Source of the DNA: Bradymonadia bacterium
GTDB taxonomy: Bacteria > Myxococcota_A > Bradymonadia > UBA7976 > UBA1532
Length of the DNA stretch: 64,000 bases
Direction: 5' to 3'
NCBI GenBank assembly: GCA_046290225.1
Contig: JBKAGE010000077.1
Location: forward strand, 64,001-128,000
In this document: in pieces, positions 1 through 64,000 of the stretch
Position numbering within the stretch: position 1 is the stretch's first letter
Layout of the letters: the number at the start of each line of letters is the position of its first letter
Translations under genes and position numbers: made by a program
Notes under the pieces: generated by a model
Databases searched by the model: none
The model's input: the letters and a program-made list of their open reading frames with translations, nothing else
Told to the model about the DNA's origin: nothing

Positions 1-2
1 AC

Positions 3-842
3 GAGATCGGCGTGCTGGGGCGCAACTTCAACTTCATGGCCGAGCGCCTGGGGGTGTTGCTCACCGAGACCAAGGAGAAAGCCACCCTCGAGAAAGAGAT
101 GGAGGTCGCCCGTCTGATCCAGGAATCGCTGCTGCCGCCATCGCAGAGCATCGACAAGGGCTGGATCGAGTTCATCGGCTTCTTCAGATCAGCGAGCATC
201 TGCGGCGGAGACTGGTGGTCCTATGCGGATCTCATCGACGATCAGATCATGCTGGTCATCGGCGACGTCACAGGCCACGGGGTGAGCAGCGCCATGATCA
301 CCGCCGCGGCGAAGTCGTGCTGCGACACGCTGCGCCACGTCACCGAAGGCGAGGTCACGAGCACCTTCTTGCTCGAAGAGCTGAACAAGACCATCTACGA
401 GGCGGCGAACCGCAAGTTCGTGATGACCTTCTTCGCGGCGATCATCGACCCCCGCAGCAAGACGATCACGTTCTCGAACGCGGGGCACAACTTCCCCTTG
501 CTGTTCCGGGCAGAAGCCAAGGCCGACGAGCCGTCCATCGTGCCCCTGGTGGTGCGGGGCAACCGCCTCGGCGACGTGATGCAGTCCCACTTTCTCGAGC
601 GCACGGTGTCCTACGCGCCGGGCGACGTGTTGCTGATGTACACCGACGGCATCACCGAAGGGGTGGACGAAGCAGGGGCCGAGTACGGCGAGAAACGCCT
701 GCGGCGCAGTGTGCAGGCCTCTCTGGGCAGCGCCGCGGGCTCGATCATGCAAAAGATCCTCGATGACGCCGAGCGGTTCTTCACCGACTTCACTCAACCT
801 GAGGACGACATCACCCTGGTGGTGGCGCGCCTCAAGCAATGA
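3..842 (+). CDS. HAMP + SpoIIE/PP2C-family Ser/Thr phosphatase (RsbU-like), 5'-truncated by the window edge
   Basis: The frame is open from base 3 (EIGVLGRNFNFM, HAMP helix 2). PP2C motifs present: ARLIQESLLP, GGDWW, IGDVTGHG, NAGH, YTDGITE, EDDITL. Confidence 0.92.
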   Translation, partial: EIGVLGRNFNFMAERLGVLLTETKEKATLEKEMEVARLIQESLLPPSQSIDKGWIEFIGFFRSASICGGDWWSYADLIDDQIMLVIGDVTGHGVSSAMITAAAKSCCDTLRHVTEGEVTSTFLLEELNKTIYEAANRKFVMTFFAAIIDPRSKTITFSNAGHNFPLLFRAEAKADEPSIVPLVVRGNRLGDVMQSHFLERTVSYAPGDVLLMYTDGITEGVDEAGAEYGEKRLRRSVQASLGSAAGSIMQKILDDAERFFTDFTQPEDDITLVVARLKQ

Positions 843-3283
843 GGCACCTCATGCGTCGCACGTGCTTGATGCTCTTCGCGTTGATGGGCGCCGCGGCCAC
901 CAGCACGCCGAGCGCCACCTGGGCCCAGGGGCGCTACGCCCCTCAGGGGGAGGCTCAACGCCATTTTCAGCGAGGAGAGCGCCTGCTCGCGGAGGCCAAC
1001 CAAACCCGGGCGGAGGGTGAGACCAAAGCGTCGAAGGCGGCCTTTACCGAGGCCACAGAGGCCTTTGAGCAGGCCCTCGAGGAAGATCCGAACTATGTGG
1101 CGGTCTACCCCAAGCTCGGCGCGGCGCTGTACAGCCTCGAGCAGTCTGCCGAGGCTGTGTCTTTGCTGCGCAAGGGCAAAGCCAAAGCCCCCGAGAACCT
1201 CGAGATCACGTTCTGGCTGGGCAACCACCTGCTGGCGCTGAAGAAGACGAAAGAGGCGCTGAGTTACCTCGATGTTGTGGCCCGCGCCGACACGCTGCCC
1301 CAAGTGCACCTGGTCCTCGGTGATCACCACTATGGTGCCGGAGATTACGCCACCGCTCAGCAACACCTGGCGCGCTATGTGGCGGAGCAGCCCGACGATC
1401 TCAATGCCCAGGCCAAGCTGGGGAACGCGTGGTTCAAGCTCGGGCAACCCGCCAAAGCTCTGGAAGCCTTCCAGGCAGTCCAGCGGCGCGATCCCGAGAA
1501 CCTGCTGGTGCGCATCAACATCGGCAACGCCCACTACGCCCTGGGCAATTACGCCGAGGCCATTCAAGTGCTCGAGAAGGCCGAGCAGCAGGCCCCCGAC
1601 CGCCCGAGCGTGGTCTTCAACCTCGCCCAGAGCCGCTTCAAGCTCGAGCAACACGCCGAAGCCCTCGCAGGCTATGAGCGCTTCCTGGCCCTCAAACCCC
1701 GCAGCTTCAATGGTCACTACTTCAAGGGGAGTGCCCTCTACGCCCTGGGGCGTAACGACGAGGCCCTCCGCGCCCTTGAGCGCTCGGCGAGCATCAAGGC
1801 CGACGTGGTGCACCCCTGGTACAAAGCCGGGCTGATTCACCTGCAGTCGAACCGGACAGCAGCGGCCCGCGACGCCCTGAAGAAAGCTCAGGCCCTCGCC
1901 CCTGACGATCCCTGGGTCCTCTCAGCGCTGGCGACGGTGGCCCGACGGGAAGGCAAAGCCGATCAAGCGATCACGCTGCTCCAGCGCGCAGTCCAGCTGA
2001 AACCCGGCTCCGGGCGACTGCACGGCAAGCTCGGTCAAACGCTGGCCTGGGCCGGGCGGCTCGACGACGCCCTCGCCGAGACCGAGAGATCGCTCGAGCT
2101 CGCCCCACAAGACGCATGGGTGAAGCAGGCTGCAGCGCAGGTGCTCTCCGCCCACAGCCAGCAGCGCGCTCGACAGGGGGATCAAGATCAGGCCCGACGC
2201 CTCGTCGATCGAGCGCTGTTGCTTCGGCCTGATGATCAGGCGCTGCAGATCAACGCAGCCCTGTTGATGATCGACGCCGGCCAGAGCGCAGAAGCGCAAC
2301 AACGGCTCACCGCCCTCGTCTCCGCCCTGCCCGAGACCAGCCCGCTCACAGCCAACGCCCTGTATGCTCTAGGGCTCGCCCTGATGGCTCGAGGTCAACA
2401 CGACGCCGCAACGCAACCGCTGATGCGCGCCGCAGCCATGCGCCCCGAGGCGCACTTTGCCGGCGCCACGACTGGGGCCCTCGTCGCCGCAGGGCGGGCC
2501 GAAGAGGCCATGACGATCGCCACCGAGGCCCTTCAACGCTGGCCAGAAGACCCAACCCTTCAGAAAAACTACGCCCTCGCCAGCCTCGCCCGCGCCTGGA
2601 GCGCCCTGAGCCGGGGCAACGTGCGACGCAGTGATGTGACTCGGGCCCTCACGGTGAGAGACACCCCAGCCTTGCAGCGGCGTGCTCGCTATGTGGCGCT
2701 GATTCAAGCCCTTCGGCGCGCCGACACGCCTCGAGCCAGGGTGCACCTCGCCGCTCTGGAAGCGGGCTCGACGAAGGGGTTGCTCTCCAAGAAGGCCCCC
2801 GCAGATCACTTGAAGCACCTCTCGGCCATCGCCGAGGCCCTGCAAGGACGCTGGGCCCAGGTGTACGGCGCCCTCAAGGGCACCCGTGCCGGCCGTGGGG
2901 CAGGTGCCCCACTGCTGCGTCATGCCGCCCTCCAGCTGGCCACTGCTGCGTGGAACAAAGGCGACATCAAGGGCGCCATACGCTGGCTCGGTACAGCCCA
3001 GAAGCTCAAGAAATCATCTGCGAGCGCCACCCGCGTCAAACACAACCAGGCGGTGCTGCAGATCGCACAGGGTCAGGGCAAGCGCGCCGAAAAGACTCTC
3101 CGCGCGCTGATGAGCCAGATCCCCGAAGCCCAGTACAACCTCGCCCTGGCCCTCGACGCCCAGGGGCGTCAGCGGGAGGCGACGGCGCTCTACGAAACCT
3201 ATGGCCAGGGCAACGGCCCCAAAGCCAATCAGGCCCGACGCCTCGCCGAGATACGTCGCCGCATCTTCGGGGAGGCACGATGA
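839..3283 (+). CDS. Secreted tetratricopeptide-repeat protein (814 aa)
   Basis: Sec signal peptide ending ATWA, then many TPR-like helical repeats (e.g. NIGNAHYALGNYAEAIQVLEKA). ATGA overlaps at both ends. Confidence 0.88.
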   Translation: MRHLMRRTCLMLFALMGAAATSTPSATWAQGRYAPQGEAQRHFQRGERLLAEANQTRAEGETKASKAAFTEATEAFEQALEEDPNYVAVYPKLGAALYSLEQSAEAVSLLRKGKAKAPENLEITFWLGNHLLALKKTKEALSYLDVVARADTLPQVHLVLGDHHYGAGDYATAQQHLARYVAEQPDDLNAQAKLGNAWFKLGQPAKALEAFQAVQRRDPENLLVRINIGNAHYALGNYAEAIQVLEKAEQQAPDRPSVVFNLAQSRFKLEQHAEALAGYERFLALKPRSFNGHYFKGSALYALGRNDEALRALERSASIKADVVHPWYKAGLIHLQSNRTAAARDALKKAQALAPDDPWVLSALATVARREGKADQAITLLQRAVQLKPGSGRLHGKLGQTLAWAGRLDDALAETERSLELAPQDAWVKQAAAQVLSAHSQQRARQGDQDQARRLVDRALLLRPDDQALQINAALLMIDAGQSAEAQQRLTALVSALPETSPLTANALYALGLALMARGQHDAATQPLMRAAAMRPEAHFAGATTGALVAAGRAEEAMTIATEALQRWPEDPTLQKNYALASLARAWSALSRGNVRRSDVTRALTVRDTPALQRRARYVALIQALRRADTPRARVHLAALEAGSTKGLLSKKAPADHLKHLSAIAEALQGRWAQVYGALKGTRAGRGAGAPLLRHAALQLATAAWNKGDIKGAIRWLGTAQKLKKSSASATRVKHNQAVLQIAQGQGKRAEKTLRALMSQIPEAQYNLALALDAQGRQREATALYETYGQGNGPKANQARRLAEIRRRIFGEAR

Positions 3284-4230
3284 AGTCACTCACTCTGATC
3301 ATCTGTGCTGTCTGCCTTGCCCTCGGCAGCGCGCTGCCCACCCCCACCTTCGCCCAGAGCCCCGACACGTCGCTGGTCCTTGGGGTGTATGCCCCTCGGC
3401 TGCGCTTCGCCAACTCCCTGGCTCGGAGCAACTTCGCCAACCAGGTGGCTCAGGGCCTCAGCACCCGCCTGGGGCGGCCGGTGAAAGGGCGCGGCTTCGC
3501 CCGGAAGAGCGAGTTCGTACAGCAGGTAAAGAGCGGCGCAGTGCAGATCGCTGTCGTCGGCGCCCAGACCCATGTCGAGCACCCCCAATGGGCCCCCATC
3601 GCTCAGGGCACCCGCAAGGGCAAACCCGCAGCGCCCATGGTGCTGTTGAGCGCCAGGGGAGGCTCTGGTGTGGCCGCCCTCTCGGGGGGCCCACTCGCCG
3701 AGATCGCCGTCGGTCGTAAGGACGCGTGGTTCCGCACCCAGTTCCTGCTTCAGGGCCTCGTACCTTCGAGCCACTTCGGCAAGGGCCGGGTGGCCCGAGA
3801 TGCCCAGGGTGCCCTGAGCCTCGTCAAACTGGGTAAGGCTCAAGGCGCCTTCGTCTATCAACACGACGCCCAGGGCGGCTCGATCGCCCTCACCACCCGG
3901 CCAGTGATGTACCCCGTGCTCGTCATCACCGGTGAGGTTGATGACGCCCTCCGCGGCGAGCTGAAGCAGGCCGCGCGGAGCATCACGCTTGGAAGCGAAG
4001 GGCCGCTCAGCGCCTTCGCCACTTACAACGCCGGACTCTTCGCCGCGCTGAAGCTCGCTCTCAACGGCAGCCTCGACCGCAGCCAGAAGCTCGAGCCTCT
4101 GTGGCTCGCCCCAGGGGATCCACCCTCGCAGATCCCAGCCTGGCCCGGCGCGCTGGGCGATCTGCCCGCCAAGACCCCAGCCCCTGCGGCGGGCTTCGCC
4201 ACGCCCACCCCACCGCCCGAGCTGTTCTGA
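3280..4230 (+). CDS. PhnD/SsuA-like periplasmic substrate-binding-fold protein
   Basis: ATG 3280 follows GGAGG and overlaps the TPR stop. Signal peptide MKSLTLIICAVCLALGSALPTPTFA; motifs VKSGAVQIAVV and ALSLVKLGKAQGA; Pro-rich tail. Confidence 0.6.
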   Translation: MKSLTLIICAVCLALGSALPTPTFAQSPDTSLVLGVYAPRLRFANSLARSNFANQVAQGLSTRLGRPVKGRGFARKSEFVQQVKSGAVQIAVVGAQTHVEHPQWAPIAQGTRKGKPAAPMVLLSARGGSGVAALSGGPLAEIAVGRKDAWFRTQFLLQGLVPSSHFGKGRVARDAQGALSLVKLGKAQGAFVYQHDAQGGSIALTTRPVMYPVLVITGEVDDALRGELKQAARSITLGSEGPLSAFATYNAGLFAALKLALNGSLDRSQKLEPLWLAPGDPPSQIPAWPGALGDLPAKTPAPAAGFATPTPPPELF

Positions 4231-4233
4231 GCC

Positions 4234-5178
4234 ATGTCGCAGCGGATTCTGCTCTTTGGTGATCCTGCCACCCTGCGCCCGGTCCACCGCGCCGCGGCCT
4301 GTACGGGTGCCACGCTTCTGCACGAGACCGACGCCAGCCGGCTGGTCCCTCAGAGCGCGGCGTTTCAGCCTCAAGTGGCCTGTGTCGAGCTCGACGCTGC
4401 AGGCGCCATCGCCCCGCAGTTGCTGCGTCAGGTGCACCAGGTCTGCCCGGATGCGGCGCTGATCGTGCTGAGCCAGACCACCACACCCAAGGCGCTCGAG
4501 GCGCTCTTCGACGAGCCCTGGCTCACCCACTTGATGGCCCTCGATTCTCCCTGGCTCGTCCCTGACTTCACCGCCACGCTGGCCAAGCTACAAGGTGCAG
4601 ACCTCTTCGGCCTCGATCGCTACCTGCCCTGGGGTACGCGGCTACACAGCCACCGCATCGGCGGCTCCGCAGACAAAGGCATTGTCTTCGACGGCATTGA
4701 GTCACTCATGGCGAGCATGGGCATCGAGGGCCGCGTGGTGCATCACCTGCACGCCATCGCCGACGAGCTGCTCATGAATGCCATCTACGACGCCCCCATA
4801 GACGCCACTGGCCAACCTCGATACACCGATCGAGCCCGAGGTGAGGTGGTTACCCTCGAAGCCCACGAGCGGCCCACGGTGAGGTTTGGCTGCGATGGTC
4901 GCCGATTCGGCATCAGCGTCACAGATCCGTTCGGTGGGCTCGATCCCGCGGTGCTGCGGCGATACATCGGCAAGGGTTTGCGCAAGGCCGCAGACCAGAT
5001 CGACACCAAGCCCGGAGGTGCGGGCCTCGGGCTCTACGTGCTGTTCTCTTCACTGCACACGCTGTGTCTGAATCTGGTGCCAGGACGATGCACCGAGGTG
5101 GTGGGGCTGATCGATGTGCAGGGGCGCTTCAGGCACATCGCTGGAGGATCGCGGGGGCTGAGCATCTTCGTGGGCTGA
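4234..5178 (+). CDS. Degenerate receiver-like domain + HATPase (RsbW/anti-sigma kinase-like) domain
   Basis: N-box-like ADELLMNAIYDA, G1-like VTDPFG and G2-like GGAGLGLY. The N-terminus resembles a receiver fold without a clear phospho-Asp. Confidence 0.65.
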   Translation: MSQRILLFGDPATLRPVHRAAACTGATLLHETDASRLVPQSAAFQPQVACVELDAAGAIAPQLLRQVHQVCPDAALIVLSQTTTPKALEALFDEPWLTHLMALDSPWLVPDFTATLAKLQGADLFGLDRYLPWGTRLHSHRIGGSADKGIVFDGIESLMASMGIEGRVVHHLHAIADELLMNAIYDAPIDATGQPRYTDRARGEVVTLEAHERPTVRFGCDGRRFGISVTDPFGGLDPAVLRRYIGKGLRKAADQIDTKPGGAGLGLYVLFSSLHTLCLNLVPGRCTEVVGLIDVQGRFRHIAGGSRGLSIFVG

Positions 5179-5188
5179 GGCCAGAGTT

Positions 5189-5210
5189 TGAGCGGACGGC
5201 CGCCCGCTCA
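5189..5210. terminator. Short GC hairpin between convergent genes
   Basis: TGAGCGG...CCGCTCA stem between the stops at 5178 (+) and 5215 (-); weak U-tract. Confidence 0.35.
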
Positions 5211-5214
5211 CATC

Positions 5215-6564
5215 TCAGCGAGGGTCAGCCATCCGACCCATGAAGATCACCGCACCGGTCACATCATCCATGATGAAGAACAAGAAGGGGCGGTCCAGGC
5301 GCATGGGGGTGAAGACCGGCGCGCTGGTCTCGCCCACCACCACAGCGGTGGCCGCAGCAGCCTCGGTGCCTTCTTCGTCGATGCCCACGAAGGCCTTGTG
5401 CAACACATCGGTGATGGCCAGACCGCCGTCGCCGTCCATCCCCGAGAAGTCGGCCCCGCTGCTGAACGCGATCTCCATGCCCATGGCCTTGAGCACCTTG
5501 GTCAGGGGCAGATCGGTCTCGAAGGTGAACTTGGGCACGAACAGGTCGAGGCTGTTGTACTGCAAATCTCCCACGATGCTGGCGAGGCGCTCCGCAGTCA
5601 GGTTGTCCTCGAAGTCGTCGAGCAAGCCTGCGGCGGGGGCCACGAGCAGCATCGACATCTCTTCACCGAAGTAGGGCAGCCGCACGGCGTCGTACTCGCG
5701 GGTGGTGGTGGACATGAAGCCCTGAGAGGCGTTCATCGTGGGCACCTTCACCACCTCTTCGGTGTCGAGGGTGAAGTCTGCGTCCTGGGTCGCGCCCTCG
5801 GTGAACGGCGTGGACCAGCTCGCCTTGAAGTAGATGGCGTTGGTGAGCACGAGGCGGGTGCTCGGGGTGATGCTGCCCGTGGGGAGCAGATCTTTAATGC
5901 GCTCTTCGGTCTGGTCTTCGACCCAGCCGTTGATCTCTTCGCGGCAGGCCTCGGGATCGGCCTTGAAGTCCATGAGCTGCAGACCTGCGCCGTAGTTCAC
6001 CGCCAGGGTGTCGAGGAAGGCGTCGAGGAACCCAAAGCCCGCCTGGCCCCACAGTCGGTTGACGATGTTGAGCCGGAACGCCTCGCCCTGAGGGCAATCG
6101 GGGCCATCGCACAGCGGTACGTCGCCACGGCTGCTCAGCTCGAGATCGAGCAGGTTGGCGGCGGGGTGCAGTCGATCCTGGTCGAGGTCGAAGTGCAGGG
6201 TGTTCGCCATGTCGGCCTCGGTCTGGTTCCGAGCGCCGGCCCAGGTCATGCCCAGGGCCTGATGAATGCTCAAGGGGCTGAAGAACAGGTTGTCGTGCTC
6301 ACCCCGCACCTGATGGAACAAGTCGATGGCGAAGGCGTTCTGGCCCTTGACCAGAGTCTCGAGATCACCGTCGACCACCTCGGGGTTCTGCTCTCGCTCG
6401 AGGCTCGAAGCCACAAAGCCGGACTGGCCATTGGGATTGGGCTCGGGCTGAGGCTCGTTGTTGGTCGTCGTACTGGTCTCTTCACCGCAACCGGCAAGAC
6501 CGGCGGCGAGGGTGGCGACGAGCAGACCAGGGCGAACAAAACGGCTGAAGGTGCGAGCGTACAT
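5215..6564 (-). CDS. Serpin family lipoprotein (449 aa)
   Basis: Lipobox LAGC; serpin motifs NLFFSPLSI, LVLTNAIYFKASW, hinge DEEGTEAAAATA and DRPFLF. Start set at MYARTF. Confidence 0.95.
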   Translation of the reverse strand: MYARTFSRFVRPGLLVATLAAGLAGCGEETSTTTNNEPQPEPNPNGQSGFVASSLEREQNPEVVDGDLETLVKGQNAFAIDLFHQVRGEHDNLFFSPLSIHQALGMTWAGARNQTEADMANTLHFDLDQDRLHPAANLLDLELSSRGDVPLCDGPDCPQGEAFRLNIVNRLWGQAGFGFLDAFLDTLAVNYGAGLQLMDFKADPEACREEINGWVEDQTEERIKDLLPTGSITPSTRLVLTNAIYFKASWSTPFTEGATQDADFTLDTEEVVKVPTMNASQGFMSTTTREYDAVRLPYFGEEMSMLLVAPAAGLLDDFEDNLTAERLASIVGDLQYNSLDLFVPKFTFETDLPLTKVLKAMGMEIAFSSGADFSGMDGDGGLAITDVLHKAFVGIDEEGTEAAAATAVVVGETSAPVFTPMRLDRPFLFFIMDDVTGAVIFMGRMADPR

Positions 6565-6613
6565 ATGCAAAATCTCTCCGGATTCGGGGGAATGTGAGGT
6601 CGCGGAGGGGGTT

Positions 6614-6629
6614 AGCATTTGCCGTGCCA
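6614..6629 (-). promoter_or_regulatory. Sigma-54 -24/-12 promoter for the serpin gene
   Basis: Minus strand reads TGGCACGGCAAATGCT (GG-N10-GC), about 50 nt upstream of the serpin ATG. Confidence 0.7.
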
Positions 6630-6743
6630 AACCAGAGAGAGGGCCAAAACCCCTTAACGGCGTGGGCATGTGACTTTCGAGCCACGAAGATCTGTGAGGG
6701 GCAGGGTGAAAATCTGAATGTCTGTCGTTGAAGAGCGCGATGA

Positions 6744-6936
6744 GGGCTGTGACGGAAGGCTGTGGCTGGACCCTGGTAGGCAGTCGTCGCTGCGCTCCGC
6801 CTGCGTCAGCAGGTGCCTGCACGTGTACGCGCCAGACGAGGTTGCCCGAAGGGCGACCGAAGGCCCGGTGCCTACGCAGGCGGAGCGCAGCGACGACTGC
6901 CTACCAGGGTCCAGCCACAGCCTTCCGTCACAGCCC
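6744..6936. repeat. Long palindromic element: perfect 63-bp inverted repeats around a 67-nt spacer (REPIN/MITE-like)
   Basis: 6744-6806 is the exact reverse complement of 6874-6936. Related to the arms at 43005-43859. Confidence 0.9.
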
Positions 6937-7096
6937 AGTTCAAGCTCAGCACAAAGGGTCCGTAACACTACGGGCCAATTCGATCTGAACAACCAGCGAG
7001 GACCGGGGGTCTCCTCCCACGAACCGACAGCGCACCTTGCACAGCACGACTGCTCAGGGGCGGTGTCCAGAGATTACACAGATAAGAGAGGTTCCC

Positions 7097-7813
7097 ATGA
7101 TCAAGCAGCTCAGCATCCTCGCCGCCCTCATCATCGCCCCTCAGATCGCCAGCGCCGCGCCGCCTGCAGCCGTCTTCGAAGCGCCCGATCTCAGACCCAG
7201 AGCCGCCAGACAGATAGAAGATCCCATCATCGTGGATCGCCAGGATCTGCGACGAGACATCCGAGGCATGATCCGGGAGATTCACGAGATGCAGGCCATC
7301 GTCGATCAGCTCCCCAGAGGTATGGGCTTGAGGCCCACCCGGAGGGCCCTCAAGCGACAGATCTCCCAAATGGAGGCTCGTCTCGCCGAGGCCCGGGCCG
7401 ATCTGCAACAGGCGCCTTCGCTCACCCAGGTCCGTCAGTATGGGCGACGACACCAGCCAGCGCCGGTGTACCGGCCCGTGAGCCAGGACACCATGCAGCA
7501 TCTCGTTCAGCGGCTGCGAGACGAGCCCTTCCGCTCGGACCAGATGCGGATCATCCGACGTGCAGCGAACCGACATCACTTCACCGCTCGCCAGGCCGTA
7601 CGCCTCGCGAAGCAGTTGTCCTTCAGTGGTGATCGAGTCGACGCCCTTGCAGTGCTGTACCCCAGCATCGTCGATCCGCAGAACGATCATGTGCTCTACG
7701 CCGCCCTCGACTTCCATCGAGACCGTAAAGCCCTCGATCGCAAGCTGACTCAGGCTGGCTATGCCCTCGACGCCCCCCGACATCGCGGACGCCATCGCGC
7801 TCAGCGTGGCTGA
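7097..7813 (+). CDS. Secreted protein with a C-terminal DUF4476-like domain
   Basis: Signal peptide MIKQLSILAALIIAPQIASA, a coiled-coil middle, and a C-terminal F.SD...FTARQ...FSGDRVDALAVLYPSIVDPQN pattern. Confidence 0.7.
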   Translation: MIKQLSILAALIIAPQIASAAPPAAVFEAPDLRPRAARQIEDPIIVDRQDLRRDIRGMIREIHEMQAIVDQLPRGMGLRPTRRALKRQISQMEARLAEARADLQQAPSLTQVRQYGRRHQPAPVYRPVSQDTMQHLVQRLRDEPFRSDQMRIIRRAANRHHFTARQAVRLAKQLSFSGDRVDALAVLYPSIVDPQNDHVLYAALDFHRDRKALDRKLTQAGYALDAPRHRGRHRAQRG

Positions 7814-7966
7814 CCCCCCCCTATACAACCCCCCACCTTGGGCTACAGCTTCTACATCCCCCTACTTTGCCGTTGAAGAATATGTAGGTGAGACCCATAC
7901 TTGAGGCCTGTCTCAACCCACCGGCCGCCTGTTTTCGTGCCTTGAAGTCTGTTCTTGAGCACATGA

Positions 7967-10900
7967 ATGGCGGTCAACACAGCAGGCCGTCACATGATCA
8001 ACCATCATGCTCTCCTCAGGGGGTTCCTCGCCCTGGCGGTGCCCACTGCGTTGTTCGCAGTGAGTCATCAAACCGCTGAAGCCAGCATTGGTCTCAACAG
8101 CTGCGCCGTCGACATCGACGGCCAGGTGAAGTGCTGGGGATTCAACAACCAGGGCCAGCTCGGCTACGGCGACACCGTCCAGCGCGGCGATCAGGCCTTC
8201 GAGATGGGCGACGATCTACCTCCTGTAGATCTCGGACCCTTCGGCTTCGCCCAGCAGGTGGCTTCGGGGTTCAGCCACGCCTGTGTGCTGCTCGAATCCA
8301 ACGAGGTGAAGTGCTGGGGGTTCAACAACCAGGGCCAGCTCGGCATCGGCAATACAGTCAACCAGGGTGACGGCCCCAACGAGATGGGCAACAACCTGCA
8401 AGCGGTGGATCTGGGGACCGACGCGCTGGTCGTTCAGCTCAGCGCAGCGAACCACCACACCTGCGCCCTCTTCGACGACGGCTTCGTCAAATGCTGGGGC
8501 AGCAACACCCACGGCCGGCTCGGTGTAGGGGACACCAACCGCCGCGGTGACGGCCCCGACGAGATGGGCTTCGATCTGCCCTATGTCGATTTGGGCTTCT
8601 TCGACTTCGCCACGCAGATCGCCACCGGCGAAGGCCACAACTGTGCCCTCTTCGAAGATGGCCGGGTGAAGTGCTGGGGACTCAATCACCTCGGCCAGCT
8701 CGGCTATGGCGACACGGAGTGGCGCGGTGACGACGAGAACGACAACGAGATGGGCGACGATCTGCCCTATGTCGACCTCGGCACCGGCCGCACCGCCACC
8801 CAGGTGGGCACCAACAGCTACTCGAGCTGTGCGCTGCTCGACAACGGTCAGGTCAAGTGCTGGGGGGCCAACTTCGCCGGCCAGCTCGGCCTCGGCGACA
8901 CCAACAACCGCGGTGACGGCCCCGGTGAGATGGGCGACGCCCTACCTGCTGTCGATCTCGGCCCCGGCCGCACAGCCCTGCAGATCGCCATGGGCTACAA
9001 CCACAGCTGCGCCATCCTCGACGACCACACGGTGAAGTGCTGGGGCGAAAACGGCGACGGTCAGCTCGGCCTCGGCGACACCAACGACCGCGGCGATGGT
9101 GCAGGTGAGATGGGGGCCAGCCTGCCCGCCGTCGATCTCGGCTTCACCGCGCAGATCGCGCTGATCAACGCCGGCTCGGGTCACACCTGCGCCCTCTTCG
9201 TCGACGAGACCATCAAATGCTGGGGCAAGAACCTCCAGGGTCAGCTCGGCTATGGCAACAACGGCAACATCGGCGACGCGCCGGGCGAGATGGGCGACGA
9301 TCTCGACATCGTCGACCTCGGCTTCTTCTTCCCCATGGGCCTCTGGGATCCGATCGGGCCCGTCGGTGGTGGTGGCGGTGGGAACCCCGACACGGACGGC
9401 GACACCGTGCCTGATGCCCAGGACAACTGCCCCGACATCTTCAACATCCTGCAGATCGACGGTGACAACGACGGCATCGGCGACGACTGCGACATCTGCC
9501 CGGAGCACGCCGACAACGATCCGGACGGCGACGGTGTATGTGCCCCGGTCGAGCCTGTAGGCGCAGGACAGAGCCATTGCGCCATCGGCGCCAACGGTGA
9601 GGTGAAGTGCTGGGGCTTCAACGCCTTCGGTCAGCTCGGCCAGGGCGACACCACCGATCGCGGTGATGACCCCAATGAGCTCTCGGCCATGCCTGCGGTG
9701 GGCCTCGGCAACGGCCGCTCAGGAGCCCAGGTAGTCACCGGCTCTGCCCACGCCTGTGTGCTCATGGACAACGGCCAGGTGAAGTGCTGGGGCCACAACG
9801 CCCTCGGCCAGCTCGGCCTCGGCGACACCGAGAACCGCGGCGACGCCGCCGGCGAGATGGGTGACGCCCTGGCAAGTGTCGATCTCGGCACCGGCCGTTT
9901 CGCTCAGCAGGTCGTCTCTGGTGCCAGCCACGTGTGTGCGCTGCTCGACGATGGCGGTATCAAGTGCTGGGGCGGCAATGAGTTTGGCCAGCTCGGCCAC
10001 GGCGACACCGAGAACTGCGGTGACGACCCCAACGAGATGGGCGACAACCTCATCTACACCGATCTCGGCGCTGATCTCACGGCGGTGCAGCTGACCGCGG
10101 GCGCCAACCACACCTGCGCAATTTTGAACGACGGCTCGGTGAAGTGCTGGGGCTTCAATACCTACGGCAACCTCGGCTACGGCTTCACTGATCACTGCGG
10201 TGACAACCCCAACGAGATGGGCGACAACCTGCCCTTCACGGTGTTGGGCACCGACCGCACCGCTGGCCAGATCACCGCCGGCAACGATCACACCTGCGCG
10301 GTGCTCGACAATGGCGGGGTGAAGTGCTGGGGCTTCAACACCTACGGCAACCTCGGCTACGGCTTCACCGATCACTGCGGTGACGATCCCAACGAGATGG
10401 GTGACGCCCTGCCCTACACCAACCTCGGCACCAACCGCCTCGCGGACATGGTGGCCGCTGGTGGTCATCACACCTGCGCCTGGCTCGACGACGACAGCCT
10501 CAAGTGTTGGGGCCTCAACCACCTCGGTCAGCTCGGCTACGGCGACATCAACAGCCGCGGGGACGAAGCCAACGAGATGGGCGACAACCTGCCCGCAGTG
10601 AGCCTCGGTGGCCTGCTCCGCAGCAGCGTCGCTGGCGGCGGCGGTGGCCTGAGCGGTCCTGGCGGTGGCGGCATCGGTGGTGGCATCGAGGGCGGTGGCC
10701 CCGGGCTCCGCGTCGGCGGCGGCATCAGCTTCGGTGGCGTGAGTGGTGGCGGCTTCGGTGGCGGCTTCAGTGATGCCATCGGTGGTGTGCGCGTCGGCGT
10801 GCGCGGCGTCGGCGGCAGCATCAGCTTGAGCTCGGGCGCCACGATGGTGTTGCTCGACGACGGCGGCATCAAATGCTTCGGCGACAACGAGTATGGCCAG

Positions 10901-13900
10901 CTCGGCTACGGCGACACCACTGTGCGAGGCAACCTGCCCGGGCAGATGGGCGTCAACCTGCCCTATGTGAACCTCGGCGGGAACTTCACTGGTGTGCAGG
11001 TCTGCAACAGCGTGCCCGTGGGCCTCTTCTGTGCCGACACCGACAGCAACGGCCTCTGTGACACCGTCGACCTCTACGGCACCGGCCTCACCCACTGCGC
11101 CATCAGCGACGCAGGAGCCCTGAAATGCTGGGGCTACAACGGCTTCGGTGGCCTCGGTCTCGGCGACATCCTCGATCGCGGGGATGATGCCAACGAGCTC
11201 CAGGGGCTCGCCTCCATCGACATCGGCAACGGCCGCCTCGCCGCCCAGGTGGTGGTGGGCGCGGTCCACACCTGTGCCCTTATGGACGATGGTCAAGTGA
11301 AGTGCTGGGGCTTCAACGCCCACGGGCAGCTCGGCCTCGGCGATGTCTCACATCGCGGCGACGGCGCCGGTGAGATGGGCAACGCCCTGGCGAGCATCCA
11401 TCTCGGCACCGGCCGCTTCGCCCAACAGATCGTATCGGGTGCGCACCACGTGTGTGCGCTGCTGGACAACGGCGGCATCAAGTGCTGGGGCCGCAACGAC
11501 TTCGGCCAGCTGGGCCAGGGCCACACCGACAGCTGTGGTGACGACCCCAATGAGATGGGCGACAACCTCGCCTACACCGACATTGGTGACGATCTGGTGG
11601 CAGTACAGCTGACTGCAGGGGCCAATCACACCTGTGCGATCTTGAACGACGGCTCGGTGAAGTGCTGGGGCTACAACGCCTTCGGCAACCTCGGCTACGG
11701 CTTCACTGACCACTGCGGTGACGAGCCCGGCGAGATGGGCAACGCCCTGCCCTTCACCGTACTCGGCGCCGATCGCGTCGCGGTACAGATCAGCGCTGGT
11801 GCCCATCACACGTGTGCATTGCTGGACGATGGCGGTCTCAAATGCTGGGGCTTCAACACCTTCGGCAACCTCGGCCTCGGCTTCACCGATCACTGCGGTG
11901 ACGACCCGAACGAGATGGGCGACAACCTGCCCTACGTACAGCTCGGTGCCGGACGCTTTGTCGACCTCGTCGCAGCAGGCGGCCATCACGCCTGTGCACT
12001 GCTCGACAACGGCGTGCTCAAGTGTTGGGGCGCCAACTTCAACGGCCAGCTCGGCCTCGGTGACTTCAACCACCGCGGCGACAACCCCAACGAGATGGGT
12101 GACTTGCTCGCCGGCGTCGATCTCGGCGGTTTGGGCATCCGCACCGGCCTTGGTGGCGGTGGCGGCGGCCTGCGCATCGGCGGCGGCAACGGCGGCGACT
12201 TCGGTGGTGTCGGCGGCGCAGGCCGCGGCGGCATCCTCGGCTTCGGCGGTGGTGGCATTGGTGGCCGCGTGGGTCTCGGCGGCGCAGGCGGCAATGGCCT
12301 CGGTGGCGGCTTCAGCGATGCCATCGGTGGTGTGCGCGTCGGTGTGCGCGGCGTCGGTGGCAGCATCGGCCTGAGCGCCGGCGGCACCATGGTCTTGCTG
12401 GACGACGGCAGCATACGCTGCTGGGGCGCCAACGGCTTTGGCCAGCTCGGCCTCGGCGATCGCATCAGCCGCGGCTTCTCTGCAGGTCAGATGGGCCAGA
12501 ACTTGCCGGCGGTGAGCCTCGGCTTCTCTGTGGGCAACATCTGTAATGCTGCGCCGGTGGGGCGCTTCTGCGCCGACACCGACGGCAATGGCCTCTGCCA
12601 GGACATCGACATCTCGGGTACGGGCCTGGCGAACTGCACCATCAGCGACGCCGGTGAGCTGAAGTGCTGGGGCTACAACGGCTTCGGCGGCCTAGGCCTC
12701 GGCGACCTCCTCAACCGCGGTGGCAACCCCAATGATCTCGCCGGCCTCGCCAGCGTGGCCCTTGGTGCCGGCCGCACCGCCGTGCAGGTGGTGCAGGGCG
12801 CGGTTCACACCTGTGCGTTGCTCGACGACGGCACGGTGAAGTGCTGGGGCTTCAACGCCCACGGCCAGCTCGGCCTCGGTGACATCCTCAGCCGCGGCGA
12901 CAACGCCAACGAGATGGGCGACGCCCTGGCGAGCATCGATCTCGGCGCGGGCCGCTTCGTGCAGCAGCTCGTGTCGGGCACGCACCACGTGTGCGCGCTG
13001 CTGGACAACGGCGGCATCAAGTGCTGGGGCCGCAACGACTTCGGTCAGTTGGGCCAGGGCCACACCGACAGCTGCGGTGATGACCCCAATGAGATGGGCG
13101 ACAACCTCGCTTACACCGACATCGGCACTGACCTCGTGGCGGTGCAGCTGACCGCAGGCGCCAACCACACCTGCGCGATTTTGAACGACGGCTCGGTGAA
13201 GTGCTGGGGTTACAACGCCTTCGGCAACCTCGGCTACGGCTTCACCGATCACTGCGGTGATGATCCCAACGAGATGGGTGACGCCCTGCCCTTCACCGTG
13301 CTCGGGACTGATCGTCTTGCGGTGCAGATCAGCGCTGGCGCTCATCACACGTGTGCACTGCTCGACGATGGCGGTCTCAAATGCTGGGGCTTCAACAGCT
13401 TCGGCAACCTCGGCCTCGGCTTCACCGATCACTGCGGTGACAACCCGAACGAGATGGGCGACAACCTGCCTTATGTGCAGCTCGGTGCCGGACGCTTCGT
13501 CGACCTCATCGCAGCAGGCGGCCATCACGCCTGTGCACTGCTCGACAACGGCGTCTTCAAGTGCTGGGGTGCCAACTTCAACGGCCAGCTCGGCCTCGGC
13601 GACTTCTTCAACCGTGGTGATGGCCCCAATGAGATGGGTGACTTGCTCGCTGGCGTCGATCTCGGTGGGGTGAGCATCCGCACCGGCATCGGCGGTGGCG
13701 GTGGCGGTCTGCGCTTCGGCGGTGGCGGCGGTGGCGACTTCGGTGGTGTCGGCGGCGCGGGCCGTGGCGGCATCCTCGGCTTCGGCGGTGGCGGCATCGG
13801 TGGCCGCGTGGGTCTCGGCGGCGCAGGCGGCAATGGCCTCGGTGGCGGCTTCAGCGATGCCATCGGCGGTGTACGCGTCGGCGTCCGTGGCGCCGGTGGC

Positions 13901-16900
13901 GCCATCAGCCTCAACGGAAGCGGCACCATGGTCCTTCTGGCCAACGGCGGCATCAAGGCCTGGGGCGGCAACGGCTTTGGTCAGCTCGGCCTCGGCGATC
14001 TGCTCGGCCGTGGGTTCCTCGCCGGCCACATGGGCCTCGGCCTGCCCCTGCTCGGCTTCGGTCCGGGCTTCTTCGCGGCGCAGATCTGCAACGCTGTGCC
14101 TGTGGGCCGGTTCTGCGCCGACACCGACGGCAACGGCATCTGTCAGGGCATCGACCTCTCGGGTACGGGCCTGGCGAACTGCGCCATCAGCGACGCCGGT
14201 GAGCTGAAGTGCTGGGGCTACAACGGCTTCGGCGGCCTCGGCCTCGGCGACATCCTCGACCGCGGTGGCAACCCTGGCGATCTCGGCGCCCTGGCGTCGA
14301 TCGATCTCGGCCCTGGCCGCACGGCAGTGCAGGTGGCCATCGGCGCCCTGCACGCCTGTGTGCTCATGGACAACGGTCAGGTGAAGTGCTGGGGCTTCAA
14401 CGCCCACGGCCAGCTTGGCCTCGGTGACGTGAGCATCCGCGGTGACGGCCCCGGCGAGATGGGCGTGGCCCTCGGCGCGGTCGATCTGGGCACTGGGCGC
14501 TTCGCCCAGCAAATCGTCGCCGGTACACATCACATGTGCGCGCTGCTCGACAACGGTGGGGTGAAGTGCTGGGGCCGCAACGACTTCGGTCAGCTGGGCC
14601 AGGGCCACACCGAGAGCTGCGGTGACGATCCGAACGAGATGGGCGACAACCTCGCCTACACGCTCCTCGGCGACAATCTGCACGTCATGCAGCTCGCCGC
14701 TGGGGCGAACCACACCTGCGCGATCTTGAACGACGGCTCGGTGAAGTGCTGGGGCTACAACGCCTTCGGCAACCTCGGCTACGGCTTCACCGATCACTGC
14801 GGTGACGAGCCCGGCGAGATGGGCAACGCCCTGCCCTTCACCCTCTTTGGCCTGGGCCGCTTCGCTCAGCAGATCAGCGCCGGCGCGCACCATACCTGTG
14901 TGCTGCTCGACGACGGCGGGGTGAAGTGCTGGGGCTTCAACAGCTTCGGCAACCTCGGCCTCGGCTTCACCGATCACTGCGGTGACAACCCCGGCGAGAT
15001 GGGCGATCTCCTCCCCTATGTGCAGCTCGGCGCTGGACGCTTCGTCGATATGGTCGTCGCCGGCGGCCACCACGTATGTGCGTTGCTCGACAACGGCGTG
15101 CTCAAGTGCTGGGGCGCCAACTTCAACGGCCAGCTCGGCCTCGGCGACTTCTTCAACCGCGGCGACGGCCCCGGCGAGATGGGTGACTTCCTGCCCGGCA
15201 TCAGCATCGGTGGCGGAGGCGGCATCGGCATCCGCGGCGGCGGCCTCAGCTTCGGCCGCGGTGGCGGCTTCGGCGGCTTCGGTGGCGGCGGTGGCGGCGG
15301 CGGTGGCGGTGGTGGCCTCAGCTTCGGTGGCGGCGGTGGCCGCAGCTTCGGCGGTGGCTTCGGTCGACGCATCGGTGGCAGCCGCATCGGCGGTCGCTTC
15401 GGTGGCGGCGGAGGTGGCGGCGGAGGCGGCGGTGGAGGCGGCGGTGGCGGCTTCGGCATCGGTGGCCTTGGCGGCGGCGGTGGCCTCAGCTTCGGCGGCA
15501 TCGGCGGTGGCAGCATCGGCGGCGGCGGTCTCCGGCTCAGCGCCGGGGGCACCATGGTGTTCCTCGACGACGGCAGCGTGCGGTGTTGGGGCGCCAACGG
15601 CTTCGGCGGCCTCGGCCTCGGCGACTTGCTCGGCCGCGGGTTCCTCCCTGGTCACATGGGCATCAACCTCGGCTCCATCGGGTTCCCCGTGGGCTTCGTC
15701 GTCGGCGAGATCTGCAACGCCGTGCCCATGGCGCTGTTCTGCAGCGACACTGACGGGAACGGCCTGTGTCAGGTCATCGACAATGCCGACAACGGCCTCT
15801 CTCAATGTGTCATCGGCGCCGATGGCGGCGTACGGTGTTGGGGCTTCAACGCCTTTGGTCAGCTGGGGCTCGGAGACATCCTCGATCGAGGTGACGGCTT
15901 CGGCGGCGCGGTGGCCAACCTGCCCGCCATCAACCTCGGCGTAGGCCGCATCGCCACTCAGGTGGTCACCGGCGCCGCCCACGGGTGTGCACTCTTGGAC
16001 AACGGCGGCATCAAGTGCTGGGGCTTCAATGGCCACGGTCAGCTCGGCCTCGGCGACGTGAACCTCCGCGGCGCCAACCCTGGCGAGATGGGTGACTTCC
16101 TGCCCTTCGTGAACCTCGGCACTGGCCGCACTGCTCTGCAGGTGGTCACCGGTGGCCATCACGTCTGCGCCATCCTCGACGATCGCGGGGTGAAGTGCTG
16201 GGGCCGCAACGACTTCGGTCAGCTCGGTCTCGGTGACGTGCTCGGCCGAGGCGGTATCCCCGGCCAGATGGGCGACGCTCTGCCCTATGTGCAGCTCGGC
16301 ACCGGCCGTACGGCGCTTCAGCTGAGCGCCGGCGCCAACCACACCTGCGCGATCCTCGACAACGGTGGCATCAAGTGCTGGGGCTACAACGCCTTCGGCA
16401 ACCTCGGCCTCGGCTTCACCGATCACTGTGGCGACGAGCCTGGCGAGATGGGCGACGCCCTGCCCTTCGTGCAGCTTGGCACCGGCCGCCTCGTGGGCCA
16501 GCTGAGCGCCGGCGCCAACCACACCTGCGCGGTGCTCGACGACGGCGGGGTGAAGTGTTGGGGCTTCAACAGCTTCGGCAACCTCGGCCTCGGTTTCACC
16601 GATCACTGCGGCGACAACCCCGGCGAGATGGGCGACGCCTTGCCCTACACCGGCCTCGGCGGCGGGGTCAGGGTCGACACCCTCGTCTGTGGTGGCCAGC
16701 ACAGCTGTGCCCTGCTCGACAACGGCTCACTCAAGTGCTGGGGCGCCAACAACCTCGGCCAGCTTGGCTACGGCGACGTGTTCCCCCGCGGCATCATCCC
16801 CGGTCAGATGGGCGACAGCCTCGGTGGCATCAGCCTCGGCGGCGGCTCCATCCGATCCGGCAGCGGCCTCGGCGGTGGCGGCGGTGGTGGCGGTGGTGGT

Positions 16901-18580
16901 GGTGGCGGTGGCCTCGGTGGTGCCGGCTTCGGCGGTGGCGGCATCGGCATCGGCGGCGGCGGTACCATGGCCGTCTTCGACAACGGCGCCATCAAGTGTT
17001 GGGGCGGCAACGGCTTTGGCCAGCTCGGCCTCGACGATGTGCTCTGTCGTGGATCCAACCCCGACGAGATGGGAGCCAACCTGTCCTCGGTCGACTTCGG
17101 TGAGGGCGGCTTCACGCCGGTGCACGCCAACGGCGAGATCGTATTGCCCCTGCCCGACTGTGACGATGCAGATGGCGATTTGCAGTGCGACGAGGACGAT
17201 CCCTGCCCGAACGACGCCGCCAACGACGCTGACGGCGACGGCATCTGCGGTGACGTGGACAACTGCCCCACCATCGCCAACGGCGATCAGGCCGACGACA
17301 ACGGCGACGGCTTCGGCGACGACTGCATCAGCCCGTCGGCCAACATCGATCCGTCGGCCAACATCGACGGTGACGTGATCATCGGGCCCAACGCCGAGAT
17401 CGGCCCCAACTGTCACATCGGCGACGGGGCGGTCATCAATGGCACCCTCGGCGACGGCGTGGTCGTTGGCCCCGGCACCGTGGTGAACGAAGGCGCGGTG
17501 GTCTCCGACGGCGCCCGCATCGGTGACAACTGCGGCATCGGTGCCAACTGCAACATCGGCGTGCTCGCCGAGATCGGCAACAACGTCACCCTCGGCGCGC
17601 GCTGCACCATCGGCGGCCGCGCCATCGTCGGCGACGGCGTCACCACCGACGTCGACATCGAGTTCGACGAGCAATGCCGCATCGGCGCATTCACCGAGGT
17701 GGGCGCCGAGTGCTACGTCGGGGTCAACACCAGCATCGGCGAGAACGGCGTCATCGACCGTGATTGCTGGCTGGGCCCGAACAGCCTCCTCGGCGACGAC
17801 TATGTCTTCGGCACCGACGCCTACTTCGAGGCCAATGTGCGGGTGAGCAACACCGCCACCTTCGGCAACAACGTACGCGTCCTCAGCTACGCCGTGGTGG
17901 GCGACAACGTCAGCCTCGACGATGGGGTGGAGCTCGCCTCTGGTGGTGAGGCCGGTGACAACACCGTCATCGGCGCCAACACCGAGATTCGTGGTCAGGT
18001 GGGCGCCGACGTCGTCATCGGCACCGACGCCTTCCTCGGCAACCAGAGCAGCTTCGGCGATGGCTGTGTGGTGGGCGATCGCGTGAGCACGGGCATCTTC
18101 GCCACCCTCGCCACGGGCTGCCAGATCGGATCCGACACGGCGATCTACGACGGGGTAGTCCTCGGCGCCAACGGTGTCATCGGCAACGAAGCCACGGTGC
18201 TCTTCTACTCGACCTTCGGCACCGACGCGAACGTCGGCGCCAACAGCTTCATCGACGAGCGAATCGAGGCGGGCAACAACTTCACGGTGGGCACCAACAG
18301 CCGCCTCTGGCCACGGAGCAGCTACGGCAACGGCATCAACATCGGCAACGACGTGTTGATCCGCGACACCGCCGACGTGGGCGATCGGGTCACCATCGAG
18401 AATGGCGTGATCATCTTCCCCAGCACCACCATCGGCGACGACGCCACGATCCGCGAGGGCGTGGAAATCGGCGTGGCCAACTGCCCGACGCAGCGCTGCG
18501 GTCAGGTCACCATCGGCGCTTGCCAGGATGTCGACGAAGACATGACACCGGTCTCCTCCTCGCCAGACACCTGCAACTGA
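7967..18580 (+). CDS. Giant secreted protein (3537 aa): six RCC1/BLIP-II repeat modules, Gly-rich inserts, TSP type-3 repeats, C-terminal left-handed beta-helix
   Basis: Signal peptide; dozens of HTCA-LDDGxVKCWGxNxxGQLGxG...EMGD repeats; DxDGD/DNCP repeats at about 9385-9545 and 17155-17330; hexapeptide [IV]GxN/D repeats at about 17330-18480. Confidence 0.93.
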   Translation: MAVNTAGRHMINHHALLRGFLALAVPTALFAVSHQTAEASIGLNSCAVDIDGQVKCWGFNNQGQLGYGDTVQRGDQAFEMGDDLPPVDLGPFGFAQQVASGFSHACVLLESNEVKCWGFNNQGQLGIGNTVNQGDGPNEMGNNLQAVDLGTDALVVQLSAANHHTCALFDDGFVKCWGSNTHGRLGVGDTNRRGDGPDEMGFDLPYVDLGFFDFATQIATGEGHNCALFEDGRVKCWGLNHLGQLGYGDTEWRGDDENDNEMGDDLPYVDLGTGRTATQVGTNSYSSCALLDNGQVKCWGANFAGQLGLGDTNNRGDGPGEMGDALPAVDLGPGRTALQIAMGYNHSCAILDDHTVKCWGENGDGQLGLGDTNDRGDGAGEMGASLPAVDLGFTAQIALINAGSGHTCALFVDETIKCWGKNLQGQLGYGNNGNIGDAPGEMGDDLDIVDLGFFFPMGLWDPIGPVGGGGGGNPDTDGDTVPDAQDNCPDIFNILQIDGDNDGIGDDCDICPEHADNDPDGDGVCAPVEPVGAGQSHCAIGANGEVKCWGFNAFGQLGQGDTTDRGDDPNELSAMPAVGLGNGRSGAQVVTGSAHACVLMDNGQVKCWGHNALGQLGLGDTENRGDAAGEMGDALASVDLGTGRFAQQVVSGASHVCALLDDGGIKCWGGNEFGQLGHGDTENCGDDPNEMGDNLIYTDLGADLTAVQLTAGANHTCAILNDGSVKCWGFNTYGNLGYGFTDHCGDNPNEMGDNLPFTVLGTDRTAGQITAGNDHTCAVLDNGGVKCWGFNTYGNLGYGFTDHCGDDPNEMGDALPYTNLGTNRLADMVAAGGHHTCAWLDDDSLKCWGLNHLGQLGYGDINSRGDEANEMGDNLPAVSLGGLLRSSVAGGGGGLSGPGGGGIGGGIEGGGPGLRVGGGISFGGVSGGGFGGGFSDAIGGVRVGVRGVGGSISLSSGATMVLLDDGGIKCFGDNEYGQLGYGDTTVRGNLPGQMGVNLPYVNLGGNFTGVQVCNSVPVGLFCADTDSNGLCDTVDLYGTGLTHCAISDAGALKCWGYNGFGGLGLGDILDRGDDANELQGLASIDIGNGRLAAQVVVGAVHTCALMDDGQVKCWGFNAHGQLGLGDVSHRGDGAGEMGNALASIHLGTGRFAQQIVSGAHHVCALLDNGGIKCWGRNDFGQLGQGHTDSCGDDPNEMGDNLAYTDIGDDLVAVQLTAGANHTCAILNDGSVKCWGYNAFGNLGYGFTDHCGDEPGEMGNALPFTVLGADRVAVQISAGAHHTCALLDDGGLKCWGFNTFGNLGLGFTDHCGDDPNEMGDNLPYVQLGAGRFVDLVAAGGHHACALLDNGVLKCWGANFNGQLGLGDFNHRGDNPNEMGDLLAGVDLGGLGIRTGLGGGGGGLRIGGGNGGDFGGVGGAGRGGILGFGGGGIGGRVGLGGAGGNGLGGGFSDAIGGVRVGVRGVGGSIGLSAGGTMVLLDDGSIRCWGANGFGQLGLGDRISRGFSAGQMGQNLPAVSLGFSVGNICNAAPVGRFCADTDGNGLCQDIDISGTGLANCTISDAGELKCWGYNGFGGLGLGDLLNRGGNPNDLAGLASVALGAGRTAVQVVQGAVHTCALLDDGTVKCWGFNAHGQLGLGDILSRGDNANEMGDALASIDLGAGRFVQQLVSGTHHVCALLDNGGIKCWGRNDFGQLGQGHTDSCGDDPNEMGDNLAYTDIGTDLVAVQLTAGANHTCAILNDGSVKCWGYNAFGNLGYGFTDHCGDDPNEMGDALPFTVLGTDRLAVQISAGAHHTCALLDDGGLKCWGFNSFGNLGLGFTDHCGDNPNEMGDNLPYVQLGAGRFVDLIAAGGHHACALLDNGVFKCWGANFNGQLGLGDFFNRGDGPNEMGDLLAGVDLGGVSIRTGIGGGGGGLRFGGGGGGDFGGVGGAGRGGILGFGGGGIGGRVGLGGAGGNGLGGGFSDAIGGVRVGVRGAGGAISLNGSGTMVLLANGGIKAWGGNGFGQLGLGDLLGRGFLAGHMGLGLPLLGFGPGFFAAQICNAVPVGRFCADTDGNGICQGIDLSGTGLANCAISDAGELKCWGYNGFGGLGLGDILDRGGNPGDLGALASIDLGPGRTAVQVAIGALHACVLMDNGQVKCWGFNAHGQLGLGDVSIRGDGPGEMGVALGAVDLGTGRFAQQIVAGTHHMCALLDNGGVKCWGRNDFGQLGQGHTESCGDDPNEMGDNLAYTLLGDNLHVMQLAAGANHTCAILNDGSVKCWGYNAFGNLGYGFTDHCGDEPGEMGNALPFTLFGLGRFAQQISAGAHHTCVLLDDGGVKCWGFNSFGNLGLGFTDHCGDNPGEMGDLLPYVQLGAGRFVDMVVAGGHHVCALLDNGVLKCWGANFNGQLGLGDFFNRGDGPGEMGDFLPGISIGGGGGIGIRGGGLSFGRGGGFGGFGGGGGGGGGGGGLSFGGGGGRSFGGGFGRRIGGSRIGGRFGGGGGGGGGGGGGGGGGFGIGGLGGGGGLSFGGIGGGSIGGGGLRLSAGGTMVFLDDGSVRCWGANGFGGLGLGDLLGRGFLPGHMGINLGSIGFPVGFVVGEICNAVPMALFCSDTDGNGLCQVIDNADNGLSQCVIGADGGVRCWGFNAFGQLGLGDILDRGDGFGGAVANLPAINLGVGRIATQVVTGAAHGCALLDNGGIKCWGFNGHGQLGLGDVNLRGANPGEMGDFLPFVNLGTGRTALQVVTGGHHVCAILDDRGVKCWGRNDFGQLGLGDVLGRGGIPGQMGDALPYVQLGTGRTALQLSAGANHTCAILDNGGIKCWGYNAFGNLGLGFTDHCGDEPGEMGDALPFVQLGTGRLVGQLSAGANHTCAVLDDGGVKCWGFNSFGNLGLGFTDHCGDNPGEMGDALPYTGLGGGVRVDTLVCGGQHSCALLDNGSLKCWGANNLGQLGYGDVFPRGIIPGQMGDSLGGISLGGGSIRSGSGLGGGGGGGGGGGGGGLGGAGFGGGGIGIGGGGTMAVFDNGAIKCWGGNGFGQLGLDDVLCRGSNPDEMGANLSSVDFGEGGFTPVHANGEIVLPLPDCDDADGDLQCDEDDPCPNDAANDADGDGICGDVDNCPTIANGDQADDNGDGFGDDCISPSANIDPSANIDGDVIIGPNAEIGPNCHIGDGAVINGTLGDGVVVGPGTVVNEGAVVSDGARIGDNCGIGANCNIGVLAEIGNNVTLGARCTIGGRAIVGDGVTTDVDIEFDEQCRIGAFTEVGAECYVGVNTSIGENGVIDRDCWLGPNSLLGDDYVFGTDAYFEANVRVSNTATFGNNVRVLSYAVVGDNVSLDDGVELASGGEAGDNTVIGANTEIRGQVGADVVIGTDAFLGNQSSFGDGCVVGDRVSTGIFATLATGCQIGSDTAIYDGVVLGANGVIGNEATVLFYSTFGTDANVGANSFIDERIEAGNNFTVGTNSRLWPRSSYGNGINIGNDVLIRDTADVGDRVTIENGVIIFPSTTIGDDATIREGVEIGVANCPTQRCGQVTIGACQDVDEDMTPVSSSPDTCN

Positions 18581-18593
18581 CAGTTCAGGTCAG

Positions 18594-18627
18594 CGCAGGC
18601 GACTCATACCTCTCCGGGTCGCCTGCG
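18594..18627 (+). terminator. Stem-loop just downstream of the giant gene
   Basis: CGCAGGCGACTC-N10-GGGTCGCCTGCG, 12-bp stem with one G-U pair; no U-tract. Confidence 0.45.
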
Positions 18628-18731
18628 GTGTGATGCCCTCCGCCGTTTCCCCTACAGAACAGTGTGTTCTGGCAACGTCCAGCCCTCGATGACGTCTACT
18701 CTGTGTTCCCATCACCAGAGACGAGTACATC

Positions 18732-19691
18732 ATGGGCATGTTGATCGACGGTCAGTGGCATCGGGAGAGCGAGATCCCCCGCACCGATGGCGCCTTCAAA
18801 CGGCAGAACAGCCAGTTTCGCAATTGGATCACGACAGATGGCGCCCCAGGGCCCAGCGGTGAGGGTGGGTTCCCTGCAGAAAAGGGGCGATACCATCTCT
18901 ACGTCTCTCACGCATGCCCGTGGGCCCACCGCACCCTGATCTTCAGAGCCCTCAAGGGCCTCGAGGATCACATCAGCATCTCGGTGGTGCACCCCGACAT
19001 GTTCGACGAAGGCTGGACCTTCGAGCCCGGCGAGGGGGTGATCCCCGATCCGATCCATGGGGCCACGCGTCTCTACGAGCTGTATCAGCGCGCTGATCCC
19101 AGCTACACCGCCCGAGTCACCGTGCCCCTGCTCTGGGACAAGGTCCGCGATTTGGCTGTATCGAACGAGTCATCGGAGATCATCCGCATGCTCAACAGCG
19201 CCTTCGACGACGTGGGCGCCACAGGACCCGACTTCTATCCCGAGCCGCTCCGAGCCGAGATCGACGCCATCAACGATCGCATCTATCACACGGTGAACAA
19301 CGGCGTGTACAAGACCGGGTTCGCCAGCAAACAGGCCATCTACGAGGCCGAAGTCACTGCGCTCTTCGACACCCTCGACTTTCTCGAAGATCACCTCGAA
19401 GGGCGCACCTTTCTCGTGGGTGAGACCCTCACCGAGGCGGACTGGCGGCTGTTCACCACCTTGATCAGGTTCGACGCCGTCTATGTGACTCACTTCAAGT
19501 GCAACAAGAAGCGCATTGCCGATTACCCGAGACTCCAGGCCTATTTGGAGCGTCTCTACGCCACACCTGGAGTGGCTGGCACTGTGCACATGGACCACAT
19601 CAAAGGGCACTACTTCAGGAGCCACCGCAGCCTCAACCCCAAGGGCATCGTGCCTCTGGGGCCAGATCTGCCCTTTATGCGACCCCTCTGA
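18732..19691 (+). CDS. yqjG: Glutathionyl-hydroquinone reductase (YqjG/ECM4-type GST)
   Basis: MGMLIDGQW start, RYHLYVSHACPWAHR, TVPLLWD, SNESSEIIRM, NNGVYKTGFA, RFDAVYVTHFKCN. Confidence 0.92.
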   Translation: MGMLIDGQWHRESEIPRTDGAFKRQNSQFRNWITTDGAPGPSGEGGFPAEKGRYHLYVSHACPWAHRTLIFRALKGLEDHISISVVHPDMFDEGWTFEPGEGVIPDPIHGATRLYELYQRADPSYTARVTVPLLWDKVRDLAVSNESSEIIRMLNSAFDDVGATGPDFYPEPLRAEIDAINDRIYHTVNNGVYKTGFASKQAIYEAEVTALFDTLDFLEDHLEGRTFLVGETLTEADWRLFTTLIRFDAVYVTHFKCNKKRIADYPRLQAYLERLYATPGVAGTVHMDHIKGHYFRSHRSLNPKGIVPLGPDLPFMRPL

Positions 19692-19703
19692 AAGGCGCCC
19701 TTC

Positions 19704-20540
19704 ATGTTGCGTATCATGATGCTGTTGGGCATCGCCCTCACACCAACGCCCATCCTCGCTCAAGCGCCAGGCTCACAGCCCAGCCCTACATCTCAGCCCA
19801 GTTCACAACCCAGCTCACAACCCGCTGCGCAGAACGCCTTCGCTGCGCCCATCGCCAGGGCCCATGGCGCAGCAGTGTATGCGAGCAAGGCCGCTGTGCA
19901 GGCCGACATCGAGCTGACTTTCGGCGGCAAGCCCCGCCTCAAAGGCACGATGCGGTTCGATCGCGCTTTGAGCAAAAGCCGCATCGAAACCCATGATGGG
20001 GTGATCATGGTCTTCGATGGTGAGAAGGCGTGGATCAGCCCCAAGGAGAACCCTCGAAAGAAGGTGCGCTTTGCGTTGCTGACGTGGCCCTATTTCATGG
20101 TGGCGCCCTTCAAGCTCGCTGATCCTGGAGTGAAGATCGCCGAAGCAGGGCAGATGCCATTGATGGCCGGTGGGGCCCCTCAGAGCGTGCTCAAGATGAC
20201 TTTTGCCGCAGGCATCGGTGACACACCAGATGACTGGTATATTCTGTACACCGATGACAAAAAACAGATGAAAGCCATGTCGTACATTGTCACGTATGGC
20301 ACCAAGGCAGAGAAGGCCGAGTCAGAGCCCCACGCGATTCAGTACCATGACTTCACCACTGTGGACGGGGTGGTCTTCGCCACCCGGTGGACCTTCCACC
20401 ACTGGTCCGAGCGCCAGGGAGTTCACGGCGCTCCCCTCGGCGAGGCCAGGCTGAGCAATATATCCTTTGTGCCTGCAAACATTCAGGATTTCACAGCCCC
20501 CGAACGATCTCGGGAAGACACACTCCCCCCCCAGAAATGA
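19704..20540 (+). CDS. Secreted hypothetical protein (DUF6503-like), with an SQPS low-complexity N-terminus
   Basis: Signal peptide; AHG...FDGEKAW...WPYFMVAPFKLADPG...GDTPDDWY pattern. Confidence 0.55.
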   Translation: MLRIMMLLGIALTPTPILAQAPGSQPSPTSQPSSQPSSQPAAQNAFAAPIARAHGAAVYASKAAVQADIELTFGGKPRLKGTMRFDRALSKSRIETHDGVIMVFDGEKAWISPKENPRKKVRFALLTWPYFMVAPFKLADPGVKIAEAGQMPLMAGGAPQSVLKMTFAAGIGDTPDDWYILYTDDKKQMKAMSYIVTYGTKAEKAESEPHAIQYHDFTTVDGVVFATRWTFHHWSERQGVHGAPLGEARLSNISFVPANIQDFTAPERSREDTLPPQK

Positions 20541-20672
20541 TGGGTGTCTTGCCCCATTCCGGGGCACTGTAGGCTTTTGTATCATAATGTCAGAAACCGG
20601 GTGTCATCCAAGGTCGTACAAGGTATCCTCCTACCGTAGAGATACCTATCACCCGTTTGGGAGACACCGTTC

Positions 20673-22016
20673 ATGCTCAAGCACGCCAGCGCCGTCGCCA
20701 TGGGCCTTACCCTTGCCCTGAGCACACTGGCCCATGGCCAGTTTGTAGGTGGTCAGGGGGCTCAAATCGCTGACGGACTTTATGATCCGATCAGCGTCAG
20801 CCATCCATCATGTGCACCGCTGGCGCCGCCAGCAGGGCCGACGATTCAGATCGGTCCGGCGAATGCGGACACGCTGCCCTCGACGATCCTCAACGCTGCG
20901 TCGGGCACGGTGATCGTTCTCGAAGATGGGGTCTACACGTTCAGCTTCCAGGACGAGGCCTCGCGCCGTCTGCGGTTCGAGACACCCAACGTCACCCTCA
21001 CCTCGTTGTCGCAAGATGCCACTCGGGTGATCATTGATGGTGAGTATCTCACCAACGAGATGGCGTACATCACCGCCTCGAACATCACGATCTCCCACAT
21101 CACCTTCACCCGGGCGGTGGATCACCTGATCCACCTCACGCCGACTACAGGGGTGAACTCGACGAACGTGAAGCTCTATGGGCTGCGCCTCATCGATTCG
21201 GGTGAGCAGTTCATCAAGGGCAACCCCAACCCCGGTCGTACAGCCTGGCCCGACGACACCGAGGTGGCCTGCTCGGTCTTCATGCTCACCGATGACGGTC
21301 GCCCCAACGTGTCGACAGCAGTGAACGGCTGCTACACCGGCGGCATCGATGTGCACGGCGGCCGTGACTGGCACGTCCACCACAACTACTTCGGTGGCAT
21401 CTACTGCAAGAACGGCTCACTGGCTGAGCACGCGGTGCACTTCTGGCGTGGGGCCCGCGACACCCTCGTGGAGCAGAACATCATCGTCAACGGCGCGCGA
21501 GGCATCGGCTTTGGTCTGGCGAGCACCGGTGAGACCCGGCCTTACAACGACAACCCCTGCCCGGGTGCCAACGGCGGCTACGTGGGCCACCACGGAGGCA
21601 TCATCCGCGGCAACATCATCTACGCCGAGCATGCGTACTACGACGCAGGCATCAGCCTCGAGCAGGCCTGCGGCGTCGAGGTGCTTCACAACACGGTCTT
21701 CGAGACGAGCGACGCCTCCAACGGCTTCTCGTCAATCGAGTACCGCTATGACAACACCGACGCGTTGATCCAGAACAACATCACCCGCTTGATTCGCCAG
21801 CGGAACAACGGCTCGGCGACGACGCTCAACAACATCCAAGACGCCAAGAGCAGCCTCTTCGTGCGCCCCGACGCACGGAAGCTCGGCTTCCAGCTGCGCG
21901 CCTCGGCCACCTCCGCGGTGAACCAGGGCGCAGCCACGGCCAACGCAGGTGTCGATCTCGAGGGCAACGCCCGCAACAACGGCAACCCCGACATCGGCGC
22001 CCTCGAGCGGCAGTGA
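20673..22016 (+). CDS. Secreted right-handed parallel beta-helix (pectin-lyase-like) protein
   Basis: Signal peptide; [11 protein letters not shown], Asn-ladder strands (VHHNYF, VEQNII, IRGNII, VLHNTV), C-terminal DLEGNAR...PDIGALE. Confidence 0.75.
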
Positions 22017-22027
22017 GGAGGCTGATC

Positions 22028-25000
22028 ATGAACCGCACATACATCTCTCGTAAGCGTTTGCTTCAAGCCCTCGCCGGCGCCTCGGTCATGGTGGCCACCT
22101 CGACAGCCTGGGCCACGATGGACCGCCACCACAGCTGTGTGGTGTCGACGACGGGTGCACTCTACTGCTGGGGCGCCAACGCCTCGGGCCAGCTCGGCCA
22201 GGGCGACGCCAACCTACGTGGTAACGATGCCAACGAGATGGGGGCCAACCTCTCCGCGGTGAGCCTGGGCACGGGCCGCACAGCCACCCGGGTGGCCATC
22301 GGCGACGATCACACCTGCGCGTTGCTCGACGACGCCTCGGTGAAATGCTGGGGTGACAACGCCTCGGGCCAGCTCGGACAGGGCAGCACCTCGACGCTGG
22401 GCGACGGCGCCAACGAGATGGGGGACAACCTCACCGCCGTCGATCTCGGCACTGGCCTCGCGGCGATGGCCGTGGCAGCCGGTAACACCCACTCCTGTGC
22501 GCTGATCACTGATGGCCGCGTGAAGTGCTGGGGGGCCAACGATTTTGGCCAGCTCGGCCTCGGTGACACCACCGTACGCGGCGACGACGCCAACGAGATG
22601 GGCGACAACCTGCCCTTCGTCGACCTCGGCACCGGCCGCACGGCGACGGCGCTGAGCGCTGGCGCCCATCACACCTGCGCGTTGCTCGACGACGCCTCGG
22701 TGAAGTGCTGGGGCGCCAATGATTTCGGCCAGCTCGGCCAGGGCAACACCGCGATCCGCGGTGATGACATCAACGACATGGGCGATCTGCTGCCCGCGGT
22801 GGCTCTCGGTACGGGCCGCACAGCCCTCGATCTCACCACGGGTGCAGATCACAGCTGCGCGCTGCTCGACAACGGCCGCCTCAAGTGCTGGGGCTACAAC
22901 GGCTCCGGGCAGCTCGGTCAGGGCGACACGGCCCACCGCGGTGACGGCGCCAACGAGATGGGCGACAACCTCGCAGTCATCGATCTCGGCGGCGCGGTGG
23001 GGGCAGGCCTCACGGTGCTGGCGGTGGCCGCCGGCGACGATCACACCTGCGCCCTGCGGGACGACAACACGGTGAAGTGCTGGGGTGCCAACATCTCGGG
23101 CCAGCTCGGCCTGGAGAGCACCGATACACTTGGTGACGCAGCCAACGAGATGGGCAACGCCCTCGCCACGGTCGACCTGGGTACGGGCCGTACTGCTGGT
23201 GCGCTCGGCGCCGGCTCGGATCACACCTGCGCGGTGCTCGACAACAACACACTGGTCTGCTGGGGCCTCAACCAGCACGGTCAGCTCGGTCAGGGCGTGA
23301 CCACCTGGTGGGGCGACGGGGCCGACGAGATGGGTGACGATCTCGTGGCGGTCTCCCTGAGCGGCACGCCCGAGCTGCCGATGAACTTCGGCGGCCTGAG
23401 CCGCTGCCCGGATCAAGATCTCGACGGGGTCTGTGACGCCGACGACAACTGTGTGGCCAACGCCAACCTGAACCAGGCCGATGCTGACGCTGACGGCCAG
23501 GGCGATGTCTGTGACGTCTGCCCCAACGACGCCAACGACGACGCTGACGGCGACGGTCTCTGCGCCGACGTGGACAACTGCCCTGGCGCAGCAAACGCCG
23601 CCCAGACCGACACCGACGCCGACAGTCTTGGTGATGCCTGCGATGTCTGCCCCAACGACGCCACGAACGATGCTGACGGTGATGGGGTCTGCCAAGATGT
23701 AGACAACTGCCCCGGCGTGGCGAACCCCAACCAGGAAGACAACAACGGCGACGGCTACGGCGATGCCTGTGTGAGCCTCGGGGCGAACATCCATCCCACG
23801 GCCACCCTGGGCAGCGCCGTCGTCGTGGGCAATGGGGTCACCCTCGGTCCCTACGCCGACGTTGGCGACGGTGCCACGGTTCTCGGTGACGTGGGCGACA
23901 ACAGCAGCATCGGTGCGGGCTCGGTGGTCGGCGCAGGCTGTGTGGTGGGCAACGCCGTCGTCCTCGGCGCCAACGTCTCCCTCGGCGCCAACTGTGTGGT
24001 CGACACCCTCGCCGAGATCGGCGCGGGCAGCAGCGTCGGCGTCGCCGGCAGCGTGGGCACGCAGAGCACTCTGGGCGCCAACGTCACTTTGGGTGACGGG
24101 GTCTCTGTCGGCGCCATCTCCCAGGTGGGCGACAATGGCAACTTCGCCGCCGGCTCATCTGTATCGCCAAACACCATCGTGGGCGCCAACGCTCAGGTGG
24201 GCACCAACAGCGCCATCAGTGGCAACGCCCGAGTGGGTGACGATCTCGTCCTCGGCGCCGATGCGGTCATCGGGCCCAACAGCATCATTGGCGATCGCGC
24301 CGCCTTCGGTGACAACACGTCCACTGAGGCCTACGCGGTCATCGGCAATGACTTCTCCATTGGCGCTGGCTCCGAGATGGCCTCGGGCGCCACAGCCGGT
24401 AACGATGTCAACATCGGCGCCGGCGTCGAGGTCCGTGGTGCCCTGGGCAACCGCGTGATTCTCGAAGACAACGTCTTTGTGGGCAACCAGAGCAACGTGA
24501 GCGACGACTGCCACCTGCAGACCAACGCGAGCCTGGGCATCTTCGTCGATCTCGGCACCAACTGCGCCATCAGCCCCGACGTGGCGATCTTCGATGGTGC
24601 AAGCCTCGGCGTCGACGCGGTCATCGGCGCTCGGACGACAATTTTGTTCCGCAGCACCCTCGGGGATCGTGCCGATGTGTCCACCGACACGATCATCGAC
24701 GAGCAGGTCACCATCGGCGATGACTTCACCCTCGGCGCAAACAGCCGCCTCTGGCCCCGAAGCACGTACGGCAACGACGTCACCATCGGCGCCAACACCC
24801 TCATTCGCGACACGGCGACTGTGGGCGATGGGGTCATCGTGGAGGACAACGTTCTCATCTACCCCGAGGTCAACATCGGGGATGAGACGATCATCCGCGC
24901 GAGCGTGGAGATTGGCGTGGAGACCTGTGCCACCCGCGTGTGTGGTCAGGTGGACATCGGCGGCTGCCTCGACGTGAACGCTGATCAGGCACCGGGCACG

Positions 25001-25678
25001 ACCCTCGCTGGCCAGTGCGAGGCGACGATCGTGGTGAACGGCGCGAGCCGCAACTGGTCCGATGGCACCTACGCCACGGCCTGTCACGACTACCGCTACC
25101 CCGACGGGGTGGACTACGTGTACGGCGGCGCCACTGGTGATGGCCGCTACACCATCGACACCGACGGCAGCGGCGGCGACGCGCCCTTCGATGTGTACTG
25201 CGACATGACGACTGATGGTGGTGGTTGGACTCTGGTGGACAACGACGCCACCAACGCTGGCACCTTCGGCTCACGTACTCTGGGTGCCAACACCGACATC
25301 AACACCACCCGCGGCGCGGTGCTGCCGTCCTACGACTGGTCGGCCAGCCCCCAGCTGCTCTGCAAGTCGAGCCGCTTCACGGGCACGCTGCCCTGGCTCA
25401 CCTTCAACGTCGTCTCTGCATCAGGCCGCAACTACCCCACGACGACGACGATTGCTGCAGCTGGCTCCGGCGGTCACTTCTCCTACGCCAACCTCAACGG
25501 AAACACCGCTCGAGGCACGGCGGCCTGGATCTACGTGGGCAATGGCCGCTTCGGTTCGGTCTGGATCGGCGCCGGCAGCAACAGCACCTGCTCGTGCAAC
25601 TACGGCAGCGGTCGCCACACCGGCCTGGGCACCTACGGCCCGGGTACCTCTGCAACCTGTAGCACCTGGGTTCGCTAG
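22028..25678 (+). CDS. Secreted RCC1-repeat + TSP3 + left-handed beta-helix + fibrinogen-related C-terminal domain protein
   Basis: GAGGAGG SD before ATG 22028 (alternative GTG 22013). RCC1 repeats, DxDxDGxGDxCD repeats, hexapeptide repeats, and [15 protein letters not shown] (fibrinogen-like). Confidence 0.9.
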
Positions 25679-25765
25679 GCTCCGGTGCTCCGGCGGCGTC
25701 AGCCGCCGTGAGCGCCTCCGCGGGGTTCGTGCATGCGTAGGTGGCGGCCTCGCTGACGCTCGCAA

Positions 25766-26062
25766 AGAGAGTTTTTCGGGCACGGGCACGGGCACGGGCA
25801 CGGGCACGAGTTGATACATACTCTGACCCGTGGCCTTGCCTGAGTTCAGGGCGAAGATTGTCATTACAACTGAGATGGTGAGCTTCAGCACAGCCTGAGA
25901 ATTCAGGTCTTGGGGGGTATGGAGGAGGTCAGAACCTCCACTGAGAAAAGCGTGGGGCTGAGTAGAGCCTCCACCACCATAAACCTACGAGCGGAGCCAT
26001 GCTGGGCTACGGGTCAGAGTATGTATCAACTCGTGCCCGTGCCCGTGCCCGAAAAACTCTCT
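25766..26062. repeat. Inverted-repeat element with (GGGCAC)n arms around a structured ~170-nt spacer
   Basis: 25766-25835 and 26005-26062 are reverse complements, apart from 5 vs 3 GGGCAC copies and one wobble. Lies between convergent genes. Confidence 0.85.
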
Positions 26063-26663
26063 ACCGCTGGTTATCAGCAGACACCCCAAAGAGCCAAGCG
26101 ATGTTCGCTCGGGGCTGATGACAGTTGATGCAGAAGTCGACCTGGCCAGTGAACGACGCAGTCCCATCATTCTCGATGCGGGCCCACCACCAGTCCTCAG
26201 CACCGTTGTCGAAGCCCTCGCCCACCTTGGCCATCACCGTCAGAGCGGTGGGATCACCGTCAGCGTTGAACTGAGGTTTGACGAGCATTGCCCCAGCGGG
26301 GATGTCGAAGTCGCCCTCGGTAGCCTCCGGATCGATGCCGCGGTAGACATCGACGATGTCGTTGCTCACCCAGTAGTCCACCATATCGCCACCATGCTGC
26401 GACATGCGGCGCTCGCTGTTGATCTGGGTGAAGCCCTCGTCCTGGTAGGCCACAGCCCGGGCCACGAAGGCAGCCTCGTCGAGGCCACCGCCAGCACCGC
26501 CCTCAGGGGTGCCGCCCATGGCCTCGCCGCCGGCGCCGCCCATGGCTTCTCCGCCCGAGCCGGCCTCTCCACCACCATCATCGTCGTCGCCACCACAGGC
26601 GAAGAGGGTCAGGCTCAGCGAGGCGATCAACAGTCGATTCCAGCGGCGTTCAACGATGCGCAT
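26061..26663 (-). CDS. Cytochrome P460/c'-beta-like lipoprotein (200 aa)
   Basis: AAGGAG SD; lipobox LFAC; P460-type pattern PAGAMLVK...LTVMAK...DWWWA...FCINCH with a C-terminal CxxCH. Confidence 0.75.
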   Translation of the reverse strand: MRIVERRWNRLLIASLSLTLFACGGDDDDGGGEAGSGGEAMGGAGGEAMGGTPEGGAGGGLDEAAFVARAVAYQDEGFTQINSERRMSQHGGDMVDYWVSNDIVDVYRGIDPEATEGDFDIPAGAMLVKPQFNADGDPTALTVMAKVGEGFDNGAEDWWWARIENDGTASFTGQVDFCINCHQPRANIAWLFGVSADNQR

Positions 26664-27795
26664 GATGGCTCCTTTTATCGGGTATGCCACAGGCAGTGAA
26701 GGCCTTGGCAAAGGCCTGCCTGCCTCGGGCGTCGAGATGGTTGTAGAGGAAAGCCCGGCCGTCGCACATCGCGTCGGCGTGTTGCCTCACCCCCTTGTCG
26801 TCAGAGGTGAGGGCACACTGGAGGTCAAAGCGCCCCAAGGGCACCTCTCGCTCAGGGCATTGGAACTTCGTGCCTTTGTCGGTGGTGATGCGCTGCACCT
26901 CGGCGCCGCTCGGACACGTCACCGAAACACACGGATCAGCAGCGTTGGGATCGTCGGGCCGATAGCCCTCCAACGGCGCGTGATCCACCAACAAGGTCTT
27001 GGGCGTGAAGAAGCCCACGGCGTCGGTGCCGCGGTTCACATTGATGGGCGATGGCCCCGTGGTGATCTCAGGGCGATGGCTGGTGTGACAGCCAGCACAA
27101 TCCGAGCGGGCGCGGTACACCTTGATGGCCTTCTTCCGCCGCTTGGGACGGGTCTTCCATGGGAAGCCGACGCCCTGGCGCATCGCACCGTAGATCGCCT
27201 CGTGCACCTGCCCTTTGACCGCCTGATCGCCTCGAAGCCAGGTGTAGCCGAACAGATCCGCCTCTGCTCCAGGGCCCACAGGCCGGAACACGCGGAAAGT
27301 CTGAGCCCCGTCAGCACCGATCTCGGTGCCGCGTACATCGGCCACCCGGTAGGGCGCCTGCGCCTTGGGTCGCCAGTACTCCACCCGATCGGAGATTGTG
27401 CCCTTCGGGTAGTCGAGGGTCAGCTGACCATGAGGACCTTCCACTGTCTTGATCACACCATCCTTGGGGATCTTCAGCCAGATACGGGTGGTGGAGCGGC
27501 CCCCGGTTCCGCCGGGCAAGTGCACTGGCGGTGTCAGAGAGACGAACCCCTGATCAGCCCACCATGTCTGCTGGCCAGAGATGATCGTCGCCCCTTCTGG
27601 AGGCGCGGGCGACCCGTGGTCATGACTGTGATCGCCATGATCATGACTGTGATCTCCATGGTCATGCCCATGACCATCGTGCTCGTGGCTTCCACCGGCG
27701 CTGATGAAGTACGCGCCGACGAATGCGCCGATACACACCGCGGCGACACCGAGCATCTTCGCCAGGGTGGCAGCATCTCGGCCCGGACCGCTCAC
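26650..27795 (-). CDS. Membrane-anchored protein with a His-rich tract and one CxxCH (putative c-type cytochrome)
   Basis: N-terminal TM helix, HEHDGHGHDHGDHSHDHGDHSHDH (11 His), CAGCH, further Cys near the C-terminus. Overlaps the downstream gene by 14 nt. Confidence 0.6.
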   Translation of the reverse strand: MSGPGRDAATLAKMLGVAAVCIGAFVGAYFISAGGSHEHDGHGHDHGDHSHDHGDHSHDHGSPAPPEGATIISGQQTWWADQGFVSLTPPVHLPGGTGGRSTTRIWLKIPKDGVIKTVEGPHGQLTLDYPKGTISDRVEYWRPKAQAPYRVADVRGTEIGADGAQTFRVFRPVGPGAEADLFGYTWLRGDQAVKGQVHEAIYGAMRQGVGFPWKTRPKRRKKAIKVYRARSDCAGCHTSHRPEITTGPSPINVNRGTDAVGFFTPKTLLVDHAPLEGYRPDDPNAADPCVSVTCPSGAEVQRITTDKGTKFQCPEREVPLGRFDLQCALTSDDKGVRQHADAMCDGRAFLYNHLDARGRQAFAKAFTACGIPDKRSHHAHR

Positions 27796-27796
27796 C

Positions 27797-28546
27797 TCAA
27801 CGCTCCGGAGCAGGCCAGCGGGCCTCGATGTCGGCGATGACCGGAGATCCGAGGATGCCCGCGCGCTTCAGCTCGAGGGCCGCCTCGACGAGGGCCTTCC
27901 GAGATACACCCGCCTGAGCACAGACCTCGGCGTTGGCCTCTTCGTTCGCCCAGGCGAACGCCACCAGCATGGGCAGGGTGGGCTGGATGAACCGCACCAT
28001 GCGATCGCTGGGGCGCCGGTAGAACAAGATGGTCACCGGCGTCGGCTTCAGCGGGATATCACGGCCACTCTTGATGCCTCGGATATAGCCCGGCACCGTA
28101 TGGGTGTAGGCTCGGATGCTCGCCGTGGGGTTCACGACGTCGGCTTCTACGTCGAAGGGTCGCGTGTCACGGGTGGTCGTGTAGTAGAGATACTCGTAGT
28201 CGGCGATTTGAGCCCACAGCTCACGGGCTTCGAGATCAGTCTGCTCGATGAGCCAACCGGCAAAGCCTTCACCGAAGACGTTGAGATCCCAGTGGCTGCT
28301 GGGTCGCCCGAGGGCATAGGTGTCCACGAGAGCCCGCCAGGCCTTTCGCTCACCCACAGCCTGCTCTACGCCGGGATACAGGTAGCCCATGATCCGCCGA
28401 TGGTTGGCGCGGATCAGCTGCGCATAAAAGGCGATGTGATCATCACGAGAGGGCGAGTCGCCGAGGCGTTGCTGCAGCTCGGCAGGATCAATCTCTCCGC
28501 GCAGGAACGGCACCATGGCGTCGAAGAACTGCTGCAGGTTGCTCAC
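27797..28546 (-). CDS. MNIO partner protein (DUF2063 / HvfC-BufC-like)
   Basis: Coupled to the DUF692 gene by a GTGA overlap. N-terminal LQQFF...Y...YPGV...W..LV..Y....PS...DLN.FG..F pattern. Confidence 0.75.
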   Translation of the reverse strand: MSNLQQFFDAMVPFLRGEIDPAELQQRLGDSPSRDDHIAFYAQLIRANHRRIMGYLYPGVEQAVGERKAWRALVDTYALGRPSSHWDLNVFGEGFAGWLIEQTDLEARELWAQIADYEYLYYTTTRDTRPFDVEADVVNPTASIRAYTHTVPGYIRGIKSGRDIPLKPTPVTILFYRRPSDRMVRFIQPTLPMLVAFAWANEEANAEVCAQAGVSRKALVEAALELKRAGILGSPVIADIEARWPAPER

Positions 28547-29379
28547 GCCTCACCCCCAACGGCCTCGGGCGTGGCGAACTTTTGCCAGATGGCCCGGGCC
28601 TTGTCGGCCTCGTCGATCACGCGATCGAGGGGCGGGATCTCCATGTCCCACTCGATGAGGGTGGGGGCTGGCCCCGTGCGGTGCAACGCCTCGCTGTACA
28701 TCTGCCACACCGGATCGATCACCGGGCTGCCGTGGTTGTCCACGGCGAGATCTCCGACATACTTGTGGCCGGCGAGGTGAATACGCCCGGTCTTCTCCAA
28801 GGGCAGAGCCTGTAGATCAGCATGGGCGTCGGTGCCGTGGTTGTGGGCGTTCACGTACACATTGTTCACGTCGAGCATCAGGCCGCAGCCGGCCTCTTCG
28901 ATGACCGTGGTGACGAACTCACCTTCAGTCATCTCGGCGCCGGGCATGATGGCGTAGGTGCTCACGTTCTCGAGCAGGATCGGGCGCTCGAGCATCTCCT
29001 GCACCTGCTTGACCCGTCGGGCGATGTGCAACGCCGCTTCGTGGGTAAATGGCAGGGGCAGGAGGTCATAGAAATTTTGACCGTGGGCCGTGGCGAAGCA
29101 CAGATGCTCGGTGAACACCGGCACGCCGAGCCGATCGAGCAGGGCTTTCACCAGCTCGATGTGACCCCGGTCAATCGGATCAGGCCCACCGAGGGACATG
29201 GACACGCCGTGCACCCCAATGGGCCAGCGCTCGGCGCAGGCGTCGAGGGTCTTGCCCCCGACGCCGCCGTTGGCGATGAAGTTCTCGGGAATGATCTCCA
29301 ACCAGTCGATCTGTCGATCAGTCTTCTGGATGCTGGAGAAATGCTCCCGCCTCAGGCCAATGCCCACTCCCTCTTCCAT
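28543..29379 (-). CDS. Multinuclear non-heme iron-dependent oxidative enzyme (MNIO, DUF692/UPF0276)
   Basis: GIGLRREH, WLEIIPENF, HGVSMSLGG, TEHL, DLLPLP, LLENVS, LDVNNVYVN, IHLAGH, DNHG, LIEWD: the expected iron-ligand motifs appear intact. Confidence 0.95.
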   Translation of the reverse strand: MEEGVGIGLRREHFSSIQKTDRQIDWLEIIPENFIANGGVGGKTLDACAERWPIGVHGVSMSLGGPDPIDRGHIELVKALLDRLGVPVFTEHLCFATAHGQNFYDLLPLPFTHEAALHIARRVKQVQEMLERPILLENVSTYAIMPGAEMTEGEFVTTVIEEAGCGLMLDVNNVYVNAHNHGTDAHADLQALPLEKTGRIHLAGHKYVGDLAVDNHGSPVIDPVWQMYSEALHRTGPAPTLIEWDMEIPPLDRVIDEADKARAIWQKFATPEAVGGEA

Positions 29380-29385
29380 GGACGC

Positions 29386-29850
29386 TTACTCCTCGCCCTC
29401 GTCACCGGGGCAGCCCGAGGGACAGCCGGCCTCGCCACCCTCGCCATCGTCGGGGCAACCAGCGGGGCAACCCGCCTCGCCGCCCTCACCGTCACCGGGG
29501 CAACCACCGGGGCAGCCGGCCTCACCACCGGCGGGGCAACCTGCAGGACAGCCTGCATCACCACCGGCTGCGGGGCAACCAGCGGGGCAACCGGCAGGGC
29601 AGCCCGCAGGGCAGCCTGCGTCACCACCAGCTGCGGGGCAACCGCCGGGGCAGCCAGCCTCACCACCGGCGGGGCAGCCTGCGGGGCACCCGGCCTCACC
29701 GCCCATGGCCTCACCGCCGCTGCCGGCTGCGGCCTCACCACCGCTGCCGCCGCTGCCGCCATCATCATCATCGTCACAGCCACCAGCGGCGAGGCCGATG
29801 CCGCCAGAAAGCAGAGCCATAGCCAGGATCTTGGAGGTCGACTTGAACAT
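29386..29850 (-). CDS. Cys/Gly/Pro-repeat lipoprotein (154 aa); putative RiPP precursor/substrate of the MNIO
   Basis: Signal peptide ending LAAGG|C, acidic tether, then 16 GCP motifs in (E/D)AGCP(A/G/S)GCP units. Ends 6 nt upstream of the MNIO ATG. Confidence 0.85.
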   Translation of the reverse strand: MFKSTSKILAMALLSGGIGLAAGGCDDDDDGGSGGSGGEAAAGSGGEAMGGEAGCPAGCPAGGEAGCPGGCPAAGGDAGCPAGCPAGCPAGCPAAGGDAGCPAGCPAGGEAGCPGGCPGDGEGGEAGCPAGCPDDGEGGEAGCPSGCPGDEGEE

Positions 29851-29952
29851 ATTTACTTCCCCATATGGTCGTTATTGCACTGCGCTCGGGACGTCAGGCC
29901 CCTGGCGATGTGTACATGACATCGGGCTTCACAGCACAGTGCTAGGGAAAGA

Positions 29953-29979
29953 TACGTGGGGTGGAAAAAAGGTGTTACA
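29953..29979 (-). promoter_or_regulatory. ECF sigma-type promoter upstream of the MNIO operon
   Basis: Minus strand TGTAACA-N16-CGTA, about 100 nt before the precursor ATG. Close to the GTAACC-N16-CGAA SigF/ECF16-type consensus as recalled. Confidence 0.55.
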
Positions 29980-30191
29980 ACTGTTTTGTTTTTTTGCTGA
30001 AACAGCACAAAAAACGAGTTGAACCTGTATCAAAGGCGCAAATTTAGCGGGTACGAATATGTTGGCAAATCACTCAACGTGAAGTCCATTTCAATTATTC
30101 GGACTCGTCATTGCGTTTACCTTGATGATTGAGCACACACCAAAGTGCAGCTGTGTGGCAGGCAGGTTGCACCGATCATCGGAGCGCGTGC

Positions 30192-31088
30192 TCAGGCTGC
30201 GTGGGCGTTCATGCGGGCGGGGCTGCCCGAGAGCGTACGCTCGAAGAACGCGTCCATGACTGCCCAGAGCCCCTGACCAGCGCCGCGACGAAAGCCGCGA
30301 AAATGCCCAATTGCTGAAGCGCCCAAATCCTCGGGTCGATACACCGAGTGCTCGGTGGGGGCACGGGGCAGCAAATGTACGAAGTCTGCAGTGGCCTCCG
30401 GCGTGATGTACGTATCATCCGTCACCGAGAGGTGCAGGTTCGGCACCTCGAGGGGTGCCATGATCGAGCGGATCAGCTCGCGCTCTTCTCGCGTGAAGTA
30501 ACCAGGGGTGCTGCAACGCCGCGCCCACTCTCGAGCCACCCCACCAGGCAAATCTTCAGAGGTGCCCATCCAACCGGGCAAATAACCGATGAGCCGCGCC
30601 GTCGTGGGCATGAGCATCTTCAATTGCCACATGCGCCGCCGGCGGAGATGGGCCGGTGCGAGGCCATAGTACCCGCTCCCCGAAGCCACAGTGATCGAGC
30701 CTGTGGGCTCGTGCAAGGCACCGGTCCTCAACATGGCGTGACCGCCGAAGCTGTGACCCACATAGAACAATGGTCGACCCGCAGCGCGCCCTCGGCCCTG
30801 GTCGCATGCCGCCCGGAAGTCCTTGAACATCCAGTCGCTCATGCTGATAGCGTCACCCTTGATCGAACCCCGGCGAGATCCGCCGATGCCCCGATAATCA
30901 TAGGTAAAGACTGTGTGTCCCTGCCCCACGAGGTGCTCGGCATATTGATCGTAATACCCCTGAGGCACCGCTGTGGCGGGATGCATGACCGTCACAGGTC
31001 CGTCATCTGCCGTGTGCTCTGCAGTGAACCAGCGCCCCGCGAGCAGGTGGCCGTCGGTGGACTCGAATTCGATGGGGGTGATCTGCAT
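30192..31088 (-). CDS. Alpha/beta hydrolase (COG4757-like)
   Basis: PATAVPQGYY, YDYRGIG, nucleophile elbow GHSFGG, C-terminal IGHF. Confidence 0.88.
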   Translation of the reverse strand: MQITPIEFESTDGHLLAGRWFTAEHTADDGPVTVMHPATAVPQGYYDQYAEHLVGQGHTVFTYDYRGIGGSRRGSIKGDAISMSDWMFKDFRAACDQGRGRAAGRPLFYVGHSFGGHAMLRTGALHEPTGSITVASGSGYYGLAPAHLRRRRMWQLKMLMPTTARLIGYLPGWMGTSEDLPGGVAREWARRCSTPGYFTREERELIRSIMAPLEVPNLHLSVTDDTYITPEATADFVHLLPRAPTEHSVYRPEDLGASAIGHFRGFRRGAGQGLWAVMDAFFERTLSGSPARMNAHAA

Positions 31089-31203
31089 GGCGACCTCCGA
31101 GAGGATACGTGAGATTGCACAGATGAAACGTGCTCAACTGTTGTAAACAAGATGATGAGCCGATACCCCAGAAGACAAACGAAAGTAGACTTGCAAAAAC
31201 GCA

Positions 31204-32079
31204 ATGCCAGATAACGTACCCGGTCTGAAGTGGGATGACGTGCCCTATGTACTCGCCGCGGTTCGCCTCGGCTCGTGCGCCGCTGCGGCCCGCACCCTCG
31301 GCGTGGCGGTGACCACGGTGACACGCCGTATCGCGGCCTTCGAAGCCGCCATCGGGCGCCCGGTGGTCCGCCTCACCCGAGATGGTGTCAGCCTCACTGA
31401 GGCAGGTGCCGGCCTCATGGATCATATGGTGCGTATCGAAGAGGCCATGGTGGGGCTCTCACGACAGCTGAAGAGCGGTGATCACCCCTCGGGACCTGTG
31501 CGCGTCACCACCCTGGAGACTGTGGCTACGGCGTTCCTGGCACCCAACGTCGGGGCCTTCGTCGAACAGCACCCGGACATCGAGCTCACTTTGAAGGGTG
31601 AAAACCGCTCCGCCGACCTTCTGCGGGGTGAGGCCGACATCTCCGTGCGTCTAGGACGCCCTCGACAGAAAGATCTCGTGGTACGCCGGCTGGGCCTGGT
31701 GCACTTCGATCTCTTCGCCTCCGCGGGCTACATCGAGCGCTGGGGCCGCCCTGATCCGGAGCACCTCGACGGGCACCGCCTGGTGACATTCACCCGGGAC
31801 TTCAACCACATCTTCATCGTGCAGTGGCTCTCGGAGCGCTCCCAAGGGGCCCAGGTGGTGTGCCGGTCGGTCCACACCACCACACTCCTCGAGATGATCC
31901 GAAGCGGCGCCGGGATCGGGCTGCTGCCCACGCGTATGGGCGAGGGGCTGGTGCCTCTGAACGCCCAGAATCTGCCTGGCGCTCCGCTGTGGCTGGCGTT
32001 TCATCAAGATGATCGCAACCGGCCGGCGATCAGGGCTGTAGCCAACTGGATCATCGACACGCTCACCGAGGTGGGCTGA
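31204..32079 (+). CDS. LysR-family transcriptional regulator, divergent from the hydrolase
   Basis: HTH GSCAAAARTLGVAVTTVTRRI, LTEAG, effector domain EADISVR, GAGIGLLP. Confidence 0.92.
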   Translation: MPDNVPGLKWDDVPYVLAAVRLGSCAAAARTLGVAVTTVTRRIAAFEAAIGRPVVRLTRDGVSLTEAGAGLMDHMVRIEEAMVGLSRQLKSGDHPSGPVRVTTLETVATAFLAPNVGAFVEQHPDIELTLKGENRSADLLRGEADISVRLGRPRQKDLVVRRLGLVHFDLFASAGYIERWGRPDPEHLDGHRLVTFTRDFNHIFIVQWLSERSQGAQVVCRSVHTTTLLEMIRSGAGIGLLPTRMGEGLVPLNAQNLPGAPLWLAFHQDDRNRPAIRAVANWIIDTLTEVG

Positions 32080-32212
32080 CACAGCGCTCATGTCACCGCA
32101 GAGAGATGACGATGATTCTGGTGAGGTGATGGATCTCTGACTGAGGAGGCAACCATGGCACCCGATCTTCGTATGCTCCGCGATTACACGCTCATGTTGA
32201 CTGGTGTGCTGG

Positions 32213-32731
32213 TCAGCCTGGTGATTTGATCACATACCCGGGATGCATCCGCCCCGTAGGGGGATAGAGCGCATGCTCGGTGTATCGAAAGCCCAGACCG
32301 ACGAGCATCTTCTTCGAGCTCTGATTGTCTGGGTGATGCCCGGCGAACACCGCTGAGGCACCATAGACCTCGAAGGCATGTTCGAGCACGCTCTGCGCAG
32401 CCTCTCGTGCAAAGCCGAGGCCCCAGTGTGCTGGCCTCAAGTGCACCCCGAACTCCACCACGTTCTTCTCAAGATCATGAGGCCGCAGCCCGGCACAGCC
32501 GACGTGTGCCCCACTCTCCCGATGAAACATCGGCCAATACTGGATCCCGTGCTCGACCTGGCTCTCGATGTGCCCTTGAAGCATGGCGCTCACCTCGCCC
32601 ACATCGAAGTGCCCTCGAGCGCTGATGAGCGCGGCCACACGCGGATCACCCCACAGCCCCTGGGCAAGGTCCAGATCATCTACACGCCAGAGCCGAAAGG
32701 CCAGTCGAGGGGTCGGTGATGGATGCTTCAC
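32213..32731 (-). CDS. GNAT acetyltransferase, RimJ/RimL-like
   Basis: TPRL, EFGVHL...WGLGFAREAA, N..S..ML..LGF. GTG start overlaps the HTTM gene stop. Confidence 0.85.
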   Translation of the reverse strand: MKHPSPTPRLAFRLWRVDDLDLAQGLWGDPRVAALISARGHFDVGEVSAMLQGHIESQVEHGIQYWPMFHRESGAHVGCAGLRPHDLEKNVVEFGVHLRPAHWGLGFAREAAQSVLEHAFEVYGASAVFAGHHPDNQSSKKMLVGLGFRYTEHALYPPTGRMHPGYVIKSPG

Positions 32732-34341
32732 TTGCTCCGCAACGGGCCGGCCTTTGCCTTCCAGCTGTAGATCTTTCGTTTGCGCTCGAAGATCGGCGCG
32801 TCGCCTGTGCCCGGAGCCGGGCTGACGTCCGAGATCCACCAGGCGGTGAAGGCCACCACGTCTTTACCGGGCGGGATCAAACCACGCTGATGCTCGCCGT
32901 TGGCGAACCACACAGCCCACTTGGCGAACAAGTGCTTCTGGAACTGCAGGCGGAACATCAGGTTCTCTTCGTAATGGGTCCAGTGCCGGAGCCGGGCATC
33001 GGCCATCTGGTCGAGGTTGGGCACCTCACCTGTTCGGGGGTCGATGTGGGTGCCGTCGTCGAGCTCGGCGTCGACGATCATCCACCCATCTTTCACCGGC
33101 GCGTCAGGGGCGAAGAGCTGCCAGCCCTGCTGGAAGTCACCGTAGTGAGAGAAGGTGTTCGCCCACGTGGGCATCTTGTGATCGGGGAACGTCTTCCTCA
33201 GCGCCCGGTTTTGGTCCATGGCCCGATGGAAGCACGACAAGAAGGCCACGACCACGAAGACCTGGGCCGCCCAGAACCGCACCGGATGGTGCTTGGGGCT
33301 GTCGGGTACCTCAATGTCGCGTACATGGGTGTGGGCCTCGAGCCAGAGCCCTACGGATCGCATGGCCCCTTCAATGGCCAGCCAGGCACCCCCGAGCTTG
33401 CCGGCGAGCCAGCGGCCGAAACGGCCGAGCAGATCGCAGTCCTGCGAGGTGAGCAGCAACATGTACGACACCGACATCATGTACGAGAACAGGCTCAGAT
33501 CGGTCACCGCGGCGATGCTCAGGTGCAGCCCGATGAGGCTCACCACAAGCACTCGACGACACCAGACCACGGCGAAGGGGGACCAGATCAGAATCGGCGC
33601 CAGGCCCTCGACGATGAGCGTGCCCCAGCTCATGGCCCACAGCACGCTCATGGGGGCCCAGCCCCGGAACCAGAAGCCGAAGTCGGTGAGGATTCGATCC
33701 TGGTGCAGCAGCCAGTAGACCGCTTCGCCCTTCATCCAGGTGTCGCCGGTCTTGTGGATGGTGTTGAAGAAGTAGATGACCGCCAACTGCATCATGAAGC
33801 CGGTGATGGCGAGGCTGCGGATGGGGGCCCGCAGCGTCTCAAGGGGCACGCCCTTTCGGGCAGCGAGCCACGCATCGACTGACCAGCTGCGCCCCAGGGG
33901 CAGGGCGATCGTCCACAGCCACCAGAGGTTGTGCACGATGTCGGCGCCGATGTGCACCACCCAGTTCCGGTTGTGGATGCTGATCATGCAGATCATGCCC
34001 AGCACCTGAAACAGGCGGGTGCGCCAGCCGGCGACAAAGGCCATCAAGATGCCCGCGGTGGCGAGGAAGAAGACCTTCACCTCCCAGACCTCGTCGAGCA
34101 TGTAGAGCAGGCTCAGGCGCTGGGGGCCCTCCCCGGTCATGTAGAGGGCGTAGTGGTTCGGCAGCACACCTTCGTTGGTGTAGAGCATGGCGATATGGGG
34201 CCATCGCTGCCAGAGGTCGATGAGACACAGCAGCCCGAAGGCCACCCGGAACACCGCCAGAGATCGCGGATCCACCGTGATCCAGGCCCGCCAGTTGAAG
34301 ATGCTCTTCTTCACCACCCCGTTCTCCACGCTCGCGTTCAT
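32728..34341 (-). CDS. HTTM-domain membrane protein (vitamin K-dependent carboxylase-like family)
   Basis: DPRSLAVFRVAFG, LYTNEGVLP, HNRN, WSVD, YFFNTIHK...W..G, QGWQLFAP; multiple TM helices. Confidence 0.85.
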   Translation of the reverse strand: MNASVENGVVKKSIFNWRAWITVDPRSLAVFRVAFGLLCLIDLWQRWPHIAMLYTNEGVLPNHYALYMTGEGPQRLSLLYMLDEVWEVKVFFLATAGILMAFVAGWRTRLFQVLGMICMISIHNRNWVVHIGADIVHNLWWLWTIALPLGRSWSVDAWLAARKGVPLETLRAPIRSLAITGFMMQLAVIYFFNTIHKTGDTWMKGEAVYWLLHQDRILTDFGFWFRGWAPMSVLWAMSWGTLIVEGLAPILIWSPFAVVWCRRVLVVSLIGLHLSIAAVTDLSLFSYMMSVSYMLLLTSQDCDLLGRFGRWLAGKLGGAWLAIEGAMRSVGLWLEAHTHVRDIEVPDSPKHHPVRFWAAQVFVVVAFLSCFHRAMDQNRALRKTFPDHKMPTWANTFSHYGDFQQGWQLFAPDAPVKDGWMIVDAELDDGTHIDPRTGEVPNLDQMADARLRHWTHYEENLMFRLQFQKHLFAKWAVWFANGEHQRGLIPPGKDVVAFTAWWISDVSPAPGTGDAPIFERKRKIYSWKAKAGPLRSK

Positions 34342-37001
34342 TCCGTCTTCCGCCAGGGGTCCAGCAGGGCCTCAATGCCCGGGATGTCCTGTGGGGGCGC
34401 GAAGTGCACCCCCTGTCCGTGATCACACCCGATGTGTCGCGCGGTCTCGGCCTGATCTCGGGTCTCGATGCGCTCGGCGATCACCCGCCTGCCCAGCCGC
34501 CGGGCCGAGGCCATCAGGGCGGCGATGGCCTCTCGACCTTCTGTCTCGCGGCCCATGCTCATCAAGCGGCCTCCATCAACCTTGATCGACTCGATGGGCA
34601 GCTCGTCGAGGGCCTTCGAACTCAAGGCGCCGAGATCGTAGTCGTCGACGTTGAGCTGCACCCCGAGGCTCGACAACGGCAACAACGCCTCGGCGATGGC
34701 CTCGGCCTCTGGAGTGAGGGCCTGCTCACAGATCTCCAGACGCAGGAGCGAAGGTTTCATACGAGCGTCGGTCAAAATCGTGATGACGCGGTTGGGGAAC
34801 CGTGGATCGAGCACGCTCCGCGTGGACACGTTCACCAGCAGCTTGGGTGGGGTCATGGAATTGTTGGCCCACCGGGCGAAGGTGCGGCACGCCCGACGCA
34901 GGATCAGCTGGTCGATCTCCACGATGAGACCGGTCTCTTCTGCGGCGTCGAGGAAAGACTCGGGCTCGAGCAGACCCTGATGAGGCGAGGCCCACCGCAT
35001 GAGGGCTTCGACGGCGACGATGCGCCGGGAGTGCAGCGAGAGCACCGGCTGATACATGACCTCGAAGGCGTCAACCCGCACCGCGCGGTTCAACTCGGCC
35101 TCGAGCTGCATCAGCGCGTGGGCCTCTGCCCCGAGGGCCATACCCGCGAAGGCGTAGGTCGGATCGGTGACCTCCATGGCTCGATCCATCGCTCGGCCCG
35201 CCTCTTCGAGGTAATCTTCCGGGCGCTGGTAGCCGCTGGTGCTCAACGACACCCCGATGACCGGATGCAGCATGTAGCTGCGGCCTCCGAACTCGAAGGC
35301 ATCGGCGAAGGCCTCCCTGATCTGGGCCCCGATGCGGGCGGCGTCGGCCATGCTCTGCATCTTGGCGATGAGCAGGCCGAACTGGTGGTCGCCGATGCGG
35401 GCCACCTGGTCGTCCGGCTTGAGCAGCCCCTCGATGCGCTGAGCGATGGCGAAGGCCAGCCGCCCCTGCAGGCCCCCGGCGGGATCCCCGTCGATCTCGA
35501 AGCCCACCACGATGAGGCCGAAGATGCTGCGGATCTCGTGGGCGTCGGCCTGGCCCCTCTGGTTGCCCTTTTGCGCCGCCTGCCTCTTCTGGGCGATGGC
35601 TTGGGCCAGGGCCTTGATGAGGGCGGTGCGGTTGAGCATGCCTGTGGTGCGATCTTCGAAGATCTCGTGCACGAGCTCGTCGCGCACGGTGCGCATCTCG
35701 GTGACGTCGGTGAGCGATCCTGCGAGGCGGGTGGCTTTGCCGTCGGGGCCTCGGGTGGCCTGACCTCGGCACAGATACCACCGATAACCACCACCCTTCT
35801 GGGCGAGGCGGTGCTCGGTCTCGAACTGCGGGGTGCGGTTGTTGACGTAGGCTCTCAGAGCGCTGTGGAACGGCTTGCGATCGTCGGGGTGAATGCGCTG
35901 GAACCACGCATCGACGAGATCGGGCACCTCGTCGGACCGATGACCCAACAAGCTCTTCCACCGCGCCGAGAAGAACGCGGACTCGCTGTCCACCACCCAG
36001 TCCCACAGGCCGTCGTTCGCCCCCACGGCAGCGAGGGCGAAGCGCTCCTGGCTCTCCTGAAGCGCCGCCTCGACCTGCTGCTGCTTGTGGCTCTGAATGA
36101 TCAGCGACATGAGATCGGTGATCGAGCTGAGGAAGCTCTGCTCGTCGAGGGTCCAGCGCCGCTGCCCCTTCGTGTGCTCGCAGGCGAGCATGCCCAGCAG
36201 CTGATCACCGAGGCGCAGCGGGGCGAAGAGGGCCGACTTCACCCCTCGGGGCTTGAGGTAGCGAATGTAGAAGCGGTGGGTGTCGGCCCGGGCGGCGGGC
36301 TCATCAGCGACGATGATGCGCGCGGCGCCGAGGGTCTTGAACAGCGCCGGGAAGCCATCAGCCCGCAGGACCGGGAGCTCCTGAGTGGGCCCCTGCACCT
36401 CGGCATAAGCCTGCACTCGAGTGAGCACCTCGCCCTCGTCGTCGAAGAGCCACACCTCGCACCGGGTGGCGCTGAGGGTCTGAGCCGCCACCTGGGTGGC
36501 CTCGGCGAGGGCCACCTGCAGGTCTCCGGTGCCCGGCAACGTCGCCAAAGCCAGCAGGGCTTTCTGCTGGACCTTGAGGCGCGCCTCGCGATCGAGCAAC
36601 AACGCCATCATCCGGGCCCGCTCGATGGCGTAGCGCACCGTCTGGGCGAGGTGGGCGGGGGTGATCTCTTCTTTGTTGAGGAACTCCACGGCGGCCCCAG
36701 AGGGCAGCGCCAGATCTGCCGGAGGCCCGGGGGCGAGATCCATCAAGACGATGAAGGGCACCCGACAGCCCCGAGATACAGCCCGTTGCACCAGCTCGAG
36801 GCCATCGATCTCGCCGAGGGTGCCTTCCACGAGGCAGACGTCGACCTGCGCGCCGAGGAGCACAGGCAGCGCCTCACCGGGCGTGCAGGCGCGCTCGAGG
36901 GTGTAGTGCACACCAGGGACGTCCCGGAGGCGGGCGCGGGTGATGACGAAGTCGTCTTCATCTTCACCGACGAAGAGCAGCCGAACGTCAGGGGCACTCA
37001 C
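34338..37001 (-). CDS. REC-GAF-PAS-(degenerate GGDEF)-EAL signalling protein
   Basis: Receiver-like N-terminus, GAF (LACEH...RRW), PAS (DGLWDW...IHPDD), ARIGDHQF in place of GGDEF, YQP...EALMRW. Confidence 0.88.
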   Translation of the reverse strand: MSAPDVRLLFVGEDEDDFVITRARLRDVPGVHYTLERACTPGEALPVLLGAQVDVCLVEGTLGEIDGLELVQRAVSRGCRVPFIVLMDLAPGPPADLALPSGAAVEFLNKEEITPAHLAQTVRYAIERARMMALLLDREARLKVQQKALLALATLPGTGDLQVALAEATQVAAQTLSATRCEVWLFDDEGEVLTRVQAYAEVQGPTQELPVLRADGFPALFKTLGAARIIVADEPAARADTHRFYIRYLKPRGVKSALFAPLRLGDQLLGMLACEHTKGQRRWTLDEQSFLSSITDLMSLIIQSHKQQQVEAALQESQERFALAAVGANDGLWDWVVDSESAFFSARWKSLLGHRSDEVPDLVDAWFQRIHPDDRKPFHSALRAYVNNRTPQFETEHRLAQKGGGYRWYLCRGQATRGPDGKATRLAGSLTDVTEMRTVRDELVHEIFEDRTTGMLNRTALIKALAQAIAQKRQAAQKGNQRGQADAHEIRSIFGLIVVGFEIDGDPAGGLQGRLAFAIAQRIEGLLKPDDQVARIGDHQFGLLIAKMQSMADAARIGAQIREAFADAFEFGGRSYMLHPVIGVSLSTSGYQRPEDYLEEAGRAMDRAMEVTDPTYAFAGMALGAEAHALMQLEAELNRAVRVDAFEVMYQPVLSLHSRRIVAVEALMRWASPHQGLLEPESFLDAAEETGLIVEIDQLILRRACRTFARWANNSMTPPKLLVNVSTRSVLDPRFPNRVITILTDARMKPSLLRLEICEQALTPEAEAIAEALLPLSSLGVQLNVDDYDLGALSSKALDELPIESIKVDGGRLMSMGRETEGREAIAALMASARRLGRRVIAERIETRDQAETARHIGCDHGQGVHFAPPQDIPGIEALLDPWRKTE

Positions 37002-37909
37002 GGGTTCTCGGCGGTGTCAGCCTCTGGCGGGGTGTCTTCGCGCTCGGGTCGGCTGAGATCGAGGGGCGGGTGATCAGGGGCGTACTCTGCCCGATCGGCC
37101 TCGGCGAGGGTGCGGATGCCCAACATCATCTCATCGAGGATCGCGTCGAAGACCGGGCTCTTGGTGAGGTGATCGTCGACGTGCTGATCGTAGAGATCAT
37201 CGAGGTCGAGGGGCTCGCCGAAGCGGATCCGCACCGGGCCCGCGTTGGGCTTGAAGCGCTTCTTCACCTGCTCGGTGAAGCTGGAGTCGACGTTGGCGAT
37301 GAAGACCGGCACCACCGCTGCTCGGGCGCGGTGAGCGATCTCGCCGGCGCCGGGCTTCGGGGGCAGCAGGTCGTAGGGATCTTCGCTCTCGTTGCGGCGG
37401 CCCTCGGGGTGGAACCCGATGATCGCCGGCTGATCACCGTTCAGGATCTCCACACAGCGACCCACGGCATAGCGGTTGAGCGCCTTGCGGCTCTCCGCGT
37501 CCAGGCCCTTGGAGTCTTTACGGTAGATGGGCGGGTACATCGAGTACCCCGACATGGTGGCGTTGACGACGCCGCCAAGGGGCTTCTCGTAAAAGAACTT
37601 CGACCGCACCGGGAAGTAGATCTTCGGTGCCGGACTCCAGGTCTTCATCATCCGCGAGGCGACGAGATAGTAATCGAAGAAAGTTCGGTGGTTGCACACC
37701 ATGAGCACCGCACGATCCCGAGGGAGGTTGTGCTCTCCGATGAACTCTCGCTCGGCAGCGGCGGTGATCCAATAGTCGGTGAAGAACCGATGGAAGTAGC
37801 CGTTCAGGCGCTTGGAGATCGGGTACTCGTTCGCCAACGCCCCGAGCACATAGAGCGCCCGAGCTTGGGGATCGAGGGACTTCAGGAGCGTCTTGGAAGG
37901 TAGCTGCAT
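36998..37909 (-). CDS. Lysophospholipid acyltransferase (PlsC family)
   Basis: NHRTFFD (HxxxxD), HPEGRR, VVPVFI, RFGEPL. Start chosen at MQLPSK. Confidence 0.88.
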   Translation of the reverse strand: MQLPSKTLLKSLDPQARALYVLGALANEYPISKRLNGYFHRFFTDYWITAAAEREFIGEHNLPRDRAVLMVCNHRTFFDYYLVASRMMKTWSPAPKIYFPVRSKFFYEKPLGGVVNATMSGYSMYPPIYRKDSKGLDAESRKALNRYAVGRCVEILNGDQPAIIGFHPEGRRNESEDPYDLLPPKPGAGEIAHRARAAVVPVFIANVDSSFTEQVKKRFKPNAGPVRIRFGEPLDLDDLYDQHVDDHLTKSPVFDAILDEMMLGIRTLAEADRAEYAPDHPPLDLSRPEREDTPPEADTAENP

Positions 37910-37928
37910 GGCTGGCTGATTATCCGAA

Positions 37929-38546
37929 TCACACGCGCTGGGCAAGGCCCTGTAAGGCCTGCATCAGCTGTGGATCACACGCACCATCATCTTCAAATGC
38001 TGTGAATTCAATGCCCTGGCCGATCATGGCGGCGTCGAGCAGATTGGCGAGACCCACGAGCCGCCCAGGCAACGGGATGTCGTCGCCCGAGAGCCCATAG
38101 GGCTGCCCCAGGCCGTCGAATCGCTCCCGATGATGCAAGATGGCCTCGTGGGCCAGCGCGGGCAGCGGATCGTGAGTGGTGGCCAAATCGGCGGAGACTC
38201 TCGGTGTGGGCGTGTGATCGGGCATCAGGCTCAACCCGAAGTCGTGTAACAAGCCCCCGAGGGCCACCGCCTGCAGGTACCCCTCGGAGAGCCCGAGGGT
38301 GCGCCCGAGGGAGACGGCGATGACGGCCACTCTCAGGCTGTGATGTGTCGCTCCGTCATTGCTGTGACGGGTGAGCCAGGGGCCCAAGGCGCTCGGCGTC
38401 TGATCGACGATTTCACCGGCGAGGGCCCGCAACGCCATCAAGGCGCTGGCATCTGTCGGGTGGTCGAATGCAGTCTGGAGCCGCTGGAGCGCGCTCCGGA
38501 CATCGAATGACACTGTGGGGGGTGTGCTCAAGGGGCCTCTCACCAT
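37929..38546 (-). CDS. HD-GYP-like domain protein, short and probably degenerate
   Basis: HSLRVA, LLHDFG, HHRERFDGLGQPYGL (GQP for GYP), ANLLDA. Confidence 0.75.
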   Translation of the reverse strand: MVRGPLSTPPTVSFDVRSALQRLQTAFDHPTDASALMALRALAGEIVDQTPSALGPWLTRHSNDGATHHSLRVAVIAVSLGRTLGLSEGYLQAVALGGLLHDFGLSLMPDHTPTPRVSADLATTHDPLPALAHEAILHHRERFDGLGQPYGLSGDDIPLPGRLVGLANLLDAAMIGQGIEFTAFEDDGACDPQLMQALQGLAQRV

Positions 38547-38598
38547 CGTCGAAGAGCAAATGTAGCATGGGCCACGACAGGCAAACACGAGGGCATCG

Positions 38599-39777
38599 AT
38601 GACCACGTCGGCATCCAACGAGGGGCCAGTGAGTCGCTGGGCGATCCCTACGCTCCTCTGCGCCAGCAGCCTGCCGATCCTCGCCGGGGCGCTGGTGGCC
38701 CCTGCCCTGCCGGGCATTCAGTCGGCCTTTGCCGATGTCGAGGGTGTGGGGCTCTGGTCCCGACTGATGCTCACCGTGCCCGCCCTCGCCGTGGCCCTCA
38801 TCGCCCTGAGCGCCGGCTGGCTCGTCGACGCCATCGGTCGCCGTCGCACGCTGGTCTACGGCCTAGTCATCTACGGCGTCGCCGGCACCAGCGGCCTGTG
38901 GCTGGGCAGCCTGCACGCTCTGCTCGTGGGGCGCCTCGCCCTGGGCATCGGGGTGGCCTTCATTATGACCTCGGCCACCACCTTGCTCGCCGATCTGGTG
39001 CCCGGCGCCGCTCGACAACGCATCATGGGCATCCAGGCGGCCTTCATCGGCATGGGTGGGCTGGTGTTCCTGCTCATCGGCGGCGCCCTGGCCGAGATCA
39101 GCTGGCGATGGCCCTTCGCGGTCTATGGCGCCTCGTGGCTGGTGGTGCTCCCAGCGCTCAAATCGCTGCCCACTGGGGCGAAGAGCGGCGGGCAAGGGCG
39201 TACGCCATGGGGCATCACCCCAGCGCTGCTGGCCCGCTGCGCTGCGGCGACGCTGTCGATGGTGCTTTTCTACACAGTGCCCGTGCAGTTGCCCTTCTTG
39301 CTCCTTGATCGCTTCGACACCGGCGGCTTCGCCTCTGGCGCAGCCATCGGCGTGATCACCCTGACGAGTTCTTCTGCCTCACTGCTCTACCCGAAGGTGC
39401 GGGCGAAGATGGATCCGGCGCCGATGCTGGCTCTGACGTTTCTGCTCATGGGCCCGGGCTTGATGCTCATCGGGGCCGACCTGGGCTGGACGGGGGTCAT
39501 CGTGGGCCTGTTGGTCATGGGGGCGGGCATGGGCCTCTTGATGCCCAACCTCACCACCTGGACGGCGGAGCAGGCGAGCCTGGCCCAGCGAGGCCGCCAC
39601 ATGGGGGCTCTCACCATGGCCTTGTTCACGGGTCAGTTCACGAGCCCGCTGGTGACGCGGCCACTGCAAGACTCTGGGGCGGGGACGATCTTCGTGGTGG
39701 GGGGCGCCACAGCGTTGGTGGCGTCTCTGGTGATCGCGTTGGTGGGCAAGCGCGCGGGCAGAGCAGCCCTTACTTGA
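38599..39777 (+). CDS. MFS transporter
   Basis: About 12 hydrophobic segments; motif A GWLVDAIGRRR, GRLALGIG, WRWPF. Confidence 0.9.
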   Translation: MTTSASNEGPVSRWAIPTLLCASSLPILAGALVAPALPGIQSAFADVEGVGLWSRLMLTVPALAVALIALSAGWLVDAIGRRRTLVYGLVIYGVAGTSGLWLGSLHALLVGRLALGIGVAFIMTSATTLLADLVPGAARQRIMGIQAAFIGMGGLVFLLIGGALAEISWRWPFAVYGASWLVVLPALKSLPTGAKSGGQGRTPWGITPALLARCAAATLSMVLFYTVPVQLPFLLLDRFDTGGFASGAAIGVITLTSSSASLLYPKVRAKMDPAPMLALTFLLMGPGLMLIGADLGWTGVIVGLLVMGAGMGLLMPNLTTWTAEQASLAQRGRHMGALTMALFTGQFTSPLVTRPLQDSGAGTIFVVGGATALVASLVIALVGKRAGRAALT

Positions 39778-40309
39778 TGCCGGGGGCCTTCATGGGGGCC
39801 TTCTTCGGCGCCATGGGCTTCTTGCCCGGGGCCTTGCTGGGGGTGGCGGGCTTCTTGGTGGCGGGCGTGACACCAGACTTGCCCATGGGGGCCTTCAACC
39901 CGCCCATGGGGGCCTTGCCGGGGCCTGCCGTCCTGCCGGCCACCTTGTGCAGCTTCACGCCACCATCCTTGAGGGCCTGCACAGTGGCGGGGCCGATGCC
40001 CTTGACCTTGGCGACGTCCTCCCAGGTCTTGAAGGGACCCTTGGCCTTCATGTGGCTCACGAGGGCCTTGGCCTTGGCGGGGCCAATGCCCTTGATGGTA
40101 ACCAGCTGAGCCTCAGTGGCGCCGTTCAGGATGATGGGGGCGCCGGTGACCTTCTCGCCGGCGGGGGTTTTCTTGGCGCCGGGCTTCTTGGTCACCTTCT
40201 GGGGGGCCATGGGCTTGCCGGCGTTCTGACCAAGGACCTTCTTCTGGGCCAGTGCGGGGCTGGCGGCGAGGGCCAGCAAAGCGACGAGGGTCAACAGACG
40301 GGCGAACAT
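39770..40309 (-). CDS. ComEA-like helix-hairpin-helix DNA-binding protein with Lys/Pro-rich tails
   Basis: AGGAGGAG SD; signal peptide; LNGATEAQLVTIKGIGPAKA...GPFKTWEDVAKVKGIGPAT. Confidence 0.85.
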   Translation of the reverse strand: MFARLLTLVALLALAASPALAQKKVLGQNAGKPMAPQKVTKKPGAKKTPAGEKVTGAPIILNGATEAQLVTIKGIGPAKAKALVSHMKAKGPFKTWEDVAKVKGIGPATVQALKDGGVKLHKVAGRTAGPGKAPMGGLKAPMGKSGVTPATKKPATPSKAPGKKPMAPKKAPMKAPGIK

Positions 40310-40492
40310 ACGCTCCTCCTCATGATGTTCGTTCGATGCTCCGCCCCTCATACGCCGATCGTGACGCGCTGGAAAGCTCTCTGAAGGGGGCACCGAGGCC
40401 CTCGACGTATCTCTGGGCCATTCATGCACATACGTGTGCACAAACTGCCCATGCTCGTCGACAGCTCTACGTAAACGCGGGCCCTCGCCACC

Positions 40493-40508
40493 TGGCACAC
40501 ATGCTGCT
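40493..40508 (+). promoter_or_regulatory. Possible sigma-54 promoter for the DUF3419 operon
   Basis: TGGCACACATGCTGCT (GG-N10-GC). It lies so close to ATG 40521 that the transcript would be nearly leaderless. Confidence 0.35.
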
Positions 40509-40520
40509 CAACCCGAGGGC

Positions 40521-41462
40521 ATGAAGAACAACCCCATCCAGTTTGCCATCGTCCGCGAAGATCCTCAGGTGGAGCTGCGGGCCCTCGATCACGTCGAAGG
40601 CCCCGCCCACAGGGCTCTGATCATCGCCTCAGGGGGCTGCACCGCCCTCACCCTCGCCGGGGCCCGGCCCGAGGTGCACGTCACCGCCCTCGATCCGAAC
40701 CCCACCCAGCTCGACCTCGTACGGCGGAAGATCGAAGCCGTGCGCCGAGGGGATCTCGACGCCCTGGGGCTTTGGGCCGATCAACCCGAGCGCTTGAGCC
40801 ACTGCGGCAACTTCGAGTCGCTGTTTCGCAGCCTGCGACGCTTCGTCTTCGATCTCGTCTGCCCGGAAGCCGATATCCGGGCAGCCCTCGAAGCTGGGGA
40901 GGGCCAGGTGCTGCTCACGCAGATGCAGCAAAGCGCGTACTGGCCTGTGGCATTCCAGATGCATTTCCACGACGCCCTGCTTAAGGCCATGTTCGGCCCC
41001 GCGGCCATCCAATACGCCCCACGGGGGAGCTACCCCACGTACTTCCAGCAGGTCGTGGAGGCAGGGCTCCAGCGCGAGGACGCACGCATCAACCCGTGGC
41101 TTCATCACGTGTTGCTCGGTCATTACCTGCCCGACTGCGCGCCGGCGTGGACGCAGATGATCCCTGCGGGCGAAATCGACCTGCATCAGGGTGATCTCAC
41201 CCAGGTGGACTTCACCCCCTTCGATCTCGTGCACCTCTCCAACGTCTTCGACTGGATGGCCCCCGAGCAGGTGCGCGCCACGACGGAGCGCCTGCACACG
41301 CTGCGCCCTGGCGCGGTCGTCACCCTCAGGCAGCTCAACAACGATCGCGATCTTGCGCAGATGCTGCCGGGCTTCGACTTCGACCCTCAGCTCGACGACG
41401 CGCTGCGCGCCGCAGATCGCAGCCTCTTCTACACCCACATTCGCATTGGCCGGAGGCGCTGA
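40521..41462 (+). CDS. DUF3419/BtaA-like SAM-dependent transferase
   Basis: FAIVREDP, IASGGC, ALDPNPTQL, HLSNVFDWM, LRPGA. Confidence 0.8.
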   Translation: MKNNPIQFAIVREDPQVELRALDHVEGPAHRALIIASGGCTALTLAGARPEVHVTALDPNPTQLDLVRRKIEAVRRGDLDALGLWADQPERLSHCGNFESLFRSLRRFVFDLVCPEADIRAALEAGEGQVLLTQMQQSAYWPVAFQMHFHDALLKAMFGPAAIQYAPRGSYPTYFQQVVEAGLQREDARINPWLHHVLLGHYLPDCAPAWTQMIPAGEIDLHQGDLTQVDFTPFDLVHLSNVFDWMAPEQVRATTERLHTLRPGAVVTLRQLNNDRDLAQMLPGFDFDPQLDDALRAADRSLFYTHIRIGRRR

Positions 41463-41463
41463 C

Positions 41464-42156
41464 ATGACCCTCGAACAACACCTCGCCCTCACCGCTGAAG
41501 CCTTCGACTTGCTGGGCAACCCCTACTTCGAGGCCCTCGACGACGGCTCGATGACCCATGAGGCGTTCCTGCGCTCTCAGCGGCAGTTCTTCCACGCCGT
41601 GGACTTCTTCAACCGCCCACTGGCGGCCCTCGCGGCGCGGATCCCCCACACGGCCACCCGCATGGCGGTGGTGGCCAACGTCTGGGAAGAGCACGGCGAG
41701 GGTGATCCGAGCCGTTGGCATCGCAACACCTTCATCGAGTTACTCCGCCGACTCGGTGACGACTCTGGCGAGCCCCCGCTGATCGGCCCGGAGGTTCAGG
41801 CCTTCAACACGTTGATCATGGGGGCGAGCGACGACTACGTCCGCGGCGCGGCGTGCCTGGGGGCCATCGAGACGCTGTTCTCGGCCATCTCGGCCCGCAT
41901 CGGCGCTGGCATCGTGGGCCGCCGCTGGCTCTCGGAAGACCGCATGGTGCACTACGACGTGCATGTGGATCTCGACGTTGATCACGGCCGGGAGCTCTTC
42001 GACGTCGTACGGACAGGCTGGGATGGCCCGGAGCGTCAACGCATCATCGAAGGCATGCGCCTCGGGGTGTACGCCTTCGACGCGCTGTACCGGGGGCTCT
42101 ATATGGGCACGCTCCGCTCGGCCCCCGAAGGGCACGACGGCTGGGGGCTCCCATGA
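41464..42156 (+). CDS. Heme-oxygenase-like diiron oxidase (PqqC/CADD/TenA-like iron-containing redox enzyme)
   Basis: GGAGG SD; NVWEEHG...H, GAIE, HYDVHVDLDVDH ligand pattern. Confidence 0.82.
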   Translation: MTLEQHLALTAEAFDLLGNPYFEALDDGSMTHEAFLRSQRQFFHAVDFFNRPLAALAARIPHTATRMAVVANVWEEHGEGDPSRWHRNTFIELLRRLGDDSGEPPLIGPEVQAFNTLIMGASDDYVRGAACLGAIETLFSAISARIGAGIVGRRWLSEDRMVHYDVHVDLDVDHGRELFDVVRTGWDGPERQRIIEGMRLGVYAFDALYRGLYMGTLRSAPEGHDGWGLP

Positions 42157-42953
42157 GCGTGCGCATCATCGAGATCAGCGCCGCCTCGGCACATCGTTGG
42201 GCCCACAAGGTGGCAACCTTGGAAGAGGGGGTGACCTACCCCCTGGGTGACGATCGCTTCACCTTGGATCACGGGGCGGATTACTTCGCGTTTTTCCGCC
42301 GCCTCGGTGACCTCGTCTATCTCGCCGCTGTAGAGGCGGGCGAGGTGGTGGCGGTCTTCGCCGGGGCGCTGCGAGAGGTGCCCCAGGGCGGGCGCATGGT
42401 GAAGGCCTGGTATCTGTGTGATCTGAAGGTCCGTCCGAGCCACCGCGGGCGCCGCCTGCCGCTGAAGATGCTCGCCTCGGCGCTCCCGCGACACATCGGC
42501 CGCTCGGCTCGGGGATACGGGATCACGATGAACCCACCCTCGGGGGAAAACCGGGTGGTGCGGCTGTTTCGCAGATTTCCGTTACTGCCAGTGAAGGTGG
42601 GGCCTCAGCTGCTGTTCTGGTCGCTCTCGTCGGCGCAAATGGCCGACGTGGCTGCGCTGGTGGTGCGGCATCGAGGGCCGATGGGGTTTCTGTCTCATTC
42701 GGGACGGAAGGATCTGATGCTGGAGAGCACAGGGGCGCCGATGCCTCTGTTGCACGTGCAGTTCGGGCCGCTGGCGGAGGGTGTGATCGAGAAACCCCTC
42801 GAGGGGCATGTGCACATGCTGTGTGCGCCGGAGGACGATGGGCTGGCGGATGATTTGATGGGGATGGGGCTGGCGCCCTCGGCGACGGCGACGGTGCTGC
42901 ATCACCGGATGGGCGGCACTGATTGGCGCTGGGTGCTGACGAGCGACATTTGA
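42153..42953 (+). CDS. GNAT-family acyltransferase
   Basis: YLCDLKVRPSHRGRR (acyl-CoA motif A); ATGA-coupled to the upstream gene. Confidence 0.75.
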   Translation: MSVRIIEISAASAHRWAHKVATLEEGVTYPLGDDRFTLDHGADYFAFFRRLGDLVYLAAVEAGEVVAVFAGALREVPQGGRMVKAWYLCDLKVRPSHRGRRLPLKMLASALPRHIGRSARGYGITMNPPSGENRVVRLFRRFPLLPVKVGPQLLFWSLSSAQMADVAALVVRHRGPMGFLSHSGRKDLMLESTGAPMPLLHVQFGPLAEGVIEKPLEGHVHMLCAPEDDGLADDLMGMGLAPSATATVLHHRMGGTDWRWVLTSDI

Positions 42954-43004
42954 ATCACCGCGGCTATCTTGCACTTGGTGCAGAAGTGTATAGAGCAACG
43001 ATGA

Positions 43005-43859
43005 AGGTTATGGCTGAGCCTTTGTAGGCAGTCATCGCTTCGCTCTGCCTGCGTAGGCGCCGGCCTTCGGCACATCTTCGATGCGCCTCGTCGGTCGCGT
43101 ACACGTCGGCGTACTCGCTGGCGCGAGCAGGCCTCCGGGTAGGCAGGGTCGCTCAAGGCTTCGCCTTATTCGCTCGCTCCCCTGCGTAAAGAGTCACTTT
43201 TTACCGGTACATCAGTGCCTACTCACTGTAGGAAACACTCTCGTTCAGGTGACGCATCAGGCCCAATATCAACCTCTTACATAAGGCAGTGTCTTTACCG
43301 AGCTGGTTGGCTTTGTGGTGGTCTACAAGATTTAAATCTGATGCCAATATCATTTGGCATTCCAACTCACACAATGACCCAAACGCGATCCCTACAAATC
43401 GACGGAAGTCTCGTGAGGTGAGTCGTCCACAGCCTTCTGCGAGATTAGAAGCGACTGACACCGCCGCCCGCCTCATCTGAGTCCTCAAACCATAGTCTTC
43501 TCGCTCTGGGGGAAATTGCTGGTGATGCTGTAGGTGTGAAGCGTGAGCGCGTGGGCTGCCTTCCAAGCGTCGAGTTCCTGATAGTTGTGCACAACGCACT
43601 CCATCTTGATGGTTTCAAAGGAGCACTACGCCACGGCCCAGAAAATCGTTCCGTACAATTCTGAAAGTCTCTTTTTACGCAGGGGAGCGAGCGAATAATG
43701 CGTCAGCATTGAGCGACCCTGCCTACCCGGAGGGGTTCCGCGCAAGCGGATGCCCGAACGTGTACGCGACCGACGAGGCGGTCCGAAGGACTGCCGAAGG
43801 CCGGCGCCTTCGCAGGCAGAGCGAAGCGATGACTGCCTACAAAGGCTCAGCCATAACCT
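43005..43859. mobile_element. ~196-bp imperfect inverted repeats (43005-43200 / 43664-43859) enclosing a four-helix-bundle gene
   Basis: The outer 49 bp are perfect reverse complements. The interior is visibly more AT-rich than flanking genes. No transposase or target duplication seen, so mobility is inferred. Confidence 0.65.
43219..43592 (-). pseudogene. Four-helix-bundle protein (23S rRNA IVP/S23, bAvd-like), frameshifted
   Basis: GGAG SD then GTG 43592 reads MHNYQELDAWKAAHALTLHTYSITSNFP. The conserved YGLRTQMRRAAVSVASNLAEG...GSLCELE continues in another frame after about 43500. Confidence 0.8.
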
Positions 43860-43872
43860 CTGCCCTCCTCAG

Positions 43873-44853
43873 CTAAAACGCAGTCAACACCTCATTCATC
43901 TGCTCGCGGCTCAGCCCCGTCCGCAACCGCCGGCGCGCCTCAGGTAAACCGCGCCACCACCCCAACACATCTGCCACCGTCTCCTCCAACGGGCGAGTCA
44001 CCAACCCAGCAGCCTGCGCCACAGCCGTAGAGAACGTCCCCGCCCCAGCGTAGTCCCCCTCCGGCGGAAGCCACGCTGGCAAATCCGCCCACGGCTGCAG
44101 CCCGAACTCGCCCAATCGGCCGGCCGGCAACCAAGTCAGATCCAGCGGACGGCCCAGAACCGTCGAAATCGCCGACATCAACCCGCCCATCGTCAGCGTG
44201 CGGGGCGGCGTCACCACGTTGAACATCCCCGAGGTCCCCGACTCCACCAGCAAACGCACGAAAGCCGCAAAGTCCCGCGCGTCCACCCACTGCACCGGAT
44301 CATCCGGCGAGCCTGGTGCGAGCAATGGCCCACCCTCACTCGCCCGCACAGGCCAGTACGTGAATCGATCCGTGTGATCCCCCGGGCCCACCACCAACCC
44401 AGGGCGCACGATGGCGTGACGATGAGACGTAGCGCTCAATGCCTGCTCACACAGCACCTTCAGGCCACCGTAATCGCCCCCCGTCGGATCCTCAGTGGCC
44501 GGATCGGACACCGTCGCCAGGGGCGCTGACTCATCTTGATCAGGCGCCGCCATGCTGGCGTAGGCCGAGATGCTCGACACGAGGCAGTAGAACCCCGGAT
44601 CCGCGAGAACTTCGAGCACCTGGTTCACCGCCCGGGGGAAGTACGCGCTCATGTCGATGGTGGCATCGAAGCTCAGCCCCTGCAGAGCCGAAACTTCGCC
44701 GCTCACACGATCACCGCGCAGGTGTGACACCCCCTGCAGCGCGTCCGGGGTTTGCCCACGGTTGAACACCGTCACGTGATGCCCCGAGACCTGAAGCGCC
44801 TCCACCACATGTGGGCCGATGAAGCGGGTGCCACCCAACACCAGGATCTGCAT
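43873..44853 (-). CDS. NAD-dependent epimerase/dehydratase (atypical SDR)
   Basis: ILVLGGTRFIG, VFNRG, SSISAY, YGGLK, RPGLVVGP. Confidence 0.9.
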   Translation of the reverse strand: MQILVLGGTRFIGPHVVEALQVSGHHVTVFNRGQTPDALQGVSHLRGDRVSGEVSALQGLSFDATIDMSAYFPRAVNQVLEVLADPGFYCLVSSISAYASMAAPDQDESAPLATVSDPATEDPTGGDYGGLKVLCEQALSATSHRHAIVRPGLVVGPGDHTDRFTYWPVRASEGGPLLAPGSPDDPVQWVDARDFAAFVRLLVESGTSGMFNVVTPPRTLTMGGLMSAISTVLGRPLDLTWLPAGRLGEFGLQPWADLPAWLPPEGDYAGAGTFSTAVAQAAGLVTRPLEETVADVLGWWRGLPEARRRLRTGLSREQMNEVLTAF

Positions 44854-44856
44854 GCC

Positions 44857-46839
44857 TTACTCCAGCGTCGTCACCAGGGTCGTCTTCACCACCAGCTTCA
44901 CAGGATCACCGTTGGCCTTGCTCGCAGCCGTGGAGATTTGCTTCAGCGTCGATGCCTGCAGCGGAGAGGGCGCCTCGATGTGCACCACCAGCCCGCCAGA
45001 GGTCAGCTCTGCCGATGTCAGCGTCGCCCCGGCCTCGCCAAAGCCCGTCTGAAGCGCCGCCATCACCGACTGCTCGGGATCATCAGCAGACTCTTTCCGG
45101 TTCTCGAAGAACATCACCGTGAGCACCACCGCCAGCACCGCCATGGCCACCATCAGCCCCGCGACGACTCGGCCTGTCCACGACTTACCGTTCACGTCTC
45201 GGGGGCGAATCCCACCAGCCCACAGGGCCACCGCAGAGCCCAGGATGATGGCCACCACGTTGGTGCCGAAGAGCAGGGCCGACTTCCAGGCCACCTCGGG
45301 GTGACCCCAGGCCAGGGTGATGCCCGTGGTGGCGATGGGCGGCACCAGGGCCGCGGCGATGCTCACCCCCGGCAGGGCCGCCAGAAGGCCTGGGCGCGAC
45401 AACGCGAAGGCCGCGGCGATGCCCGAGAGGAACGCCACCCCCAAATCGAGGATGTTCGGCGCGCCGCGGGCCAGCAGCTCGCCCGTGAGGCTGCGGGTCG
45501 GGGCCAGCAGGCCGATGATCACGCCGAGAATCAGCGCTGTGGCAAAACCCAATGCCACCGCGCGGATCGCCGTGCGCACCAGGCGCACGTTCCCTTGCAC
45601 CAGGGCCAGACCAGAGCCCAGCAGCGGCGTCATCAGCGGGGCCACCAGCATGGCCCCGATGACTACGGCCCCTGATCCCTGAATCAACCCCAGCGCGGCG
45701 ATGGCCGTGGCCAGGGAGATGAGCACCATGAAGTCGTAGCCCCAGGCGGAGCCCGTCTCCAGCCGGGACGACAGCTCGATGCGGCCCTCTCGGGTCATCT
45801 GCGGCAGCGTCAGCGCCAGCCATCGATCCGCCTGGCTCCGCAGGCGCGCACCCAGGGGACGGCGCTTGCGGATCACGCCCACCGACATGCCCTCAGCGCT
45901 GCGGATGCGGTTGTCGGGGACCGCGCCGAAGAGCACCCTCCGGGCCACCGTCCAGCGCTCTGCCCCCGTGAGCATCAGGGTGTGGGTGGCCCCCTCGTCA
46001 CCGAGCCACGTGTGGTCGTCGAGGTGGCGCTTCAGGCCCGCCCAGGGGTCCTCCCCCGCCTCGGTGTGCACCTCCACCTGCTCGTCGAGCTTCAGCTTGC
46101 ACTGCGACATCTTCCGCTCGACGATGCGCCGGCCCACGGCGTCGAAGTCCTCGACACCCTCGGAGATCGTGTTCAGCACGTGCAGACGCCCATCATCAGC
46201 GACGAGATCTCGACTGATCTTCAGCGCCGCGAGCTCTGATCCACTCGCCTCCTCTTTGATGAGGGGCACCAGAATCTGCGGCGACGGCGCCTCGGTGAGA
46301 GGCGTGGTCCGCAACAACACCACGGTGCACGGCGCCCGCTGGAACATCACCATGGGCAGACCCTCGAGGCCGCCGGCGTTGCCCTTGGGGGCCTTGGTGC
46401 AAGGCACGAGCAGGGTGTGGGTGTCTTCGAGGCACTGCATCACCCCCTCGATGGGATCAGGGTGCTGCACCCACCACAGCTCGAGCTGCGGGATCCGGGT
46501 CGAGGTCTCCTGAGAGGTCAGAACCTCACCGTCTCCACCGGCACCTGCCTCTGTGCCCTCTTCTGTGCCTTCTTCAGTGGCACCCGCCTGAGCTGACTCG
46601 GCGTGCTCCGACGGCGGGCGCCAGCACGACCACGCCGCGTCTCTCACAGCGGTGATGAGGGCCGGAGGGTCTTCTTCGCCCTCTTTGAGCAGGTTGATGG
46701 GCTCGCGGCTGCTCTGCCTGGCCTGCGAGACCACGAGCACCTCGAGGGGGGTGCCCTGAGCCTCGGCGAAGCGCCGGCCCCAGTGAATCAGGGCTAGCGC
46801 CCCTTCGGCTTTGGTGATGACGAGGCGGGTATGCATCAT
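44857..46839 (-). CDS. DUF389 membrane protein with N-terminal USP-like domains
   Basis: IAALGL, AVVIGAMLVAPLM, LPGVSIAAALVPP (DUF389); APCTVVLLR and ILVPL (USP-like). Start chosen at MMHTRL. Confidence 0.85.
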   Translation of the reverse strand: MMHTRLVITKAEGALALIHWGRRFAEAQGTPLEVLVVSQARQSSREPINLLKEGEEDPPALITAVRDAAWSCWRPPSEHAESAQAGATEEGTEEGTEAGAGGDGEVLTSQETSTRIPQLELWWVQHPDPIEGVMQCLEDTHTLLVPCTKAPKGNAGGLEGLPMVMFQRAPCTVVLLRTTPLTEAPSPQILVPLIKEEASGSELAALKISRDLVADDGRLHVLNTISEGVEDFDAVGRRIVERKMSQCKLKLDEQVEVHTEAGEDPWAGLKRHLDDHTWLGDEGATHTLMLTGAERWTVARRVLFGAVPDNRIRSAEGMSVGVIRKRRPLGARLRSQADRWLALTLPQMTREGRIELSSRLETGSAWGYDFMVLISLATAIAALGLIQGSGAVVIGAMLVAPLMTPLLGSGLALVQGNVRLVRTAIRAVALGFATALILGVIIGLLAPTRSLTGELLARGAPNILDLGVAFLSGIAAAFALSRPGLLAALPGVSIAAALVPPIATTGITLAWGHPEVAWKSALLFGTNVVAIILGSAVALWAGGIRPRDVNGKSWTGRVVAGLMVAMAVLAVVLTVMFFENRKESADDPEQSVMAALQTGFGEAGATLTSAELTSGGLVVHIEAPSPLQASTLKQISTAASKANGDPVKLVVKTTLVTTLE

Positions 46840-46869
46840 GGCCGTGGAATCTAGCTGATCGGCGCGCCC

Positions 46870-49398
46870 ATGTCTGTGCACCTGCTGCAATCGCTGCTCG
46901 CTGAGGCGAGCGCTCACCACCACCGCCGCCTGCTCGTGCTCGCAGGGCCCCGCCCGTGGGCCTTGAGCACCCTGATGGGCTGGCTCGACGCAACAGGGGT
47001 GTCCGATCCGCTGTGGGTGGTCCCGCCCGCTCAGAAGATCGATGGCATGCAGCGGTGTACTGATCCACGTCAAGCGCGCCAGCTGCTCGGTCAAGAGGCG
47101 CGCTGTGTGGTGGTCGACCTGCACGACGAGGCGGATCCTGATGTGCTCGGGGTGACCTTCGGGCTGCCCCGTGGGGCCGGACTGCTCATCTGGCTCACCC
47201 CTGATCTGGATGGCTGGGCTGCACAAGATGACCGACAGCGCGAGCGCCTCTCCGTCACGGGCTGGCCTGCAGAAGCAGTGGGCCGCCGTTGGATCGCCCG
47301 ACTGACACGACACATCGCCGACACAGTGACGGTGGTGGGCCCTGACGGCGTGATCAGCGAGGGTGTCACCCAAGGCGCACCAGCAGCGCGGCCACTTACC
47401 CCGAGCGACGATCTCTGCCTCACTGATGACCAGCGCAAGGCCGTGGCGGCGGTGAAACGCGCGTACACAGGCCGGGCGAGACGCCCTGTCGTGCTCACCG
47501 CCGATCGAGGGCGAGGCAAATCAGCGGCTCTGGGCATCGCCGCCGGTGAGTTGCTCGCGGAGAAGCCCCTTCAGATTTGTCTGACGGCCCCCTCACGACA
47601 GGCCGCCGGTGCAGTGCTGCGCCACGCCCGCCATGTCTTGGGGATGAAGGAGACGACAGCAGACATCACCACGCCTTCCGGCGGCCGGCTGTGGCTGATG
47701 TCGCCGGGCGATCTGCTCGACCTTGCCCCTGAGGCCGATCTGCTCCTGGTGGACGAAGCAGCCACCCTGCCTCTGCCGATCTTGTCCACGCTGCTCACTC
47801 GCTACCCCCGGACGGCGTTCTCCACCACCATCCACGGCTATGAGGGCACTGGGAGGGGCTTCACGGTGAAGTTCCCCGCCCTGCTCGACTCGAAAGCCCG
47901 CGGCTGGCGAGCGGTGCGCATGCAGGCCCCAGTCCGCTGGGCCCCTGACGACCCGGTGGAGGCGCTGGCCTTTCGCACATTGCTCCTCGACGCCGAGCCA
48001 CCTCCGGTGCCTGACGAGGTGCCGGCGAACCTCGCCGACGAGACCATCTTCGAGGTGGTGGATCGAGACCACCTGGCCACCGACGAAGACGATCTGCGAG
48101 ATCTCTTCGGGCTGCTCATCACCGCCCACTATCGCACTGGGCCTGCAGATCTGCTGCGCATGCTCGACGCCCCGAACATGGCGGTCATGGGTCTGCGCCA
48201 TGCCAGCCGCTGGGTCTCGGCGGCGCTGATCTCACTGGAGGGCGGCCTTTCCGAGGAGATGTGCGCCGAGACCCTCGCCGGCCGCCGCCGGCCCGCAGGT
48301 CACATGCTCCCGGAGACGCTCATTTATCACTCGGGCCTCGAGGCTGCGGGCCCACTGAAAGCCGCCCGAGTGGTACGCATCGCCACCCACCCCGGGCTGC
48401 AGGGGCACGACCTCGGCACCCGACTGCTCACGGAGCTGAAAGTGTGGGGCGTACATCAGGGCGTGGATTACCTGGGCTCGGTCTTTGGGGTGACGCCGAG
48501 ACTGCTGGGTTTCTGGACACGATCCGGGTTTCACCCTGTGCGGTTGGGGGTGAAGCGAGGCAAGAGCAGCGGGGCGTGGTCGTTGGTGGTGGTGCACTGG
48601 ATCTCCGGGCCAGGACAAAAGGCGCTCCAGGGTGAGCCTCGGCACTTCCGACATCGACTACCCCACCAACTCGCTGGACCACTTCGAGCCCTGGAGCCAG
48701 AGCTGGCCTGGCGACTGCTCTCAGCTCTCTGTGCAGGCAGTCTGACGATGGATACTCCCACTGAGCGCGATCTCGCGGAGGTCCGCCGTTGTGCTGAGAG
48801 CACTCAAGATCCAGACCTTTACCGACATGCGTGTTGGCTGACTGTGTGTTGGGGCATCTCTCATGCTGATGTGAGCCTTACACTGACGCCAGACGAGTGG
48901 TGCTGCTTGCTCCAGTACTTCGTCTACAACCACGACACGGCCTATGTAGCTGGATCCTTCAAGCTCTCAGGGCGGGGTGAGTTGATGACCTGGATACGCG
49001 ATATTCTCGGCCGACTGATTCAGACAATCGACATGCTTGATCAACAAGAGACGCTCAGAAGTCTCGCAGAGCAAAGGCTCACCTCTGATCTAGAGCTTGT
49101 GCACTTATCACTCGACGAACACAGTTGGCCAGAGCGTGTTACAGAAGTAGACCGCACACCTGAACGACTCTGGCAGTACATCGCAGCTCTGAAAACACCC
49201 CATTACAGCTGGGCTGACCGCAGGGCTCTGATGGAGCTTGTCTTGGATGTGGGTCACCCGCTCGTTCACACCCAAGTCATCGAACGTGAAGTGGTGGTGT
49301 CAAGGATCAAGCAAACCATCAAGGGTGCTCACCCAATGATGTATCTGCCCGTACTGAGTTCTTACAACTACATCCCTTGGGTCTGGGATCTGAACTGA
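46870..49398 (+). CDS. tmcA: tRNA(Met) cytidine acetyltransferase with a C-terminal extension
   Basis: LLGQE, TADRGRGKSAALG, VDEAA, TTIHGYEGTGRGF, AHYRTGPADL, GNAT RVVRIATHP. Confidence 0.92.
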   Translation: MSVHLLQSLLAEASAHHHRRLLVLAGPRPWALSTLMGWLDATGVSDPLWVVPPAQKIDGMQRCTDPRQARQLLGQEARCVVVDLHDEADPDVLGVTFGLPRGAGLLIWLTPDLDGWAAQDDRQRERLSVTGWPAEAVGRRWIARLTRHIADTVTVVGPDGVISEGVTQGAPAARPLTPSDDLCLTDDQRKAVAAVKRAYTGRARRPVVLTADRGRGKSAALGIAAGELLAEKPLQICLTAPSRQAAGAVLRHARHVLGMKETTADITTPSGGRLWLMSPGDLLDLAPEADLLLVDEAATLPLPILSTLLTRYPRTAFSTTIHGYEGTGRGFTVKFPALLDSKARGWRAVRMQAPVRWAPDDPVEALAFRTLLLDAEPPPVPDEVPANLADETIFEVVDRDHLATDEDDLRDLFGLLITAHYRTGPADLLRMLDAPNMAVMGLRHASRWVSAALISLEGGLSEEMCAETLAGRRRPAGHMLPETLIYHSGLEAAGPLKAARVVRIATHPGLQGHDLGTRLLTELKVWGVHQGVDYLGSVFGVTPRLLGFWTRSGFHPVRLGVKRGKSSGAWSLVVVHWISGPGQKALQGEPRHFRHRLPHQLAGPLRALEPELAWRLLSALCAGSLTMDTPTERDLAEVRRCAESTQDPDLYRHACWLTVCWGISHADVSLTLTPDEWCCLLQYFVYNHDTAYVAGSFKLSGRGELMTWIRDILGRLIQTIDMLDQQETLRSLAEQRLTSDLELVHLSLDEHSWPERVTEVDRTPERLWQYIAALKTPHYSWADRRALMELVLDVGHPLVHTQVIEREVVVSRIKQTIKGAHPMMYLPVLSSYNYIPWVWDLN

Positions 49399-49420
49399 CT
49401 CCACCAGGCTGCCAATCTAT

Positions 49421-49699
49421 TTACCTGAGTTTCAGTTTCTGAATGATGCGTCTGGCCTGACCAGGGGTCGGCAGCATGATGCCTCTCACCTCGGCTCTCA
49501 ACTCGATGTATATCGACTCTCTGATCTCAGCCTCTTCATCTGTAAAAACCGCCTCATTGCAGTGCTTACACCACAGGCCGGGCTGCGAGAACTCACGGGT
49601 ACGGGAGGCGTTCCCCTCAGTGTACGTCATAGAATCTACACGCACCTCCCGAACCATCCCGAGGGCACCGCATGCTGGACATTGATTCTGCTTGCTCAT
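49421..49699 (-). pseudogene. MqsA/YgiT-type zinc-finger antitoxin fragment, truncated at the start of the HTH
   Basis: CPACG...WCKHCNEAVF, then PTPGQARRIIQKLKLR and a stop. No toxin ORF adjacent. Confidence 0.65.
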
Positions 49700-49830
49700 C
49701 TCGACTCTCCGATTCACAGGCACTCATCTGTATCACAGAGTGTACTGGAAGAGTCTCAAGCAGTGAGGAGAGGTGGCTCGGACGAGCCAGAGGTGGGCGT
49801 GCGAGAGAGGTGGGGCAGATCGAGTCGGGC

Positions 49831-50421
49831 TTACTTCCGCACGACCTTGCAGTTGCGAGACTCCTTCTCCACGTAGACATTCGCCCGGAGGGCGTAGCCG
49901 TTCATCGAGCTGGAGTTTTTCAGCATGCCGCCCACCTCGTCCATCACCTCAGGCAGGTTCTTGCAGTCGATCTCTTCGAGACGCTTGCTGGCCTTGCTCT
50001 TCATGGCTGCCATGGCGCTCGCCTTGAGGTTGACGCGGCTCTTGCGTGCGCCGCGGCTCTCGAGCACCAGCTCCGACTTCACGTGGCTGGCCCCCTCCTT
50101 CACGACGTAGAGGCTGCTCTCGTCCACGTTGCACTTCTCGCCTTCGAGGGTGATCTTCACCATCTGGCCATGATCGAAGCGCTTGTCTTTGGAGATCTTC
50201 TTGATCGATTGGACCACGTCGTCGCGGTTTGTGCAGAACACCCCACCGTCGACGAGGGCCTCGTTGATGCGAGCGTCAGCGTTCTGGGCACCGACCACCC
50301 GCGACTGGGGCACGGGCACCTCGACGCTGCGGCTCTGGGCACCTGCAACAGATGCCATGGCAGTCATCGCAAAAAAGCAGGCAACGCCCGAAGCGAACAG
50401 GGTCTTTTTATTCTGGCTCAT
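49831..50421 (-). CDS. Secreted hypothetical protein with 4 Cys in the mature part
   Basis: GAGG SD, signal peptide MSQNKKTLFASGVACFFAMTAMASVAGA, host-like codon usage. Confidence 0.7.
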   Translation of the reverse strand: MSQNKKTLFASGVACFFAMTAMASVAGAQSRSVEVPVPQSRVVGAQNADARINEALVDGGVFCTNRDDVVQSIKKISKDKRFDHGQMVKITLEGEKCNVDESSLYVVKEGASHVKSELVLESRGARKSRVNLKASAMAAMKSKASKRLEEIDCKNLPEVMDEVGGMLKNSSSMNGYALRANVYVEKESRNCKVVRK

Positions 50422-50452
50422 GAGACCTCTTTTGCGGTGATTCCGCTGTTTC

Positions 50453-50472
50453 TGACACATGTAGGTGTGTCA
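50453..50472. promoter_or_regulatory. Operator-like palindrome upstream of the secreted-protein gene
   Basis: TGACACA-N6-TGTGTCA, about 30 nt before the minus-strand ATG at 50421. Confidence 0.4.
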
Positions 50473-50651
50473 AATGCTGGTTGCCGAGTGACACGAGAGT
50501 ATTCTGATGTTTGTGTTCGAGGGTTGTGGGTGTGTTCCTCGTTCGATGCATGGCACTCGACGCACAAAACAGTAGGCAGAACACCAGTCTTTGACAATGA
50601 CTTTTTCCACACAAACCTACATTAAACCGAATTATCTTACACTTACCTTCC

Positions 50652-53021
50652 CTATGACCCACCCCCTTTTTTCGAGGGCGCTCTGTCGCCCAAAGCCAAC
50701 AACGCCGGCAAAATGACCAAATCTCCAGGCAGGGCGCAGGCGATGGCCACCAGGACCAGCTGCCCGAAGTGGGCCGTGGCCAGAAAGGCGCTCGTGGTGA
50801 TGACCGAGACCCCGAGACAGAGCAGCACCGTGGTCATGATGATCGGCCGCCCGGTGCGCACCAGGGCCTCGTGGACCGCCTCGTGACGAGGCCGCCGACG
50901 ACGCTCCTCCCGATAGCGCACGAGGAAGTGGATCGTGTCGTCCACGGCGAGGCCCAGGGAGATCGAGAACGTGATCACTGTGGTGGTGTTGAGGGGGTAG
51001 TCGAAGAGCCCCATGAAGCCGAAGGCGCACAGCAACGGGAACATGTTGGGGATCACGCTCAACAGCCCCAGGGGCAGTGAGCGGAACAAGATCACCATGG
51101 CGAAGAAGATGATCACTGCGGCGATGCCGAGGCTGCCGAGCAGATCTTCAATGTAGTACTGCAGCGCTCTCGAGGCCACGAGGCCTTCACCGGTCAACCG
51201 CACCGACACCCCAGGCAAGTCGCCGAAGAGACGCTGCGCCTCGGCCTCGATCTCTTCGAAGAGCGGCAGAAAGTGGCCAGATCCTTTATCGGCGAGCCGA
51301 CCGCTGATGCGGATGTGTTGCCAGTCGTCCCGCATCACCCTGTGCCAGGGCAGGCCGCCCTTGGCTGACGGATCAGCGCCCATCTCCTCGATGAGCAGCG
51401 TCTGGGCCAGCTCTTCGGCGGTCCGGGGCAGGTTCGGGCTGTGGGTCGAGCCCTCGACCTCGGCCTCCACCCCTCTGAAAGCCACCCAAAGCGCTCTGAT
51501 GAAGGTGGCGGGCGACACGGTGCGGCCGGCGCCCTCGAGGCCCTCGATGTATTGCTGCAGCGCCCAGGTCCGTTGCAGCACTTCGGCGTCTTTCAAGCGG
51601 CCCGGCGCGTCACCCTTGATGCTCACGCCGAGCTCCAAAAGCCCTCCGAGGGCCTGCTCTGCCTGCATTTGCGCCTGATACAGCTCGGAGTCGGGGTGGA
51701 AGGCCTCGTGAATGCGGCTGTCGATCTGTACCTGCGTGATGCCATAGCCCAGCACGGCCACCATGGGCAGCATCGACGCCAGCCAGCGGCCCGGATGGGC
51801 TACGACACTGTCAGCGAGGGCCACGAGCACACGATCGAGCTTCGACCCCGTCGAGGTCTTCGAAGGTTGTGTGTCATTGAGCTTCAAAGGCGCGCCACGG
51901 GCGAGGATGAGCGGCACCACGGTGATGGTGGTCAGGTAGGCGAAGACGACGCCGGCGGCGGTGAGCAGACCGAACTCCCGCAAGAGGGCAGTTCGACTCA
52001 CACACAACGAGGCGAAGCCCACGGCGGTGGTGAAACTGGTGAGGAAACAGGCCCCGGCAAGCTTCACCGTGCTCCGGTGCAGAGCCACGCCACCTTCGAG
52101 GCCGCCGTCGTGCTCCTCGGCGTAGCGGGTCATCAGATGGATCGCGTCGGAGATGCCCAGGGTGAAGAGCAACAACGGCAACACATTGCTCAACAGGTTG
52201 ATGGGGGCGTCGAGATGCCCCATGAGCCCGGGCACCCACAGCAACACCAGGGCGATGGCGGCGAAAGGCGCAATCACAGCGATCCATCGCCGCCTGAAGA
52301 GCAAGTAGAGCACCCCGATGAAGAGCACCATCACGATGGGCAGCAACGTGATCTGATCGCGAATGAGCAGCCCCACGGCTTCGACGCGCAGATGAGGCAA
52401 CCCGTAGATTTGTACTGTGACCCCCTGAGGCGGCGGGTGATCGGCGACGAGCGCTTCGAGACGGGTCATGAGCGGCTCGAGCTCGGAGACCTTTCTGATG
52501 GCCTCGTCGACCTCTACGAGCACCGCAGTGGCTTTACCGTCGGTGCTGAGCAGGACCCCACCGATCAGTGGATCAGCCTGCAAAGCTGCGCCGCCTTCGA
52601 CGAGGGCGTCGAGGGTCATGGGGGCGACGATGATGGGATCGAACTCGGCCTTGGGAGGCTGAACGATGGGGGTGGTGACGATGCTCTGCACCTGCGCCAC
52701 CCAGGGCTCGGCCTGCATGCGCTCTGTGAGCGCGGCCACGTGCTCGAGGGCGGTCCGCTGCAAGGCGCCTTCGTCGTGCCGCACGATGACCATCACCAGA
52801 TCGTCGGCGTGGCCAAAGGCCTCGACCATGGACTTCTGGTAGCGATCGTCGTCGTCGCCGGTCTCGAAGAAGGCCTGGGGCGAGAAGTCGAAGCCCAGCC
52901 GCAACATGCCGGCGCCGAGGGCGAGGGTGACGCAGGCCAGCACGAGGGCCACGACTCTGCGTCGTCGCAGCATGAGGTCGATGGCCCGTTCGAGGGCCGA
53001 TGTAGGCTCTGGGGTGTTCAC
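50652..53021 (-). CDS. MMPL/RND-superfamily transporter
   Basis: Two homologous halves, with GISDAIHL...TSFTTAVGF and GLAVDDTIHF...TGRPIIMTT. Confidence 0.92.
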   Translation of the reverse strand: MNTPEPTSALERAIDLMLRRRRVVALVLACVTLALGAGMLRLGFDFSPQAFFETGDDDDRYQKSMVEAFGHADDLVMVIVRHDEGALQRTALEHVAALTERMQAEPWVAQVQSIVTTPIVQPPKAEFDPIIVAPMTLDALVEGGAALQADPLIGGVLLSTDGKATAVLVEVDEAIRKVSELEPLMTRLEALVADHPPPQGVTVQIYGLPHLRVEAVGLLIRDQITLLPIVMVLFIGVLYLLFRRRWIAVIAPFAAIALVLLWVPGLMGHLDAPINLLSNVLPLLLFTLGISDAIHLMTRYAEEHDGGLEGGVALHRSTVKLAGACFLTSFTTAVGFASLCVSRTALLREFGLLTAAGVVFAYLTTITVVPLILARGAPLKLNDTQPSKTSTGSKLDRVLVALADSVVAHPGRWLASMLPMVAVLGYGITQVQIDSRIHEAFHPDSELYQAQMQAEQALGGLLELGVSIKGDAPGRLKDAEVLQRTWALQQYIEGLEGAGRTVSPATFIRALWVAFRGVEAEVEGSTHSPNLPRTAEELAQTLLIEEMGADPSAKGGLPWHRVMRDDWQHIRISGRLADKGSGHFLPLFEEIEAEAQRLFGDLPGVSVRLTGEGLVASRALQYYIEDLLGSLGIAAVIIFFAMVILFRSLPLGLLSVIPNMFPLLCAFGFMGLFDYPLNTTTVITFSISLGLAVDDTIHFLVRYREERRRRPRHEAVHEALVRTGRPIIMTTVLLCLGVSVITTSAFLATAHFGQLVLVAIACALPGDLVILPALLALGDRAPSKKGGGS

Positions 53022-53275
53022 GGTCTCTCTTGATGCACACGGGGGCCCGTCGTCGCGGGGAACACCCTGGCTGATGGGGTCACCTGTGACCCTCGGGTCA
53101 TGGCCGACCCGTGGAGACAGGGGAAGATATCCGGCGAGTCTCGCCGATGTGCCCTCCTGAACTCACACCATATTTCTCGATCTTCCACTTCGCCTGCTCG
53201 CCGCCTAAGTGGACGCTCAAGGGGCTCGAGATCGTCCCGATAACCAAGGGCACGTTCAACGGCAGGGCACAGACC

Positions 53276-56017
53276 ATGCGCACTCGATACCTGAAGAGCA
53301 TCCGCCATCTCTATGTACTCGCCCTTACAGTGATGTGGGGCTGTGAAACCGGAGACACGCCCGCGCGCGTGTTCACCGACGCCGCGCCGATCCCCGACGG
53401 GGCGCCATCATCCAACTCAGATGCGGGCACGCGATATGAGGCCGTAGAGGTCCCTGACGAGGTCGAGGGTGAGATCCCCGAGGCCGTGCACGGGCCTGAC
53501 GAGACGCCGCCTGCTGAAGAAGGCCCCATCGACGAAGATCCAGTCGACGCAGATCCGATCGACGAAGATCCAATCGATGAGGAGCCGATCGCTGAAGCTC
53601 CGGGAGAAGGTGCACCCAATGGGGAAGGGTCAGCCGCTGAAGAGCCAGCCGCCGAGCCCCCTGTGGAGCACCCCGGCGAAGAGCAACCAGACGCACAACA
53701 ACCCGAAGCAGAAGCGCCCGGAGCGGGGGCGCCCGCTGCGCCTGCGCCGGTGATCCGCATGCGCAATGTAGTCGCCGAGTGCGAGGGGCCGTGGGGATCA
53801 GTCGTGCGGCTCAACGCGTGTGGCAGTGAAGGTGAGGTCCTCACCTATCGCTGGCTGAGCGACGTGCCCCTGGCGCCCAGATGTGATCCAGAGGGTGTGT
53901 TCCCACTGGGCGCCCACGCCCTCACCCTGGAGATCACCGACGTGCACGGCCGTGTGAGCGCCGCCCGCGTAGAGGTGGTGGTCGAGGACACCACGCCCCC
54001 TCACGTCGAGCTGGTGCGCCTCGCCCAAGAGGACGACGATCGCTGGCGGTGGTGTCACAGGCCCAGGCAGTTCGAGGTCCTGGACATCGGCGAGGGCGAT
54101 CTGTGCGGCGCAGAGATCACCCATCGATGGCGCGTGAACGGTGTGCCTGTGCTCGAAGACTCTCGGAGGCTCACCTTCGAAGACATCGAGGCCGGCTTAC
54201 ACGGCGAGGCTGGTCTGCACAACGTGGTGGCCGAGGTCTGCGATGCCCACGGCAACTGCGCCCAGCCTCTCATCGTCGCTGGAGAGCGCCGCCCTGTGTC
54301 GGGGGACGGCTTCTTCTACGACGAGCCGGGTCGCCTCGTCGTCGATCACGCCCGTGGCGCCCTAGGTCAAGAGCGCGTGCGCATCACGCTCGAGTACATC
54401 GATCCGCTCACCGACATCTGCAACGACCCGATCTCTTGGGGCGAAGCTCTGGCGAGCTATGTGCAGGTCGGCCCCCTCGAGTTCCAGGCCCCTCGCGGAC
54501 ACTTCGAGGATCGGGCGAGCTGGGGGGTAGACCGAGCGGTCTATGCCTCTACGGCGCTCAGAGGGCGGCCCTTCCCAGAGCTCGGCGCCACGTGGCGGCT
54601 GCCCGCGGCGGACGGGATCTTGGACAGCGGCCTATGGCGAGGCCGTCAGCGCGTGACCCAACCCCCAGAGGGCTTCGTACCTGGCCAGCCCTTCACCGTG
54701 TGGCTCAACGGCGTCGAGATCCCACCGGCCGACGCGCAGCTCGACGCCGAGGCAGACACCGTGAGCACGCAGCTCAACCACCTCTCATCCATCGCCCTCG
54801 CCGCGCGCATCAACGCCATGAGCGATCTCACCGGGGTGGTGGCGTGGCCCATGCCCACGGTGGTGCCCATCATCGACGAGCCCGAGGCGGTGCGGCGCCT
54901 GGATCACATCCGCTTCTTCTCCATCAACCAAGTGGGGAGCCCCGAGCTCGTGGTCCAGCCGGGGGGCGCTGAGCTCTACCGCCAACTGCACGCCGCTGGA
55001 CGTGAGCACGGCATCGCCATCGGGGATCTGCCTGGCGTCGGTCGAGTCATTCAGGCTGACGACGGGCGCAACGTGGCGATCTTGTGCCGCGAGCAGGGCT
55101 GCGAGCGCGCGGGCATGCACACGACGGCGAAGTTCCACGGCGCGGTGTACGCCGGTGAGGTGATGTTGTGGTCTGCTGAAGCATTCCACCTCAGGATCGC
55201 GGATCAGGATCAGCGCCTCGTGCACGACGACATGGTGCACCCTACGGCCTGGAGCGGCCCCGCGGTGCGGCACGGCGGGCCCGTCTCGGAGGCCCTCATC
55301 GTCGACGAGACCCGCCGTATCGGCGGACCAGAGCTGACTGAGCAAAACCTCTCTATCAACGGCATCTCCATCGGCATACCCGGGGTCGTGCAAGACATCA
55401 TCAACGGCGGCACCGAGAGCGAGGCACCCTGGAAGGCCTACATGATCAACGAGCACGCCGACGAGACCGGGGTGATCGCTCAGCCCACCCCAGCCCGTTG
55501 GCATCGCCCAGTACAGCGCATCCGCAGGGGCACCTTGGCTGGGCGTGAGTACATATACATCAACGATGTTGAGCTCCCAGAGGTCGACTTCGAAGCGGGT
55601 GATGCCACCGGAGCCCTCGTAGAGGCATTCAACAGCGTGAGCAACGCGTCGGGCGTCGTCGCCACGATCGTCGACGGTGTGTTCGAGCTGACCACCCCCG
55701 CTGGGGAAGACATCAACATACGCAGCTCATTTCCCGAGTGGCGTGGCAACGCCAAGGGAGGCATTGAGCTCAGCAGCGGCGCGACCTTCGTCGTCGAGGG
55801 CGAGTTGTCCACCATCGGCTGGCCTGGAAGGCGGGTCATCGTGCCCTGGCCCGAAGACGGCGCCGATCATGACGCGCTGTGGACCATCGAGCACACCGGC
55901 GACATGTTCGTCTTTACCCACCGGGAGCCGCTCCCAGAGCCGCTGCGCACCCTCGACCGCGATCAACTGCGCATCAACATCGACGGCTTCTTGTTCGACT
56001 GGGAGTGGTGGTTCTGA
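53276..56017 (+). CDS. Large lipoprotein: acidic tether, PKD/Ig-like segment, flagellin IN-motif-like repeats
   Basis: Lipobox VMWGC; E/P/D-rich linker; AARINAMSDLTGVVA, INEHADETGVIA, FNSVSNASGVVA, ADDGRNV. Confidence 0.6.
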   Translation: MRTRYLKSIRHLYVLALTVMWGCETGDTPARVFTDAAPIPDGAPSSNSDAGTRYEAVEVPDEVEGEIPEAVHGPDETPPAEEGPIDEDPVDADPIDEDPIDEEPIAEAPGEGAPNGEGSAAEEPAAEPPVEHPGEEQPDAQQPEAEAPGAGAPAAPAPVIRMRNVVAECEGPWGSVVRLNACGSEGEVLTYRWLSDVPLAPRCDPEGVFPLGAHALTLEITDVHGRVSAARVEVVVEDTTPPHVELVRLAQEDDDRWRWCHRPRQFEVLDIGEGDLCGAEITHRWRVNGVPVLEDSRRLTFEDIEAGLHGEAGLHNVVAEVCDAHGNCAQPLIVAGERRPVSGDGFFYDEPGRLVVDHARGALGQERVRITLEYIDPLTDICNDPISWGEALASYVQVGPLEFQAPRGHFEDRASWGVDRAVYASTALRGRPFPELGATWRLPAADGILDSGLWRGRQRVTQPPEGFVPGQPFTVWLNGVEIPPADAQLDAEADTVSTQLNHLSSIALAARINAMSDLTGVVAWPMPTVVPIIDEPEAVRRLDHIRFFSINQVGSPELVVQPGGAELYRQLHAAGREHGIAIGDLPGVGRVIQADDGRNVAILCREQGCERAGMHTTAKFHGAVYAGEVMLWSAEAFHLRIADQDQRLVHDDMVHPTAWSGPAVRHGGPVSEALIVDETRRIGGPELTEQNLSINGISIGIPGVVQDIINGGTESEAPWKAYMINEHADETGVIAQPTPARWHRPVQRIRRGTLAGREYIYINDVELPEVDFEAGDATGALVEAFNSVSNASGVVATIVDGVFELTTPAGEDINIRSSFPEWRGNAKGGIELSSGATFVVEGELSTIGWPGRRVIVPWPEDGADHDALWTIEHTGDMFVFTHREPLPEPLRTLDRDQLRINIDGFLFDWEWWF

Positions 56018-56073
56018 GGCACGCGAGGTGATTTTCGGTGGCCGGTGCCGCCCGCAAGCGTTATGCAGTCTGC

Positions 56074-57045
56074 ATGCATTGGACGACGATCACGCTCATC
56101 TCTCTGGCCGCCCTATGGCTGCTCGCTAACTTCAGGACCCGGCGCCCTGACGGCACGCTTGTGCCCAAGGTGCACCCGTACCGGCACTTGATGCAGTACA
56201 TCATGCCCACCCGGAACGAGTCGCTGGTGTACTTCGACAGCTATGTCTACGCCGAGTCCATCGAGGCCTACCTCGAGAAGGCGGGGCCCAAGCTCGGGGC
56301 CAACATGATCCACGCCTTCATCGGGGCCCTCAACGTAGCCTTCGGGTTCCACCCCCACATGAACCGCTTCGTCGCCGGCAAGCGGCTCTACGATCGCGAC
56401 GGGCGGTGGTTCAGCTTCAGCATGAAGCGCAAGAAGATGGGCAAGAAGGCCAAGCTCTCTGCGGTGAAGATGCAGATGAAGGACGGCGAGTCTTTCGCCG
56501 ACCTCGTGGCCCGCATCAACGGCAGCATCAGCCACGAGCGCAGTGGTAAGAAGACCGCCGCCGACAAAGAGTACGATCTGTTCAAGATCTTGCCCCGCCC
56601 TCTGCTCGCTGGGGCGGCGAAGTTCCTGCGGTGGCTCGACTATTACGGGCTGCTGCCGGGCTTCTTCATCAAGGGCGACGGCATGTACACCACCTGCTTC
56701 GTGGCCAACCTCGGCAGCCTGGGCATCGCCCCGGCCTACCACCACCTGTACGAGTGGGGGAACTGCCCCATCTTCATGATGCTGGGCAAGATCGACGACA
56801 AGCCCGTCATCGAAGACGGCGAGGTGGTGGTCCGCCGGGTGCTGCACCTGCGCATCAGCCTCGACGAGCGCGTGGCCGACGCCCTCGCCGCCCACGACGG
56901 CACAAAGACCATCATCGAGATCTTGCAGAACCCCGAGAAGTGGCTCGGCTGCATCGCCGAAGACGACAGCGACGTGTTCCCCATGTGGCCCCGTAAAGAC
57001 GATGAGCCCTGCCCTGGAGACAACGCACGCCTGGCAGTGTGCTGA
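56074..57045 (+). CDS. 2-oxoacid dehydrogenase E2 catalytic-domain-like protein (stand-alone)
   Basis: N-terminal TM helix; HPHMNRFV, FVANLGSLG, SLDERVADA; no lipoyl domain. Confidence 0.75.
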   Translation: MHWTTITLISLAALWLLANFRTRRPDGTLVPKVHPYRHLMQYIMPTRNESLVYFDSYVYAESIEAYLEKAGPKLGANMIHAFIGALNVAFGFHPHMNRFVAGKRLYDRDGRWFSFSMKRKKMGKKAKLSAVKMQMKDGESFADLVARINGSISHERSGKKTAADKEYDLFKILPRPLLAGAAKFLRWLDYYGLLPGFFIKGDGMYTTCFVANLGSLGIAPAYHHLYEWGNCPIFMMLGKIDDKPVIEDGEVVVRRVLHLRISLDERVADALAAHDGTKTIIEILQNPEKWLGCIAEDDSDVFPMWPRKDDEPCPGDNARLAVC

Positions 57046-57067
57046 TCACCAGAGAACAGAGAGCGAG

Positions 57068-58090
57068 ATGAGCGCTGATCACCCTCACCGACGCGAAGTC
57101 CTCGCCACCCTCGGCGCCGGCGCAGCTGTGGCGGCGCTCCCTGCAGAAGCCGCCTCACCGGCGAAGCTGCTCGAAGATCAGGTGGTGCTCAGCGCCAACC
57201 CCACCACCCGCGTGCTCTACACCTGGACCACCAAAGAGCAGATCTTCGCCCTGCGTCACGGCGCGCCTCTGCTCGAGCGGGCCCGCTCGCCTCGTCATGG
57301 TCTGTCGCGGTTCGATCGCGCGCTCCGCGCCACCACCAAAGATCAGCAACACCCCCTGCACGCCCACCTGCTCAGCGACGGGTACATGTCCCGGCGGTTC
57401 GCCTGGGCCCAGCCCTGGGGCACGCTGCTCGGGTGGGGTGAAGAGACATATGGTGATCAGCTGATCCGCATCGAGCTGAAGCCCGAGGCACTCGTGGCCT
57501 CGGTCCAGACGGGTGATCGCCCCCGCCGCTGGCTCACTCACCCACACGGGCAGCCCACGCCCCGGCCGAGCGCAGCGGAGGATGTCGGCAAAATCGGTGC
57601 CGTCTTTCATATCCATGAGGGGGGTCGGTACTGCGGGCCAAGCACCCATAAACTGGTGGGCACGATGATGGTCCGCGAGGCGCCCGCTGAATGCGTCGAG
57701 GTGGGCACCTTCGGCTCAGAGAGCCGCTTCTATCGAGAGTACATCCTCTTCGATCCCGCTCAGATCGCCCGCTGGTCCTATGGCGATCGTCAATGCCGCG
57801 CAGCGCTGAGGGCGGATATCGAGCTCGTGGGCCAGCTGATTTCAGCCCAGAAACAACTCAGCGCCGAGGGCCTGCGCTGGCCGCCTGCAACAGAGGCTTG
57901 GCTCAAGCAACCCACCCCCGGGCGCCCGGTGCCGTCGATGCCCGACGAGCACCGTCTGCGGCAGCTCTACATCGGCGCCCTGCCCTGGACGTCACCGCCG
58001 TACACGCCCGAGCGCAGACAGCTCAAAGCGCTGCAGGCTGCGCTGCGCAAGGCCCTCAAATCGCAGGGCAAGCCCCTCTCGAGCCCGTGA
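57068..58090 (+). CDS. Hypothetical protein with a twin-arginine signal
   Basis: HRREVLATLGAGAAVAALPAEA. Confidence 0.6.
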   Translation: MSADHPHRREVLATLGAGAAVAALPAEAASPAKLLEDQVVLSANPTTRVLYTWTTKEQIFALRHGAPLLERARSPRHGLSRFDRALRATTKDQQHPLHAHLLSDGYMSRRFAWAQPWGTLLGWGEETYGDQLIRIELKPEALVASVQTGDRPRRWLTHPHGQPTPRPSAAEDVGKIGAVFHIHEGGRYCGPSTHKLVGTMMVREAPAECVEVGTFGSESRFYREYILFDPAQIARWSYGDRQCRAALRADIELVGQLISAQKQLSAEGLRWPPATEAWLKQPTPGRPVPSMPDEHRLRQLYIGALPWTSPPYTPERRQLKALQAALRKALKSQGKPLSSP

Positions 58091-58599
58091 GGCCGCGGCG
58101 GATCCCCCGGGCGGAGGCGGTCGCGCGGATCCAGGCCGTCTATGGCGACGCTGACTGCCTCATGTGTGCCATCCTCGAAGGCCAGGGCCCACCCCCCCTC
58201 ACCGTACATCGAGGCACCCACGCCACGGTGACCCTCGCCCGCTTCGCCCGAGCGCCAGGGCACCTGATGGTTCTGTTGCACGATCATCAAACGCACGTGG
58301 CCGAGCTGGCTCCGGAGGCGTGGCTTGAGGCCTGCGTCCTGGCACAACGCGGCGCTCAGGTGATCCAACGTCTCTATGATCCTCGGCGCTGCTATGTGGC
58401 CTCACTGGGCACCGATCTCGACCACCTGCCCATGACCTGCCCCCATGTGCACGTGCACGTCATCCCCATATTCGAGTCCGGGGCCCGACCGTCGTCGGTG
58501 CTCTCCTGGTCTGATGGGGTCTGGGATGCCGACGAGGCGTGGTGGCAGGCTGAGCGGCTTCGGTTTCGTGAAGCCTGGGCGCTCACCGAAGTGTGCTGA
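58087..58599 (+). CDS. HIT-family hydrolase
   Basis: CLMC, PGHLMV, histidine triad PHVHVHVIP; GTGA overlap with the upstream stop. Confidence 0.85.
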   Translation: MRPRRIPRAEAVARIQAVYGDADCLMCAILEGQGPPPLTVHRGTHATVTLARFARAPGHLMVLLHDHQTHVAELAPEAWLEACVLAQRGAQVIQRLYDPRRCYVASLGTDLDHLPMTCPHVHVHVIPIFESGARPSSVLSWSDGVWDADEAWWQAERLRFREAWALTEVC

Positions 58600-60007
58600 C
58601 CCGCCACTGGAACATCACGCAGGTGGCGGCGGCGGCGACGTTGAGCGAGTCGATCACCCCGAACATCGGGATCTCCACCACCAGATCAGCGGCAGCTCTC
58701 AGCGCCGGGGGCACCCCGGTGTCTTCGGCCCCCATCACGAACATCGGCCGCGGGGGCCATGGGGCCTCGTGATAGGGCACCGAGTCGGGGGTCTGCTGCA
58801 CCGCCACGATCTGGAACCCTCGGGCCCGGGCGATGCGCATCATCGCTTCGGCGTCAGGGGCCTCCCGTACCGGGATCACCCGGTCGGTCCCCCGGGCGGG
58901 GCTGCGGAACAACCCCCCCTGCCCCACGAGCCACACCTCGGCCACACCAGCGGCTTCGGCGCTGCGGACCGCGGTGCCCAGGTTCACGTCGAAGCGTGTC
59001 TGGCACAGCGCCAGGGCAGAAGGCGGTCGCTCTACCACAGGGGCGTCGTCGTCGGGGCCGATGCCATATGGAGGGCGCGCCGACACCGCGTCGAGCCAGG
59101 CGTGACGGCCCAGTCGATGCTCGATGATCTCTGGGGCGAAGGCGCCCTGCTGTGCCCGCTCTGCGAGCCAGCGCACGCCCGCATCTGCGTCTTCTCTCAA
59201 CATGAGCAGCGCAGGATCATTCGCTGGCAGCGCCCGGGCCACGGCTGCCCGAATTGCCGAATCGGGATCTCCAGCCAGCGCCCTCAAAGCAGGCAATGCC
59301 TCGGGGGCCCGGTGGGCGATGGCCCAGGCAGCGGTCACCCGGTGCTCACCCACGAGCATCGCCCGCAGAGCCTCTGGCTCGGCGATGTGGTCGAGGGCCA
59401 CGGCATCGCCCCCGTGCACCGCGGCCACCAGCGCATCATGAGCAGGCCGCGCTCTGGCCAGCGCCCGCATCAACGGCTCCGGGCAGGCTCGGCCGGCGTC
59501 TTGATGGCTCTGCACCGCTGATGCGAGGGCCTCGTCGGGCAAATCGCCCTGAGACAACAACGCCTCGGCAGCCCGACGCACCACCTCTACATCTTCGTCG
59601 GCGATGGCCTCGGTGAGGGCCTCTGCAGGGGCAGCCCGCGTAGCCGAAGCGCGGCGCACCCAGGCCGAGGGTGATCTCAACCCATCGCCCAGAGCCGGCT
59701 CGGTGGGATCTGCAAGGATGGTGAGCACTCGGGCGGCGGCCACCCGCGGTCGCTCTGCCGCCTCTTCGTCGAGCAGCAATGGCCGAAGCACCGGCCACAC
59801 GAGGGCTTGGCGCATCTCCGACAACAAGCGGGCTGCGCGGCGACGGACAGGTTTGTGGGGGGCATCGAGCAGGGTGGCGAGGGCCCGCACCGTCGTGGGC
59901 GTGCCGTGGGCGAGCAGCACCCCTCGGGCCTGGTCTCGCGCCAGGGTGTCGGGATCGTAGATCGCCTCTTCGAGGGCCTGCTCGAGCTCAGCGGCAGATA
60001 CGCCCAC
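58583..60007 (-). CDS. HEAT-repeat domain fused to a SpoU/TrmH RNA methyltransferase
   Basis: HEAT-like repeats (VRRRAA, VRRASA, IRAAVARAL), then NLGTAVRSAEAAG, VMGAEDTG, IPMFGVIDSLNVAAA. Confidence 0.88.
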   Translation of the reverse strand: MGVSAAELEQALEEAIYDPDTLARDQARGVLLAHGTPTTVRALATLLDAPHKPVRRRAARLLSEMRQALVWPVLRPLLLDEEAAERPRVAAARVLTILADPTEPALGDGLRSPSAWVRRASATRAAPAEALTEAIADEDVEVVRRAAEALLSQGDLPDEALASAVQSHQDAGRACPEPLMRALARARPAHDALVAAVHGGDAVALDHIAEPEALRAMLVGEHRVTAAWAIAHRAPEALPALRALAGDPDSAIRAAVARALPANDPALLMLREDADAGVRWLAERAQQGAFAPEIIEHRLGRHAWLDAVSARPPYGIGPDDDAPVVERPPSALALCQTRFDVNLGTAVRSAEAAGVAEVWLVGQGGLFRSPARGTDRVIPVREAPDAEAMMRIARARGFQIVAVQQTPDSVPYHEAPWPPRPMFVMGAEDTGVPPALRAAADLVVEIPMFGVIDSLNVAAAATCVMFQWRVSTLR

Positions 60008-60010
60008 GGC

Positions 60011-61612
60011 TCAGACCAGGATCCCCGCGACGCAGGCGGTCATGAAGGCGGCGAGGGTGCCGCCGAACATGGCCCTGACCCCGAGCTTGGCCAAATCGGC
60101 CCGACGCCCCGGGGCGATGCTGCCGATGCCGCCGATCTGGATGGCGATGCTGCCGAAGTTGGCAAAGCCGCACAGGGCATAGGTCACGATGGTGATGCTG
60201 CGGGGGCTCAAGGCGTCGGCGCTGGTCTTGAGCATGGCGGAGAGGTCGCCATAGGCCACGAACTCGTTGAGCACCATCTTGGTGCCGAGCAGCTGGCCCA
60301 CCTGCATGCAATCCTGACCTTCGACGCCCATCACATAAGCGAAGGGGTAGAACAGGTAACCAAAGAGCCGGTTGAGGGTGAAGACCTCCCACAGGTTGTC
60401 ATTGAAGTCCGGCGACGAGGCCCCAATGGCTGCTTGGAGCTTGCCCACACACCCAGCAGCATCCTTCCAGGGGATCTGGTCAGGATCACAGCTCTTCAAG
60501 AGGCCTGCGTCGACGCTGATGTTGCTGTTGCTGATGTAGGCCAGGGCGTCTTCGAGCACGCCGCCGTGCTGGATGTACGAGGGCATGGCGAACAGGTAGT
60601 TGACCATGGCCACGAGGGCGATGAAGGCCAACAGCATGGCACCGACGTTGAGGGCGAGCGTGAGGCCGTCACCGGCCCCCCGAGCGGCAGCGTCGATCAT
60701 GTTGGTGGTATCGGCCTTGCCAGCCTTGGCGGTGCCTCCGGCAGTCTCGGGCACCTCGGTCTCGGGCACCATGAGCTTGGCGATGACCAGGGCTGCCGGC
60801 GCCGACATGATCGAAGCGGTGAGCAGGTGGCCGGCGATGTCGGGGAAGTAGGCGCTGAGCATGCCCACATAGGCAGCAAAAACACCACCCGCCACGGTGG
60901 CGAAGCCGCCCACCATGACCGCCATCAGCTCGCTCTGGGTCATCTTGTCCACGTAGGGGCGCACGAGGAGTGGAGCCTCGGTCTGACCCACGAAGATGTT
61001 GCCCGCAGCAGAGAGCGACTCGGCGCCGCTGGTCCGCAGAGTCCGGCGCATGACCCAGGCGAGGCCACCGACGACGCGCTGCATGATGCCCAGGTGGTAG
61101 AGCACCGACATCAATGACGAGAAAAAGATGATCGTAGGCAACACCACAAAGGCCACATAGCCTTTGAAGGTCACGTCGGCGAAGAGCATCTTCGAGCCCT
61201 CGACCGTGAAGCCGATGAGGGTGTTCGCGGCGTCTTTCACCCCTGCGAAGAATGCCGCTCCGGCATCGGTCTTGAGAGCGAGCACCCCAAAGAGGAACTG
61301 CAGCCCCAGGCCGAAGATGATCACCCGCCACTCGAGCTTCTTGCGGTGGGTGCTCATGATCCAGGCGCAGCCCATCATGAAGAACAGGCCCATGAGGCTC
61401 ATCAGCCTGCTGGTGATGGGCACGTCGCCGCTGGCCGCGGCAGCGGCGCCGATGGCTTCAGAGGCCGCAGCCCCACCATCGGCTGCAGCGATGCCCCCTT
61501 GCGCGAACATGAACCCGGCGAAGGCCATGAGGCCGAAGAGAGTGGAGAGCCACATGGTCCGGAGGGTCCGCCGCCCTTGGGGCCCGAGGGGCTCGATCAG
61601 CCTGCGTCGCAT
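60011..61612 (-). CDS. Concentrative nucleoside transporter (CNT, NupC family)
   Basis: LPTIIFFSSL, NIFVGQTEAP, GFATVAG, NEFVAY, ALCGFANFGSIAIQIGG. Exact start uncertain. Confidence 0.93.
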   Translation of the reverse strand: MRRRLIEPLGPQGRRTLRTMWLSTLFGLMAFAGFMFAQGGIAAADGGAAASEAIGAAAAASGDVPITSRLMSLMGLFFMMGCAWIMSTHRKKLEWRVIIFGLGLQFLFGVLALKTDAGAAFFAGVKDAANTLIGFTVEGSKMLFADVTFKGYVAFVVLPTIIFFSSLMSVLYHLGIMQRVVGGLAWVMRRTLRTSGAESLSAAGNIFVGQTEAPLLVRPYVDKMTQSELMAVMVGGFATVAGGVFAAYVGMLSAYFPDIAGHLLTASIMSAPAALVIAKLMVPETEVPETAGGTAKAGKADTTNMIDAAARGAGDGLTLALNVGAMLLAFIALVAMVNYLFAMPSYIQHGGVLEDALAYISNSNISVDAGLLKSCDPDQIPWKDAAGCVGKLQAAIGASSPDFNDNLWEVFTLNRLFGYLFYPFAYVMGVEGQDCMQVGQLLGTKMVLNEFVAYGDLSAMLKTSADALSPRSITIVTYALCGFANFGSIAIQIGGIGSIAPGRRADLAKLGVRAMFGGTLAAFMTACVAGILV

Positions 61613-61759
61613 CTGAATACCCACACACTGAGGTGAATGTCCGGGTGAACCTAGACCACGGGCCAGGTGTGCGCAATGGCCTCACACTGCGGGGCAACCC
61701 CGTGGTCGCGCGCCCGAGAATGATGTATGGCTGCGCAACTCCAACATCGAGGTGTAGTG

Positions 61760-62113
61760 ATGGCGACATATGCGTGCAGTGAGTGCGGCGTCCGTCAGGA
61801 GGGCCCAGGGGAATGCCCCGAAGGCCATGGCCCTTTGCTCGATCTCTCCGATGACGAGATCAGGGTGATGCTGGTGGAAGAAGAGGATCGACAGGCGATG
61901 CGCCGCACGCAGAAGATGGTCGCCGTGGCCATGCCCCTCGGCCTGGGCACCCTCTGGATGCTGGAGTACATCCCCGGCTTCACCAAGATCGTGAACTTCG
62001 TGCCCTTCGTGCCCTTCGCGGGCCTCATCATCTGGGCCATCTGTCTCACGGCACTGTGGCTGTTCATCCTGGGCAAGGCCTTCCCATTCAAGCGCCACTT
62101 CGCCGATCTCTGA
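61760..62113 (+). CDS. Small membrane protein with an N-terminal zinc ribbon
   Basis: GAGGT SD; YACSECG...CPEGH; two hydrophobic helices. Confidence 0.65.
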   Translation: MATYACSECGVRQEGPGECPEGHGPLLDLSDDEIRVMLVEEEDRQAMRRTQKMVAVAMPLGLGTLWMLEYIPGFTKIVNFVPFVPFAGLIIWAICLTALWLFILGKAFPFKRHFADL

Positions 62114-62221
62114 AGCCGCGAGGCCCCTCCCCCTGCCGAGCGCAGGTGAAAACGACAAACCCTTTCATGTACCCATTTGGAACGTGTACGGTCATTGCCG
62201 TCTCTGGAGGGAGCCAAAACC

Positions 62222-62623
62222 ATGCGCCATGTGTGCTGCGTGCTGCTGATTGCGTTGTTGATGTGGGGGTGTGATCCCGACAGTGACGCCGACGACGGGG
62301 GCGTGGCAGGTGCCGGTGGCGCTGGTGCAGCAGGTGGCGCCGCGGGGGGTGGCGGCTCGGCGGACGCCGATGTCTCCTCTGATGCCGAGGTACAGCCTGA
62401 CGCCATGGTCGACGCTGACGCCGGTTTGGAGCCAGACGCCGCACGTGTACCTGATGCCGAGGTGCAGCCTGATGCAGAGGGCCTGCCCGACGCGGGTCCT
62501 CCAGGTACACCGCGCCTCGTGCGCAGCCGCATGACCTGGAGTTCGGGCCCTGCAGGCCGTGGGACCCAGGTCATGCGCTTCGAAGGTGACGGCATTCACG
62601 TCAAAGGGAGGTTGGGCCGATGA
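62222..62623 (+). CDS. Small lipoprotein with (P)DA repeat tether
   Basis: GGAGG upstream; lipobox LMWGC; DAEVQPDA repeats; ATGA-coupled to the next gene. Confidence 0.65.
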   Translation: MRHVCCVLLIALLMWGCDPDSDADDGGVAGAGGAGAAGGAAGGGGSADADVSSDAEVQPDAMVDADAGLEPDAARVPDAEVQPDAEGLPDAGPPGTPRLVRSRMTWSSGPAGRGTQVMRFEGDGIHVKGRLGR

Positions 62624-64000
62624 GGCTGCACACCGTCGCGCGGCTCGCTGCGCTGCTGGCCACACTGTTGACCGCGCTGTCGCTGGGGGCCGGGTCTGTC
62701 TATGCCCAGCCCGTGCTCACCTTCGAAGGCACGCTCGCCGACGACGAGGGTGATCCCATCCCCGGCCCGGTGACGCTGAGCTTCGCCTTCTATGACACCG
62801 ACGAGGGGGGCGATCCCCTCTGGGAAGAGACCTGGCCCGACACCGAGGTGGTCGATGGCGAATTCGTTGTCGAGCTTGGGGCCATCACCCCCTTCCCCGA
62901 CGGCATCTTCGTGCAACCGTCCTTGTACCTCGGCCTCACCATCGACGACGGTGAGGAGTTGAGCCCCCGTCAGGCGGTGAACCCCGTACCCCGCGCCATC
63001 GTGGCCCGAGAAGCCCTCGACGTCACCGGCCGCGACATCCACCCCAACACGGTGAGCATCGGCGACACCACGGTCATCGACGAGAACGGCCAGTGGGTGG
63101 GTGATCCCACCGGGCTCGCTGGACCGCAGGGTGAGCAGGGCCCCGCCGGTGAGCAGGGCCCTCAGGGCCTGCAAGGCGAGCAAGGGCCTCAGGGCGATCA
63201 GGGCCCTCAAGGCATCCAAGGCCAGCAGGGCCTGCAAGGCGATCAAGGCCCACAGGGTGACCAGGGGCCTCAAGGCGATCAGGGCATTCAGGGCCCTCAA
63301 GGCATCCAGGGCCCCCAGGGACCTCAGGGACCTGCCGGCGCTTCTGGGATCGATGCCATGTACGGCAACGGCTCTGGTGGAGATCTGGTCATCGACGGTG
63401 ACGTGATTTGGGATGACAACCTCGCCCCCAACGGCGACGCCTTCGAGACCATCGTGATCCCCCAGGGCAGCCGCCTCATCGTCCCCTCGGGCATGGTCCT
63501 CCGCGCGCGGACCTCCATCGACATCTCCGGTGAGCTGGTGACCTTCTCCAACAACGGCCGCGCGGGCAGCCCCGCAGCCCAGGGGCAGTCCAGCCGGGCG
63601 GCACTGGGCAACACCGGTGGCAGCGCCGCAGGTGCCTGGAACGGTCTCTCCGTCACTCACCTTGCCGGAGGCGCCGGCGCAGGCAAGGGCGCCAGCGCCG
63701 GCGGTGACAGCGGCGGCGCCGTGGGCCTGCTCAGCGGTGGCAACATCACCATCAGCGGCAGCATCCAAGCCCCCGGCAACAACGGCCGCTCCACGGCGAA
63801 CAGCGCCGGCGGCGGCGGTGGCTCTGGTGGTCTCGTGTGGCTCGGGGCCCGAGGCTCCATCAGCGTGCCTGGCGGTATCACCGTCATCGGCGGCAACGGT
63901 GGCGCCGCACAGGGCGGCAACCGCAGCGGTGGTGGTGGCGGAGGCGGCGGCTACATCATCGCGCTCAGCGGCGAGGGCGCAGATCTCGGCGACAACATCA
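62620..64000 (+). CDS. Secreted collagen-repeat / glycine-rich fibre-like protein, 3'-truncated by the window edge (absent from the ORF track)
   Basis: Open frame from ATG 62620 (MRLHTVARLAALL...), FAFYD...LWEE...ELG domain, about 27 Gly-X-Y triplets at 63112-63354, then GGGGGSGG(L/Y)V/I repeats. Confidence 0.88.
   Translation, partial: MRLHTVARLAALLATLLTALSLGAGSVYAQPVLTFEGTLADDEGDPIPGPVTLSFAFYDTDEGGDPLWEETWPDTEVVDGEFVVELGAITPFPDGIFVQPSLYLGLTIDDGEELSPRQAVNPVPRAIVAREALDVTGRDIHPNTVSIGDTTVIDENGQWVGDPTGLAGPQGEQGPAGEQGPQGLQGEQGPQGDQGPQGIQGQQGLQGDQGPQGDQGPQGDQGIQGPQGIQGPQGPQGPAGASGIDAMYGNGSGGDLVIDGDVIWDDNLAPNGDAFETIVIPQGSRLIVPSGMVLRARTSIDISGELVTFSNNGRAGSPAAQGQSSRAALGNTGGSAAGAWNGLSVTHLAGGAGAGKGASAGGDSGGAVGLLSGGNITISGSIQAPGNNGRSTANSAGGGGGSGGLVWLGARGSISVPGGITVIGGNGGAAQGGNRSGGGGGGGGYIIALSGEGADLGDNI

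What the first reader, a model, noticed from the sequence alone, without database searches (positions are those of the whole stretch)
26061..29979. Candidate new MNIO (DUF692) RiPP-like system: lipidated GCP-repeat precursor plus two c-type cytochromes
Seen: five tightly coupled genes (gaps or overlaps of 14 nt or less), in the order Cys-repeat lipoprotein, DUF692 enzyme, DUF2063-like partner, His-rich CxxCH protein, P460-like lipoprotein. Established: DUF692 enzymes (MbnB, ChrH, TglH, BufB, HvfB) with a partner oxidatively modify Cys in a neighbouring peptide, and the bufferin and oxazolin products bind copper. Inference: this cluster makes a membrane-tethered, multiply Cys-modified metal-binding protein, possibly coupled to periplasmic electron transfer. 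I do not recognise this precursor type or the cytochrome pairing from described clusters.
Basis: partly seen in the sequence, partly recalled or inferred. Interest (0 to 1): 0.92.

Follow-up and report, generated by a model that had tools for sequence, protein, structure and literature searches.

The report
Thiooxazole-type lipoprotein operon with P460 haem partners
A five-gene operon pairs a peptide-modifying iron enzyme and its helper with a membrane-anchored protein made of Gly-Cys-Pro repeats and two haem proteins of the cytochrome P460 type, a combination that recurs in related bacteria and has not been described, although the enzyme class itself is known.

Summary
Five co-directional genes sit on the minus strand (26061-29850):
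- a lipoprotein with 16 Gly-Cys-Pro motifs
- a BufB/HvfB-type MNIO
- a DUF2063 partner
- a membrane-anchored protein with an invariant CxxCH
- a P460-fold lipoprotein that keeps the P460 cross-link lysine position

The same five components occur in all 14 loci I examined. One locus is cut by a contig end. Gene order differs between loci. In one genome the GCP repeats are fused to the P460 domain in a single lipoprotein.

All 13 GCP-linked MNIOs fall in one clade, next to Myxococcota enzymes that have KCG-type (oxazolin-like) precursors. The GCP precursors match no HvfA or BufA model. The CxxCH protein has no Pfam family, yet it has 374 representative relatives.

Best reading: this is a new variant of the captophorin (bufferin/oxazolin) class. 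MNIO and partner convert the repeat cysteines to 5-thiooxazoles in the cytoplasm. The product is exported, lipidated, and works at the membrane together with two haem proteins that take the place of the usual DoxX.

The chemistry, metal specificity, haem loading and the role of the haem pair are all inferred. No expression data were found.

The parts
30041..30068 (-). Promoter-like site in the 341-bp AT-richer spacer upstream of g1
   Evidence: Consensus scan, 9 of 12 matches. It was the only site found, and shuffles give 0.9 on average, so it is weak. The spacer sequence was read.
29386..29850 (-). g1: lipoprotein precursor, 154 aa. Signal peptide with lipobox AGG|C, then an acidic Gly-rich linker, then 16 Gly-Cys-Pro motifs mostly arranged as GCPxGCP pairs.
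   Evidence: ORF. A GGGGAAG Shine-Dalgarno-like motif lies before the ATG. Cys context counted. No Pfam or NCBIfam hit. Equivalent precursors occur in 13 other loci.
28543..29379 (-). g2: MNIO (DUF692) enzyme of the BufB/HvfB type, 278 aa, with no signal peptide
   Evidence: PF05114, E 2.8e-102. NCBIfam BufB 319.7 against cut-off 310; HvfB 298 against cut-off 360. Closest solved chain is 3bww, E 6.1e-57. Falls in the GCP clade of the tree.
27797..28546 (-). g3: DUF2063 partner protein (PME1 type), 249 aa, with a 4-nt ATGA overlap onto g2
   Evidence: PF09836, 39.1 bits against cut-off 27.2. Weak hit to the HvfC model, 26.1 against cut-off 142. Found next to the MNIO in 13 of 13 complete GCP loci.
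26650..27795 (-). g4: membrane-anchored extracytoplasmic protein, 381 aa. It has an invariant CxxCH (C233, C236, H237), four further conserved Cys, and a His/Asp-rich insert (about residues 38-63) found only in this copy. An alternative ATG start lies at 27756.
   Evidence: No Pfam family. Alignment of 15 sequences. AF2 model with pLDDT 84.1. VIA-align top five matches are all P460/c'-beta chains, Z 4.9-5.4. 374 representative relatives. Present in 14 of 14 GCP loci.
26061..26663 (-). g5: lipoprotein (LFA|C) with an acidic Gly-rich tether and a C-terminal cytochrome P460-fold domain. Invariant residues are H90, K129, M144 and C178-x-x-C181-H182.
   Evidence: PF16694, 25.7 bits against cut-off 27. 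The collection's precomputed Pfam label is PF16694. Foldseek top 10 of 10 are P460/c'-beta chains, best E 9.9e-4. K129 aligns with Lys78 of M. capsulatus P460. Alignment.
26060..26081 (-). Terminator-like hairpin with a T-run overlapping the g5 stop codon
   Evidence: Consensus scan. Two sites were found against 1.7 expected, so it is weak on its own.
31204..32079 (+). LysR-family regulator, divergent from the operon and separated from it by one hydrolase gene. A possible regulator only.
   Evidence: PF00126 and PF03466. LysR-like genes also lie within a few kb in L004, L005, L045 and L046. Identity is only 25-27%, so this may be generic family similarity.

Best explanation
This is a captophorin-type (bufferin/oxazolin-class) RiPP-like operon with a new substrate type and new accessory proteins.

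Proposed mechanism:
1. In the cytoplasm, the MNIO g2 and its DUF2063 partner g3 oxidise the 16 cysteines of the Gly-Cys-Pro repeats of g1. The most likely product is 5-thiooxazole.
2. The modified protein is exported through Sec.
3. It is acylated at its lipobox cysteine and stays tethered to a membrane as an acidic, multi-site binder of a thiophilic metal, most likely copper.
4. Two extracytoplasmic CxxCH proteins work with it. One is membrane-anchored (g4). The other is a P460-fold lipoprotein that keeps the cross-link lysine position (g5).
5. The two haem proteins occupy the operon position that DoxX usually holds. They probably carry out redox chemistry on the bound metal, on the thiooxazole thiolates, or on a small N-oxide ligand.

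What is shown: gene identities, operon structure, strict co-occurrence across genomes, the natural fusion, and clade structure.

What is inferred: the chemical modification, lipidation, the metal, haem loading, and what the haem proteins do.
For: Enzyme and partner:
- g2 is a full-length MNIO that reaches the BufB equivalog cut-off. It scores far below the ChrH, MbnB and ApyH cut-offs.
- g3 is DUF2063 and is translationally coupled to g2.
- g1 sits 6 nt upstream of the MNIO, the position of precursors in described MNIO-PME1 clusters (PMC13097082 section 7; PMC12452194 section 15).

Co-occurrence:
- Of the 21 loci returned, 6 carry a lipobox ORF with GCP repeats directly upstream of the MNIO. 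Those same 6, and none of the other 15, carry a g4 homologue.
- The g4 profile found matches in 11 of 401 genomes of the phylum, including the window's own.
- Of the 10 other genomes, 7 have MNIO, DUF2063 and a GCP precursor adjacent. In 1 the contig ends inside a GCP precursor. In 2 g4 stands alone.
- Across the 14 distinct GCP loci, g4 is present in 14 of 14 and a g5-like gene in 14 of 14. MNIO and DUF2063 are present in the 13 loci not cut by a contig end.
- Gene order differs between loci: g4-precursor-MNIO-DUF2063-g5 in some, precursor-MNIO-DUF2063-g4-g5 in others. The linkage is therefore kept through rearrangement.

Fusion:
- In L047, a single lipoprotein gene (10440-11036) carries seven GCPTG repeats followed by a P460-like domain. 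That domain is homologous to the window's g5 (E 1e-10).

Phylogeny:
- All 13 GCP-linked MNIOs lie in one clade (support 94/85, inner node 97/95). Their sisters are Myxococcota enzymes with KCG-type precursors.

Haem proteins:
- The g5 model matches P460/c'-beta structures in the top 10 of 10 Foldseek rows.
- g5's invariant K129 and CxxCH align with Lys78, Cys140, Cys143 and His144 of M. capsulatus P460.
- The CxxCH of g4 is invariant in 15 of 15 aligned sequences. The five best structural matches of the g4 model are all P460/c'-beta chains.

Chemistry:
- 5-thiooxazole keeps the Cys carbonyl bonded to the next residue, so a following proline is compatible with it. This rests on my own knowledge of the product structure, not on a call.
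Against: - No copper, DoxX or other metal-homeostasis gene was found among the 10 flanking ORFs scanned.
- The only metal hint in the operon is the His/Asp-rich insert of g4, which 14 of 15 aligned homologues lack.
- Cys-Pro is not a documented substrate context. [quoted passage not shown]
- The GCP-clade enzymes lack the Phe found after the catalytic Asp in the gammaproteobacterial EGKCG enzymes. They have T, N, L or M there, so their active-site details differ.
- The characterised activity of P460 is hydroxylamine oxidation (PMC12352625, abstract), not anything related to copper.
- g5 scores just under the Pfam gathering threshold.
- g4's fold match is weak (Z about 5, below the tool's stated caution level of 8). 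Foldseek found nothing for it.
- Profile-profile comparison of g4 with g5 gave a probability of 2%.
- One non-GCP enzyme (L014, on a long branch) falls inside the GCP clade.
- Two g4 homologues occur without any MNIO nearby.
Confidence: 0.6

Rival explanations
1. The operon is mainly a periplasmic N-oxide module for handling hydroxylamine or nitric oxide, built around P460-type haem proteins. The MNIO-modified GCP lipoprotein serves as an attached redox or metal cofactor arm, or as an electron relay, rather than as a copper buffer.
For: - g5 keeps the lysine that forms the defining haem cross-link of P460 enzymes. The c'-beta protein of Thermus has Phe at that column.
- In L047 the GCP repeats form the tether of the P460 domain itself.
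- No copper genes lie nearby.
- A g4-family domain is fused to a di-haem peroxidase-type region in a 1544-aa relative, P0108.
Against: - No nitrogen-cycle gene was seen among the flanking ORFs scanned.
- The enzyme clade derives from copper-associated captophorin enzymes (PMC13097082).
- P460 catalytic residues other than the Lys were not examined.
- The host phylum is not known to me as nitrifying (recalled).
Confidence: 0.15
2. The MNIO performs a different reaction on the Cys-Pro repeats, for example a ChrH-like macrocyclisation or heterocyclisation across CPxGC pairs, or carbon excision. The product would then not be a thiooxazole metallophore.
For: - The Cys-Pro context and CPxGC spacing are absent from the described thiooxazole substrates (PMC13097082 section 13).
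- ChrH-type substrates have a CPxCGxG motif in which Cys is also followed by Pro (PMC13056109, passages).
- The residue after the catalytic Asp differs from that of the EGKCG enzymes.
Against: - g2 scores 52.3 against a ChrH cut-off of 600, yet reaches the BufB cut-off.
- Its partner is DUF2063, the PME1 type tied to thiooxazole formation (PMC13097082, abstract and section 7).
- Many orthologous precursors have single GCP motifs spaced 7 residues apart, not CPxGC pairs.
Confidence: 0.15
3. g1 is an unmodified Cys-rich lipoprotein, either a metallothionein-like protein or a disulfide-rich linker. The MNIO acts on another substrate, or on none.
For: - No experiment links g2 to g1.
- g1 matches no precursor model.
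- The homologue search with g1 returned nothing because of its low complexity.
Against: - g1-type ORFs lie directly upstream of the MNIO in 12 of the 13 complete loci. In the 13th (L047) the repeats are fused to g5 within the same operon.
- The MNIO clade tracks the precursor type.
- DUF2063 partners are almost always dedicated to MNIO-precursor systems (PMC13097082 section 7).
Confidence: 0.05

Closest known systems
Captophorins of the Lys-Cys group: oxazolin (HvfABC) and fontiphorin (FonABC)
   Same: - MNIO plus DUF2063/PME1 partner.
- A repeat-type Cys-rich precursor with an export signal directly upstream.
- g2 scores 298 bits on the HvfB model, and its nearest solved relative is 3bww.
- The sister enzymes in the tree have KCG-type precursors.
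   Different: - The repeat is G-C-P in an acidic, lysine-free context, not EGKCG.
- The HvfA repeat model (NF050137) hits a control EGKCG precursor but none of the 4 GCP precursors tested.
- HvfB and HvfC cut-offs are not reached.
- There is no DoxX. Two CxxCH proteins sit in its place.
- The residue after the catalytic Asp is T, N, L or M instead of Phe.
Bufferins (BufABCD; DUF2282 and Buf_6/12Cys precursors)
   Same: - g2 reaches the NCBIfam BufB equivalog cut-off.
- Same logic of cytoplasmic modification followed by Sec export.
- About 16% of Buf2 bufferins are predicted to be lipoproteins (PMC12452194 section 14).
   Different: - The precursor has no DUF2282 or BufA2 match.
- It is a tandem-repeat protein rather than a folded 4- or 6-Cys domain.
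- It has haem accessory proteins instead of DoxX.
Lipidated MNIO products (lipo-DybA, ChrH subfamily)
   Same: An MNIO-modified precursor with a lipobox that is routed through the lipoprotein pathway (PMC13056109, passages).
   Different: - A different MNIO subfamily: ChrH model 52.3 bits against a cut-off of 600.
- A different partner type and a different chemistry.
- That paper's main text contains no occurrence of the word cytochrome.
Cytochrome P460 / cytochrome c'-beta superfamily
   Same: - g5 has the fold and the C-terminal CxxCH.
- g5 has a Lys at the cross-link column.
- The five best structural matches of g4 are all in this family.
   Different: - g5 is a lipoprotein with a long acidic tether, and it scores 25.7 against the Pfam cut-off of 27.
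- g4 is roughly twice the size, has an extra Cys-rich C-terminal part, and shows no detectable sequence similarity.
- The review I searched contains no passage with the words copper or lipoprotein (PMC11928373, term search).
Methanobactin operons with MbnH/MbnP
   Same: An MNIO-made copper-binding peptide system that also encodes a periplasmic haem protein pair. This description is recalled. I saw only a search listing of PMC13729199 and PMC11951088.
   Different: - MbnH is of the di-haem peroxidase (MauG-like) type, not P460-fold (recalled).
- The MbnB model scores 45.4 against a cut-off of 325 on g2.
- The product there is a secreted small peptide, not a tethered repeat protein.

Membership tests
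Captophorin-type MNIO-PME1 cluster (bufferin/oxazolin class) | MNIO (PF05114) enzyme of the BufB/HvfB group | tested here: met
   PF05114, 341.9 bits, covering profile positions 1-262 of 263. NCBIfam BufB 319.7 against a cut-off of 310.
Captophorin-type MNIO-PME1 cluster (bufferin/oxazolin class) | Adjacent DUF2063 (PME1) partner | tested here: met
   PF09836, 39.1 bits against a cut-off of 27.2, with a 4-nt overlap onto the MNIO gene. The HvfC equivalog model is not reached: 26.1 against 142.
Captophorin-type MNIO-PME1 cluster (bufferin/oxazolin class) | Cys-rich precursor with an export signal next to the MNIO | tested here: met
   g1 lies 6 nt upstream and has a signal peptide, a lipobox and 16 GCP motifs. 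The signal peptide was read by eye; no predictor was run.
Captophorin-type MNIO-PME1 cluster (bufferin/oxazolin class) | Precursor belongs to one of the three described groups (DUF2282, Lys-Cys repeat, Cys-Lys) | tested here: not met
   g1 has no Pfam or NCBIfam hit at E <= 0.1. Its core has no Lys. Of the 7 precursors scanned as a check, the HvfA repeat model hit the EGKCG control and the BufA2 model gave a sub-threshold hit on the L014 control. The 3 other GCP precursors gave no hit to either model.
Captophorin-type MNIO-PME1 cluster (bufferin/oxazolin class) | Cys converted to 5-thiooxazole; product binds copper | not testable with these tools
   Needs co-expression, MS, UV and NMR, and metal titration.
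Cytochrome P460 (PF16694), for g5 | Pfam model reached | tested here: inconclusive
   25.7 bits against a gathering score of 27. The collection's precomputed label for the same protein is PF16694.
Cytochrome P460 (PF16694), for g5 | P460/c'-beta fold with a C-terminal CxxCH | tested here: met
   Foldseek top 10 of 10 rows are P460/c'-beta chains; best is 7s5o_A, E 9.9e-4, probability 1.00. C178, C181 and H182 are invariant in 9 of 9 sequences.
Cytochrome P460 (PF16694), for g5 | Lysine at the haem cross-link position (separates P460 from c'-beta) | tested here: met
   Invariant K129 aligns with K78 of 6hiu. The Thermus c'-beta protein has Phe at that column. Lys78 is the cross-linking residue according to PMC12352625 (passages). 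Whether a cross-link actually forms cannot be tested here.
Cytochrome P460 / c'-beta fold, for g4 | Shared fold | tested here: inconclusive
   VIA-align ranks 1-5 are 7s5o, 8brk, 6hiu, 2je3 and 6amg, but at Z of only 4.9-5.4. Foldseek gave nothing at E <= 0.001. hhalign against the g5 family gave 2%.
ChrH-type MNIO systems | ChrH equivalog model | tested here: not met
   52.3 bits against a cut-off of 600.
Methanobactin (MbnB) | MbnB equivalog model | tested here: not met
   45.4 bits against a cut-off of 325.

The most novel reading that the evidence does not exclude
MNIO-installed thiooxazoles are used here as a built-in cofactor arm of an extracytoplasmic haem machine, not as a free metal buffer. 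In this reading, a lipid-tethered array of thiooxazole (metal) sites is physically coupled to two P460-fold haem proteins, and in one lineage is fused to one of them. Together they form a new kind of periplasmic redox module, in which RiPP chemistry decorates a protein partner of haem enzymes.
Probability: 0.2. Interest if true: 0.85.

Novelty: new variant of a known kind. Interest (0 to 1): 0.62.

Why it matters
MNIO-PME1 clusters are among the most common peptide-modifying systems in bacteria. So far they are tied to three precursor types and to copper buffering.

This finding adds three things:
- A fourth, chemically distinct substrate context: Gly-Cys-Pro, acidic and lipidated.
- A strictly linked pair of haem proteins, one from a family with no Pfam model.
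- A natural fusion of RiPP-type repeats to a P460 domain.

The system offers a direct way to ask several questions. Can thiooxazole-forming enzymes accept Cys-Pro? Can they modify a 16-site protein? What do P460-fold proteins do in bacteria that do not nitrify? Do thiooxazole-metal sites talk to haem?

The whole system is only five genes, which makes it a practical target for co-expression.

Tried and rejected
- **Homologue search with the g1 precursor:** none of the 8000 scored candidates reached E <= 0.001, presumably because of low complexity. No count of GCP precursors in the large collection was obtained.
- **Word-based search with g5:** only 3 proteins found. I took further homologues from the loci instead.
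- **Foldseek on the g4 model against PDB:** no match at E <= 0.001; the top rows were unrelated rotavirus VP8* chains.
- **hhalign of the g4 family against the g5 family:** probability 2%. No support for sequence-level homology.
- **BLASTP of g1 against g5:** run to test whether g1 derives from the g5 tether. Nothing significant, E 0.32.
- **Profile of the g4 family against PDB sequences:** only a weak match of the helix-CxxCH stretch to a cytochrome c555 construct, 6.9 bits per repeat.
- **Protein Atlas on g4:** structural neighbours at TM 0.39-0.45. Some of those clusters contain cytochrome c families in a minority of members. These are leads only.
- **Complex prediction for g4 (62-381) with g5 (58-200):** no verdict, score 0.02.
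- **Sequencing runs:** no RNA holder listed. Only two partial DNA holders were returned, with word shares of 0.22 and 0.09, and I did not lay reads on them.
- **Rfam scan of 25900-31300:** no match at E <= 0.1.
- **Inverted repeats:** none found in the two upstream spacers.
- **My first GC3-based gene picker:** it failed on these high-GC loci by picking antisense frames. I replaced it with tblastn.
- **Supplement look-up for PMC13056109:** I cannot say whether GCP precursors appear there.
- **Supplements of PMC12452194 that were held:** no occurrences of Enhygromyxa, Nannocyst, GCPG or P460. One file was cut when stored, and the PDF with Table S2 could not be read.
- **Literature searches that returned 0 papers:** DUF692 with P460; thiooxazole with c-type cytochrome; MNIO with Gly-Cys-Pro.
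- **Earlier findings of this scan:** nothing by place, by words or by sequence.
- **'Spurious low-complexity ORF' for g1:** considered and rejected, because of the conserved lipobox, position and motif across 14 loci.

Full report
**What is in the window**

The minus strand between 26061 and 29850 carries five co-directional ORFs:
- g1: 29386-29850, 154 aa
- g2: 28543-29379, 278 aa
- g3: 27797-28546, 249 aa
- g4: 26650-27795, 381 aa from a GTG. An ATG 13 codons further in gives the 368-aa form held in the protein collection.
- g5: 26061-26663, 200 aa from the ATG, or 216 aa from a TTG at 26711

The junctions follow from these coordinates:
- g1-g2: 6-nt gap
- g2-g3: 4-nt overlap
- g3-g4: 1-nt gap
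- g4-g5: 14-nt overlap

A 341-bp spacer precedes g1. It contains one promoter-like site, and a GGGGAAG motif lies before the g1 ATG. A hairpin with a T-run overlaps the g5 stop codon. Both consensus sites are no more frequent than in shuffled sequence, so they only mark plausible operon limits. GC content is 0.63-0.66 across the operon and 0.58-0.68 in the flanks examined, with no compositional break.

**Identities of the five proteins**

- g2 is a full-length MNIO: PF05114, E 2.8e-102.
  - It scores 319.7 bits on the NCBIfam BufB equivalog (cut-off 310) and 298 on HvfB (cut-off 360).
  - It scores far below cut-off on ApyH, ChrH and MbnB.
  - Its nearest solved relative by sequence is 3bww, E 6.1e-57.
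- g3 carries DUF2063 (39.1 bits, cut-off 27.2). It hits the HvfC model only weakly (26.1 against 142).
- g1 and g4 hit no Pfam family at E <= 0.1. g1 hits no NCBIfam model either.
- g1, read directly, has a signal peptide ending in AGG|C, then an acidic Gly-rich linker, then 16 Cys.
  - Every one of these 16 is preceded by Gly and followed by Pro.
  - Most are arranged as GCPxGCP pairs separated by Gly/Asp/Glu stretches. The core has no basic residue.
- g4 has an N-terminal helix (residues 8-33 in the model), a His/Asp-rich stretch, and a single CAGCH.
- g5 has an LFA|C lipobox, an acidic Gly-rich tether and a C-terminal CINCH. It scores 25.7 bits on PF16694, Cytochrome_P460 (cut-off 27). The collection's precomputed label for it is PF16694.

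**Conservation elsewhere**

A scan of species-representative genomes with g2 returned 21 loci.

Six of the 21 loci carry a lipobox ORF with GCP repeats directly upstream of the MNIO:
- These are L001-L005 and L009, from Nannocystaceae, two Enhygromyxa salina strains and unclassified Myxococcota-like MAGs.
- The repeat units include TTAGCPG, TEAGCPG, GGEAGCPGA and GCPSGCPT.

The other 15 loci look different:
- 10 have signal-peptide ORFs with K/S-C-G type repeats, which are oxazolin-like.
- 1 has bufferin-like 4-Cys peptides.
- 2 have a membrane protein with a Cys/Gly tail.
- In 2 I saw no candidate precursor.

tblastn with the window's proteins found g4 in exactly the 6 GCP loci and in none of the other 15. 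It found g5 in five of the six.

Next I built a profile from 15 g4 homologues and searched 401 genomes of the phylum. It matched 11 of 401, including the window's own, and 0 of 17 other genomes of the window's own family.

I fetched up to 17 kb around each of the 10 other hits:
- 7 have MNIO, DUF2063 and a GCP-type precursor adjacent. One of these is the same place as L009.
- 1 (L042) has a g5-like gene, then g4, then the start of a GCP precursor, at which point the contig ends.
- 2 (L040, L048) have g4 with no MNIO in the stretch.

A search with the g5 profile then showed diverged P460-like lipoprotein genes directly beside g4 in the two loci where tblastn had missed them, L002 and L046.

The tally over 14 distinct GCP loci, counting the window:
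- g4: 14 of 14
- g5-like: 14 of 14
- MNIO and DUF2063: 13 of 13 where the contig allows

Gene order differs between loci. L001-L005, L043 and L044 have g4-precursor-MNIO-DUF2063-g5. The window, L009, L041 and L045 have precursor-MNIO-DUF2063-g4-g5. In L002 and L042 g5 is divergent from g4. The association is therefore maintained through rearrangement.

**A natural fusion**

L047 has no separate precursor between g4 and the MNIO. Instead, the gene after DUF2063 (L047:10440-11036, 198 aa) encodes one protein with three parts:
- a lipobox signal
- seven GCPTG repeats
- a P460-like domain with the conserved His, Lys and CIQCH

That domain aligns with the window's g5 at E 1e-10. This is the strongest single argument that the repeat protein and the P460-fold protein act together in space.

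**Enzyme phylogeny**

I built a maximum-likelihood tree of 33 MNIO segments: all 21 loci, the six paralogues of the window's genome, and six further GCP loci.
- All 13 GCP-linked enzymes fall in one clade of 14 rows (support 94/85, inner node 97/95).
- The sisters of that clade are two Myxococcota enzymes with KCG-type precursors.
- The 14th row is L014 (Chromobacterium), which has bufferin-like precursors. It sits on a long branch (1.39) at an unsupported fork. I read it as misplaced but cannot exclude otherwise.

Gammaproteobacterial EGKCG enzymes have Phe after the catalytic Asp (ERDF). This matches the FonB-Phe250 position described in PMC13097082 section 14. The GCP clade has T, N, L or M at that position.

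The window's genome has five further MNIO matches. One of them (L023) sits next to a different lipoprotein precursor with EKGCSG-type repeats. The GCP system is therefore an additional system in this genome, not the only one.

**The two CxxCH proteins: g5**

- The AF2 model has a confident domain, with pLDDT blocks of 82-95 for residues 61-170, and a disordered tether.
- Its Foldseek top 10 of 10 rows are cytochrome P460 or c'-beta chains. The best is 7s5o_A at E 9.9e-4, probability 1.00.
- A profile of nine g5-type sequences matches M. capsulatus P460 at E 0.0034-0.0039.
- In the printed alignment, the invariant K129 of g5 falls on residue 78 of 6hiu, and the CxxCH falls on residues 140, 143 and 144.
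- PMC12352625 (passages) names Lys78 as the haem cross-linking lysine and Cys140, Cys143 and His144 as the haem attachment residues.
- The Thermus c'-beta protein has Phe at the Lys column.

By this criterion g5 is P460-like rather than c'-beta-like. Whether a cross-link actually forms is unknown.

**The two CxxCH proteins: g4**

- The AF2 model is good: mean pLDDT 84.1, pTM 0.78.
- Foldseek finds nothing for it.
- An exhaustive VIA-align run ranks five P460/c'-beta chains first: 7s5o, 8brk, 6hiu, 2je3 and 6amg, at Z 4.9-5.4 with 109-129 residues aligned.
- The tool's own note says Z under 8 may reflect only a common arrangement, so I treat this as a lead.
- Profile-profile comparison with g5 gives 2%.
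- In the 15-sequence alignment C233, C236 and H237 are invariant, as are C294, C313 and C344. C369 is nearly so. No second invariant His or Met is present.
- The His/Asp-rich stretch occurs only in the window's copy.
- The family has no Pfam model but is not tiny. A profile search of 1.84 billion representatives gave 374 proteins at E <= 0.001 and 266 at E <= 1e-30.
- I scanned six of the longer members of this family.
  - One (P0108, 1544 aa) joins the g4 domain to Ig-like domains and a di-haem peroxidase-type region.
  - One (P0042) spans DUF2063 plus g4. This matches the stop-free frame I saw in L009, and may be a gene-call artefact because g4 there has its own lipoprotein signal.

**Comparison with what is in print**

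PMC13097082 (abstract and sections 7, 13, 14 read):
- It defines MNIO-PME1 clusters with Cys-rich precursors as captophorins.
- It assigns 5-thiooxazole to fontiphorin, oxazolin and a Neisseria product.
- It lists three precursor groups: DUF2282, Lys-Cys repeats and Cys-Lys.
- It reports that FonBC prefers a small residue after Cys and rejects charged ones.

PMC12452194 (abstract, sections 15 and 17, and term searches):
- It describes the same landscape.
- It notes hundreds of unclassified signal-peptide ORFs with 1-18 Cys.
- Its main text contains none of the words Myxococc, P460 or GCP.

PMC13056109 (passages only):
- It shows that MNIO products can be lipidated through the lipoprotein pathway.
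- It surveys MNIO-linked lipoproteins. Its main text has no occurrence of cytochrome.

Limits of the literature check:
- Its supplementary list could not be opened, and part of the supplements of PMC12452194 could not be read. I cannot exclude that individual GCP precursors are listed there without comment.
- Three full-text searches each returned 0 papers: DUF692 with P460, thiooxazole with c-type cytochrome, and MNIO with Gly-Cys-Pro.
- NCBIfam's HvfA repeat model recognises a control EGKCG precursor, and the BufA2 model weakly recognises a control bufferin-like peptide. None of the four GCP precursors tested matches either model.

**Mechanism proposed**

Shown: an MNIO of the thiooxazole-forming group and its partner are encoded with, and co-evolve with, an exported lipobox protein whose only recurring feature is Gly-Cys-Pro. 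Two extracytoplasmic CxxCH proteins are always present alongside them.

Inferred sequence of events:
1. g2 and g3 convert the repeat cysteines to 5-thiooxazoles in the cytoplasm. This heterocycle uses the preceding carbonyl and the Cys N, C-alpha, C-beta and S, and leaves the Cys carbonyl bonded to the next residue, so a proline there is tolerable. An oxazolone-thioamide would need the next amide nitrogen. That point is my own chemical reasoning, not a tool result.
2. The product is exported and triacylated.
3. It presents up to 16 soft-ligand sites close to the membrane.
4. g4 and g5 bind haem c and act on the metal, on the thiolates or on a small ligand.

No copper-related gene, and no DoxX, was found among the 10 flanking ORFs I scanned. 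These were a GST, two unknowns, a giant RCC1/hexapeptide protein, a hydrolase, a LysR regulator, a GNAT, an HTTM protein, a GGDEF-EAL protein and an acyltransferase. A LysR gene lies near the operon here and in four other loci, but at generic similarity.

**Verdict**

It is not a new kind of system, because the enzyme, the partner and the export logic are those of captophorins. It is a distinct, conserved variant in three respects: the substrate motif, the obligatory P460-fold pair, and the precursor-P460 fusion.

I rate it a new variant of a known kind, with interest 0.62.

All functional statements beyond gene identity and linkage are untested. No expression evidence was available.

Noticed in passing
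window 22013-25678 (+): A 1221-aa secreted protein that combines RCC1 repeats, thrombospondin type 3 repeats, a long hexapeptide/left-handed beta-helix region and a fibrinogen-C-like end. It ends 383 nt before the stop codon of g5, on the opposite strand.
   Followed up: partly
L023 (G000:C40:22390-26220), ORF 2380-2937 (-): The same genome holds a second MNIO locus. Its upstream lipoprotein precursor has EKGCSG/EKSCSG repeats, which are oxazolin-like but use Ser in place of Lys-adjacent Gly. It matched no HvfA model in NCBIfam.
   Followed up: partly
G000:C1:157211-158281 (+); also L017:373-1434: A lipoprotein with two tandem P460-like domains occurs elsewhere in the window's genome. A similar one lies about 4 kb upstream of a KCG-type MNIO locus in L017.
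   Followed up: no
L040 8038-9057 (+): A g4-family lipoprotein that stands without any MNIO. It lies between an ArsA-like ATPase ORF and an MBL-fold/rhodanese ORF followed by two YeeE/YedE-like membrane ORFs. These neighbours were named by eye from motifs, not scanned.
   Followed up: no
P0108 (1544 aa): A g4-family domain at the C-terminus of a large protein that also has Big_5, PKD, CCP_MauG and RoxA-like cytochrome c regions.
   Followed up: no
L009 4604-7579 (+); P0042: DUF2063 and g4 lie in one frame with no stop codon between them, although g4 has its own lipoprotein signal there. A 578-aa database protein has the same layout. This is either an apparent fusion or a gene-call artefact.
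   Followed up: no
L016 4012-4968 and L018 1575-2540: Two Planctomycetota MNIO loci are preceded by a ~320-aa multi-pass membrane protein that ends in a Cys/Gly-only tail. It resembles the TIGR04222-type proteins discussed in PMC12452194; I did not scan it.
   Followed up: no
window 26650-27795 (-), residues about 38-63 of g4: A His/Asp-rich insert (HEHDGHGHDHGDHSHDHGDHSHDHG). The other 14 aligned homologues lack it.
   Followed up: partly
window 32728-34341 (-) and 34338-37001 (-): An HTTM-domain membrane protein is followed by a GAF-PAS-GGDEF-EAL protein, with overlapping stop and start codons.
   Followed up: no

Follow-up and report, generated by a model that had tools for sequence, protein, structure and literature searches.

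The gene at 29386..29850 on the minus strand of the window (the whole 64,000-nucleotide stretch of Bradymonadia DNA analysed here) encodes a predicted lipoprotein precursor of 154 amino acids that carries an array of Gly-Cys-Pro (GCP) motifs. It is the first of five co-oriented genes; those after it encode an MNIO, its DUF2063 partner and, last, two CxxCH proteins. These five tightly packed genes form one operon, which recurs in 14 loci. The GCP family is real, conserved and apparently undescribed, and what it adds to the lipidation and repeats already known is a putative Cys–Pro substrate and a coupling to predicted P460-fold cytochromes. By analogy with characterised systems, the balance tips modestly toward a lipidated product of the captophorin type, in which the cysteines would be converted to copper-binding 5-thiooxazoles. 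The predicted membrane-tethered copper binder likely works with the two co-encoded, predicted haem c proteins.

The precursor and its operon

Translation of the precursor gene gives a signal (residues 1–24, predicted SPII), a lipobox-like LAAGG-C with Cys25 directly after the hydrophobic stretch, an acidic Gly-rich tether (26–53) and 16 GCP motifs between residues 54 and 148. The count of 17 cysteines given in the initial annotation, one in the lipobox and 16 in GCP motifs that fall into seven blocks (six doublets and one quadruplet), is exact. Residues 25–154 consist of G, A, C, P, E, D and S with a single M, and include no basic or aromatic residue. Its mature part lacks Lys and all 16 motifs have Pro at +1, so the precursor is indeed unlike the EGKCG types. 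In 20,000 shuffles of the mature sequence, the mean number of GCP motifs was 0.71 and the maximum 5. The array is also the only one in the genome (8.58 Mb, six frames), where 8 of the 13 GCPxGCP matches belong to the precursor and the remaining 5 are isolated single doublets at other sites.

The SPII site is predicted from the sequence pattern and from family conservation. An equivalent lipobox-type Cys is present in the 34 family sequences described below (it was a selection criterion for 21 of them), and the genome encodes Lgt along with cytochrome c assembly proteins. A GGGAAG element lies upstream of the precursor ATG; a promoter and terminator scan gave counts at chance level. The precursor matched no family in Pfam or NCBIfam. 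A homologue search returned 0 of 8,000 candidates at E ≤ 0.001, a kind of search that low-complexity sequence defeats, and the ESM Atlas gave no usable feature match, its structure rows being disregarded as based on a model with a pLDDT of 0.38. The tether stretch GSGGEAMGG, with two occurrences in the genome, is common to the precursor and the cytochrome lipoprotein of the operon, a likeness that is weak evidence because GGEAMGG is also found in an unrelated ORF on contig C41.

The genes of the operon are separated, in order, by a 6 nt gap, a 4 nt overlap, a 1 nt gap and a 14 nt overlap. The predicted modifying enzyme, an MNIO of 278 aa (DUF692/PF05114; 28543..29379, minus strand; PF05114 E 2.8e-102), has the precursor 6 nt upstream and belongs, by its profile scores, to the bufferin/HvfB branch. 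It scores 319.7 bits against the NCBIfam BufB model NF050167 (cut-off 310) and lies below the cut-off of HvfB (298/360 bits) and far below those of ChrH (NF050165; 52.3/600) and MbnB (45/325). Its highest scores are thus on the bufferin and HvfB models; the BufB cut-off was reached by 3 of the 9 GCP-linked MNIOs scanned. Residues H57, H92, E137, D170, N173, H201, D214, H216, E243 and D245 are conserved in the alignment, and we take these to be the putative iron ligands and base. D245 is assigned by analogy as the catalytic Asp, matching FonB Asp249. The middle position of the D-x-H motif, flanked by two predicted iron ligands, is N or D in 9 of the 13 GCP-linked MNIOs and T in 32 of 32 other MNIOs. 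The DUF2063 (PME type 1) partner of 249 aa (27797..28546, minus strand) has a start that overlaps the MNIO stop by 4 nt; it matches PF09836 at E 9.6e-10 (39.1 bits, cut-off 27.2) and scores 26 bits against HvfC (NF050145), far under the cut-off of 142.

There are three further full-length MNIOs in the genome, and the two that are precursor-linked each have their own precursor. One lies beside an EKSCSG/EKGCSG-repeat lipoprotein precursor (L155:5773-6249, contig C40) and another beside a Buf1-like precursor and a divergent sigma-factor-like gene (L156:5962-6432, C82), both typed by eye; at the third locus (L157:4845-5714, C79) no precursor was seen. Elsewhere in the window are a 3,537-aa ORF (7967-18580, plus strand), a 1,221-aa multi-repeat secreted protein (22013-25678, plus strand) and an HTTM-domain membrane protein (32728-34341, minus strand), with no link to the cassette seen for any of them.

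Recurrence of the cassette and the conserved motif

An MNIO is adjacent to the precursor in 13 of the 14 GCP-precursor loci, and a contig edge ends the 14th (G402). Short proteins with a signal, a lipobox and at least three GCP motifs adjoin an MNIO wherever the contig allows, which supports the original reading of the window protein as an MNIO precursor. A finding that GCP-repeat proteins occur mostly without DUF692 genes had been named beforehand as one that would speak against this reading, and the survey gave the reverse. The gene for the 381-aa protein, one of the two CxxCH proteins, is present in 13 of the 14 loci; among the five loci that were not found via this protein, four carry the gene and the fifth is a 1.9 kb contig. 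A P460-like domain is present in all 11 loci with contigs that reach far enough, and both haem proteins accompany the cassette in 11 of the 11 loci long enough to show both.

The cassette is patchy and occurs in 9 of the 401 genomes of the phylum sample. One genome among 60 relatives (G019) has all five genes, with an MNIO 68% identical. A profile search with the 381-aa protein matched 12 of the 401 phylum genomes, 11 of them strongly, including the window genome; in the regions fetched, the ten other strong matches comprise seven with an MNIO and a GCP precursor, one with a GCP precursor at a contig end and two with neither. A pattern search matched 58 of the 401 genomes, and the 80 loci examined from the phylum pattern and profile searches are a part of all matches. 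The DNA-pattern scan of GTDB, which is a sample and no census, gave at least 120 loci, mostly off-frame or palindromic repeats. A crude signal and lipobox filter passed 4 of the 120 listed, and two of these (L059, a Myxococcota record, and L073) both adjoin an MNIO and supplied two further loci. The other two, L083 and L117, were unconvincing, neither had an MNIO, and they were set aside. Two more loci (L183 and L191) came from 24 metagenome MNIO loci. A precursor profile search found 49 matches in 1.84 billion representatives, of which 21 were judged by eye to be proteins with a signal, a lipobox and GCP motifs; these are sequences without genomic context. The family set then comprises 34 sequences, the window precursor and 33 of the same build.

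Several neighbouring or related genes were noted in the course of this survey. An ECF sigma factor adjoins the cassette at L191 and L059, in one case with a Pfam-confirmed NrsF, and a LysR regulator adjoins it at four loci; the window operon is without an adjacent ECF/NrsF pair. In a selected subset of 47 locus proteins scanned around cassettes there was no copper-resistance gene, no DoxX and no nitrogen-cycle gene. Homologues of the 381-aa protein without an MNIO within 13 kb are found at L171:6038-7054 and L179:5898-7118, one of them beside sulfur-transport and rhodanese genes. P0015 and P0016 are also homologues of this protein, and one database homologue is from Bowmanella. In the G019 precursor (L151:8935-9309) an 18-residue Arg-rich stretch breaks the repeats, where the DNA is the usual repeat in a shifted frame; this looks like two compensating indels, real or assembly-derived.

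The 13 GCP-linked MNIOs form one group in the enzyme tree (1 change, with 0 of 500 label shuffles as low; support 74/85), and an inner set of 11 has support of 92/89. The tree has 51 rows, is unrooted and was built without characterised reference enzymes; L156 (long branch) and L192, L195, L197 and L199 (near-copies) were left out and L191 was included. Support for the grouping, which appears in 74% of bootstrap trees, is moderate. The GCP-linked enzymes are separated on the tree from the rows linked to Buf1 and Buf2; L184, an enzyme of EKSCG type, branches right next to the GCP-linked group.

Across the 34 sequences, 255 core cysteines were surveyed. Ala stands at −2 in 208 and Gly at −1 in 253, with Glu or Asp three residues before Cys in 104. 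Position +1 is Pro in 235 and Ala, the commonest alternative, in 18; the frequency of GCP is partly circular because a GCP-built profile supplied 21 of the 34 sequences, chosen by eye from 49 matches. By comparison, Pro stands at +1 of none of the 76 cysteines in 15 xKCG/xSCG-type precursors from related genomes. Across the family the conserved unit is a single A-G-C-P and not a CPxGCP pair. Doublets occur in 10 of the 34 sequences, and the 24 without a CxxGCP doublet have a single AGCP every 5–9 residues (CAGCP in one). The Cys spacing ranges across the family from 3 to 11 or more and the number of core cysteines from 2 to 17. Two features in the initial annotation, the CPxGCP pairs and the lack of basic residues, are correct for the window precursor and do not extend to the family, in which some members (L183 and L176) carry Lys.

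In 7 of the 34 sequences the array is fused to a P460-like cytochrome domain. Such a fusion fixes the GCP reading frame and links the functions of array and cytochrome. It is scarcely credible, then, that the precursor ORF is the antisense shadow of a plus-strand Gly-Gln-Pro repeat gene (29198-30022) or a non-coding repeat. A 274-aa plus-strand ORF with GQP repeats does overlie the region, and most of the GTDB DNA-pattern matches listed are of the off-frame or palindromic kind. However, the uninterrupted GCP frame of the homologues takes in a signal peptide and a lipobox-type Cys, and in the seven fusions the cytochrome domain as well; the window precursor is co-oriented with the MNIO and has GGGAAG upstream of its ATG.

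Some variation in architecture was seen around the family. P0019 extends the GCP precursor by a Cys-rich segment at the C-terminus, and P0021 is a lipoprotein that combines GCPGYCPSTQA repeats with an unrelated C-terminal domain. Upstream ORFs at L190, L193, L194, L196 and L197 encode Ala/Pro-rich MNIO-linked lipoproteins ending in GGCGAGSC or GACGAGSC, and L185:2548-3930 represents a long MNIO precursor type with NHSCGAQPG-like repeats. The signal peptides of many members (e.g., L059:3946-4197 and L174:5602-5976) have an acidic residue within an L/I-L/V-E-A-like motif. A loose pattern finds this motif in 26 of 34 sequences, the window precursor being without it; an acidic residue is unusual for a signal, and the motif is a candidate partner-recognition site.

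Two large protease-like lipoproteins (L234:2769-5264 and L251:1531-4668) combine an N-terminal part that looks trypsin-like by eye with domains rich in Cys and, internally, a (GGCPN)6-7 linker; the 6–9 kb fetched around them contain no MNIO. GCP repeats that serve as linkers in MNIO-free lipoproteins fit the idea that the GCP cysteines stay unmodified, leaving a thiol-rich metallothionein-like or disulfide-linked lipoprotein and an MNIO that acts on rare Cys-Ala sites or on another substrate. The intolerance of the FonBC pair for Pro (PMC13097082) could be cited in its favour as well. This reading is nevertheless very improbable: Cys-Ala sites are absent from the window precursor and many others in which the active-site residues of the MNIO are still conserved, and the grouping of the enzymes in the tree tracks precursor type.

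The two CxxCH proteins

The initial annotation of the array made no mention of the two predicted P460-fold cytochrome genes that accompany it, with fusion to the array often seen. The better defined of the two proteins is a predicted lipoprotein (26061..26663, minus strand), which is 200 aa long when read from the ATG at 26663 and contains a haem c domain of the P460/c'-beta fold. Its score against PF16694 (E 1.7e-5, 25.7 bits) is under the cut-off of 27. In its model the P460/c'-beta fold with a C-terminal CxxCH is clear, with VIA matches to 8brk (Z 10.8, rmsd 2.9, 120 residues aligned) and 6hiu (Z 9.6) and a Foldseek match to 7s5o at E 1.3e-4. A profile alignment, itself weak, places K129 opposite Lys78 of McP460 and Phe61 of TtCP-beta. 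Lys occupies the P460 cross-link position in 16 of 16 domains, so the lipoprotein appears to keep the Lys of a putative covalent haem link. The distal carboxylate position (Glu96/Asp102) is Thr142 in the lipoprotein and is Asp or Glu in 0 of 16 domains. An S-x-H is invariant in these domains, and an invariant His lies near the distal cap position.

The 381-aa protein (26650..27795, minus strand) is unannotated and has no match in Pfam. It has an N-terminal hydrophobic helix, a His-rich linker and a beta-sheet domain with a CxxCH (C233, C236, H237), which is invariant in 15 of 15 aligned homologues; four more Cys are conserved beyond the CxxCH. Its AlphaFold model (pLDDT 84) has as its five best VIA matches only P460 or c'-beta cytochromes, at Z only 4.9–5.4 (rmsd 4.0–4.6, 109–129 residues aligned). 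Foldseek returned nothing at E ≤ 0.001 for the same model, and the Atlas neighbours have TM values of 0.4–0.46. On this model the protein is a probable divergent P460/c'-beta-fold cytochrome c. The linker, an HDHGDHS repeat at residues 40–64 between the helix and the cytochrome domain, is absent in 14 aligned homologues and is a possible extra metal-binding segment. A complex prediction for the two cytochrome domains with haem scored 0.01 against a mark of 0.32.

The physiological roles of P460/c'-beta cytochromes are largely unknown; cytochromes c'-beta are proposed NO-stress proteins, and in the P460 cytochromes a distal carboxylate tracks with hydroxylamine oxidation (PMC11928373). The lipoprotein of the operon shares with this group (PF16694; PMC11928373) the fold, the C-terminal CxxCH and the Lys at the cross-link position, and the 381-aa protein has a CxxCH and may share the fold. 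The two proteins differ from the group in their predicted lipid or membrane anchors and in being encoded in an MNIO cluster or fused to its precursor, and the lipoprotein differs in its missing distal carboxylate and invariant S-x-H. A thiooxazole array might serve mainly as the metal-bearing arm of a haem redox module directed against NO, hydroxylamine or peroxide rather than as a stand-alone copper sink. The fusions in 7 of 34 sequences, the Lys in 16 of 16 domains, the invariant His near the distal cap and the proposed NO-stress role of the c'-beta proteins (PMC11928373) would all suit such a module. It is still quite unlikely, given that the carboxylate that tracks with hydroxylamine oxidation is missing in all 16 domains, that most precursors are unfused and that nitrogen-cycle genes were not among the scanned neighbours.

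Known systems and the chemistry of a Cys–Pro substrate

Judged from sequence, the GCP system is like the captophorins and the DAG-RiPPs. The captophorins comprise oxazolin (HvfABC), fontiphorin (FonABC) and gonophorin (NgoABC), with EGKCG repeats (PMC13097082). The GCP system displays three genetic features of this class, namely an MNIO of the same branch with conserved metal-site residues, an adjacent DUF2063 partner and a Cys-rich precursor with a predicted signal peptide next to the MNIO. Also in common are tandem Cys-motif repeats and a Glu or Asp often found three residues ahead of Cys. It differs in its A-G-C-P motif, in having no DoxX in the operon and in its two predicted P460-fold cytochrome genes, with frequent fusion to one of them. 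With DAG-RiPPs, in which the lipidated MNIO precursors DybA and NedA have already been described (PMC13056109), it shares a lipobox Cys and a lipoprotein signal on an MNIO precursor. Triacylation of the modified product is predicted here from the sequence pattern, whereas lipidation has been shown for DybA and NedA.

The window precursor is, by the same kind of comparison, not of the oxazolin, Buf1/Buf2 or chryseobasin type. In contrast to oxazolin and Buf_EGKCG precursors it has no repeated Lys-Cys-Gly, and its MNIO is below the HvfB cut-off. The bufferins Buf1 (DUF2282) and Buf2 (6/12-Cys) have in common with it a BufB-level MNIO, a DUF2063 partner and predicted export (PMC11626156, PMC12452194), and the ECF sigma/NrsF pair that adjoins some GCP loci is the regulator type of Caulobacter bufferin operons (PMC11626156). 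The precursor matches no DUF2282 profile, however, and has the low complexity of a repeat, without a confident fold or a 6/12-Cys domain. A precedent for joining a precursor to a cytochrome, though of a different fold, is found in the Buf1–Cytochrom_C (PF00034) fusions listed by Antoine et al. With chryseobasins (ChrA/ChrH, CPACG) the doublets share a CPA triplet and two nearby Cys. The chryseobasin Cys are spaced as CxxC whereas those of GCP precursors are CxxxC or single, the DUF2063 partner is separate here, the CPxCGxG motif is absent from the window precursor and the MNIO is far from ChrH.

The literature considered, mostly open-access and including 10.64898/2026.06.05.730506 and 10.64898/2026.07.17.739211, contains in its available text no GCP-repeat MNIO precursor and no MNIO with P460. 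The string GCP has 0 occurrences in the main texts of PMC12452194, PMC13056109 and PMC13097082, and the precursor clusters described in the DAG-RiPP paper include chryseobasin, bufferin, oxazolin and CxxxxC types (PMC13056109). Two supplementary files of PMC12452194 gave 0 matches to family terms, and accession lists could include unnamed members. Hundreds of unassigned Cys-containing signal-peptide ORFs precede such MNIOs (Antoine et al.), so GCP family members may stand unnamed in published lists.

The MNIO–DUF2063 pairs BufBC, FonBC, HvfBC and NgoBC make 5-thiooxazoles and so yield copper-binding products (PMC13097082; PMC11626156). The hallmark of this modification in captophorins is a loss of 4 Da per Cys with absorbance at 302–305 nm, and the ring uses the carbonyl that precedes Cys (PMC13097082). 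It follows that Pro at +1 does not forbid a 5-thiooxazole. The route to the ring is stated to be open, via an azetidinone or directly from a thioaldehyde; the azetidinone is the first ring in the route proposed to the oxazolone–thioamide and in one of the two proposed to the 5-thiooxazole, and its formation deprotonates the C-terminal N-H (PMC13097082). This N-H is absent when Pro is at +1. The constraint that the initial annotation drew from Pro agrees with these published routes. The FonBC authors lean to the azetidinone route, which would explain a preference for small residues at +1; FonBC accepts Pro at no motif position, and Ala was the sole substitution accepted at +1 in the double-variant panel (PMC13097082). 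Ala is also the residue that most often replaces Pro in the GCP family, which favours the captophorin reading. If the azetidinone route is obligatory, Cys–Pro cannot yield a 5-thiooxazole.

An MNIO that modifies GCP cysteines in another way is also conceivable, for example through a thioaldehyde trapped by the thiol of a neighbouring Cys to give small sulfur-linked rings, loosely as in ChrH/DybH, which the haem proteins might complete after export. No 5-thiooxazole would form in this case, the amide after Cys being unusable with Pro. Along with the rejection of Pro by FonBC (PMC13097082), the N or D in D-x-H of 9 of 13 GCP-linked MNIOs (T in all 32 others), the two extra haem proteins in all 11 sufficiently long loci and the CPA with which ChrA-type substrates likewise begin (PMC13056109) point this way. 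We consider it unlikely. A Cys spacing of 3 to 11 or more, with 24 of 34 sequences lacking a doublet, is ill-suited to a fixed two-Cys ring, and all the characterised MNIO–DUF2063 systems considered here give 5-thiooxazoles (PMC13097082). ChrH and DybH use amide N-H groups after Cys, and DybH chemistry consumes the N-H of the residues following Cys (PMC13056109), which Pro in GCP does not have at +1. The Cys spacing and the enzyme score (52 bits with the ChrH model, cut-off 600) led us to reject ChrH-type macrocyclisation as the chemistry of the family.

For the preferred reading, a lipidated captophorin-type product, the sequence of events may be outlined as follows. In the cytoplasm, the MNIO–partner complex would process the repeats one after another, at −4 Da per Cys, each ring being closed with the carbonyl of the Gly that almost always precedes Cys. 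Since +1 is Pro, the closure would proceed by direct attack on the thioaldehyde and not via the azetidinone, by an MNIO clade presumably adapted to Gly-Cys-Pro. After export by Sec, transfer of a diacylglyceryl group to Cys25 and cleavage by signal peptidase II would leave an acidic, probably unfolded array anchored outside the cytoplasm. Like those of bufferins and fontiphorin, the rings may take up Cu(I)/Cu(II) present in excess, and 16 rings could hold several ions. More speculatively, the P460-fold cytochromes, separate or fused, might manage the oxidation state of copper held by the array or act in linked NO or peroxide stress. The fullest form of this idea, a RiPP–haemoprotein hybrid in which an MNIO clade able to heterocyclise Cys–Pro, a reaction beyond known enzymes, builds a copper-loaded thiooxazole chain on or beside a Lys-cross-linked P460-type cytochrome, would make the system a membrane-anchored copper–haem redox device rather than a passive sink; we regard it as doubtful.

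A natural, obligatory-looking Cys–Pro substrate makes the stated mechanistic question testable and would decide the 5-thiooxazole route. If its product is a 5-thiooxazole then the direct route works, and a different product would mean a reaction new to MNIOs. The family also connects a predicted MNIO product with predicted P460/c'-beta-fold cytochromes, and in the fused forms the haem protein would itself be an MNIO substrate. A Pro-tolerant thiooxazole-forming enzyme, if confirmed, would allow wider peptide engineering.

Cys–Pro is not unique to the GCP clade because a separate, well supported MNIO group with mixed precursors has Pro after 11 of 46 Cys. This group is a possible second origin of Cys–Pro substrates. 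Acidic Cys-rich lipoprotein precursors with GCPS, SCEG and ACDG motifs lie beside MNIOs of this separate group at L015:2388-2879, L019:989-1438 and L020:946-1404.
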